Shown piece after piece: positions 1 to 64,000 of a DNA stretch of 64,000 bases. The stretch comes from Auanema rhodensis (taxonomy: Eukaryota > Animalia > Nematoda), in NCBI GenBank assembly GCA_964057225.1, contig OZ059898.1, forward strand, positions 372,001 to 436,000, in the 5' to 3' direction. Every line of letters begins with the position of its first letter. Positions within the stretch are counted from its first letter, which is position 1. Both the position numbers and the translations under genes were made by a program. The notes below the pieces were generated by a model. That model saw nothing but the letters and a program-made list of their open reading frames with translations. It was not told the origin of the DNA and searched no databases.

Positions 1-3000
1 GCATCTCTTTATCTTTCACGTGAAGCGAGTTACATACCAAGTGCACATCACGTGTACATTTAATTAGCATAAATTAAAGTTCACGTAAATTTCAAAGTCA
101 TGGTTACCATGAACCAATATCAATAAAAATTTGTTTTTAGACTAATATGGACATGGGGAATCTAATTTTGAAAACCGCATCTCTTTATCTTTCACGTGAA
201 GCGAGTTACATACCAAGTGCACATCACGTGTACATTTAATTAGCATAAATTAAAGTTCACGTAAATTTCAAAGTCATGGTTACCATGAACCAATATCAAT
301 AAAAATTTGTTTTTAGACTAATATGGACATGGGGAATCTAATTTTGAAAACCGCATCTCTTTATCTTTCACGTGAAGCGAGTTACATACCAAGTGCACAT
401 CACGTGTACATTTAATTAGCATAAATTAAAGTTCACGTAAATTTCAAAGTCATGGTTACCATGAACCAATATCAATAAAAATTTGTTTTTAGACTAATAT
501 GGACATGGGGAATCTAATTTTGAAAACCGCATCTCTTTATCTTTCACATGAAGCGAGTTACATACCAAGTGCACATCACGTGTACATTTAATTAGCATAA
601 ATTAAAGTTCACGTAAATTTCAAAGTCATGGTTACCAAGCACCAATATCAATAAAAATTTGTTTTTAGACTAATATGTACATGGGGAATCTAATTTTGAA
701 AACCGCATCTCTTTATCTTTCACGTGAAGCGAGTTACATACCAAGTGCACATCACGAGTACATTTAATTAGCATAAATTAAAGTTCACGTAAATTTCAAA
801 GTCATGGTTACCATGAAGCAATATCAATAAAAATTTGTTTTTAGACTAATATGGACATGGGGAATCTAATTTTAAAAACCGCATCTCTTTATCTTTCACG
901 TGAAGCGAGTTACATACCAAGTGCACATCACGTGTACATTTAATTAGCATAAATTAAAGTTCACGTAAAATTCAAAGTCATGGTTACCATGCACCAATAT
1001 CAATAAAAATTTGTTTTTAGACTAATATGGACATGGGGAATCTAATTTTGAAAACCGCATCTCTTTATCTTTCACGTGAAGCGAGTTACATACCAAGTGC
1101 ACATCACGTGTACATTTAATTAGCATAAATTAAAGTTCACGTAAATTTCAAAGTCATGGTTACCATGAAGCAATATCAATAAAAATTTGTTTTTAGACTA
1201 ATATGGACATGGGGAATCTAATTTTGAAAACCGCATCTCTTTATCTTTCACGTGAAGCGAGTTACATACCAAGTGCACATCACGTGTACATTTAATTAGC
1301 ATAAATTAAAGTTCACGTAAATTTCAAAGTCATGGTTACCATGAACCAATATCAATAAAAATTTGTTTTTAGACTAATATGGACATGGGGAATCTAATTT
1401 TGAAAACCGCATCTCTTTATCTTTCACGTGAAGCGAGTTACATACCAAGTGCACATCACGTGTACATTTAATTAGCATAAATTAAAGTTCACGTAAATTT
1501 CAAAGTCATGGTTACCATGCACCAATATCAATAAAAATTTGTTTTTAGACTAATATGGACATGGGGAATCTAATTTTGAAAATCGCATCTCTTTATCTTT
1601 CACGTGAAGCGAGTTACATACCAAGTGCACATCACGTGTACATTTAATTAGCATAAATTAAAGTTCACGTAAATTTCAAAGTCATGGTTACCATGCACCA
1701 ATATCAATAAAAATTTGTTTTTGACTAATATGGACATGGGGAATCTAATTTTGGAAACCGCATCTCTTTATCTTTCACGTGAAGCGAGTTACATACCAAG
1801 TGCACATCACGTGTACATTTAATTAGCATAAATTAAAGTTCACGTAAATTTCAAAGTCATATGGTTACCATGCACCAATATCAATAAAAATTTGTTTTTA
1901 GACTAATATGGACATGGGGAATCTAATTTTGAAAACCGCATCTCTTTATCTTTCACGTGAAGCGAGTTACATACCAAGTGCACATCACGTGTACATTTAA
2001 TTAGCATAAATTAAAGTTCACGTAAATTTCAAAGTCATGGTTACCATGAAGCAATATCAATAAAAATTTGTTTTTAGACTAATATGGACATGGGGAATCT
2101 AATTTTGAAAACCTCATCTCTTTATCTTTCACGTGAAGCGAGTTACATACCAAGTGCACATCACGTGTACATTTAATTAGCATAAATTAAAGTTCACGTA
2201 AATTTCAAAGTCATGGTTACCATGCACCAATATCAATAAAAATTTGTTTTTAGACTAATATGGACATGGGGAATCTAATTTAGAATACCGCATCTCTTTA
2301 TCTTTCACGTGAAGCGAGTTACATACCAAGTGCACATCACGTGTACATTTAATTAGCATAAATTAAAGTTCACGTAAATTTCAAAGTCATGGTTACCATG
2401 AACCAATATCAATAAAAATTTGTTTTTAGACTAATATGGACATGGGGAATCTAATTTTGAAAACCGCATCTCTTTATCTTTCACGTGAAGCGAGTTACAT
2501 ACCAAGTGCACATCACGTGTACATTTAATTAGCATAAATTAAAGTTCACGTAAATTTCAAAGTCATGGTTACCATGAAGCAATATCAATAAAAATTTGTT
2601 TTTAGACTAATATGGACATGGGGAATCTAATTTTGAAAACCGCATCTCTTTATCTTTCACGTGAAGCGAGTTACATACCAAGTGCACATCACGTGTACAT
2701 TTAATTAGCATAAATTAAAGTTCACGTAAATTTCAAAGTTATGGTTACCATGCACCAATATCAATAAAAATTTGTTTTTAGACTAATATGGACATGGGGA
2801 ATCTAATTTTGAAAACCGCATCTCTTTATCTTTCACGTGAAGCGAGTTACATACCAAGTGCACATCACGTGTACATTTAATTAGCATAAATTAAAGTTCA
2901 CGTAAATTTCAAAGTCATGGTTACCATGAACCAATATCAATAAAAATTTGTTTTTAGACTAATATGGACATGGGGAATCTAATTTTGAAAACCGCATCTC

Positions 3001-6000
3001 TTTATCTTTCACGTGAAGCGAGTTACATACCAAGTGCACATCACGTGTACATTTAATTAGCATAAATTAAAGTTCACGTAAAATTCAAAGTCATGGTTAC
3101 CATGCACCAATATCAATAAAAATTTGTTTTTAGACTAATATGGACATGGGGAATCTAATTTTGAAAACCGCATCTCTTTATCTTTCACGTGAAGCGAGTT
3201 ACATACCAAGTGCACATCACGTGTACATTTAATTAGCATAAATTAAAGTTCACGTAAATTTCAAAGTCATGGTTACCATGAACCAATATCAATAAAAATT
3301 TGTTTTTAGACTAATATGGACATGGGGAATCTAATTTTGAAAACCGCATCTCTTTATCTTTCACGTGAAGCGAGTTACATACCAAGTGCACATCACGTGT
3401 ACATTTAATTAGCATAAATTAAAGTTCACGTAAATTTCAAAGTCATGGTTACCATGAACCAATATCAATAAAAATTTGTTTTTAGACTAATATGGACATG
3501 GGGAATCTAATTTTGAAAACCGCATCTCTTTATCTTTCACGTGAAGCGAGTTACATACCAAGTGCACATCACGTGTACATTTAATTAGCATAAATTAAAG
3601 TTCACGTAAATTTCAAAGTCATGGTTACCATGAACCAATATCAATAAAAATTTGTTTTTAGACTAATATGGACATGGGGATTCTAATTTTGAAAATCGCA
3701 TCTCTTTATCTTTCACGTGAAGCGAGTTACATACCAAGTGTACATCAAGTGTACATTTAATTAGCATAAATTAAAGTTCACGTAAATTTCAAAGTCATGG
3801 TTACCATGAACCAATATCAATAAAAATTTGTTTTTAGACTAATATGGACATGGGGATTCTAATTTTGAAAATCGCATCTCTTTATCTTTCACGTGAAGCG
3901 AGTTACATACCAAGTGTACATCAAGTGTACATTTAATTAGCATAAATTAAAGTTCACGTAAATTTCAAAGTCATGGTTACCATGCACCAATATCAATAAA
4001 AATTTGTTTTTAGACTAATATGGACATGGGGAATCTAATTTTGAAAACCGCATCTCTTTATCTTTCACGTGAAGCGAGTTACATACCAAGTGCACATCAC
4101 GTGTACATTTAATTAGCATAAATTAAAGTTCACGTAAATTTCAAAGTCATGGTTACCATGAACCAATATCAATAAAAATTTGTTTTTAGACTAATATGTA
4201 CATGGGGAATCTAATTTTGAAAACCGCATCTCTTTATCTTTCACGTGAAGCGAGTTACATACCAAGTGCACATCACGTGTACATTTAATTAGCATAAATT
4301 AAAGTTCACGTAAATTTCAAAGTCATGGTTACCATGCACCAATATCAATAAAAATTTGTTTTTAGACTAATATGGACATGGGGAATCTAATTTTGAAAAC
4401 CGCATCTCTTTATCTTTCACGTGAAGCGAGTTACATACCAAGTGCACATCACGTGTACATTTAATTAGCATAAATTAAAGTTCACGTAAATTTCAAAGTC
4501 ATGGTTAACATGAACCAATATCAATAAAAATTTGTTTTTAGACTAATATGGACATGGGGAATCTAATTTTGAAAACCGCATCTCTTTATCTTTCACGTGA
4601 AGCGAGTTACATACCAAGTGCACATCACGTGTACATTTAATTAGCATAAATTAAAGTTCACGTAAATTTCAAAGTCATGGTTACCATGCACCAATATCAA
4701 TAAAAATTTGTTTTTAGACTAATATGGACATGGGGAATCTAATTTTGAAAACCGCATCTCTTTATCTTTCACGTGAAGCGAGTTACATACCAAGTGCACA
4801 TCACGTGTACATTTAATTAGCATAAATTAAAGTTCACGTAAATTTCAAAGTCATGGTTACCATGAACCAATATCAATAAAAATTTGTTTTTAAACTAATA
4901 TGGACATGGGGAATCTAATTTTGAAAACCGCATCTCTTAATCTTTCACGTGAAGCGAGTTACATACCAAGTGCACATCACGTGTACATTTAATTAGCATA
5001 AATTAAAGTTCACGTAAATTTCAAAGTCATGGTTACCATGAACCAATATCAATAAAAATTTGTTTTTAGACTAATATGGACATGGGGATTCTAATTTTGA
5101 AAATCGCATCTCTTTATCTTTCACGTGAAGCGAGTTACATATTAAGTGTACATCAAGTGTACATTTAATTAGCATAAATTAAAGTTCACGTAAATTTCAA
5201 AGTCATGGTTACCATGCACCAATATCAATAAAAATTTGTTTTTAGACTAATATGTACATGGGGAATCTAATTTTGAAAACCGCATCTCTTTATCTTTCAC
5301 GTGAAGCGAGTTACATACCAAGTGCACATCACGTGTACATTTAATTAGCATAAATTAAAGTTCACGTAAATTTCAAAGTCATGGTTACCATGCACCAATA
5401 TCAATAAAAATTTGTTTTTAGACTAATATGTACATGGGGAATCTAATTTTGAAAACCGCATCTCTTTATCTTTCACGTGAAGCGAGTTACATACCAAGTG
5501 CACATCACGTGTACATTTAATTAGCATAAATTAAAGTTCACGTAAATTTCAAAGTCATGGTTACCATGAACCAATATCAATAAAAATTTGTTTTTAGACT
5601 AATATGGACATGGGGAATCTAATTTTGAAAACCGCATCTCTTTATCTTTCACGTGAAGCGAGTTACATACCAAGTGCACATCACGTGTACATTTAATTAG
5701 CATAAATTAAAGTTCACGTAAATTTCAAAGTCATGGTTACCATGCACCAATATCAATAAAAATTTGTTTTTAGACTAATATGGACATGGGGAATCTAATT
5801 TTGAAAACCGCATCTCTTTATCTTTCACGTGAAGCGAGTTACATACCAAGTGCACATCACGTGTACATTTAATTAGCATAAATTAAAGTTCACGTAAATT
5901 TCAAAGTCATGGTTACCATGAACCAATATCAATAAAATATTGTTTTTAGACTAATATGGACATGGGGAATCTAATTTTGAAAACCGCATCTCTTTATCTT

Positions 6001-9000
6001 TCACGTGAAGCGAGTTACATACCAAGTGCACATCACGTGTACATTTAATTAGCATAAATTAAAGTTCACGTAAATTTCAAAGTCATGGTTAACATGAACC
6101 AATATCAATAAAAATTTGTTTTTAGACTAATATGGACATGGGGAATCTAATTTTGAAAACCGCATCTCTTTATCTTACACGTGAAGCGAGTTACATACCA
6201 AGTGCACATCACGTGTACATTTAATTAGCATAAATTAAAGTTCACGTAAATTTCAAAGTCATGGTTACCATGCACCAATATCAATAAAAATTTGTTTTTA
6301 GACTAATATGGACATGGGGAATCTAATTTTGAAAACCGCATCTCTTTATCTTTCACGTGAAGCGAGTTACATACCAAGTGCACATCACGTGTACATTTAA
6401 TTAGCATAAATTAAAGTTCACGTAAATTTCAAAGTCATGGTTACCATGAACCAATATCAATAAAAATTTGTTTTTAGACTAATATGGACATGGGGAATCT
6501 AATTTTGAAAACCGCATCTCTTAATCTTTCACGTGAAGCGAGTTACATACCAAGTGCACATCACGTGTACATTTAATTAGCATAAATTAAAGTTCACGTA
6601 AATTTCAAAGTCATGGTTACCATGAACCAATATCAATAAAAATTTGTTTTTAGACTAATATGGACATGGGGATTCTAATTTTGAAAATCGCATCTCTTTA
6701 TCTTTCACGTGAAGCGAGTTACATATTAAGTGTACATCAAGTGTACATTTAATTAGCATAAATTAAAGTTCACGTAAATTTCAAAGTCATGGTTACCATG
6801 CACCAATATCAATAAAAATTTGTTTTTAGACTAATATGTACATGGGGATTCTAATTTTGAAAATCGCATCTCTTTATCTTTCACGTGAAGCGAGTTACAT
6901 ATTAAGTGTACATCAAGTGTACATTTAATTAGCATAAATTAAAGTTCACGTAAATTTCAAAGTCATGGTTACCATGAACCAATATCAATAAAAATTTGTT
7001 TTTAGACTAATATGGACATGGGGAATCTAATTTTGAAAACCGCATCTCTTTATCTTTCACGTGAAGCGAGTTACATACCAAGTGCACATCACGTGTACAT
7101 TTAATTAGCATAAATTAAAGTTCACGTAAATTTCAAAGTCATGGTTACCATGCACCAATATCAATAAAAATTTGTTTTTAGACTAATATGGACATGGGGA
7201 ATCTAATTTTGAAAACCGCATCTCTTTATCTTTCACGTGAAGCGAGTTACATACCAAGTGCACATCACGTGTACATTTAATTAGCATAAATTAAAGTTCA
7301 CGTAAATTTCAAAGTCATGGTTACCATGAACCAATATCAATAAAAATTTGTTTTTAGACTAATATGGACATGGGGAATCTAATTTTGAAAACCGCATCTC
7401 TTTATCTTTCAAGTGAAGCGAGTTACATACCAAGTGCACATCACGTGTACATTTAATTAGCATAAATTAAAGTTCACGTAAATTTCAAAGTCATGGTTAC
7501 CATGCACCAATATCAATAAAATATTGTTTTTAGACTAATATGGACATGGGGAATCTAATTTTGAAAACCGCATCTCTTTATCTTTCACGTGAAGCGAGTT
7601 ACATACCAAGTGCACATCACGTGTACATTTAATTAGCATAAATTAAAGTTCACGTAAATTTCAAAGTCATGGTTACCATGCACCAATATCAATAAAAATT
7701 TGTTTTTAGACTAATATGGACATGGGGAATCTAATTTTGAAAACCGCATCTCTTTATCTTTCACGTGAAGCGAGTTACATGCCAAGTGCACATCACGTGT
7801 ACATTTAATTAGCATAAATTAAAGTTCACGTAAATTTCAAAGTCATGGTTACCATGAACCAATATCAATAAAAATTTGTTTTTAGACTAATATGGACATG
7901 GGGAATCTAATTTTGAAAACCGCATCTCTTTATCTTTCACGTGAAGCGAGTTACATACCAAGTGCACATCACGTGTACATTTAATTAGCATAAATTAAAG
8001 TTCACGTAAATTTCAAAGTCATGGTTACCATGAACCAATATCAATAAAAATTTGTTTTTAGACTAATATGGACATGGGAAATCTAATTTTGAAAACCGCA
8101 TCTCTTTATCTTTCACGTGAAGCGAGTTACATGCCAAGTGCACATCACGTGTACATTTAATTAGCATAAATTAAAGTTCACGTAAATTTCAAAGTCATGG
8201 TTACCATGAACCAATATCAATAAAAATTTGTTTTTAGACTAATATGGACATGGGGAATCTAATTTTGAAAACCGCATCTCTTTATCTTTCACGTGAAGCG
8301 AGTTACATACCAAGAGCACATCACGTGTACATTTAATTAGCATAAATTAAAGTTCACGTAAATTTCAAAGTCATGGTTACCATGAAGCAATATCAATAAA
8401 AATTTGTTTTTAGACTAATATGGAGATGGGGAATCTAATTTTGAAAACCGCATCTCTTTATCTTTCACGTGAAGCGAGTTACATACCAAGTGCACATCAC
8501 GTGTACATTTAATTAGCATAAATTAAAGTTCACGTAAATTTCAAAGTCATGGTTACCATGCACCAATATCAATAAAAATTTGTTTTTAGACTAATATGGA
8601 CATGGGGAATCTAATTTTGAAAACCGCATCTCTTTATCTTTCACGTGAAGCGAGTTACATGCCAAGTGCACATCACGTGTACATTTAATTAGCATAAATT
8701 AAAGTTCACGTAAATTTCAAAGTCATGGTTACCATGCACCAATATCAATAAAAATTTGTTTTTAGACTAATATGGACATGGGGAATCTAATTTTGAAAAC
8801 CGCATCTCTTTATCTTTCACGTGAAGCGAGTTACATACCAAGTGCACATCACGTGTACATTTAATTAGCATAAATTAAAGTTCACGTAAATTTCAAAGTC
8901 ATGGTTACCATGAACCAATATCAATAAAAATTTGTTTTTAGACTAATATGGACATGGGGAATCTAATTTTGAAAACCGCATCTCTTAATCTTTCACGTGA

Positions 9001-12000
9001 AGCGAGTTACATACCAAGTGCACATCACGTGTACATTTAATTAGCATAAATTAAAGTTCACGTAAATTTCAAAGTCATGGTTACCATGAACCAATATCAA
9101 TAAAAATTTGTTTTTAGACTAATATGGACATGGGGATTCTAATTTTGAAAATCGCATCTCTTTATCTTTCACGTGAAGCGAGTTACATACCAAGTGTACA
9201 TCAAGTGTACATTTAATTAGCATAAATTAAAGTTCACGTAAATTTCAAAGTCATGGTTACCATGAACCAATATCAATAAAAATTTGTTTTTAGACTAATA
9301 TGGACATGGGGATTCTAATTTTGAAAATCGCATCTCTTTATCTTTCACGTGAAGCGAGTTACATACCAAGTGTACATCAAGTGTACATTTAATTAGCATA
9401 AATTAAAGTTCACGTAAATTTCAAAGTCATGGTTACCATGAACCAATATCAATAAAAATTTGTTTTTAGACTAATATGGACATGGGGAATCTAATTTTGA
9501 AAACCGCATCTCTTTATCTTTCACGTGAAGCGAGTTACATACCAAGTGCACATCACGTGTACATTTAATTAGCATAAATTAAAGTTCACGTAAATTTCAA
9601 AGTCATGGTTACCATGCACCAATATCAATAAAAATTTGTTTTTAGACTAATATGGACATGGGGAATCTAATTTTGAAAACCGCATCTCTTTATCTTTCAC
9701 GTGAAGCGAGTTACATACCAAGTGCACATCACGTGTACATTTAATTAGCATAAATTAAAGTTCACGTAAATTTCAAAGTCATGGTTAACATGAACCAATA
9801 TCAATAAAAATTTGTTTTTAGACTAATATGGACATGGGGAATCTAATTTTGAAAACCGCATCTCTTTATCTTTCACGTGAAGCGAGTTACATACCAAGTG
9901 CACATCACGTGTACATTTAATTAGCATAAATTAAAGTTCACGTAAATTTCAAAGTCATGGTTACCATGCACCAATATCAATAAAAATTTGTTTTTAGACT
10001 AATATGGACATGGGGAATCTAATTTTGAAAACCGCATCTCTTTATCTTTCACGTGAAGCGAGTTACATACCAAGTGCACATCACGTGTACATTTAATTAG
10101 CATAAATTAAAGTTCACGTAAATTTCAAAGTCATGGTTAACATGAACCAATATCAATAAAAATTTGTTTTTAGACTAATATGGACATGGGGAATCTAATT
10201 TTGAAAACCGCATCTCTTTATCTTTACCGTGAAGCGAGTTACATACCAAGTGCACATCACGTGTACATTTAATTAGCATAAATTAAAGTTCACGTAAATT
10301 TCAAAGTCATGGTTACCATGCACCAATATCAATAAAAATTTGTTTTTAGACTAATATGGACATGGGAAATCTAATTTTGAAAACCGCATCTCTTTATCTT
10401 TCACGTGAAGCGAGTTACATGCCAAGTGCACATCACGTGTACATTTAATTAGCATAAATTAAAGTTCACGTAAATTTCAAAGTCATGGTTACCATGAACC
10501 AATATCAATAAAAATTTGTTTTTAGACTAATATGGACATGGGGAATCTAATTTTGAAAACCGCATCTCTTTATCTTTCACGTGAAGCGAGTTACATGCCA
10601 AGTGCACATCACGTGTACATTTAATTAGCATAAATTAAAGTTCACGTAAATTTCAAAGTCATGGTTACCATGCACCAATATCAATAAAAATTTGTTTTTA
10701 GACTAATATGGACATGGGGAATCTAATTTTGAAAACCGCATCTCTTTATCTTTCACGTGAAGCGAGTTACATACCAAGTGCACATCACGTGTACATTTAA
10801 TTAGCATAAATTAAAGTTCACGTAAATTTCAAAGTCATGGTTACCATGAACCAATATCAATAAAAATTTGTTTTTAGACTAATATGGACATGGGGATTCT
10901 AATTTTGAAAATCGCATCTCTTTATCTTTCACGTGAAGCGAGTTACATACCAAGTGTACATCAAGTGTACATTTAATTAGCATAAATTAAAGTTCACGTA
11001 AATTTCAAAGTCATGGTTACCATGAACCAATATCAATAAAAATTTGTTTTTAGACTAATATGGACATGGGGATTCTAATTTTGAAAATCGCATCTCTTTA
11101 TCTTTCACGTGAAGCGAGTTACATACCAAGTGTACATCAAGTGTACATTTAATTAGCATAAATTAAAGTTGACGTAAATTTCAAAGTCATGGTTACCATG
11201 AACCAATATCAATAAAAATTTGTTTTTAGACTAATATGGACATGGGGAATCTAATTTTGAAAACCGCATCTCTTTATCTTTCACGTGAAGCGAGTTACAT
11301 ACCAAGTGCACATCACGTGTACATTTAATTAGCATAAATTAAAGTTCACGTAAATTTCAAAGTCATGGTTACCATGCACCAATATCAATAAAAATTTGTT
11401 TTTAGACTAATATGGACATGGGGAATCTAATTTTGAAAACCGCATCTCTTTATCTTTCACGTGAAGCGAGTTACATACCAAGTGCACATCACGTGTACAT
11501 TTAATTAGCATAAATTAAAGTTCACGTAAATTTCAAAGTCATGGTTAACATGAACCAATATCAATAAAAATTTGTTTTTAGACTAATATGGACATGGGGA
11601 ATCTAATTTTGAAAACCGCATCTCTTTATCTTTCACGTGAAGCGAGTTACATACCAAGTGCACATCACGTGTACATTTAATTAGCATAAATTAAAGTTCA
11701 CGTAAATTTCAAAGTCATGGTTACCATGCACCAATATCAATAAAAATTTGTTTTTAGACTAATATGGACATGGGGAATCTAATTTTGAAAACCGCATCTC
11801 TTTATCTTTCACGTGAAGCGAGTTACATACCAAGTGCACATCACGTGTACATTTAATTAGCATAAATTAAAGTTCACGTAAATTTCAAAGTCATGGTTAC
11901 CATGCACCAATATCAATAAAAATTTGTTTTTAGACTAATATGGACATGGGGAATCTAATTTTGAAAACCGCATCTCTTTATCTTTCACGTGAAGCGAGTT

Positions 12001-15000
12001 ACATACCAAGTGCACATCACGTGTACATTTAATTAGCATAAATTAAAGTTCACGTAAATTTCAAAGTCATGGTTAACATGAACCAATATCAATAAAAATT
12101 TGTTTTTAGACTAATATGGACATGGGGAATCTAATTTTGAAAACCGCATCTCTTTATCTTTCACGTGAAGAGAGTTACATACCAAGTACACATCACGTGT
12201 ACATTTAATTAGCATAAATTAAAGTTCACGTAAATTTCAAAGTCATGGTTACCATGCACCAATATCAATAAAAATTTGTTTTTAGACTAATATGGACATG
12301 GGGAATCTAATTTTAAAAACCGCATCTCTTTATCTTTCACGTGAAGCGAGTTACATGCCAAGTGCACATCACGTGTACATTTAATTAGCATAAATTAAAG
12401 TTCACGTAAATTTCAAAGTCATGGTTACCATGAACCAATATCAATAAAAATTTGTTTTTAGACTAATATGGACATGGGGAATCTAATTTTGAAAACCGCA
12501 TCTCTTTATCTTTCACGTGAAGCGAGTTACATGCCAAGTGCACATCACGTGTACATTTAATTAGCATAAATTAAAGTTCACGTAAATTTCAAAGTCATGG
12601 TTACCATGAACCAATATCAATAAAAATTTGTTTTTAGACGAATATGGACATGGGGATTCTAATTTTGAAAACCGCATCTCTTTATCTTTCACGTGAAGCG
12701 AGTTACATACCAAGAGCACATCACGTGTACATTTAATTAGCATAAATTAAAGTTCACGTAAATTTCAAAGTCATGGTTACCATGCACCAATATCAATAAA
12801 AATTTGTTTTTAGACTAATATGGACATGGGGAATCTAATTTTGAAAACCGCATCTCTTTATCTTTCACGTGAAGCGAGTTACATACCAAGTGCACATCAC
12901 GTGTACATTTAATTAGCATAAATTAAAGTTCACGTAAATTTCAAAGTCATGGTTAACATGAACCAATATCAATAAAAATTTGTTTTTAGACTAATATGGA
13001 CATGGGGAATCTAATTTTGAAAACCGCATCTCTTTATCTTTCACGTGAAGCGAGTTACATACCAAGTGCACATCACGTGTACATTTAATTAGCATAAATT
13101 AAAGTTCACGTAAATTTCAAAGTCATGGTTACCATGCACCAATATCAATAAAAATTTGTTTTTAGACTAATATGGACATGGGGAATCTAATTTTGAAAAC
13201 CGCATCTCTTTATCTTTCACGTGAAGCGAGTTACATACCAAGTGCACATCACGTTTACATTTAATTAGCATAAATTAAAGTTCACGTAAATTTCAAAGTC
13301 ATGGTTACCATGCACCAATATCAATAAAAATTTGTTTTTAGACTAATATGGACATGGGGAATCTAATTTTGAAAACCGCATCTCTTTATCTTTCACGTGA
13401 AGCGAGTCACATACCAAGTGCACATCACGTGTACATTTAATTAGCATAAATTAAAGTTCACGTAAATTTCAAAGTCATGGTTAACATGAACCAATATCAA
13501 TAAAAATTTGTTTTTAGACTAATATGGACATGGGGAATCTAATTTTGAAAACCGCATCTCTTTATCTTTCACGTGAAGCGAGTTACATACCAAGTGCACA
13601 TCACGTGTACATTTAATTAGCATAAATTAAAGTTCACGTAAATTTCAAAGTCATGGTTACCATGCACCAATATCAATAAAAATTTGTTTTTAGACTAATA
13701 TGGACATGGGGAATCTAATTTTGAAAACCGCATCTCTTTATCTTTCACGTGAAGCGAGTTACATGCCAAGTGCACATCACGTGTACATTTAATTAGCATA
13801 AATTAAAGTTCACGTAAATTTCAAAGTCATGGTTACCATGAACCAATATCAATAAAAATTTGTTTTTAGACTAATATGGACATGGGGAATCTAATTTTGA
13901 AAACCGCATCTCTTTATCTTTCACGTGAAGCGAGTTACATGCCAAGTGCACATCACGTGTACATTTAATTAGCATAAATTAAAGTTCACGTAAATTTCAA
14001 AGTCATGGTTACCATGAACCAATATCAATAAAAATTTGTTTTTAGACTAATATGGACATGGGGATTCTAATTTTGAAAATCGCATCTCTTTATCTTTCAC
14101 GTGAAGCGAGTTACATACCAAGTGTACATCAAGTGTACATTTAATTAGCATAAATTAAAGTTGACGTAAATTTCAAAGTCATGGTTACCATGAACCAATA
14201 TCAATAAAAATTTGTTTTTAGACTAATATGGACATGGGGAATCTAATTTTGAAAACCGCATCTCTTTATCTTTCACGTGAAGCGAGTTACATACCAAGTG
14301 CACATCACGTGTACATTTAATTAGCATAAATTAAAGTTCACGTAAATTTCAAAGTCATGGTTACCATGCACCAATATCAATAAAAATTTGTTTTTAGACT
14401 AATATGGACATGGGGAATCTAATTTTGAAAACCGCATCTCTTTATCTTTCACGTGAAGCGAGTTACATACCAAGTGCACATCACGTGTACATTTAATTAG
14501 CATAAATTAAAGTTCACGTAAATTTCAAAGTCATGGTTAACATGAACCAATATCAATAAAAATTTGTTTTTAGACTAATATGGACATGGGGAATCTAATT
14601 TTGAAAACCGCATCTCTTTATCTTTCACGTGAAGCGAGTTACATACCAAGTGCACATCACGTGTACATTTAATTAGCATAAATTAAAGTTCACGTAAATT
14701 TCAAAGTCATGGTTACCATGCACCAATATCAATAAAAATTTGTTTTTAGACTAATATGGACATGGGGAATCTAATTTTGAAAACCGCATCTCTTTATCTT
14801 TCACGTGAAGCGAGTTACATACCAAGTGCACATCACGTGTACATTTAATTAGCATAAATTAAAGTTCACGTAAATTTCAAAGTCATGGTTACCATGCACC
14901 AATATCAATAAAAATTTGTTTTTAGACTAATATGGACATGGGGAATCTAATTTTGAAAACCGCATCTCTTTATCTTTCACGTGAAGCGAGTTACATACCA

Positions 15001-18000
15001 AGTGCACATCACGTGTACATTTAATTAGCATAAATTAAAGTTCACGTAAATTTCAAAGTCATGGTTAACATGAACCAATATCAATAAAAATTTGTTTTTA
15101 GACTAATATGGACATGGGGAATCTAATTTTGAAAACCGCATCTCTTTATCTTTCACGTGAAGCGAGTTACATACCAAGTGCACATCACGTGTACATTTAA
15201 TTAGCATAAATTAAAGTTCACGTAAATTTCAAAGTCATGGTTACCATGCACCAATATCAATAAAAATTTGTTTTTAGACTAATATGGACATGGGGAATCT
15301 AATTTTGAAAACCGCATCTCTTTATCTTTCACGTGAAGCGAGTTACATGCCAAGTGCACATCACGTGTACATTTAATTAGCATAAATTAAAGTTCACGTA
15401 AATTTCAAAGTCATGGTTACCATGAACCAATATCAATAAAAATTTGTTTTTAGACTAATATGGACATGGGGAATCTAATTTTGAAAACCGCATCTCTTTA
15501 TCTTTCACGTGAAGCGAGTTACATGCCAAGTGCACATCACGTGTACATTTAATTAGCATAAATTAAAGTTCACGTAAATTTCAAAGTCATGGTTACCATG
15601 AACCAATATCAATAAAAATTTGTTTTTAGACTAATATGGACATGGGGATTCTAATTTTGAAAATCGCATCTCTTTATCTTTCACGTGAAGCGAGTTACAT
15701 ACCAAGTGTACATCAAGTGTACATTTAATTAGCATAAATTAAAGTTGACGTAAATTTCAAAGTCATGGTTACCATGAACCAATATCAATAAAAATTTGTT
15801 TTTAGACTAATATGGACATGGGGAATCTAATTTTGAAAACCGCATCTCTTTATCTTTCACGTGAAGCGAGTTACATACCAAGTGCACATCACGTGTACAT
15901 TTAATTAGCATAAATTAAAGTTCACGTAAATTTCAAAGTCATGGTTACCATGCACCAATATCAATAAAAATTTGTTTTTAGACTAATATGGACATGGGGA
16001 ATCTAATTTTGAAAACCGCATCTCTTTATCTTTCACGTGAAGCGAGTTACATACCAAGTGCACATCACGTGTACATTTAATTAGCATAAATTAAAGTTCA
16101 CGTAAATTTCAAAGTCATGGTTAACATGAACCAATATCAATAAAAATTTGTTTTTAGACTAATATGGACATGGGGAATCTAATTTTGAAAACCGCATCTC
16201 TTTATCTTTCACGTGAAGCGAGTTACATACCAAGTGCACATCACGTGTACATTTAATTAGCATAAATTAAAGTTCACGTAAATTTCAAAGTCATGGTTAC
16301 CATGCACCAATATCAATAAAAATTTGTTTTTAGACTAATATGGACATGGGGAATCTAATTTTGAAAACCGCATCTCTTTATCTTTCACGTGAAGCGAGTT
16401 ACATACCAAGTGCACATCACGTGTACATTTAATTAGCATAAATTAAAGTTCACGTAAATTTCAAAGTCATGGTTACCATGCACCAATATCAATAAAAATT
16501 TGTTTTTAGACTAATATGGACATGGGGAATCTAATTTTGAAAACCGCATCTCTTTATCTTTCACGTGAAGCGAGTTACATACCAAGTGCACATCACGTGT
16601 ACATTTAATTAGCATAAATTAAAGTTCACGTAAATTTCAAAGTCATGGTTAACATGAACCAATATCAATAAAAATTTGTTTTTAGACTAATATGGACATG
16701 GGGAATCTAATTTTGAAAACCGCATCTCTTTATCTTTCACGTGAAGCGAGTTACATACCAAGTGCACATCACGTGTACATTTAATTAGCATAAATTAAAG
16801 TTCACGTAAATTTCAAAGTCATGGTTACCATGCACCAATATCAATAAAAATTTGTTTTTAGACTAATATGGACATGGGGAATCTAATTTTGAAAACCGCA
16901 TCTCTTTATCTTTCACGTGAAGCGAGTTACATGCCAAGTGCACATCACGTGTACATTTAATTAGCATAAATTAAAGTTCACGTAAATTTCAAAGTCATGG
17001 TTACCATGAACCAATATCAATAAAAATTTGTTTTTAGACTAATATGGACATGGGGAATCTAATTTTGAAAACCGCATCTCTTTATCTTTCACGTGAAGCG
17101 AGTTACATGCCAAGTGCACATCACGTGTACATTTAATTAGCATAAATTAAAGTTCACGTAAATTTCAAAGTCATGGTTACCATGAACCAATATCAATAAA
17201 AATTTGTTTTTAGACTAATATGGACATGGGGATTCTAATTTTGAAAATCGCATCTCTTTATCTTTCACGTGAAGCGAGTTACATACCAAGTGTACATCAA
17301 GTGTACATTTAATTAGCATAAATTAAAGTTGACGTAAATTTCAAAGTCATGGTTACCATGAACCAATATCAATAAAAATTTGTTTTTAGACTAATATGGA
17401 CATGGGGAATCTAATTTTGAAAACCGCATCTCTTTATCTTTCACGTGAAGCGAGTTACATACCAAGTGCACATCACGTGTACATTTAATTAGCATAAATT
17501 AAAGTTCACGTAAATTTCAAAGTCATGGTTACCATGCACCAATATCAATAAAAATTTGTTTTTAGACTAATATGGACATGGGGAATCTAATTTTGAAAAC
17601 CGCATCTCTTTATCTTTCACGTGAAGCGAGTTACATACCAAGTGCACATCACGTGTACATTTAATTAGCATAAATTAAAGTTCACGTAAATTTCAAAGTC
17701 ATGGTTAACATGAACCAATATCAATAAAAATTTGTTTTTAGACTAATATGGACATGGGGAATCTAATTTTGAAAACCGCATCTCTTTATCTTTCACGTGA
17801 AGCGAGTTACATACCAAGTGCACATCACGTGTACATTTAATTAGCATAAATTAAAGTTCACGTAAATTTCAAAGTCATGGTTACCATGCACCAATATCAA
17901 TAAAAATTTGTTTTTAGACTAATATGGACATGGGGAATCTAATTTTGAAAACCGCATCTCTTTATCTTTCACGTGAAGCGAGTTACATACCAAGTGCACA

Positions 18001-21000
18001 TCACGTGTACATTTAATTAGCATAAATTAAAGTTCACGTAAATTTCAAAGTCATGGTTACCATGCACCAATATCAATAAAAATTTGTTTTTAGACTAATA
18101 TGGACATGGGGAATCTAATTTTGAAAACCGCATCTCTTTATCTTTCACGTGAAGCGAGTTACATACCAAGTGCACATCACGTGTACATTTAATTAGCATA
18201 AATTAAAGTTCACGTAAATTTCAAAGTCATGGTTAACATGAACCAATATCAATAAAAATTTGTTTTTAGACTAATATGGACATGGGGAATCTAATTTTGA
18301 AAACCGCATCTCTTTATCTTTCACGTGAAGCGAGTTACATACCAAGTGCACATCACGTGTACATTTAATTAGCATAAATTAAAGTTCACGTAAATTTCAA
18401 AGTCATGGTTACCATGCACCAATATCAATAAAAATTTGTTTTTAGACTAATATGGACATGGGGAATCTAATTTTGAAAACCGCATCTCTTTATCTTTCAC
18501 GTGAAGCGAGTTACATGCCAAGTGCACATCACGTGTACATTTAATTAGCATAAATTAAAGTTCACGTAAATTTCAAAGTCATGGTTACCATGAACCAATA
18601 TCAATAAAAATTTGTTTTTAGACTAATATGGACATGGGGAATCTAATTTTGAAAACCGCATCTCTTTATCTTTCACGTGAAGCGAGTTACATGCCAAGTG
18701 CACATCACGTGTACATTTAATTAGCATAAATTAAAGTTCACGTAAATTTCAAAGTCATGGTTACCATGCACCAATATCAATAAAAATTTGTTTTTAGACT
18801 AATATGGACATGGGGAATCTAATTTTGAAAACCGCATCTCTTTATCTTTCACGTGAAGCGAGTTACATACCAAGTGCACATCACGTGTACATTTAATTAG
18901 CATAAATTAAAGTTCACGTAAATTTCAAAGTCATGGTTACCATGAACCAATATCAATAAAAATTTGTTTTTAGACTAATATGGACATGGGGATTCTAATT
19001 TTGAAAATCGCATCTCTTTATCTTTCACGTGAAGCGAGTTACATACCAAGTGTACATCAAGTGTACATTTAATTAGCATAAATTAAAGTTCACGTAAATT
19101 TCAAAGTCATGGTTACCATGAACCAATATCAATAAAAATTTGTTTTTAGACTAATATGGACATGGGGATTCTAATTTTGAAAATCGCATCTCTTTATCTT
19201 TCACGTGAAGCGAGTTACATACCAAGTGTACATCAAGTGTACATTTAATTAGCATAAATTAAAGTTCACGTAAATTTCAAAGTCATGGTTACCATGAACC
19301 AATATCAATAAAAATTTGTTTTTAGACTAATATGGACATGGGGATTCTAATTTTGAAAATCGCATCTCTTTATCTTTCACGTGAAGCGAGTTACATACCA
19401 AGTGTACATCAAGTGTACATTTAATTAGCATAAATTAAAGTTCACGTAAATTTCAAAGTCATGGTTACCATGAACCAATATCAATAAAAATTTGTTTTTA
19501 GACTAATATGGACATGGGGAATCTAATTTTGAAAACCGCATCTCTTTATCTTTCACGTGAAGCGAGTTACATACCAAGTGCACATCACGTGTACATTTAA
19601 TTAGCATAAATTAAAGTTCACGTAAATTTCAAAGTCATGGTTACCATGCACCAATATCAATAAAAATTTGTTTTTAGACTAATATGGACATGGGGAATCT
19701 AATTTTGAAAACCGCATCTCTTTATCTTTCACGTGAAGCGAGTTACATACCAAGTGCACATCACGTGTACATTTAATTAGCATAAATTAAAGTTCACGTA
19801 AATTTCAAAGTCATGGTTAACATGAACCAATATCAATAAAAATTTGTTTTTAGACTAATATGGACATGGGGAATCTAATTTTGAAAACCGCATCTCTTTA
19901 TCTTTCACGTGAAGCGAGTTACATACCAAGTGCACATCACGTGTACATTTAATTAGCATAAATTAAAGTTCATGTAAATTTCAAAGTCATGGTTACCATG
20001 CACCAATATCAATAAAAATTTGTTTTTAGACTAATATGGACATGGGGAATCTAATTTTGAAAACCGCATCTCTTTATCTTTCACGTGAAGCGAGTTACAT
20101 ACCAAGTGCACATCACGTGTACATTTAATTAGCATAAATTAAAGTTCACGTAAATTTCAAAGTCATGGTTAACATGAACCAATATCAATAAAAATTTGTT
20201 TTTAGACTAATATGGACATGGGGAATCTAATTTTGAAAACCGCATCTCTTTATCTTTCACGTGAAGCGAGTTACATACCAAGTGCACATCACGTGTACAT
20301 TTAATTAGCATAAATTAAAGTTCACGTAAATTTCAAAGTCATGGTTACCATGCACCAATATCAATAAAAATTTGTTTTTAGACTAATATGGACATGGGGA
20401 ATCTAATTTTGAAAACCGTATCTCTTTATCTTTCACGTGAAGCGAGTTACATGCCAAGTGCACATCACGTGTACATTTAATTAGCATAAATTAAAGTTCA
20501 CGTAAATTTCAAAGTCATGGTTACCATGAACCAATATCAATAAAAATTTGTTTTTAGACTAATATGGACATGGGGAATCTAATTTTGAAAACCGCATCTC
20601 TTTATCTTTCACGTGAAGCGAGTTACATGCCAAGTGCACATCACGTGTACATTTAATTAGCATAAATTAAAGTTCACGTAAATTTCAAAGTCATGGTTAC
20701 CATGAACCAATATCAATAAAAATTTGTTTTTAGACTAATATGGACATGGGGATTCTAATTTTGAAAATCGCATCTCTTTATCTTTCACGTGAAGCGAGTT
20801 ACATACCAAGTGTACATCAAGTGTACATTTAATTAGCATAAATTAAAGTTCACGTAAATTTCAAAGTCATGGTTACCATGAACCAATATCAATAAAAATT
20901 TGTTTTTAGACTAATATGGACATGGGGAATCTAATTTTGAAAACCGCATCTCTTTATCTTTCACGTGAAGCGAGTTACATACCAAGTGCACATCACGTGT

Positions 21001-24000
21001 ACATTTAATTAGCATAAATTAAAGTTCACGTAAATTTCAAAGTCATGGTTACCATGCACCAATATCAATAAAAATTTGTTTTTAGACTAATATGGACATG
21101 GGGAATCTAATTTTGAAAACCGCATCTCTTTATCTTTCACGTGAAGCGAGTTACATACCAAGTGCACATCACGTGTACATTTAATTAGCATAAATTAAAG
21201 TTCACGTAAATTTCAAAGTCATGGTTAACATGAACCAATATCAATAAAAATTTGTTTTTAGACTAATATGGACATGGGGAATCTAATTTTGAAAACCGCA
21301 TCTCTTTATCTTTCACGTGAAGCGAGTTACATACCAAGTGCACATCACGTGTACATTTAATTAGCATAAATTAAAGTTCACGTAAATTTCAAAGTCATGG
21401 TTACCATGCACCAATATCAATAAAAATTTGTTTTTAGACTAATATGGACATGGGGAATCTAATTTTGAAAACCGCATCTCTTTATCTTTCACGTGAACCG
21501 AGTTACATACCAAGTGCACATCACGTGTACATTCAATTAGCATAAATTAAAGTTCACGTAAATTTCAAAGTCATGGTTACCATGAACCAATATCAATAAA
21601 AATTTGTTTTTAGACTAATATGGACATGGGGAATCTAATTTTGAAAACCGCATCTCTTAATCTTTCACGTGAAGCGAGTTACATACCAAGTGCACATCAC
21701 GTGTACATTTAATTAGCATAAATTAAAGTTCACGTAAATTTCAAAGTCATGGTTACCATGAACCAATATCAATAAAAATTTGTTTTTAGACTAATATGGA
21801 CATGGGGATTCTAATTTTGAAAATCGCATCTCTTTATCTTTCACGTGAAGCGAGTTACATACCAAGTGTACATCAAGTGTACATTTAATTAGCATAAATT
21901 AAAGTTGACGTAAATTTCAAAGTCATGGTTACCATGAACCAATATCAATAAAAATTTGTTTTTAGACTAATATGGACATGGGGATTCTAATTTTGAAAAT
22001 CGCATCTCTTTATCTTTCACGTGAAGCGAGTTACATACCAAGTGCACATCACGTGTACATTTAATTAGCATAAATTAAAGTTCACGTAAATTTCAAAGTC
22101 ATGGTTACCATGAACCAATATCAATAAAAATTTGTTTTTAGACTAATATGGACATGGGGAATCTAATTTTGAAAACCGTATCTCTTTATCTTTCACGTGA
22201 AGCGAGTTACATACCAAGTGCACATCACGTGTACATTTAATTAGCATAAATTAAAGTTCACGTAAATTTCAAAGTCATGGTTACCATGCACCAATATCAA
22301 TAAAAATTTGTTTTTAGACTAATATGGACATGGGGATTCTAATTTTGAAAATCGCATCTCTTTATCTTTCACGTGAAGCGAGTTACATACCAAGTGTACA
22401 TCAAGTGTACATTTAATTAGCATAAATTAAAGTTCACGTAAATTTCAAAGTCATGGTTACCATGAACCAATATCAATAAAAATTTGTTTTTAGACTAATA
22501 TGGACATGGGGAATCTAATTTTGAAAACCGCATCTCTTTATCTTTCACGTGAAGCGAGTTACATACCAAGTGCACATCACGTGTACATTTAATTAGCATA
22601 AATTAAAGTTCACGTAAATTTCAAAGTCATGGTTACCATGCACCAATATCAATAAAAATTTGTTTTTAGACTAATATGGACATGGGGAATCTAATTTTGA
22701 AAACCGCATCTCTTTATCTTTCACGTGAAGCGAGTTACATACCAAGTGCACATCACGTGTACATTTAATTAGCATAAATTAAAGTTCACGTAAATTTCAA
22801 AGTCATGGTTAACATGAACCAATATCAATAAAAATTTGTTTTTAGACTAATATGGACATGGGGAATCTAATTTTGAAAACCGCATCTTTTTATCTTTCAC
22901 GTGAAGCGAGTTACATACCAAGTGCACATCACGTGTACATTTAATTAGCATAAATTAAAGTTCACGTAAATTTCAAAGTCATGGTTACCATGAACCAATA
23001 TCAATAAAAATTTGTTTTTAGACTAATATGGACATGGGGAATCTAATTTTGAAAACCGCATCTCTTTATCTTTCACGTGAAGCGAGTTACATGCCAAGTG
23101 CACATCACGTGTACATTTAATTAGCATAAATTAAAGTTCACGTAAATTTCAAAGTCATGGTTACCATGAACCAATATCAATAAAAATTTGTTTTTAGACT
23201 AATATGGACATGGGGATTCTAATTTTGAAAATCGCATCTCTTTATCTTTCACGTGAAGCGAGTTACATACCAAGTGTACATCAAGTGTACATTTAATTAG
23301 CATAAATTAAAGTTCACGTAAATTTCAAAGTCATGGTTACCATGAACCAATATCAATAAAAATTTGTTTTTAGACTAATATGGACATGGGGAATCTAATT
23401 TTGAAAACCGCATCTCTTTATCTTTCACGTGAAGCGAGTTACATACCAAGTGCACATCACGTGTACATTTAATTAGCATAAATTAAAGTTCACGTAAATT
23501 TCAAAGTCATGGTTACCATGCACCAATATCAATAAAAATTTGTTTTTAGACTAATATGGACATGGGGAATCTAATTTTGAAAACCGCATCTCTTTATCTT
23601 TCACGTGAAGCGAGTTACATACCAAGTGCACATCACGTGTACATTTAATTAGCATAAATTAAAGTTCACGTAAATTTCAAAGTCATGGTTACCATGCACC
23701 AATATCAATAAAAATTTGTTTTTAGACTAATATGGACATGGGGATTCTAATTTTGAAAATCGCATCTCTTTATCTTTCACGTGAAGCGAGTTACATACCA
23801 AGTGTACATCAAGTGTACATTTAATTAGCATAAATTAAAGTTCACGTAAATTTCAAAGTCATGGTTACCATGAACCAATATCAATAAAAATTTGTTTTTA
23901 GACTAATATGGACATGGGGAATCTAATTTTGAAAACCGCATCTCTTTATCTTTCACGTGAAGCGAGTTACATACCAAGTGCACATCACGTGTACATTTAA

Positions 24001-27000
24001 TTAGCATAAATTAAAGTTCACGTAAATTTCAAAGTCATGGTTACCATGCACCAATATCAATAAAAATTTGTTTTTAGACTAATATGGACATGGGGAATCT
24101 AATTTTGAAAACCGCATCTCTTTATCTTTCACGTGAAGCGAGTTACATACCAAGTGCACATCACGTGTACATTTAATTAGCATAAATTAAAGTTCACGTA
24201 AATTTCAAAGTCATGGTTAACATGAACCAATATCAATAAAAATTTGTTTTTAGACTAATATGGACATGGGGAATCTAATTTTGAAAACCGCATCTTTTTA
24301 TCTTTCACGTGAAGCGAGTTACATACCAAGTGCACATCACGTGTACATTTAATTAGCATAAATTAAAGTTCACGTAAATTTCAAAGTCATGGTTACCATG
24401 AACCAATATCAATAAAAATTTGTTTTTAGACTAATATGGACATGGGGAATCTAATTTTGAAAACCGCATCTCTTTATCTTTCACGTGAAGCGAGTTACAT
24501 GCCAAGTGCACATCACGTGTACATTTAATTAGCATAAATTAAAGTTCACGTAAATTTCAAAGTCATGGTTACCATGAACCAATATCAATAAAAATTTGTT
24601 TTTAGACTAATATGGACATGGGGATTCTAATTTTGAAAATCGCATCTCTTTATCTTTCACGTGAAGCGAGTTACATACCAAGTGTACATCAAGTGTACAT
24701 TTAATTAGCATAAATTAAAGTTCACGTAAATTTCAAAGTCATGGTTACCATGAACCAATATCAATAAAAATTTGTTTTTAGACTAATATGGACATGGGGA
24801 ATCTAATTTTGAAAACCGCATCTCTTTATCTTTCACGTGAAGCGAGTTACATACCAAGTGCACATCACGTGTACATTTAATTAGCATAAATTAAAGTTCA
24901 CGTAAATTTCAAAGTCATGGTTACCATGCACCAATATCAATAAAAATTTGTTTTTAGACTAATATGGACATGGGGAATCTAATTTTGAAAACCGCATCTC
25001 TTTATCTTTCACGTGAAGCGAGTTACATACCAAGTGCACATCACGTGTACATTTAATTAGCATAAATTAAAGTTCACGTAAATTTCAAAGTCATGGTTAA
25101 CATGAACCAATATCAATAAAAATTTGTTTTTAGACTAATATGGACATGGGGAATCTAATTTTGAAAACCGCATCTCTTTATCTTTCACGTGAAGCGAGTT
25201 ACATACCAAGTGCACATCACGTGTACATTTAATTAGCATAAATTAAAGTTCACGTAAATTTCAAAGTCATGGTTACCATGCACCAATATCAATAAAAATT
25301 TGTTTTTAGACTAATATGGACATGGGGAATCTAATTTTGAAAACCGCATCTCTTTATCTTTCACGTGAAGCGAGTTACATACCAAGTGCACATCACGTGT
25401 ACATTTAATTAGCATAAATTAAAGTTCACGTAAATTTCAAAGTCATGGTTACCATGAACCAATATCAATAAAAATTTGTTTTTAGACTAATATGGACATG
25501 GGGAATCTAATTTTGAAAACCGCATCTCTTAATCTTTCACGTGAAGCGAGTTACATACCAAGTGCACATCACGTGTACATTTAATTAGCATAAATTAAAG
25601 TTCACGTAAATTTCAAAGTCATGGTTACCATGAACCAATATCAATAAAAATTTGTTTTTAGACTAATATGGACATGGGGATTCTAATTTTGAAAATCGCA
25701 TCTCTTTATCTTTCACGTGAAGCGAGTTACATACCAAGTGTACATCAAGTGTACATTTAATTAGCATAAATTAAAGTTGACGTAAATTTCAAAGTCATGG
25801 TTACCATGAACCAATATCAATAAAAATTTGTTTTTAGACTAATATGGACATGGGGATTCTAATTTTGAAAATCGCATCTCTTTATCTTTCACGTGAAGCG
25901 AGTTACATACCAAGTGTACATCAAGTGTACATTTAATTAGCATAAATTAAAGTTCACGTAAATTTCAAAGTCATGGTTACCATGAACCAATATCAATAAA
26001 AATTTGTTTTTAGACTAATATGGACATGGGGAATCTAATTTTGAAAACCGCATCTTTTTATCTTTCACGTGAAGCGAGTTACATACCAAGTGCACATCAC
26101 GTGTACATTTAATTAGCATAAATTAAAGTTCACGTAAATTTCAAAGTCATGGTTAACATGAACCAATATCAATAAAATTTTGTTTTTAGACTAATATGGA
26201 CATGGGGAATCTAATTTTGAAAACCGCATCTTTTTATCTTTCACGTGAAGCGAGTTACATACCAAGTGCACATCACGTGTACATTTAATTAGCATAAATT
26301 AAAGTTCACGTAAATTTCAAAGTCATGGTTACCATGAACCAATATCAATAAAAATTTGTTTTTAGACTAATATGGACATGGGGAATCTAATTTTGAAAAC
26401 CGCATCTCTTTATCTTTCACGTGAAGCGAGTTACATGCCAAGTGCACATCACGTGTACATTTAATTAGCATAAATTAAAGTTCACGTAAATTTCAAAGTC
26501 ATGGTTACCATGAACCAATATCAATAAAAATTTGTTTTTAGACTAATATGGACATGGGGATTCTAATTTTGAAAATCGCATCTCTTTATCTTTCACGTGA
26601 AGCGAGTTACATACCAAGTGTACATCAAGTGTACATTTAATTAGCATAAATTAAAGTTCACGTAAATTTCAAAGTCATGGTTACCATGAACCAATATCAA
26701 TAAAAATTTGTTTTTAGACTAATATGGACATGGGGAATCTAATTTTGAAAACCGCATCTCTTTATCTTTCACGTGAAGCGAGTTACATACCAAGTGCACA
26801 TCACGTGTACATTTAATTAGCATAAATTAAAGTTCACGTAAATTTCAAAGTCATGGTTACCATGCACCAATATCAATAAAAATTTGTTTTTAGACTAATA
26901 TGGACATGGGGAATCTAATTTTGAAAACCGCATCTCTTTATCTTTCACGTGAAGCGAGTTACATACCAAGTGCACATCACGTGTACATTTAATTAGCATA

Positions 27001-30000
27001 AATTAAAGTTCACGTAAATTTCAAAGTCATGGTTACCATGCACCAATATCAATAAAAATTTGTTTTTAGACTAATATGGACATGGGGAATCTAATTTTGA
27101 AAACCGCATCTCTTTATCTTTCACGTGAAGCGAGTTACATACCAAGTGCACATCACGTGTACATTTAATTAGCATAAATTAAAGTTCACGTAAATTTCAA
27201 AGTCATGGTTACCATGAACCAATATCAATAAAAATTTGTTTTTAGACTAATATGGACATGGGGAATCTAATTTTGAAAACCGCATCTCTTAATCTTTCAC
27301 GTGAAGCGAGTTACATACCAAGTGCACATCACGTGTACATTTAATTAGCATAAATTAAAGTTCACGTAAATTTCAAAGTCATGGTTACCATGAACCAATA
27401 TCAATAAAAATTTGTTTTTAGACTAATATGGACATGGGGATTCTAATTTTGAAAATCGCATCTCTTTATCTTTCACGTGAAGCGAGTTACATACCAAGTG
27501 TACATCAAGTGTACATTTAATTAGCATAAATTAAAGTTGACGTAAATTTCAAAGTCATGGTTACCATGAACCAATATCAATAAAAATTTGTTTTTAGACT
27601 AATATGGACATGGGGATTCTAATTTTGAAAATCGCATCTCTTTATCTTTCACGTGAAGCGAGTTACATACCAAGTGTACATCAAGTGTACATTTAATTAG
27701 CATAAATTAAAGTTCACGTAAATTTCAAAGTCATGGTTACCATGAACCAATATCAATAAAAATTTGTTTTTAGACTAATATGGACATGGGGAATCTAATT
27801 TTGAAAACCGTATCTCTTTATCTTTCACGTGAAGCGAGTTACATACCAAGTGCACATCACGTGTACATTTAATTAGCATAAATTAAAGTTCACGTAAATT
27901 TCAAAGTCATGGTTACCATGCACCAATATCAATAAAAATTTGTTTTTAGACTAATATGGACATGGGGATTCTAATTTTGAAAATCGCATCTCTTTATCTT
28001 TCACGTGAAGCGAGTTACATACCAAGTGTACATCAAGTGTACATTTAATTAGCATAAATTAAAGTTCACGTAAATTTCAAAGTCATGGTTACCATAAACC
28101 AATATCAATAAAAATTTGTTTTTAGACTAATATGGACATGGGGAATCTAATTTTGAAAACCGCATCTCTTTATCTTTCACGTGAAGCGAGTTACATACCA
28201 AGTGCACATCACGTGTACATTTAATTAGCATAAATTAAAGTTCACGTAAATTTCAAAGTCATGGTTACCATGCACCAATATCAATAAAAATTTGTTTTTA
28301 GACTAATATGGACATGGGGAATCTAATTTTGAAAACCGCATCTCTTTATCTTTCACGTGAAGCGAGTTACATACCAAGTGCACATCACGTGTACATTTAA
28401 TTAGCATAAATTAAAGTTCACGTAAATTTCAAAGTCATGGTTAACATGAACCAATATCAATAAAAATTTGTTTTTAGACTAATATGGACATGGGGAATCT
28501 AATTTTGAAAACCGCATCTCTTTATCTTTCACGTGAAGCGAGTTACATACCAAGTGCACATCACGTGTACATTTAATTAGCATAAATTAAAGTTCACGTA
28601 AATTTCAAAGTCATGGTTACCATGAACCAATATCAATAAAAATTTGTTTTTAGACTAATATGGACATGGGGAATCTAATTTTGAAAACCGCATCTCTTAA
28701 TTTTTCACGTGAAGCGAGTTACATACCAAGTGCACATCACGTGTACATTTAATTAGCATAAATTAAAGTTCACGTAAATTTCAAAGTCATGGTTACCATG
28801 AACCAATATCAATAAAAATTTGTTTTTAGACTAATATGGACATGGGGATTCTAATTTTGAAAATCGCATCTCTTTATCTTTCACGTGAAGCGAGTTACAT
28901 ACCAAGTGTACATCAAGTGTACATTTAATTAGCATAAATTAAAGTTCACGTAAATTTCAAAGTCATGGTTACCATGAACCAATATCAATAAAAATTTGTT
29001 TTTAGACTAATATGGACATGGGGATTCTAATTTTGAAAATCGCATCTCTTTATCTTTCACGTGAAGCGAGTTACATACCAAGTGTACATCAAGTGTACAT
29101 TTAATTAGCATAAATTAAAGTTCACGTAAATTTCAAAGTCATGGTTACCATGAACCAATATCAATAAAAATTTGTTTTTAGACTAATATGGACATGGGGA
29201 ATCTAATTTTGAAAACCGCATCTCTTTATCTTTCACGTGAAGCGAGTTACATACCAAGTGCACATCACGTGTACATTTAATTAGCATAAATTAAAGTTCA
29301 CGTAAATTTCAAAGTCATGGTTACCATGCACCAATATCAATAAAAATTTGTTTTTAGACTAATATGGACATGGGGAATCTAATTTTGAAAACCGCATCTC
29401 TTTATCTTTCACGTGAAGCGAGTTACATACCAAGTGCACATCACGTGTACATTTAATTAGCATAAATTAAAGTTCACGTAAATTTCAAAGTCATGGTTAA
29501 CATGAACCAATATCAATAAAAATTTGTTTTTAGACTAATATGGACATGGGGAATCTAATTTTGAAAACCGCATCTCTTTATCTTTCACGTGAAGCGAGTT
29601 ACATACCAAGTGCACATCACGTGTACATTTAATTAGCATAAATTAAAGTTCACGTAAATTTCAAAGTCATGGTTACCATGAACCAATATCAATAAAAATT
29701 TGTTTTTAGACTAATATGGACATGGGGATTCTAATTTTGAAAATCGCATCTCTTTATCTTTCACGTGAAGCGAGTTACATACCAAGTGTACATCAAGTGT
29801 ACATTTAATTAGCATAAATTAAAGTTCACGTAAATTTCAAAGTCATGGTTACCATGAACCAATATCAATAAAAATTTGTTTTTAGACTAATATGGACATG
29901 GGGATTCTAATTTTGAAAATCGCATCTCTTTATCTTTCACGTGAAGCGAGTTACATACCAAGTGTACATCAAGTGTACATTTAATTAGCATAAATTAAAG

Positions 30001-33000
30001 TTCACGTAAATTTCAAAGTCATGGTTACCATGAACCAATATCAATAAAAATTTGTTTTTAGACTAATATGGACATGGGGAATCTAATTTTGAAAACCGCA
30101 TCTCTTTATCTTTCACGTGAAGCGAGTTACATACCAAGTGCACATCACGTGTACATTTAATTAGCATAAATTAAAGTTCACGTAAATTTCAAAGTCATGG
30201 TTACCATGCACCAATATCAATAAAAATTTGTTTTTAGACTAATATGGACATGGGGAATCTAATTTTGAAAACCGCATCTCTTTATCTTTCACGTGAAGCG
30301 AGTTACATACCAAGTGCACATCACGTGTACATTTAATTAGCATAAATTAAAGTTCACGTAAATTTCAAAGTCATGGTTAACATGAACCAATATCAATAAA
30401 AATTTGTTTTTAGACTAATATGGACATGGGGAATCTAATTTTGAAAACCGCATCTCTTTATCTTTCACGTGAAGCGAGTTACATACCAAGTGCACATCAC
30501 GTGTACATTTAATTAGCATAAATTAAAGTTCACGTAAATTTCAAAGTCATGGTTACCATGCACCAATATCAATAAAAATTTGTTTTTAGACTAATATGGA
30601 CATGGGGAATCTAAATTTGAAAACCGCATCTCTTTATCTTTCACGTGAAGCGAGTTACATACCAAGTGCACATCACGTGTACATTTAATTAGCATAAATT
30701 AAAGTTCACGTAAATTTCAAAGTCATGGTTAACATGAACCAATATCAATAAAAATTTGTTTTTAGACTAATATGGACATGGGGAATCTAATTTTGAAAAC
30801 CGCATCTCTTTATCTTTCACGTGAAGCGAGTTACATACCAAGTGCACATCACGTGTACATTTAATTAGCATAAATTAAAGTTCACGTAAATTTCAAAGTC
30901 ATGGTTACCATGCACCAATATCAATAAAAATTTGTTTTTAGACTAATATGGACATGGGGAATCTAATTTTGAAAACCGCATCTCTTTATCTTTCACGTGA
31001 AGCGAGTTACATACCAAGTGCACATCACGTGTACATTTAATTAGCATAAATTAAAGTTCACGTAAATTTCAAAGTCATGGTTAACATGAACCAATATCAA
31101 TAAAAATTTGTTTTTAGACTAATATGGACATGGGGAATCTAATTTTGAAAACCGCATCTCTTAATCTTTCACGTGAAGCGAGTTACATACCAAGTGCACA
31201 TCACGTGTACATTTAATTAGCATAAATTAAAGTTCACGTAAATTTCAAAGTCATGGTTACCATGAACCAATATCAATAAAAATTTGTTTTTAGACTAATA
31301 TGGACATGGGGATTCTAATTTTGAAAATCGCATCTCTTTATCTTTCACGTGAAGCGAGTTACATACCAAGTGTACATCAAGTGTACATTTAATTAGCATA
31401 AATTAAAGTTCACGTAAATTTCAAAGTCATGGTTACCATGAACCAATATCAATAAAAATTTGTTTTTAGACTAATATGGACATGGGGATTCTAATTTTGA
31501 AAATCGCATCTCTTTATCTTTCACGTGAAGCGAGTTACATACCAAGTGTACATCAAGTGTACATTTAATTAGCATAAATTAAAGTTCACGTAAATTTCAA
31601 AGTCATGGTTACCATGAACCAATATCAATAAAAATTTGTTTTTAGACTAATATGGACATGGGGAATCTAATTTTGAAAACCGCATCTCTTTATCTTTCAC
31701 GTGAAGCGAGTTACATACCAAGTGCACATCACGTGTACATTTAATTAGCATAAATTAAAGTTCACGTAAATTTCAAAGTCATGGTTACCATGCACCAATA
31801 TCAATAAAAATTTGTTTTTAGACTAATATGGACATGGGGAATCTAATTTTGAAAACCGCATCTCTTTATCTTTCACGTGAAGCGAGTTACATACCAAGTG
31901 CACATCACGTGTACATTTAATTAGCATAAATTAAAGTTCACGTAAATTTCAAAGTCATGGTTAACATGAACCAATATCAATAAAAATTTGTTTTTAGACT
32001 AATATGGACATGGGAAATCTAATTTTGAAAACCGCATCTCTTTATCTTTCACGTGAAGCGAGTTACATACCAAGTGCACATCACGTGTACATTTAATTAG
32101 CATAAATTAAAGTTCACGTAAATTTCAAAGTCATGGTTACCATGCACCAATATCAATAAAAATTTGTTTTTAGACTAATATGGACATGGGGAATCTAATT
32201 TTGAAAACCGCATCTCTTTATCTTTCACGTGAAGCGAGTTACATACCAAGTGCACATCACGTGTACATTTAATTAGCATAAATTAAAGTTCACGTAAATT
32301 TCAAAGTCATGGTTACCATGAACCAATATCAATAAAAATTTGTTTTTAGACTAATATGGACATGGGGAATCTAATTTTGAAAACCGCATCTCTTTATCTT
32401 TCACGTGAAGCGAGTTACATACCAAGTGCACATCACGTGTACATTTAATTAGCATAAATTAAAGTTCACGTAAATTTCAAAGTCATGGTTACCATGCACC
32501 AATATCAATAAAAATTTGTTTTTAGACTAATATGGACATGGGGATTCTAATTTTGAAAATCGCATCTCTTTATCTTTCACGTGAAGCGAGTTACATATTA
32601 AGTGTACATCAAGTGTACATTTAATTAGCATAAATTAAAGTTCACGTAAATTTCAAAGTCATGGTTACCATGCACCAATATCAATAAAAATTTGTTTTTA
32701 GACTAATATGTACATGGGGAATCTAATTTTGAAAACCGCATCTCTTTATCTTTCACGTGAAGCGAGTTACATACCAAGTGCACATCACGTGTACATTTAA
32801 TTAGCATAAATTAAAGTTCACGTAAATTTCAAAGTCATGGTTACCATGCACCAATATCAATAAAAATTTGTTTTTAGACTAATATGGACATGGGGAATCT
32901 AATTTTGAAAACCGCATCTCTTTATCTTTCACGTGAAGCGAGTTACATACCAAGTGCACATCACGTGTACATTTAATTAGCATAAATTAAAGTTCACGTA

Positions 33001-36000
33001 AATTTCAAAGTCATGGTTACCATGAACCAATATCAATAAAAATTTGTTTTTAGACTAATATGGACATGGGGAATCTAATTTTGAAAACCGCATCTCTTTA
33101 TCTTTCACGTGAAGCGAGTTACATACCAAGTGCACATCACGTGTACATTTAATTAGCATAAATTAAAGTTCACGTAAATTTCAAAGTCATGGTTACCATG
33201 CACCAATATCAATAAAAATTTGTTTTTAGACTAATATGGACATGGGGAATCTAATTTTGAAAACCGCATCTCTTTATCTTTCACGTGAAGCGAGTTACAT
33301 GCCAAGTGCACATCACGTGTACATTTAATTAGCATAAATTAAAGTTCACGTAAATTTCAAAGTCATGGTTACCATGAACCAATATCAATAAAAATTTGTT
33401 TTTAGACTAATATGGACATGGGGAATCTAATTTTGAAAACCGCATCTCTTTATCTTTCACGTGAAGCGAGTTACATACCAAGTGCACATCACGTGTACAT
33501 TTAATTAGCATAAATTAAAGTTCACGTAAATTTCAAAGTCATGGTTACCATGAAGCAATATCAATAAAAATTTGTTTTTAGACTAATATGGACATGGGAA
33601 ATCTAATTTTGAAAACCGCATCTCTTTATCTTTCACGTGAAGCGAGTTACATGCCAAGTGCACATCACGTGTACATTTAATTAGCATAAATTAAAGTTCA
33701 CGTAAATTTCAAAGTCATGGTTACCATGAACCAATATCAATAAAAATTTGTTTTTAGACTAATATGGACATGGGGAATCTAATTTTGAAAACCGCATCTC
33801 TTTATCTTTCACGTGAAGCGAGTTACATACCAAGTGCACATCACGTGTACATTTAATTAGCATAAATTAAAGTTCACGTAAATTTCAAAGTCATGGTTAC
33901 CATGAAGCAATATCAATAAAAATTTGTTTTTAGACTAATATGGACATGGGAAATCTAATTTTGAAAACCGCATCTCTTTATCTTTCACGTGAAGCGAGTT
34001 ACATACCAAGTGCACAACACGTGTACATTTAATTAGCATAAATTAAAGTTCACGTAAATTTCAAAGTCATGGTTACCATGAACCAATATCAATAAAAATT
34101 TGTTTTTAGACTAATATGGACATGGGGAATCTAATTTTGAAAACCGCATCTTTTTATCTTTCACGTGAAGCGAGTTACATACCAAGTGCACATCACGTGT
34201 ACATTTAATTAGCATAAATTAAAGTTCACGTAAAATTCAAAGTCATGGTTACCATGCACCAATATCAATAAAAATTTGTTTTTAGACTAATATGGACATG
34301 GGGAATCTAATTTTGAAAACCGCATCTCTTTATCTTTCACGTGAAGCGAGTTACATACCAAGTGCACATCACGTGTACATTTAATTAGCATAAATTAAAG
34401 TTCACGTAAATTTCAAAGTCATGGTTACCATGAAGCAATATCAATAAAAATTTGTTTTTAGACTAATATGGACATGGGAAATCTAATTTTGAAAACCGCA
34501 TCTCTTTATCTTTCACGTGAAGCGAGTTACATGCCAAGTGCACATCACGTGTACATTTAATTAGCATAAATTAAAGTTCACGTAAATTTCAAAGTCATGG
34601 TTACCATGAACCAATATCAATAAAAATTTGTTTTTAGACTAATATGGACATGGGGAATCTAATTTTGAAAACCGCATCTCTTTATCTTTCACGTGAAGCG
34701 AGTTACATACCAAGTGCACATCACGTGTACATTTAATTAGCATAAATTAAAGTTCACGTAAATTTCAAAGTCATGGTTACCATGAAGCAATATCAATAAA
34801 AATTTGTTTTTAGACTAATATGGACATGGGAAATCTAATTTTGAAAACCGCATCTCTTTATCTTTCACGTGAAGCGAGTTACATACCAAGTGCACAACAC
34901 GTGTACATTTAATTAGCATAAATTAAAGTTCACGTAAATTTCAAAGTCATGGTTACCATGAACCAATATCAATAAAAATTTGTTTTTAGACTAATATGGA
35001 CATGGGGAATCTAATTTTGAAAACCGCATCTCTTTATCTTTCACGTGAAGCGAGTTACATACCAAGTGCACATCACGTGTACATTTAATTAGCATAAATT
35101 AAAGTTCACGTAAAATTCAAAGTCATGGTTACCATGCACCAATATCAATAAAAATTTGTTTTTAGACTAATATGGACATGGGGAATCTAATTTTGAAAAC
35201 CGCATCTCTTTATCTTTCACGTGAAGCGAGTTACATACCAAGTGCACATCACGTGTACATTTAATTAGCATAAATTAAAGTTCACGTAAATTTCAAAGTC
35301 ATGGTTACCATGAACCAATATCAATAAAAATTTGTTTTTAGACTAATATGGACATGGGGAATCTAATTTTGAAAACCGCATCTCTTTATCTTTCACGTGA
35401 AGCGAGTTACATACCAAGTGTACATCACGTGTACATTTAATTAGCATAAATTAAAGTTCACGTAAATTTCAAAGTCATGGTTACCATGCACCAATATCAA
35501 TAAAAATTTGTTTTTAGACTAATATGGACATGGGGAATCTAATTTTGAAAACCGCATCTCTTTATCTTTCACGTGAAGCGAGTTACATACCAAGTGCACA
35601 TCACGTGTACATTTAATTAGCATAAATTAAAGTTCACGTAAATTTCAAAGTCATGGTTACCATGAACCAATATCAATAAAAATTTGTTTTTAGACTAATA
35701 TGGACATGGGGAATCTAATTTTGAAAACCTCATCTCTTTATCTTTCACGTGAAGCGAGTTACATACCAAGTGCACATCACGTGTACATTTAATTAGCATA
35801 AATTAAAGTTCACGTAAATTTCAAAGTCATGGTTACCATGAAGCAATATCAATAAAAATTTGTTTTTAGACTAATATGGACATGGGGAATCTAATTTTGA
35901 AAACCGCATCTCTTTATCTTTCACGTGAAGCGAGTTACATACCAAGTGCACATCACGTGTACATTTAATTAGCATAAATTAAAGTTCACGTAAATTTCAA

Positions 36001-39000
36001 AGTCATGGTTACCATGCACCAATATCAATAAAAATTTGTTTTTAGACTAATATGGACATGGGGAATCTAATTTTGAAAACCGCATCTCTTTATCTTTCAC
36101 GTGAAGCGAGTTACATACCAAGTGCACATCACGTGTACATTTAATTAGCATAAATTAAAGTTCACGTAAATTTCAAAGTCATGGTTACCATGAACCAATA
36201 TCAATAAAAATTTGTTTTTAGACTAATATGGACATGGGGAATCTAATTTTGAAAACCGCATCTCTTTATCTTTCACGTGAAGCGAGTTACATACCAAGTG
36301 CACATCACGTGTACATTTAATTAGCATAAATTAAAGTTCACGTAAATTTCAAAGTCATGGTTACCATGCACCAATATCAATAAAAATTTGTTTTTAGACT
36401 AATATGGACATGGGGAATCTAATTTTGAAAACCGCATCTCTTTATCTTTCACGTGAAGCGAGTTACATACCTAGTGCACATCACGTGTTCATTTAATTAG
36501 CATAAATTAAAGTTCACGTAAATTTCAAAGTCATGGTTACCATGCACCAATATCAATAAAAATTTGTTTTTAGACTAATATGGACATGGGGAATCTAATT
36601 TTGAAAACCGCATCTCTTTATCTTTCACGTGAAGCGAGTTACATACCAAGTGCACATCACGTGTACATTTAATTAGCATAAATTAAAGTTCACGTAAATT
36701 TCAAAGTCATGGTTACCATGAACCAATATCAATAAAAATTTGTTTTTAGACTAATATGGACATGGGGAATTTAATTTTGAAAACCGCATCTCTTTATCTT
36801 TCACGTGAAGCGAGTTACATACCAAGTGCACATCACGTGTACATTTAATTAGCATAAATTAAAGTTCACGTAAATTTCAAAGTCATGGTTACCATGAACC
36901 AATATCAATAAAAATTTGTTTTTAGACTAATATGGACATGGGGAATCTAATTTTGAAAACCGCATCTCTTTATCTTTCACGTGAAGCGAGTTACATACCA
37001 AGTGCACATCACGTGTACATTTAATTAGCATAAATTAAAGTTCACGTAAATTTCAAAGTCATGGTTACCATGCACCAATATCAATAAAAATTTGTTTTTA
37101 GACTAATATGGACATGGGGAATCTAATTTTGAAAACTGCATCTCTTTATCTTTCACGTGAAGCGAGTTACATACCAAGTGCACATCACGTGTACATTTAA
37201 TTAGCATAAATTAAAGTTCACGTAAATTTCAAAGTCATGGTTACCATGAAGCAATATCAATAAAAATTTGTTTTTAGACTAATATGGACATGGGGAATCT
37301 AATTTTGAAAACCGCATCTCTTTATCTTTCACGTGAAGCGAGTTACATACCAAGTGCACATCACGTGTACATTTAATTAGCATAAATTAAAGTTCACGTA
37401 AATTTCAAAGTCATGGTTACCATGAAGCAATATCAATAAAAATTTGTTTTTAGACTAATATGGACATGGGGAATCTAATTTTGAAAACCTCATCTCTTTA
37501 TCTTTCACGTGAAGCGAGTTACATACCAAGTGCTTATCACGTGTACATTTAATTAGCATAAATTAAAGTTCACGTAAATTTCAAAGTCATGGTTACCATG
37601 AACCAATATCAATAAAAATTTGTTTTTAGACTAATATGGACATGGGGAATCTAATTTTGAAAACCGCATCTCTTTATCTTTCACGTGAAGCGAGTTACAT
37701 ACCAAGTGCACATCACGTGTACATTTAATTAGCATAAATTAAAGTTCACGTAAATTTCAAAGTCATGGTTACCATGAACCAATATCAATAAAAATTTGTT
37801 TTTAGACTAATATGGACATGGGGAATCTAATTTTGAAAACCGCATCTCTTTATCTTTCACGTGAAGCGAGTTACATACCAAGTGCACATCACGTGTACAT
37901 TTAATTAGCATAAATTAAAGTTCACGTAAATTTCAAAGTCATGGTTACCATGAACCAATATCAATAAAAATTTGTTTTTAGACTAATATGGACATGGGGA
38001 ATCTAATTTTGAAAACCGCATCTCTTTATCTTTCACGTGAAGCGAGTTACATACCAAGTGCACATCACGTGTACATTTAATTAGCATAAATTAAAGTTCA
38101 CGTAAATTTCAAAGTCATGGTTACCATGCACCAATATCAATAAAAATTTGTTTTTAGACTAATATGGACATGGGGAATCTAATTTTGAAAACCGCATCTC
38201 TTTATCTTTCACGTGAAGCGAGTTACATACCTAGTGCACATCACGTGTTCATTTAATTAGCATAAATTAAAGTTCACGTAAATTTCAAAGTCATGGTTAC
38301 CATGCACCAATATCAAAAAAAATTTGTTTTTAGACTAATATGGACATGGGGAATCTAATTTTGAAAACCGCATCTCTTTATCTTTCACGTGAAGCGAGTT
38401 ACATACCAAGTGCACATCACGTGTACATTTAATTAGCATAAATTAAAGTTCACGTAAATTTCAAAGTCATGGTTACCATGAACCAATATCAATAAAAATT
38501 TGTTTTTAGACTAATATGGACATGGGGAATTTAATTTTGAAAACCGCATCTCTTTATCTTTCACGTGAAGCGAGTTACATACCAAGTGCACATCACGTGT
38601 ACATTTAATTAGCATAAATTAAAGTTCACGTAAATTTCAAAGTCATGGTTACCATGCACCAATATCAATAAAAATTTGTTTTTAGACTAATATGGACATG
38701 GGGAATCTAATTTTGAAAACCGCATCTCTTTATCTTTCACGTGAAGCGAGTTACATACCTAGTGCACATCACGTGTTCATTTAATTAGCATAAATTAAAG
38801 TTCACGTAAATTTCAAAGTCATGGTTACCATGCACCAATATCAATAAAAATTTGTTTTTAGACTAATATGGACATGGGGAATCTAATTTTGAAAACCGCA
38901 TCTCTTTATCTTTCACGTGAAGCGAGTTACATACCAAGTGCACATCACGTGTACATTTAATTAGCATAAATTAAAGTTCACGTAAATTTCAAAGTCATGG

Positions 39001-42000
39001 TTACCATGAACCAATATCAATAAAAATTTGTTTTTAGACTAATATGGACATGGGGAATTTAATTTTGAAAACCGCATCTCTTTATCTTTCACGTGAAGCG
39101 AGTTACATACCAAGTGCACATCACGTGTACATTTAATTAGCATAAATTAAAGTTCACGTAAATTTCAAAGTCATTGTTACCATGAACCAATATCAATAAA
39201 AATTTGTTTTTAGACTAATATGGACATGGGGAATCTAATTTTGAAAACCGCATCTCTTTATCTTTCACGTGAAGCGAGTTACATACCAAGTGCACATCAC
39301 GTGTACATTTAATTAGCATAAATTAAAGTTCACGTAAATTTCAAAGTCATGGTTACCATGCACCAATATCAATAAAAATTTGTTTTTAGACTAATATGGA
39401 CATGGGGAATCTAATTTTGAAAACTGCATCTCTTTATCTTTCACGTGAAGCGAGTTACATACCAAGTGCACATCACGTGTACATTTAATTAGCATAAATT
39501 AAAGTTCACGTAAATTTCAAAGTCATGGTTACCATGAAGCAATATCAATAAAAATTTGTTTTTAGACTAATATGGACATGGGGAATCTAATTTTGAAAAC
39601 CGCATCTCTTTATCTTTCACGTGAAGCGAGTTACATACCAAGTGCACATCACGTGTACATTTAATTAGCATAAATTAAAGTTCACGTAAATTTCAAAGTC
39701 ATGGTTACCATGAAGCAATATCAATAAAAATTTGTTTTTAGACTAATATGGACATGGGGAATCTAATTTTGAAAACCTCATCTCTTTATCTTTCACGTGA
39801 AGCGAGTTACATACCAAGTGCTTATCACGTGTACATTTAATTAGCATAAATTAAAGTTCACGTAAATTTCAAAGTCATGGTTACCATGAACCAATATCAA
39901 TAAAAATTTGTTTTTAGACTAATATGGACATGGGGAATCTAATTTTGAAAACCGCATCTCTTTATCTTTCACGTGAAGCGAGTTACATACCAAGTGCACA
40001 TCACGTGTACATTTAATTAGCATAAATTAAAGTTCACGTAAATTTCAAAGTCATGGTTACCATGAACCAATATCAATAAAAATTTGTTTTTAGACTAATA
40101 TGGACATGGGGAATCTAATTTTGAAAACCGCATCTCTTTATCTTTCACGTGAAGCGAGTTACATACCAAGTGCACATCACGTGTACATTTAATTAGCATA
40201 AATTAAAGTTCACGTAAATTTCAAAGTCATGGTTACCATGAACCAATATCAATAAAAATTTGTTTTTAGACTAATATGGACATGGGGAATCTAATTTTGA
40301 AAACCGCATCTCTTTATCTTTCACGTGAAGCGAGTTACATACCAAGTGCACATCACGTGTACATTTAATTAGCATAAATTAAAGTTCACGTAAATTTCAA
40401 AGTCATGGTTACCATGCACCAATATCAATAAAAATTTGTTTTTAGACTAATATGGACATGGGGAATCTAATTTTGAAAACCTCATCTCTTTATCTTTCAC
40501 GTGAAGCGAGTTACATACCAAGTGCACATCACGTGTACATTTAATTAGCATAAATTAAAGTTCACGTAAATTTCAAAGTCATGGTTACCATGAAGCAATA
40601 TCAATAAAAATTTGTTTTTAGACTAATATGGACATGGGGAATCTAATTTTGAAAACCGCATCTCTTTATCTTTCACGTGAAGCGAGTTACATACCAAGTG
40701 CACATCACGTGTACATTTAATTAGCATAAATTAAAGTTCACGTAAATTTCAAAGTCATGGTTACCATGCACCAATATCAATAAAAATTTGTTTTTAGACT
40801 AATATGGACATGGGGAATCTAATTTTGAAAACCGCATCTCTTTATCTTTCACGTGAAGCGAGTTACATACCAAGTGCACATCACGTGTACATTTAATTAG
40901 CATAAATTAAAGTTCACGTAAATTTCAAAGTCATGGTTACCATGAACCAATATCAATAAAAATTTGTTTTTAGACTAATATGGACATGGGGAATCTAATT
41001 TTGAAAACCGCATCTCTTTATCTTTCACGTGAAGCGAGTTACATACCAAGTGCACATCACGTGTACATTTAATTAGCATAAATTAAAGTTCACGTAAATT
41101 TCAAAGTCATGGTTACCATGAACCAATATCAATAAAAATTTGTTTTTAGACTAATATGGACATGGGGAATCTAATTTTGAAAACCGCATCTCTTTATCTT
41201 TCACGTGAAGCGAGTTACATACCAAGTGCACATCACGTGTACATTTAATTAGCATAAATTAAAGTTCACGTAAATTTCAAAGTCATGGTTACCATGCACC
41301 AATATCAATAAAAATTTGTTTTTAGACTAATATGGACATGGGGAATCTAATTTTGAAAACCGCATCTCTTTATCTTTCACGTGAAGCGAGTTACATACCT
41401 AGTGCACATCACGTGTTCATTTAATTAGCATAAATTAAAGTTCACGTAAATTTCAAAGTCATGGTTACCATGCACCAATATCAATAAAAATTTGTTTTTA
41501 GACTAATATGGACATGGGGAATCTAATTTTGAAAACCGCATCTCTTTATCTTTCACGTGAAGCGAGTTACATACCAAGTGCACATCACGTGTACATTTAA
41601 TTAGCATAAATTAAAGTTCACGTAAATTTCAAAGTCATGGTTACCATGAACCAATATCAATAAAAATTTGTTTTTAGACTAATATGGACATGGGGAATTT
41701 AATTTTGAAAACCGCATCTCTTTATCTTTCACGTGAAGCGAGTTACATACCAAGTGCACATCACGTGTACATTTAATTAGCATAAATTAAAGTTCACGTA
41801 AATTTCAAAGTCATGGTTACCATGAACCAATATCAATAAAAATTTGTTTTTAGACTAATATGGACATGGGGAATCTAATTTTGAAAACCGCATCTCTTTA
41901 TCTTTCACGTGAAGCGAGTTACATACCAAGTGCACATCACGTGTACATTTAATTAGCATAAATTAAAGTTCACGTAAATTTCAAAGTCATGGTTACCATG

Positions 42001-45000
42001 CACCAATATCAATAAAAATTTGTTTTTAGACTAATATGGACATGGGGAATCTAATTTTGAAAACTGCATCTCTTTATCTTTCACGTGAAGCGAGTTACAT
42101 ACCAAGTGCACATCACGTGTACATTTAATTAGCATAAATTAAAGTTCACGTAAATTTCAAAGTCATGGTTACCATGAAGCAATATCAATAAAAATTTGTT
42201 TTTAGACTAATATGGACATGGGGAATCTAATTTTGAAAACCGCATCTCTTTATCTTTCACGTGAAGCGAGTTACATACCAAGTGCACATCACGTGTACAT
42301 TTAATTAGCATAAATTAAAGTTCACGTAAATTTCAAAGTCATGGTTACCATGAAGCAATATCAATAAAAATTTGTTTTTAGACTAATATGGACATGGGGA
42401 ATCTAATTTTGAAAACCTCATCTCTTTATCTTTCACGTGAAGCGAGTTACATACCAAGTGCTTATCACGTGTACATTTAATTAGCATAAATTAAAGTTCA
42501 CGTAAATTTCAAAGTCATGGTTACCATGAACCAATATCAATAAAAATTTGTTTTTAGACTAATATGGACATGGGGAATCTAATTTTGAAAACCGCATCTC
42601 TTTATCTTTCACGTGAAGCGAGTTACATACCAAGTGCACATCACGTGTACATTTAATTAGCATAAATTAAAGTTCACGTAAATTTCAAAGTCATGGTTAC
42701 CATGAACCAATATCAATAAAAATTTGTTTTTAGACTAATATGGACATGGGGAATCTAATTTTGAAAACCGCATCTCTTTATCTTTCACGTGAAGCGAGTT
42801 ACATACCAAGTGCACATCACGTGTACATTTAATTAGCATAAATTAAAGTTCACGTAAATTTCAAAGTCATGGTTACCATGAACCAATATCAATAAAAATT
42901 TGTTTTTAGACTAATATGGACATGGGGAATCTAATTTTGAAAACCGCATCTCTTTATCTTTCACGTGAAGCGAGTTACATACCAAGTGCACATCACGTGT
43001 ACATTTAATTAGCATAAATTAAAGTTCACGTAAATTTCAAAGTCATGGTTACCATGCACCAATATCAATAAAAATTTGTTTTTAGACTAATATGGACATG
43101 GGGAATCTAATTTTGAAAACCGCATCTCTTTATCTTTCACGTGAAGCGAGTTACATACCTAGTGCACATCACGTGTTCATTTAATTAGCATAAATTAAAG
43201 TTCACGTAAATTTCAAAGTCATGGTTACCATGCACCAATATCAATAAAAATTTGTTTTTAGACTAATATGGACATGGGGAATCTAATTTTGAAAACCGCA
43301 TCTCTTTATCTTTCACGTGAAGCGAGTTACATACCAAGTGCACATCACGTGTACATTTAATTAGCATAAATTAAAGTTCACGTAAATTTCAAAGTCATGG
43401 TTACCATGAACCAATATCAATAAAAATTTGTTTTTAGACTAATATGGACATGGGGAATTTAATTTTGAAAACCGCATCTCTTTATCTTTCACGTGAAGCG
43501 AGTTACATACCAAGTGCACATCACGTGTACATTTAATTAGCATAAATTAAAGTTCACGTAAATTTCAAAGTCATGGTTACCATGCACCAATATCAATAAA
43601 AATTTGTTTTTAGACTAATATGGACATGGGGAATCTAATTTTGAAAACCGCATCTCTTTATCTTTCACGTGAAGCGAGTTACATACCTAGTGCACATCAC
43701 GTGTTCATTTAATTAGCATAAATTAAAGTTCACGTAAATTTCAAAGTCATGGTTACCATGCACCAATATCAATAAAAATTTGTTTTTAGACTAATATGGA
43801 CATGGGGAATCTAATTTTGAAAACCGCATCTCTTTATCTTTCACGTGAAGCGAGTTACATACCAAGTGCACATCACGTGTACATTTAATTAGCATAAATT
43901 AAAGTTCACGTAAATTTCAAAGTCATGGTTACCATGAACCAATATCAATAAAAATTTGTTTTTAGACTAATATGGACATGGGGAATTTAATTTTGAAAAC
44001 CGCATCTCTTTATCTTTCACGTGAAGCGAGTTACATACCAAGTGCACATCACGTGTACATTTAATTAGCATAAATTAAAGTTCACGTAAATTTCAAAGTC
44101 ATTGTTACCATGAACCAATATCAATAAAAATTTGTTTTTAGACTAATATGGACATGGGGAATCTAATTTTGAAAACCGCATCTCTTTATCTTTCACGTGA
44201 AGCGAGTTACATACCAAGTGCACATCACGTGTACATTTAATTAGCATAAATTAAAGTTCACGTAAATTTCAAAGTCATGGTTACCATGCACCAATATCAA
44301 TAAAAATTTGTTTTTAGACTAATATGGACATGGGGAATCTAATTTTGAAAACTGCATCTCTTTATCTTTCACGTGAAGCGAGTTACATACCAAGTGCACA
44401 TCACGTGTACATTTAATTAGCATAAATTAAAGTTCACGTAAATTTCAAAGTCATGGTTACCATGAAGCAATATCAATAAAAATTTGTTTTTAGACTAATA
44501 TGGACATGGGGAATCTAATTTTGAAAACCGCATCTCTTTATCTTTCACGTGAAGCGAGTTACATACCAAGTGCACATCACGTGTACATTTAATTAGCATA
44601 AATTAAAGTTCACGTAAATTTCAAAGTCATGGTTACCATGAAGCAATATCAATAAAAATTTGTTTTTAGACTAATATGGACATGGGGAATCTAATTTTGA
44701 AAACCTCATCTCTTTATCTTTCACGTGAAGCGAGTTACATACCAAGTGCTTATCACGTGTACATTTAATTAGCATAAATTAAAGTTCACGTAAATTTCAA
44801 AGTCATGGTTACCATGAACCAATATCAATAAAAATTTGTTTTTAGACTAATATGGACATGGGGAATCTAATTTTGAAAACCGCATCTCTTTATCTTTCAC
44901 GTGAAGCGAGTTACATACCAAGTGCACATCACGTGTACATTTAATTAGCATAAATTAAAGTTCACGTAAATTTCAAAGTCATGGTTACCATGAACCAATA

Positions 45001-48000
45001 TCAATAAAAATTTGTTTTTAGACTAATATGGACATGGGGAATCTAATTTTGAAAACCGCATCTCTTTATCTTTCACGTGAAGCGAGTTACATACCAAGTG
45101 CACATCACGTGTACATTTAATTAGCATAAATTAAAGTTCACGTAAATTTCAAAGTCATGGTTACCATGAACCAATATCAATAAAAATTTGTTTTTAGACT
45201 AATATGGACATGGGGAATCTAATTTTGAAAACCGCATCTCTTTATCTTTCACGTGAAGCGAGTTACATACCAAGTGCACATCACGTGTACATTTAATTAG
45301 CATAAATTAAAGTTCACGTAAATTTCAAAGTCATGGTTACCATGCACCAATATCAATAAAAATTTGTTTTTAGACTAATATGGACATGGGGAATCTAATT
45401 TTGAAAACCGCATCTCTTTATCTTTCACGTGAAGCGAGTTACATACCTAGTGCACATCACGTGTTCATTTAATTAGCATAAATTAAAGTTCACGTAAATT
45501 TCAAAGTCATGGTTACCATGCACCAATATCAATAAAAATTTGTTTTTAGACTAATATGGACATGGGGAATCTAATTTTGAAAACCGCATCTCTTTATCTT
45601 TCACGTGAAGCGAGTTACATACCAAGTGCACATCACGTGTACATTTAATTAGCATAAATTAAAGTTCACGTAAATTTCAAAGTCATGGTTACCATGAACC
45701 AATATCAATAAAAATTTGTTTTTAGACTAATATGGACATGGGGAATTTAATTTTGAAAACCGCATCTCTTTATCTTTCACGTGAAGCGAGTTACATACCA
45801 AGTGCACATCACGTGTACATTTAATTAGCATAAATTAAAGTTCACGTAAATTTCAAAGTCATGGTTACCATGAACCAATATCAATAAAAATTTGTTTTTA
45901 GACTAATATGGACATGGGGAATCTAATTTTGAAAACCGCATCTCTTTATCTTTCACGTGAAGCGAGTTACATACCAAGTGCACATCACGTGTACATTTAA
46001 TTAGCATAAATTAAAGTTCACGTAAATTTCAAAGTCATGGTTACCATGCACCAATATCAATAAAAATTTGTTTTTAGACTAATATGGACATGGGGAATCT
46101 AATTTTGAAAACTGCATCTCTTTATCTTTCACGTGAAGCGAGTTACATACCAAGTGCACATCACGTGTACATTTAATTAGCATAAATTAAAGTTCACGTA
46201 AATTTCAAAGTCATGGTTACCATGAAGCAATATCAATAAAAATTTGTTTTTAGACTAATATGGACATGGGGAATCTAATTTTGAAAACCGCATCTCTTTA
46301 TCTTTCACGTGAAGCGAGTTACATACCAAGTGCACATCACGTGTACATTTAATTAGCATAAATTAAAGTTCACGTAAATTTCAAAGTCATGGTTACCATG
46401 AAGCAATATCAATAAAAATTTGTTTTTAGACTAATATGGACATGGGGAATCTAATTTTGAAAACCGCATCTCTTTATCTTTCACGTGAAGCGAGTTACAT
46501 ACCAAGTGCACATCACGTGTACATTTAATTAGCATAAATTAAAGTTCACGTAAATTTCAAAGTCATGGTTACCATGAACCAATATCAATAAAAATTTGTT
46601 TTTGACTAATATGGACATGGGGAATCTAATTTTGGAAACCGCATCTCTTTATCTTTCACGTGAAGCGAGTTACATACCAAGTGCACATCACGTGTACATT
46701 TAATTAGCATAAATTAAAGTTCACGTAAATTTCAAAGTCATGGTTACCATGAACCAATATCAATAAAAATTTGTTTTTAGACTAATATGGACATGGGGAA
46801 TCTAATTTTGAAAACCGCATCTCTTTATCTTTCACGTGAAGCGAGTTACATACCAAGTGCACATCACGTGTACATTTAATTAGCATAAATTAAAGTTCAC
46901 GTAAATTTCAAAGTCATGGTTACCATGAACCAATATCAATAAAAATTTGTTTTTAGACTAATATGGACATGGGGAATCTAATTTTGAAAACCGCATCTCT
47001 TTATCTTTCACGTGAAGCGAGTTACATACCAAGTGCACATCACGTGTACATTTAATTAGCATAAATTAAAGTTCACGTAAATTTCAAAGTCATGGTTACC
47101 ATGCACCAATATCAATAAAAATTTGTTTTTAGACTAATATGGACATGGGGAATCTAATTTTGAAAACCGCATCTCTTCATCTTTCACGTGAAGCGAGTTA
47201 CATACCAAGTGCACATCACGTGTACATTTAATTAGCATAAATTAAAGTTCACGTAAATTTCAAAGTCATGGTTACCATGCACCAATATCAATAAAAATTT
47301 GTTTTTAGACTAATATGGACATGGGGAATCTAATTTTGAAAACCGCATCTCTTTATCTTTCACGTGAAGCGAGTTACATACCTAGTGCACATCACGTGTT
47401 CATTTAATTAGCATAAATTAAAGTTCACGTAAATTTCAAAGTCATGGTTACCATGCACCAATATCAATAAAAATTTGTTTTTAGACTAATATGGACATGG
47501 GGAATCTAATTTTGAAAACCGCATCTCTTTATCTTTCACGTGAAGCGAGTTACATACCAAGTGCACATCACGTGTACATTTAATTAGCATAAATTAAAGT
47601 TCACGTAAATTTCAAAGTCATGGTTACCATGCACCAATATTAATAAAAATTTGTTTTTAGACTAATATGGACATGGGGAATCTAATTTTGAAAACCGCAT
47701 CTCTTTATCTTTCACGTGAAGCGAGTTACATACCTAGTGCACATCACGTGTTCATTTAATTAGCATAAATTAAAGTTCACGTAAATTTCAAAGTCATGGT
47801 TACCATGCACCAATATCAATAAAAATTTGTTTTTAGACTAATATGGACATGGGGAATCTAATTTTGAAAACCGTATCTCTTTATCTTTCACGTGAAGCGA
47901 GTTACATACCTAGTGCACATCACGTGTTCATTTAATTAGCATAAATTAAAGTTCACGTAAATTTCAAAGTCATGGTTACCATGCACCAATATCAATAAAA

Positions 48001-49857
48001 ATTTGTTTTTAGACTAATATGGACATGGGGAATCTAATTTTGAAAACCGCATCTCTTTATCTTTCACGTGAAGCGAGTTACATACCAAGTGCACATCACG
48101 TGTACATTTAATTAGCATAAATTAAAGTTCACGTAAATTTCAAAGTCATGGTTACCATGAACCAATATCAATAAAAATTTGTTTTTAGACTAATATGGAC
48201 ATGGGGAATCTAATTTTGAAAACCGCATCTCTTTATCTTTCACGTGAAGCGAGTTACATACCAAGTGCACATCACGTGTACATTTAATTAGCATAAATTA
48301 AAGTTCACGTAAATTTCAAAGTCATGGTTACCATGCACCAATATCAATAAAAATTTGTTTTTAGACTAATATGGACATGGGGAATCTAATTTTGAAAACC
48401 GCATCTCTTTATCTTTCACGTGAAGCGAGTTACATACCAAGTGCACATCACGTGTACATTTAATTAGCATAAATTAAAGTTCACGTAAATTTCAAAGTCA
48501 TGGTTACCATGAAGCAATATCAATAAAAATTTGTTTTTAGACTAATATGGACATGGGGAATCTAATTTTGAAAACCGCATCTCTTTATCTTTCACGTGAA
48601 GCGAGTTACATACCAAGTGCACATCACGTGTACATTTAATTAGCATAAATTAAAGTTCACGTAAATTTCAAAGTCATGGTTACCATGAAGCAATATCAAT
48701 AAAAATTTGTTTTTAGACTAATATGGACATGGGGAATCTAATTTTGAAAACCGCATCTCTTTATCTTTCACGTGAAGCGAGTTACATACCAAGTGCACAT
48801 CACGTGTACATTTAATTAGCATAAATTAAAGTTCACGTAAATTTCAAAGTCATGGTTACCATGAACCAATATCAAAAAAAATTTGTTTTTAGACCAATAT
48901 GGACATGGGGAATCTAATTTTGAAAACCGCATCTCTTTATCTTTCACGTGAAGCGAGTTACATACCAAGTGCACATCACGTGTACATTTAATTAGCATAA
49001 ATTAAAGTTCACGTAAATTTCAAAGTCATGGTTACCATGCACCAATATCAATAAAAATTTGTTTTTAGACTAATATGGACATGGGGAATCTAATTTTGAA
49101 AACCGCATCTCTTTATCTTTCACGTGAAGCGAGTTACATACCAAGTGCACATCACGTGTACATTTAATTAGCATAAATTAAAGTTCACGTAAATTTCAAA
49201 GTCATGGTTACCATGAACCAATATCAATAAAAATTTGTTTTTAGACTAATATGGACATGGGGAATCTAATTTTGAAAACCGCATCTCTTTATCTTTCACG
49301 TGAAGCGAGTTACATACCAAGTGCACATCACGTGTACATTTAATTAGCATAAATTAAAGTTCACGTAAATTTCAAAGTCATGGTTACCATGAACCAATAT
49401 CAATAAAAATTTGTTTTTAGACTAATATGGAGATGGGGAATCTAATTTTGAAAACCGCATCTCTTTATCTTTCACGTGAAGCGAGTTACATACCAAGTGC
49501 ACATCACGTGTACATTTAATTAGCATAAATTAAAGTTCACGTAAAATTCAAAGTCATGGTTACCATGCACCAATATCAATAAAAATTTGTTTTTAGACTA
49601 ATATGGACATGGGGAATCTAATTTTGAAAACCGCATCTCTTTATCTTTCACGTGAAGCGAGTTACATACCAAGTGCACATCACGTGTACATTTAATTAGC
49701 ATAAATTAAAGTTCACGTAAATTTCAAAGTCATGGTTACCATGCACCAATATCAATAAAAATTTGTTTTTGACTAATATGGACATGGGGAATCTAATTTT
49801 GGAAACCGCATCTCTTTATCTTTCACGTGCAGCGAGTTACATACCAAGAGCACATCA
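1..49857. repeat. 176-bp tandem satellite array, left arm (~283 monomers, continues beyond window start)
   Basis: The unit GCATCTCTTTATCTTTCACGTGAAGCGAGTTACATACCAAGTGCACATCACGTGTACATTTAATTAGCATAAATTAAAGTTCACGTAAATTTCAAAGTCATGGTTACCATG(A/C)ACCAATATCAATAAAAATTTGTTTTTAGACTAATATGGACATGGGGAATCTAATTTTGAAAACC recurs at 1, 177, 353 and so on. All copies are in the same orientation, usually with only a few substitutions per copy and very rare 1-2 bp indels. Confidence 0.99.
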
Positions 49858-49860
49858 TTC
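49855..49860 (+). promoter_or_regulatory. Initiator-like TCATTC at the element 5' junction (possible transcription start of an internal Pol II promoter)
   Basis: TCATTC matches the invertebrate Inr consensus TCAKTY and straddles the satellite/LINE junction. LINEs with internal promoters commonly begin at an Inr. The motif is short and no clear DPE was found. Confidence 0.35.
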
Positions 49861-49943
49861 CGCGATTGTCGACTCCTGCTCGTGTCTCTCTGTATCCCAT
49901 AATGCCGGACTGGTTTTGCAAGGTACGCTCTCTTTTTTTTTTC

Positions 49944-50022
49944 CTTCTTCTCTTTTTTTTATCTTTCTTCAACTTTCTTCTTCTCTTTTTTTTATCTTTC
50001 TTCAACTTTCTTCTTCTCTTTT
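49944..50022 (+). repeat. 33-bp pyrimidine-rich tandem repeat (~2.4 copies) in the LINE 5' UTR
   Basis: CTTCTTCTCTTTTTTTTATCTTTCTTCAACTTT occurs at 49944-49976 and 49977-50009, with a partial copy at 50010-50022. It appears as an 11-aa periodicity in the overlapping spurious ORFs. Confidence 0.9.
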
Positions 50023-50041
50023 CTTTTCTTCCTGTTATTTC

Positions 50042-50066
50042 ATATATATATATATATTTTTTTTTT
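50042..50066 (+). repeat. (AT)8 microsatellite followed by a T-run in the LINE 5' UTR
   Basis: ATATATATATATATAT followed by TTTTTTTTT, read directly. Confidence 0.9.
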
Positions 50067-50091
50067 ATTTTCTCTGCTCTTTCACTTAACT

Positions 50092-51159
50092 ATGTCTCCC
50101 GTAACTAACGAGTTTCTTACTACTGCTCTCGAATCACTTTCTGACTCCCTACATAATTCTTTTGCTGAATTATCAGTACAAATAAAAAATGAGCTCAGTA
50201 GTATTAAAACCGCAGTTGCAAAGCATGACTCCCGTATAACTTTTATAGAAACCGATTTCAAATCTCGTTTCGAAAAGTTAGAGAAAAAGTTAGCTCAACT
50301 TTCTCTCACCAGTACTAACACACTCTCAAATTCACCCTCTTTGCTCTCTTCCTCCAATGTTGCATGTCAAATTCAAAAAATTAGATCAGAAGAGACAAAG
50401 TATGATTATCGATGTAAGAGAGCACTCTGGTTCCGTGTACCGGTCTCTTCCTCGGATTTACCTTCTGACCCTACTTCTTTACTTAAACTGGTCATTGAAA
50501 AATCCAACGACGCTACTTTGTCTAGTCTGATCAATACTAATCAAATAACTATTGCACGCTGTATCCTCAAATCTAAATCTCCCGGTCCACTCATCATCAC
50601 GTGTCCATCGGTTGAATTGCGTGATAAAATTATGACATCTATCAAAACGAATAAAACTAAATGTTTTGAATCTTTATCCAAAACTTTCATACGTCGCGAC
50701 TATCTTCCTTTTGAAATTCAACTGGAAAAGAACCTTCGTGAGGAAGCTAAAGAAAAAAATAAAAACAACACTAAGTCCGTCTTTTTGGTACGAGATCTCC
50801 GACTCATTGAAGTTTTCCGTAATTCGACCGATTCTCCAAATTCCCAAATAGCTCCTGTCCCTGCTTGTAACCAAACTCCCAAATCACCATGCCTTCACAC
50901 TGCTCCTTTATTAACACCACACTCTCAAACACTCACGTCTCCAATTCTTTTATCTAGCCCCCCTTGTAAATCTGGTAGATTAAGCCGATCGAAGGATAGA
51001 CAGAATCGCACGTCGAAAGATAAACGTTCTTCTGTTAGCCCAAGACGACGCAAAAATCCACCACGATCTGCAAAGTTAACCTCAGATCAAATAACCAGGT
51101 CTGTTAGCATGAACCCTGCATCTCAACGTGTCGCGTCTGACAAAATGTCCTTTCGTTAA
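50092..51159 (+). CDS. LINE ORF1 protein (355 aa): N-terminal coiled coil, probable RRM/CTD-like core, Ser/Pro-rich then Arg/Lys/Ser-rich tail
   Basis: Uninterrupted ATG..TAA ORF upstream of ORF2. Heptad-like N-terminus (LSVQIKNELSSIK...FEKLEKKLAQL). The segment PLIITC...RDKIM...FIRRDY...EKNLREEAKEKN...FLVRDLRL resembles invertebrate CR1/L2 ORF1 C-terminal regions (recognised by eye, not searched). No CCHC knuckle or PHD finger seen. Confidence 0.85.
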   Translation: MSPVTNEFLTTALESLSDSLHNSFAELSVQIKNELSSIKTAVAKHDSRITFIETDFKSRFEKLEKKLAQLSLTSTNTLSNSPSLLSSSNVACQIQKIRSEETKYDYRCKRALWFRVPVSSSDLPSDPTSLLKLVIEKSNDATLSSLINTNQITIARCILKSKSPGPLIITCPSVELRDKIMTSIKTNKTKCFESLSKTFIRRDYLPFEIQLEKNLREEAKEKNKNNTKSVFLVRDLRLIEVFRNSTDSPNSQIAPVPACNQTPKSPCLHTAPLLTPHSQTLTSPILLSSPPCKSGRLSRSKDRQNRTSKDKRSSVSPRRRKNPPRSAKLTSDQITRSVSMNPASQRVASDKMSFR

Positions 51160-53983
51160 CATTGTCTCGTCCTCAACCCCTCTTGTCTCTGCTAACCCTA
51201 CCAGCTTCTCAGTTCAGTGTTTTAATGCACGATCCATCCTAAACAAACTTCATTCACTATCTCATGTTATTTCCCTATCCTCTCCTGATATAATTGCTAT
51301 ATCAGAATCTTGGCTTTTTCCAGAGTTCGATTCCTACCTACTCCCGTGCAAAGATACTTACTCTATTTTTAGAGCCGATAGGTGTCTTTCACGTGGTGGT
51401 GGCGTTGTCCTCTATGTGAAAAGTCATGTCAAAGTCTGTCTCCTTTCCTGCTCTTCCCCTCAATCTTCCATACAATTTATTAACTTACTCATTCCTTCAC
51501 TCAATGCTGTTTTTTCATTGTGTTATCGTCCTCCAACAGCGTCTCATTCAGATTTCATTCTTTTTCTTTCTGATCTTCGTAAACAAATTTCTAGACGATC
51601 GTTCTTTCTAACAGGCGATCTTAATTTCCCTAAAATTAATTGGGATCTCGGTATTTGCTCACAACCTTGCTCCTCTAGTAAATCTATTCTTCAATTTCTC
51701 AATGACTGCTGTTCTTATCAGTTAGTAAAGTTCCCTACCAGAGGCAAGAACATTCTCGATTATGTTATCACGGATAACATATCTAGTGTAGTCAACATAG
51801 CTCGTTCTTCTCCCCTCGGTTCCTCGGATCATCATTCTGTTGTCTTCCATATTGTTTCAGACACTTCTCAGCTAGCTACTGCAATCAACTCTTCCGATAT
51901 TTCTTCCCCAGCAACACTTCCTATGTTTTCTAATCGTAATTTTCAAGCTGCCGATTACAACCTCATCAACCATAGACTAGCCAACATTGATTTTGCTAGT
52001 CATCTTTCCGGTCTCACTCCTTTAGACTCTTATTCCAAATTTATTCACATTCTTCACTCGGTCATTGATTGCTGCGTACCCAGGAAACAAGAAAGAAGAA
52101 AAAAGAAGATTGACCGAGATATTTTAAAACTCTCTTCTCACATAAACAAACTTAGTTCCTCTTATCATCATCATGATGAATCCCGCCGTAAAAAACTATC
52201 TCTTTCCCTTGATAAACTCATCAAGAATATATTGGCTTCTGAAGAGGAACGTATTGCTAACTATAACAATTCAAAACTTTTTTACCGTTTCTGCAGAACT
52301 CGTCTGGGCGGCAACACTTCAGATATCCCTGATCTCAAAATAGATAATAATTCTGTCTCGTCTGATTCTGACAAAGCTTCTATCTTTGCCAGTACCTTCT
52401 CTGTCCACCCTCTTTCTATCTCTTCAGCACATGCTCCTGTTTCCCCTTCTTCTGGTATCATCGATTTTATTGATGTTTCCCCTCTCAACGTCTACAAAAT
52501 TCTCTGTCAGTTACCTCTCCGGGTATCAACCTCTCCGGACGGAATTCCTTATTTTTTCCTAAAAAACTGTGCTTCTACTATTTCTCAGCCTCTAGCCTTT
52601 GTCTTTCACAATCTTCTTATTTCTTCCTCTTGCCCTGCTGACTGGAAAACAGCATGGATTCGTCCTGTTCTCAAATCAGGGCTTTCTTCAAACCCGGTTA
52701 ATTATCGCCCTATTTCTCTCACATCCAGTCTGTCTAAAGTTTTTGAACGTCTTCTCCGTTCACCTCTTCTTGATTTTGGTATTTCCTCCGGCTGTATTTC
52801 ACCTAATCAGTTTGCTTTTCTTCCAAAACGCAATACTGTATCGGCAATTCTTAGTAGTCATGTACTCTGGAGATCTTCAGTGGACAAGAAAAGACCTGTT
52901 TATGTTGCCTTCATTGACTTCTCCAAGGCTTTCGATCTTATAAATCATTCTGTTCTTTTAACTAAACTAAAATCAATTGGTATCGACGGCTGTATTCACT
53001 CCTTTCTCAAAAATTTCATTACTGATAGATCCTTCTCGGTATTGGTTAATTATTCTCTATCCGCCACAAATCGTTTGCCCTGTGGAGTTCCACAAGGGAC
53101 AGTTCTGGGTCCACTTCTTTTTCTATTTTACATAAATGACATCACATCAAACTTACCCGATGACGTGCATCCAACTCTCTATGCGGATGATCTTAAACTA
53201 AGCAGCACTAATCCTGTAAGTTTACAATTGGCCTTGGATAACCTGAAAAACTGGTGTCTATTAAACGGTATGAAGGTAAATACTACTAAATCTAAAGTTA
53301 TGATTATATCTAGTACTACTACATCAAGATTAAACACAATTTTCAAATTTGGCGACATCTCGTTAGCCACAGTAACAACGTACAAAGATCTTGGTGTATG
53401 TACTGACTATAATCTTTCTTTCAATAGCCATATAAATAGAATCTCTAACATCGCTGCTCACAAATGTCGTGTTATCTTGCGTTGTTTTTACTCAAGATCA
53501 CCTACCTTGATGTTTAAACTGTTTTGCTGCTATATCAGGCCTATTTTAGAATATGCCTCAGTTGTATGGTCCCCTCAAAATAACAAAGATAAAGCACGCA
53601 TTGAGTCCGTACAAAAAAAGTTCTTGAACGCTATTTTTAAGAGAGCCGAAATAGCTTTGGATTACAAAAACCAGCTATTGTTTCTTGGAGCTAAGGAACT
53701 ATCTTTTAGAAGACTGTTAATTGATCTCGTCTTCTATCACAATCAGATAACTAAAAACATTCCAGAAAACAGCCTTAATTTTTTTACTATCAAGCACTAC
53801 GCACATTCACTTCGTAGGCATCTATGGAATGTTGAATATCCTGATCTTTGGAGAAGCGAAACAAGAACTGGAATTGAATACAGAGCTATTCAAATCTGGA
53901 ACGCTCTTCCTGAAAACATCATTCAACTGAGAAACACCTCCAGCTTCAGAAAACACCTATCTGTTATTTTAAATGATTTTTAA
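51128..53983 (+). CDS. LINE ORF2: apurinic-like endonuclease + reverse transcriptase (frame open from 51113; no AUG before 51923, true start uncertain)
   Basis: APE motifs CFNARS, AISESWL, RADR..GGGV, CYRPP, TGDLNFP, PTRGKNILDY and SDHH (~51218-51840). RT motifs SPDGIP, NYRPISLTS..SKVFE, QFAF, DFSKAFD, GVPQG, YADD (53180-53191) and KDLGV. No internal stops or frameshifts. The track start at 51128 is a GTG. Confidence 0.96.
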   Translation: MSRLTKCPFVNIVSSSTPLVSANPTSFSVQCFNARSILNKLHSLSHVISLSSPDIIAISESWLFPEFDSYLLPCKDTYSIFRADRCLSRGGGVVLYVKSHVKVCLLSCSSPQSSIQFINLLIPSLNAVFSLCYRPPTASHSDFILFLSDLRKQISRRSFFLTGDLNFPKINWDLGICSQPCSSSKSILQFLNDCCSYQLVKFPTRGKNILDYVITDNISSVVNIARSSPLGSSDHHSVVFHIVSDTSQLATAINSSDISSPATLPMFSNRNFQAADYNLINHRLANIDFASHLSGLTPLDSYSKFIHILHSVIDCCVPRKQERRKKKIDRDILKLSSHINKLSSSYHHHDESRRKKLSLSLDKLIKNILASEEERIANYNNSKLFYRFCRTRLGGNTSDIPDLKIDNNSVSSDSDKASIFASTFSVHPLSISSAHAPVSPSSGIIDFIDVSPLNVYKILCQLPLRVSTSPDGIPYFFLKNCASTISQPLAFVFHNLLISSSCPADWKTAWIRPVLKSGLSSNPVNYRPISLTSSLSKVFERLLRSPLLDFGISSGCISPNQFAFLPKRNTVSAILSSHVLWRSSVDKKRPVYVAFIDFSKAFDLINHSVLLTKLKSIGIDGCIHSFLKNFITDRSFSVLVNYSLSATNRLPCGVPQGTVLGPLLFLFYINDITSNLPDDVHPTLYADDLKLSSTNPVSLQLALDNLKNWCLLNGMKVNTTKSKVMIISSTTTSRLNTIFKFGDISLATVTTYKDLGVCTDYNLSFNSHINRISNIAAHKCRVILRCFYSRSPTLMFKLFCCYIRPILEYASVVWSPQNNKDKARIESVQKKFLNAIFKRAEIALDYKNQLLFLGAKELSFRRLLIDLVFYHNQITKNIPENSLNFFTIKHYAHSLRRHLWNVEYPDLWRSETRTGIEYRAIQIWNALPENIIQLRNTSSFRKHLSVILNDF
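51148..51159 (+). promoter_or_regulatory. Candidate programmed +1 ribosomal frameshift site UCC_UUU_CGU_UAA at the end of ORF1
   Basis: The last ORF1 codons are TCC TTT CGT TAA. A +1 slip (UUU to UUC) puts GTT AAC ATT (V-N-I) in the ORF2 frame. The heptamer-plus context is the same as the influenza PA-X shift site UCC_UUU_CGU. Confidence 0.6.
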
Positions 53984-54470
53984 CCTGCTCTGATTAATGT
54001 AACTTGAAATCTTGCTCATGTATATTTTTTTCCATATTACTAGCCTGCTAGCCTCACTGCATGTTATAGTTAGACAGTTTCCTAGTTAACCTCCGAGACC
54101 TGTTACTATGCTCCGAATCCTATAGACATTAGTCATATGGATCAAGCGTTAGTTACCTCTTACTGTCAGAACGGGCTCGACTCATGTCAAGAGTTCCACC
54201 GCACCTGTCAGAATACTACAGAGGTCAGTGATCTACACTGAACAACTTTTCTCTCCTCTACCTAACTAGAACTTCGAAACCTTAACACACCAGTAGTGCT
54301 GTACGCTATCATAATAAAAGGAAATATGCACGACTCGTTTATTTACATATATCTAGCCAATTATTATGTATGTTTGTATTGTAAGGTTCTTCTGTATATC
54401 TACAATTTTCTCTATTTATTAACATTGTTTCCGCTTTTAACCTGTGATTCGAACAATAAACCCGTTCAAA
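53984..54470 (+). other. LINE 3' UTR (487 bp)
   Basis: Non-satellite sequence between the ORF2 stop and the resumption of the satellite. Confidence 0.85.
54455..54460 (+). terminator. AATAAA polyadenylation-like signal 10 nt before the element end
   Basis: ...GATTCGAAC AATAAA CCCGTTCAAA|CGTG... Confidence 0.6.
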
Positions 54471-57400
54471 CGTGTACATTTAATTAGCATAAATTAAAGT
54501 TCACGTAAATTTCAAAGTCATATGGTTACCATGCACCAATATCAATAAAAATTTGTTTTTAGACTAATATGGACATGGGGAATCTAATTTTGAAAACCGC
54601 ATCTCTTTATCTTTCACGTGAAGCGAGTTACATACCAAGTGCACATCACGTGTACATTTAATTAGCATAAATTAAAGTTCACGTAAATTTCAAAGTCATG
54701 GTTACCATGAACCAATATCAATAAAAATTTGTTTTTAGACTAATATGGACATGGGGAATCTAATTTTGAAAACCGCATCTCTTTATCTTTCACGTGAAGC
54801 GAGTTACATACCAAGTGCACATCACGTGTACATTTAATTAGCATAAATTAAAGTTCACGTAAATTTCAAAGTCATGGTTACCATGAACCAATATCAATAA
54901 AAATTTGTTTTTAGACTAATATGTACATGGGGAATCTAATTTTGAAAACCGCATCTCTTTATCTTTCACGTGAAGCGAGTTACATACCAAGTGCACATCA
55001 CGTGTACATTTAATTAGCATAAATTAAAGTTCACGTAAATTTCAAAGTCATGGTTACCATGCACCAATATCAATAAAAATTCGTTTTTAGACTAATATGG
55101 ACATGGGGAATCTAATTTTGAAAACCGCATCTCTTCATCTTTCACGTGAAGCGAGTTACATACCAAGTGCACATCACGTGTACATTTAATTAGCATAAAT
55201 TAAAGTTCACGTAAATTTCAAAGTCATGGTTACCATGCACCAATATCAATAAAAATTTGTTTTTAGACTAATATGGACATGGGGAATCTAATTTTGAAAA
55301 CCGCATCTCTTCATCTTTCACGTGAAGCGAGTTACATACCAAGTGCACATCACGTGTACATTTAATTAGCATAAATTAAAGTTCACGTAAAATTCAAAGT
55401 CATGGTTACCATGCACCAATATCAAAAAAATTTGTTTTTAGACTAATATGGACATGGGGAATCTAATTTTGAAAACCGCATCTCTTTATCTTTCACGTGA
55501 AGCGAGTTACATACCAAGTGCACATCACGTGTACATTTAATTAGCATAAATTAAAGTTCACGTAAATTTCAAAGTCATGGTTACCTTGCACCAATATCAA
55601 TAAAAATTTGTTTTTAGACTAATATGGACATGGGGAATCTAATTTTGAAAACCGCATCTCTTTATCTTTCACGTGAAGCGAGTTACATACCAAGTGCACA
55701 TCACGTGTACATTTAATTAGCATAAATTAAAGTTCACGTAAATTTCAAAGTCATGGTTACCATGAACCAATATCAATAAAAATTTGTTTTTAGACTAATA
55801 TGGACATGGGGAATCTAATTTTGAAAACCGCATCTCTTTATCTTTCACGTGAAGCGAGTTACATACCAAGTGCACATCACGTGTACATTTAATTAGCATA
55901 AATTAAAGTTCACGTAAATTTCAAAGTCATGGTTACCATGCACCAATATCAATAAAAATTTGTTTTTAGACTAATATGGACATGGGGAATCTAATTTTGA
56001 AAACCGCATCTCTTTATCTTTCACGTGAAGCGAGTTACATACCAAGTGCACATCACGTGTACATTTAATTAGCATAAATTAAAGTTCACGTAAATTTCAA
56101 AGTCATGGTTACCATGCACCAATATCAATAAAAATTTGTTTTTAGACTAATATGGACATGGGGAATCTAATTTTGAAATTCGCATCTCTTTATCTTTCAC
56201 GTGAAGCGAGTTACATACCAAGTGCACATCACGTGTACATTTAATTAGCATAAATTAAAGTTCACGTAAATTTCAAAGTCATGGTTACCATGAAGCAATA
56301 TCAATAAAAATTTGTTTTTGGACTAATATGGACATGGGGAATCTAATTTTGAAAACCGCATCTCTTTATCTTTCACGTGAAGCGAGTTACATACCAAGGG
56401 CACATCACGTGTACATTTAATTAGCATAAATTAAAGTTCACGTAAATTTCAAAGTCATGGTTACCATGAACCAATATCAATAAAAATTTGTTTTTAGACC
56501 AATATGGACATGGGGAATCTAATTTTGAAAACCGCATCTCTTTATCTTTCACGTGAAGCGAGTTACATACCAAGTGCACATCACGTGTACATTTAATTAG
56601 CATAAATTAAAGTTCACGTAAATTTCAAAGTCATGGTTACCATGCACCAATATCAATAAAAATTTGTTTTTAGACTAATATGGACATGGGGAATCTAATT
56701 TTGAAAACCGCATCTCTTTATCTTTCACGTGAAGCGAGTTACATACCAAGTGCACATCACGTGTACATTTAATTAGCATAAATTAAAGTTCACGTAAATT
56801 TCAAAGTCATGGTTACCATGCACCAATATCAATAAAAATTTGTTTTTAGACTAATATGGACATGGGAAATCTAATTTTGAAAACCGCATCTCTTTATCTT
56901 TCACGTGAAGCGAGTTACATACCAAGTGCACATCACGTGTACATTTAATTAGCATAAATTAAAGTTCACGTAAATTTCAAAGTCATGGTTACCATGAACC
57001 AATATCAATAAAAATTTGTTTTTAGACTAATATGGACATGGGGAATCTAATTTTGAAAACCGCATCTCTTCATCTTTCACGTGAAGCGAGTTACATACCA
57101 AGTGCACATCACGTGTACATTTAATTAGCATAAATTAAAGTTCACGTAAATTTCAAAGTCATGGTTACCATGCACCAATATCAATAAAAATTTGTTTTTA
57201 GACTAATATGGACATGGGGAATCTAATTTTGAAAACCGCATCTCTTTATCTTTCACGTGAAGCGAGTTACATACCTAGTGCACATCACGTGTTCATTTAA
57301 TTAGCATAAATTAAAGTTCACGTAAATTTCAAAGTCATGGTTACCATGCACCAATATCAATAAAAATTTGTTTTTAGACTAATATGGACATGGGGAATCT

Positions 57401-60400
57401 AATTTTGAAAACCGCATCTCTTTATCTTTCACGTGAAGCGAGTTACATACCAAGTGCACATCACGTGTACATTTAATTAGCATAAATTAAAGTTCACGTA
57501 AATTTCAAAGTCATGGTTACCATGAACCAATATCAATAAAAATTTGTTTTTAGACTAATATGGACATGGGGAATCTAATTTTGAAAACCGCATCTCTTTA
57601 TCTTTCACGTGAAGCGAGTTACATACCAAGTGCACATCACGTGAACATTTAATTAGCATAATTTAAAGTTCACGTAAATTTCAAAGTCATGGTTACCATG
57701 CACCAATATCAATAAAAATTTGTTTTTAGACTAATATGGACATGGGGAATCTAATTTTGAAAATCGCATCTCTTTATCTTTCACGTGAAGCGAGTTACAT
57801 ACCAAGTGCACATCACGTGTACATTTAATTAGCATAAATTAAAGTTCACGTAAATTTCAAAGTCATGGTTACCATGAAGCAATATCAATAAAAATTTGTT
57901 TTTAGACTAATATGGACATGGGGAATCTAATTTTGAAAACCGCATCTCTTTATCTTTCACGTGAAGCGAGTTACATACCAAGTGCACATCACGTGTACAT
58001 TTAATTAGCATAAATTAAAGTTCACGTAAATTTCAAAGTCATGGTTACCATGAACCAATATCAATAAAAATTTGTTTTTAGACCAATATGGACATGGGGA
58101 ATCTAATTTTGAAAACCGCATCTCTTTATCTTTCACGTGAAGCGAGTTACATACCAAGTGCACATCACGTGTACATTTAATTAGCATAAATTAAAGTTCA
58201 CGTAAATTTCAAAGTCATGGTTACCATGCACCAATATCAATAAAAATTTGTTTTTAGACTAATATGGACATGGGGAATCTAATTTTGAAAACCGCATCTC
58301 TTTATCTTTCACGTGAAGCGAGTTACATACCAAGTGCACATCACGTGTACATTTAATTAGCATAAATTAAAGTTCACGTAAATTTCAAAGTCATGGTTAC
58401 CATGCACCAATATCAATAAAAATTTGTTTTTAGACTAATATGGACATGGGGAATCTAATTTTGAAAACCGCATCTCTTTATCTTTCACGTGAAGCGAGTA
58501 ACATACCAAGTGCACATCACGTGTACATTTAATTAGCATAAATTAAAGTTCACGTAAATTTCAAAGTCATGGTTACCATGCACCAATATCAATAAAAATT
58601 TGTTTTTAGACTAATATGGACATGGGGAATCTAATTTTGAAAACCGCATCTCTTTATCTTTCACGTGAAGCGAGTTACATACCAAGTGCACATCACGTGT
58701 ACATTTAATTAGCATAAATTAAAGTTCACGTAAATTTCAAAGTCATGGTTACCATGAAGCAATATCAATAAAAATTTGTTTTTAGACTAATATGGACATG
58801 GGGAATCTAATTTTGAAAACCGCATCTCTTTATCTTTCACGTGAAGCGAGTTACATACCAAGGGCACATCACGTGTACATTTAATTAGCATAAATTAAAG
58901 TTCACGTAAATTTCAAAGTCATGGTTACCATGAACCAATATCAATAAAAATTTGTTTTTAGACCAATATGGACATGGGGAATCTAATTTTGAAAACCGCA
59001 TCTCTTTATCTTTCACGTGAAGCGAGTTACATACCAAGTGCACATCACGTGTACATTTAATTAGCATAAATTAAAGTTCACGTAAATTTCAAAGTCATGG
59101 TTACCATGCACCAATATCAATAAAAATTTGTTTTTAGACTAATATGGACATGGGGAATCTAATTTTGAAAACCGCATCTCTTTATCTTTCACGTGAAGCG
59201 AGTTACATACCAAGTGCACATCACGTGTACATTTAATTAGCATAAATTAAAGTTCACGTAAATTTCAAAGTCATGGTTACCATGAACCAATATCAATAAA
59301 AATTTGTTTTTAGACCAATATGGACATGGGGAATCTAATTTTGAAAACCGCATCTCTTTATCTTTCACGTGAAGCGAGTTACATACCAAGTGCACATCAC
59401 GTGTACATTTAATTAGCATAAATTAAAGTTCACGTAAATTTCAAAGTCATGGTTACCATGCACCAATATCAATAAAAATTTGTTTTTAGACTAATATGGA
59501 CATGGGGAATCTAATTTTGAAAACCGCATCTCTTTATCTTTCACGTGAAGCGAGTTACATACCAAGTGCACATCACGTGTACATTTAATTAGCATAAATT
59601 AAAGTTCACGTAAATTTCAAAGTCATGGTTACCATGCACCAATATCAATAAAAATTTGTTTTTAGACTAATATGGACATGGGGAATCTAATTTTGAAAAC
59701 CGCATCTCTTTATCTTTCACGTGAAGCGAGTTACATACCAAGTGCACATCACGTGTACATTTAATTAGCATAAATTAAAGTTCACGTAAATTTCAAAGTC
59801 ATGGTTACCATGCACCAATATCAATAAAAATTTGTTTTTAGACTAATATGGACATGGGGAATCTAATTTTGAAAACCGCATCTCTTTATCTTTCACGTGA
59901 AGCGAGTTACATACCAAGTGCACATCACGTGTACATTTAATTAGCATAAATTAAAGTTCACGTAAATTTCAAAGTCATGGTTACCATGAACCAATATCAA
60001 TAAAAATTTGTTTTTAGACTAATATGGACATGGGGAATCTAATTTTGAAAACCGCATCTCTTTATCTTTCACGTGAAGCGAGTTACATACCAAGTGCACA
60101 TCACGTGTACATTTAATTAGCATAAATTAAAGTTCACGTAAATTTCAAAGTCATGGTTACCATGAACCAATATCAATAAAAATTTGTTTTTAGACTAATA
60201 TGGAGATGGGGAATCTAATTTTGAAAACCGCATCTCTTTATCTTTCACGTGAAGCGAGTTACATACCAAGTGCACATCACGTGTACATTTAATTAGCATA
60301 AATTAAAGTTCACGTAAAATTCAAAGTCATGGTTACCATGCACCAATATCAATAAAAATTTGTTTTTAGACTAATATGGACATGGGGAATCTAATTTTGA

Positions 60401-63400
60401 AAACCGCATCTCTTTATCTTTCACGTGAAGCGAGTTACATACCAAGTGCACATCACGTGTACATTTAATTAGCATAAATTAAAGTTCACGTAAATTTCAA
60501 AGTCATGGTTACCATGAACCAATATCAATAAAAATTTGTTTTTAGACTAATATGGACATGGGGAATCTAATTTTGAAAACCGCATCTCTTTATCTTTCAC
60601 GTGAAGCGAGTTACATACCAAGTGCACATCACGTGTACATTTAATTAGCATAATTTAAAGTTCACGTAAATTTCAAAGTCATGGTTACCATGCACCAATA
60701 TCAATAAAAATTTGTTTTTAGACTAATATGGACATGGGGAATCTAATTTTGAAAACCGCATCTCTTTATCTTTCACGTGAAGCGAGTTACATACCAAGTG
60801 CACATCACGTGTACATTTAATTAGCATAAATTAAAGTTCACGTAAATTTCAAAGTCATGGTTACCATGAAGCAATATCAATAAAAATTTGTTTTTAGACT
60901 AATATGGACATGGGGAATCTAATTTTGAAAACCGCATCTCTTTATCTTTCACGTGAAGCGAGTTACATACCAAGTGCACATCACGTGTACATTTAATTAG
61001 CATAAATTAAAGTTCACGTAAATTTCAAAGTCATGGTTACCATGAACCAATATCAATAAAAATTTGTTTTTAGACCAATATGGACATGGGGAATCTAATT
61101 TTGAAAACCGCATCTCTTTATCTTTCACGTGAAGCGAGTTACATACCAAGTGCACATCACGTGTACATTTAATTAGCATAAATTAAAGTTCACGTAAATT
61201 TCAAAGTCATGGTTACCATGCACCAATATCAATAAAAATTTGTTTTTAGACTAATATGGACATGGGGAATCTAATTTTGAAAACCGCATCTCTTTATCTT
61301 TCACGTGAAGCGAGTTACATACCAAGTGCACATCACGTGTACATTTAATTAGCATAAATTAAAGTTCACGTAAATTTCAAAGTCATGGTTACCATGCACC
61401 AATATCAATAAAAATTTGTTTTTAGACTAATATGGACATGGGGAATCTAATTTTGAAAACCGCATCTCTTTATCTTTCACGTGAAGCGAGTTACATACCA
61501 AGTGCACATCACGTGTACATTTAATTAGCATAAATTAAAGTTCACGTAAATTTCAAAGTCATGGTTACCATGAACCAATATCAATAAAAATTTGTTTTTA
61601 GACTAATATGGACATGGGGAATCTAATTTTGAAAACCGCATCTCTTTATCTTTCACGTGAAGCGAGTTACATACCAAGTGCACATCACGTGTACATTTAA
61701 TTAGCATAAATTAAAGTTCACGTAAATTTCAAAGTCATGGTTACCATGAACCAATATCAATAAAAATTTGTTTTTAGACTAATATGGACATGGGGAATCT
61801 AATTTTGAAAACCGCATCTCTTTATCTTTCACGTGAAGCGAGTTACATACCAAGTGCACATCACGTGTACATTTAATTAGCATAAATTAAAGTTCACGTA
61901 AATTTCAAAGTCATGGTTACCATGCACCAATATCAATAAAAATTTGTTTTTGACTAATATGGACATGGGGAATCTAATTTTGGAAACCGCATCTCTTTAT
62001 CTTTCACGTGAAGCGAGTTACATACCAAGTGCACATCACGTGTACATTTAATTAGCATAAATTAAAGTTCACGTAAATTTCAAAGTCATGGTTACCATGC
62101 ACCAATATCAATAAAAATTTGTTTTTAGACTAATATGGACATGGGGAATCTAATTTTGAAAACCGCATCTCTTTATCTTTCACGTGAAGCGAGTTACATA
62201 CCAAGTGCACATCACGTGTACATTTAATTAGCATAATTTAAAGTTCACGTAAATTTCAAAGTCATGGTTACCATGCACCAATATCAATAAAAATTTGTTT
62301 TTAGACTAATATGGACATGGGGAATCTAATTTTGAAAACCGCATCTCTTTATCTTTCACGTGAAGCGAGTTACATACCAAGTGCACATCACGTGTACATT
62401 TAATTAGCATAAATTAAAGTTCACGTAAATTTCAAAGTCATGGTTACCATGAAGCAATATCAATAAAAATTTGTTTTTAGACTAATATGGACATGGGGAA
62501 TCTAATTTTGAAAACCGCATCTCTTTATCTTTCACGTGAAGCGAGTTACATACCAAGTGCACATCACGTGTACATTTAATTAGCATAAATTAAAGTTCAC
62601 GTAAATTTCAAAGTCATGGTTACCATGCACCAATATCAATAAAAATTTGTTTTTAGACTAATATGGACATGGGGAATCTAATTTTAAAAACCGCATCTCT
62701 TTATCTTTCACGTGAAGCGAGTTACATACCAAGTGCACATCACGTGTACATTTAATTAGCATAAATTAAAGTTCACGTAAATTTCAAAGTCATGGTTACC
62801 ATGAACCAATATCAATAAAAATTTGTTTTTAGACTAATATGGACATGGGGAATCTAATTTTGAAAACCGCATCTCTTTATCTTTCACGTGAAGCGAGTTA
62901 CATACCAAGTGCACATCACGTGTACATTTAATTAGCATAAATTAAAGTTCACGTAAATTTCAAAGTCATGGTTACCATGAACCAATATCAATAAAAATTT
63001 GTTTTTAGACTAATATGGACATGGGGAATCTAATTTTGAAAACCGCATCTCTTTATCTTTCACGTGAAGCGAGTTACATACCAAGTGCACATCACGTGTA
63101 CATTTAATTAGCATAAATTAAAGTTCACGTAAATTTCAAAGTCATGGTTACCATGAACCAATATCAATAAAAATTTGTTTTTAGACTAATATGGAGATGG
63201 GGAATCTAATTTTGAAAACCGCATCTCTTTATCTTTCACGTGAAGCGAGTTACATACCAAGTGCACATCACGTGTACATTTAATTAGCATAAATTAAAGT
63301 TCACGTAAAATTCAAAGTCATGGTTACCATGCACCAATATCAATAAAAATTTGTTTTTAGACTAATATGGACATGGGGAATCTAATTTTGAAAACCGCAT

Positions 63401-64000
63401 CTCTTTATCTTTCACGTGAAGCGAGTTACATACCAAGTGCACATCACGTGTACATTTAATTAGCATAAATTAAAGTTCACGTAAATTTCAAAGTCATGGT
63501 TACCATGCACCAATATCAATAAAAATTTGTTTTTGACTAATATGGACATGGGGAATCTAATTTTGGAAACCGCATCTCTTTATCTTTCACGTGAAGCGAG
63601 TTACATACCAAGTGCACATCACGTGTACATTTAATTAGCATAAATTAAAGTTCACGTAAATTTCAAAGTCATGGTTACCATGCACCAATATCAATAAAAA
63701 TTTGTTTTTAGACTAATATGGACATGGGGAATCTAATTTTGAAAACCGCATCTCTTTATCTTTCACGTGAAGCGAGTTACATACCAAGTGCACATCACGT
63801 GTACATTTAATTAGCATAAATTAAAGTTCACGTAAATTTCAAAGTCATGGTTACCATGCACCAATATCAATAAAAATTTGTTTTTAACTAATATGGACAT
63901 GGGGAATCTAATTTTGAAAACCGCATCTCTTTATCTTTCACGTGAAGCGAGTTACATACCAAGTGCACATCACGTGTACATTTAATTAGCATAAATTAAA
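54471..64000. repeat. 176-bp tandem satellite array, right arm (~54 monomers, continues beyond window end)
   Basis: Same monomer, orientation and register as the left arm. Confidence 0.99.

Follow-up and report, generated by a model that had tools for sequence, protein, structure and literature searches.

A candidate PA-X-type +1 frameshift site, UUU_C, at the ORF1/ORF2 junction of a CR1-like LINE and its relatives

The endonuclease and reverse transcriptase of a LINE present in Auanema rhodensis DNA are encoded in a frame (ORF2) that is +1 to ORF1, overlaps its end and offers its first AUG only beyond the endonuclease, and in the overlap ORF1 carries the tetramer UUU_C. The frame, the overlap, the lack of an AUG, the fixation of the site and the frame-specific conservation of UUU_C were established directly. 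We propose, with a probability of about 0.78, that the enzyme would be made by a programmed +1 frameshift at UUU_C, operating at a low level and giving a 1296-aa ORF1-ORF2 fusion. Since many distant relatives keep the core signal at the same place, an occasional +1 slip is the likely source of the enzyme. As judged by comparison, the UUU_C junction in LINEs is a real feature with good support, and the frameshifting itself is a proposal.

The window, that is, the whole stretch of 64,000 nt that was analysed, consists of an array of a 176-bp satellite interrupted once, by the LINE. The satellite is homogeneous, has 32% GC and amounts to about 59 kb in all; its unit picks up again exactly past the LINE, with a target duplication of 0-1 nt. 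The element and its surroundings are composed as follows.

1..49857, no strand: satellite array, left flank, 176-bp unit
49858..54470, + strand: full-length APE-type (CR1-like) LINE of 4613 nt, across which the satellite unit resumes
49858..50091, + strand: 5' UTR, pyrimidine-rich, with a single upstream ATG at 49902
50092..51159, + strand: ORF1, 355 aa, with a predicted coiled coil (aa 3-75), a predicted RRM-like domain (aa 100-196) and a disordered basic S/R/K/P tail
51113..53983, + strand: ORF2 frame from stop to stop, 956 codons, about 942-943 of them after the slip site
51221..51832, + strand: APE endonuclease domain (PF03372, E 6e-8; PF14529, E 3e-8; alignment)
52694..53305, + strand: reverse transcriptase domain (PF00078, E 2e-32), YADD at 53180
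53984..54470, + strand: 3' UTR of 487 nt with AATAAA close to its end and without a poly(A) tail
54471..64000, no strand: satellite array, right flank, 176-bp unit

The endonuclease motifs N, E, GDxN, D and SDH (the last at 51824) are all intact. By Pfam, ORF2 holds only the N-terminal APE domain and the reverse transcriptase, with no RNase H, in agreement with the layout of the CR1 clade; its best homologs are about 30% identical (search span 525-1673 aa), and the solved protein nearest to its reverse transcriptase is human L1 ORF2p (E 8e-15). The lack of a poly(A) tail and a short or absent target duplication, both seen here, are traits that we take to be typical of the CR1 clade. The label "CR1-like" presumably holds on the strength of sequence motifs and of the separation from RNase H-bearing elements, the ORF2 tree described below being one without a named CR1 reference. 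For ORF1, no Pfam match above the cut-off and no homolog by a word-based search were found, and a comparison with 39 ORF1s of other LINE loci, in which profiles were also compared, gave no significant match (best E 0.0097). The viral contigs searched gave no match, and in the Atlas unnamed clusters appeared at 0.90, with a lead to PF25298 on 12% of members. A single-sequence structure model of ORF1 (mean pLDDT 51.5) contains a coiled coil, followed by a beta-alpha domain and a basic, disordered tail. In this low-confidence model, aa 100-196 resemble human L1 ORF1p (2yko_A; Z 6.7, rmsd 3.5, 87 aligned), the sole structure covering the middle part of ORF1 among the best 50 rows, so that the two L1 proteins are the nearest solved ones to both ORFs. 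The ATG at 49902, the only one of the 5' UTR, opens an F/L-rich uORF of 68 codons that runs to 50108 and overlaps the start of ORF1; it could dampen ORF1 translation. At 49923 the same region has a plausible splice donor, AAG/GTACGC, which no AG follows before the ORF1 ATG.

At the junction, the following elements succeed one another.

51113..51159, + strand: ORF1/ORF2 overlap, 47 nt, ORF2 in +1 (from the reading frames)
51148..51156, + strand: candidate +1 shift site UCC_UUU_CGU, with the P-site tetramer UUU_C at 51151-51154
51157..51159, + strand: ORF1 stop UAA, one codon past the candidate site
51923..51925, + strand: first AUG of the ORF2 frame, 3' of the whole endonuclease

The original prediction had described this layout, and its particulars are borne out: ORF1 ends with TCC 51148, TTT 51151, CGT 51154 and TAA 51157; the ORF2 frame opens after the TGA at 51110-51112, is +1 to ORF1 and overlaps it by 47 nt; and its first ATG, at 51923, lies past both the Pfam endonuclease match (aa 37-240) and the SDH motif. 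This ATG is codon 271 counting from 51113, or 266 counting from the GTG at 51128. It lies 764 nt beyond the ORF1 stop, so an AUG near that stop, of the SART1 or L1 type, is not present. The length predicted for the slip product (354+942 = 1296 aa, about 146 kDa) agrees with our computation, and the predicted junction peptide came out the same. The window also displays what is expected of a PA-X-type site, namely a zero-frame UUU_C followed by a long +1 ORF, with UCC in the E site and a CGN codon in the A site. Computed from ORF1 codon usage, the probability of TCC TTT CGN anywhere in the 15-codon overlap is 3.5e-4, and that of the minimal TTT_C is 0.057. By these values a single copy lends some credence to the long motif but not to the short one, and the evidential weight has to come from the relatives. 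No RNA structure beyond that of shuffled sequences was found around the site (z -0.47 to +0.86). Two ORF1-frame ATGs, at 51109 and 51145, stand just 5' of the site; the second opens a four-codon mini-ORF that contains it, and ribosomes that restart there and then slip could produce ORF2 protein almost free of ORF1.

In the mechanism that we propose, the P-site tRNA-Phe would re-pair from UUU to UUC, helped by the E- and A-site codons, as reasoned from the influenza A case (PMC3498833), and GUU would be the next codon read. The available text of that paper reports for PA-X a +1 rate of 0.7-1.3% and detection of the junction peptide; by analogy, the slip in the LINE may occur at a rate near 1% (PMC3498833), from which a low ORF2:ORF1 ratio would follow.

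The relatives were collected with a pattern made of endonuclease residues only, which left the junction untouched. At least 137 loci were obtained, at least 119 on metagenome contigs (80 of the listed ones with long flanks) and 18 on genome contigs. A junction was considered callable when ORF1 had at least 200 codons, or at least 70 while being open to the fetched edge, and ended no more than 300 nt from the conserved Asn, overlapping or abutting ORF2. Among the matches listed, 63 of 137 junctions were callable (34 in +1, 14 in the same frame and 15 in -1) and 74 were uncallable. An in-frame TTT_C within the last 10 ORF1 codons was found in 25/34 of the +1 loci and in 2/29 of the others among the matches listed (Fisher 4.6e-8), the motif having been preset by the hypothesis while the ORF1 length rule and the 10-codon window were chosen after the junction tables had been seen. 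These rows are not independent, since the loci are related. Among the matches listed, the difference persisted after clustering at 70% (17/25 against 2/27; 6.7e-6) and at 50% (9/14 against 0/19), as well as when only ORF1s of at least 200 codons were kept (16/19 against 2/21). In the other two frames of the last ORF1 codons, TTT_C was not found among the matches listed (0/33 each); in ORF1 bodies it occurs in 21 of 4258 codons, and the observed count of 12/17 was attained by 0/5000 base shuffles and 0/5000 codon shuffles. A less favourable control was the last 10 codons of complete ORF2s, 5/26 of which contain TTT_C. The nine +1 loci, out of 34 among the matches listed, that do not have the site in the 10-codon window include one (L050) with UUU_C further upstream and two (L112, L123) with UUU_U.

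Two limits apply to this comparison. The nearest loci among the matches listed are just 30-34% identical to the window endonuclease, so no family of intermediate distance was seen. In addition, class calls from short flanks can err, as indicated by L003 and L083, which are 96% identical and were assigned to different classes; L081 shows only 86 ORF1 codons.

The original prediction had expected the PA-X motif to be conserved in relatives. What is conserved is its core, YYY_UUU_C, the tetramer UUU_C standing in most of the +1-frame loci (25/34 among the matches listed), while the exact UCC_UUU_CGU was found in 0/34 of the +1 loci among the matches listed. The E-site codon is TCT, CCT, CCC or TTT, hence pyrimidine-rich, in 15/17 representatives, and the A-site codon is any CNN, with UUU_CGN in 8/25 of the UUU_C loci among the matches listed. 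The exact PA-X 9-mer is the window family's version of a broader signal. Protein-level conservation of a Phe does not account for it: the Phe codons read in the overlap are TTC after T in 17/27 cases, compared with 57/511 in ORF2 bodies (p 2e-10), and the distance from this Phe to the conserved Asn ranges from 9 to 29 codons. The site is conserved beyond protein constraint. A pause at a rare codon is not supported, given that CGT is the commonest Arg codon of ORF1 (10/26; 16/49 in ORF2).

It could be thought that the stop codon drives the shift, in the manner of antizyme or Euplotes, with CGU in the P site and UAA in the A site, or that a polymerase loses one U by slippage. The UAA stands directly after the site in the window, and a stop is found one codon past UUU in 7/25 of the UUU_C loci among the matches listed. 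Over all these loci, however, the distance from UUU to the stop varies between 1 and 6 codons and moves between close relatives, as in L001 and L059, where TTT CAG is retained while the stop shifts; the sequence comparison suggests that the stop codon is not the signal. As for slippage, the T run is just 3 long, and it ends in ORF1 phase in 25/25 of the loci listed, which slippage does not require. We therefore regard this pair of explanations as improbable.

The fixation of the site was evaluated in public DNA runs, nine of which, from three studies, contain over half of the element's words. Contigs spanning the site were obtained from five runs (X1, X2, X5, X7 and X10, the last at depth 2) belonging to three studies, and none has a gap at the site. 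The form that would speak against a shift, TCC TTC GTT with one T fewer, was not seen in the contigs of these five runs, a check that used contigs and not raw reads and in which one run may be the window's own source. The candidate site is not a private insertion or an assembly error. In addition, X5 and X7 carry a second subfamily, which in X5 differs at 76 positions over 668 nt (about 89% identical) and in which UCC_UUU_CGU is unchanged, as are the ATGs at 51109 and 51145. Two segments are distinguished by this comparison.

51134..51161, + strand: 28-nt block without subfamily differences, against 15 differences in the rest of 51100-51200
51155..51202, + strand: variable linker from the site to the endonuclease, with 7 substitutions and a net 3-nt deletion in the second subfamily

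The deletion in the linker is made up of three one-base deletions that together preserve the ORF2 frame, and most of the variation between subfamilies lies at 51162-51196. The probability that the 12-nt motif escaped change in the second subfamily is 0.13, and that of the unchanged 28-nt block, whose bounds were drawn afterwards, is 0.005; taken alone, this conservation is modest evidence. The same runs also contain more distant families, whose likeness to the element is confined to the endonuclease motif at 51281-51317 and ends beyond it. Neither a form with one T fewer nor a lack of conservation among related families, the two sequence findings that the original prediction had named as contrary to it, was encountered, the UUU_C core being kept in the relatives and the site in the second subfamily. 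The prediction's interpretation is, to the extent that sequence can speak, supported.

These data also bear on a chance motif, or an originally single ORF that an insertion of one base split long ago, in a family that is now non-autonomous. The value of 0.057 for a minimal TTT_C leaves some room for chance. On the other hand, both ORFs are intact, the same arrangement occurs in two subfamilies about 11% apart and the motif is enriched in relatives with p between 1e-5 and 1e-8, so that this explanation, already largely refuted, is the least probable of those weighed.

A more serious competitor is termination-reinitiation without an AUG, in which ribosomes would stop at the UAA at 51157 and resume translation at a codon of the ORF2 frame, near-cognate or arbitrary (CUG 51137, AUU 51161 or another), releasing a free ORF2 protein as in human L1. 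According to the accessible parts of PMC1965478 and PMC5009743, the L1 ORF2 start tolerates any sense codon. The CTG at 51137 is the same in both subfamilies, whereas the CTG at 51116 and the GTG at 51128 are altered in the second one and the ATT at 51161 is AAT or ACT in contigs of X5, X7 and X10. Between 51115 and 51133, upstream of the site, four of the five subfamily differences occupy third positions of the ORF2 frame and the third positions of ORF1 have none, in contrast with 50980-51024, where ORF1 third positions are involved in 7/8 of the listed places; this bias would fit ORF2-frame coding upstream of the site, against the slip reading. In the relatives, however, the open stretch of the ORF2 frame ahead of the site is no longer than expected (28.1 codons compared with 30.0 in shuffles, and only 3 in L062), which makes the site itself the apparent start of ORF2 coding. 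Moreover, a stable downstream structure like that of SART1 was not found in the window (z +0.78 to +0.86), and reinitiation predicts neither a frame-locked UUU_C in +1 loci nor the distinct signals of the other frame classes (see below). Among the UUU_C loci listed, 11/25 have no usable AUG and 14/25 have a scattered ORF2-frame AUG 7-71 codons before the Asn; an ORF2 AUG within -30..+90 nt occurs in 6/34 of the +1 loci among the matches listed. We consider reinitiation unlikely, albeit the strongest of the competing explanations.

Splicing could also join the two frames, either by removal of a 58-nt GT-AG segment at 51155-51212 or from the donor at 49923, behind the ATG at 49902, to the AG at 51216-51217. 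The phases fit: removal of 51155-51212 fuses ORF1 to ORF2 in frame and deletes the stop, the AG is preceded by a pyrimidine-rich stretch, the segment includes the interval of highest variation between subfamilies, and the TTT CAG of several relatives resembles an acceptor. Against it, the donor GTTAAC matches the consensus poorly, no intron-less DNA copies were seen, and no joint or loose end at 51213/51218 appeared in four runs among the loose ends listed. Furthermore, relatives show no constraint on the letters that follow TTT_C and retain neither GT nor AG, and a signal for splicing would have no tie to the reading frame of ORF1. Splicing thus seems very doubtful, slightly more so than a stop-driven shift.

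The junctions that are not in +1 carry signals of their own. TGA-C is a leaky-stop context, and TGA_C at the ORF1 end was found in 13/14 of the same-frame loci and in 4/49 of the loci elsewhere, among the matches listed. The readthrough-type junctions, with a single TGA followed by C, are those of L003, L004, L008, L026, L028, L030, L045, L073, L079, L080, L128, L133 and L136. In the -1 class, a slippery heptamer X_XXY_YYZ was observed in 6/15 loci against 0/48 elsewhere, among the matches listed; it lies near the ORF1 stop in L019, L024, L047, L075, L103 and L134 and, outside the junction rule, in L002 and L014. The heptamers of the -1 junctions are U_UUA_AAC, U_UUU_UUA and A_AAA_AAC, and L071 has G_GUU_UUU. 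All three classes would yield an ORF1-ORF2 fusion. Three frame-specific signatures that predict one product are most simply understood as selection for a low-rate fusion of ORF1 and ORF2.

The class differs between close relatives, such as L026/L081 (86% over 87 aa), L039/L079 (63%) and L004/L010. Two junctions present two signals: in L004, a same-frame locus, TTT TTT C precedes the TGA-C by eight codons, and L001, in +1, has TTT CAG directly before TGA-C; these are possibly transitional states. In a fast FastTree run on ORF2 with 54 rows, the window ORF2 together with P0002 and P0005 is sister (support 0.974) to a clade (0.999) that contains all 13 other +1 UUU_C loci on the tree. In that clade +1 and same-frame junctions interleave, while three -1 loci and L017 stand apart. 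The tree requires 9 class changes on 32 labelled tips, compared with a shuffled mean of 13.2 and a minimum of 9. The window LINE would use one of three interchangeable routes in CR1-like LINEs, namely a +1 slip at UUU_C, readthrough at UGA-C and a -1 slip at X_XXY_YYZ, each of which would end in the same gag-pol-like fusion. That CR1-like LINEs as a rule make a Gag-Pol-like polyprotein, with lineages changing over between a +1 shift at YYY_UUU_C, readthrough at UGA-C and a -1 shift, is in our opinion somewhat probable, with less confidence than the proposal for the window LINE.

The closest known parallel is influenza A PA-X (PMC3498833), whose accessible text describes the same zero-frame 9-mer UCC_UUU_CGU, a long +1 ORF and the junction F-V; a downstream structure is neither needed there nor found in the window LINE. 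The differences are that the PA-X shift occurs mid-gene and makes a minor truncated protein, whereas in the LINE it would make an essential enzyme at the end of ORF1; that CGU is rare in influenza hosts and common in the window ORF1; and that the A site of the LINE relatives is relaxed to any CNN. A rare A-site codon as a frameshift helper has been proposed and called uncertain in the same source (PMC3498833), which also lists predicted sites of a related kind for chronic bee paralysis virus and for fijiviruses. In amalgaviruses, as stated in the available part of PMC5052127, a +1 slip at UUU_C is predicted to link a coiled-coil ORF1 with a polymerase ORF2; these are RNA viruses that prefer CGN, unlike the LINE loci. 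The proposed transframe site of ASXL1 (PMC5644247, partial text) shares the 9-mer, resides in a nuclear genome and was likewise argued from conservation, but concerns one cellular gene with an internal overlap and a short transframe product. The non-LTR Groups 1-3 of Paramecium (PMC5405496) are APE-type LINEs for which a +1 frameshift, reinitiation or readthrough was suggested from the ORF layout; they form a separate ciliate clade, and the available portion of that paper names no shift site and contains no conservation test by frame class. Human L1 and silkworm SART1 also have a bicistronic LINE RNA and a low ORF2 level (PMC5972666, PMC10275272, PMC10760644, PMC1965478); in the accessible sections of these papers, termination-reinitiation close to an AUG yields a free ORF2p, in contrast with the window LINE, where there is no such AUG and a fusion is predicted. 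The accessible parts of PMC1925062 and PMC7175516 hold nothing relevant.

In the literature covered by our search, which lay outside Repbase and older or subscription papers, no description of the UUU_C motif in LINEs was found. Repbase reports and older papers on T1/Q and nematode CR1 elements may already have postulated a frameshift.

The models of ORF2 translation reviewed in the available portions of the sources come from L1 and SART1, which bear an AUG, and leave open the case of LINEs lacking an ORF2 start codon. The present proposal supplies a named four-base site and a predicted junction peptide. If it is true, the PA-X class of +1 sites would extend beyond a few RNA viruses and a single proposed human gene to a large group of transposons, where dozens of E- and A-site variants found in nature could serve to deduce its rules. 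Were a polyprotein the rule among CR1-like LINEs, a signal of this type would rank with the most widely distributed recoding signals of animal genomes, and LINE particles would carry the enzyme tethered to an ORF1 subunit. A fused ORF1-ORF2 would alter the picture of the particle and its stoichiometry. In addition, CR1 copies that appear "frameshifted" may be intact, and the ORFs of repeat consensus sequences may be mis-started.

Two further observations were made among the collected loci. In L005, L009, L015, L060 and P0009, the endonuclease frame has a long extension that starts from its own Met, in place of a separate ORF1, and these are natural single-ORF forms; the extension of P0009 is Cys/His-rich, with a part that we take to be PHD-like. 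Finally, animal-type LINEs (L120-L137) appear at 18 places in bacterial and archaeal genome records, where they are likely host DNA within those assemblies.
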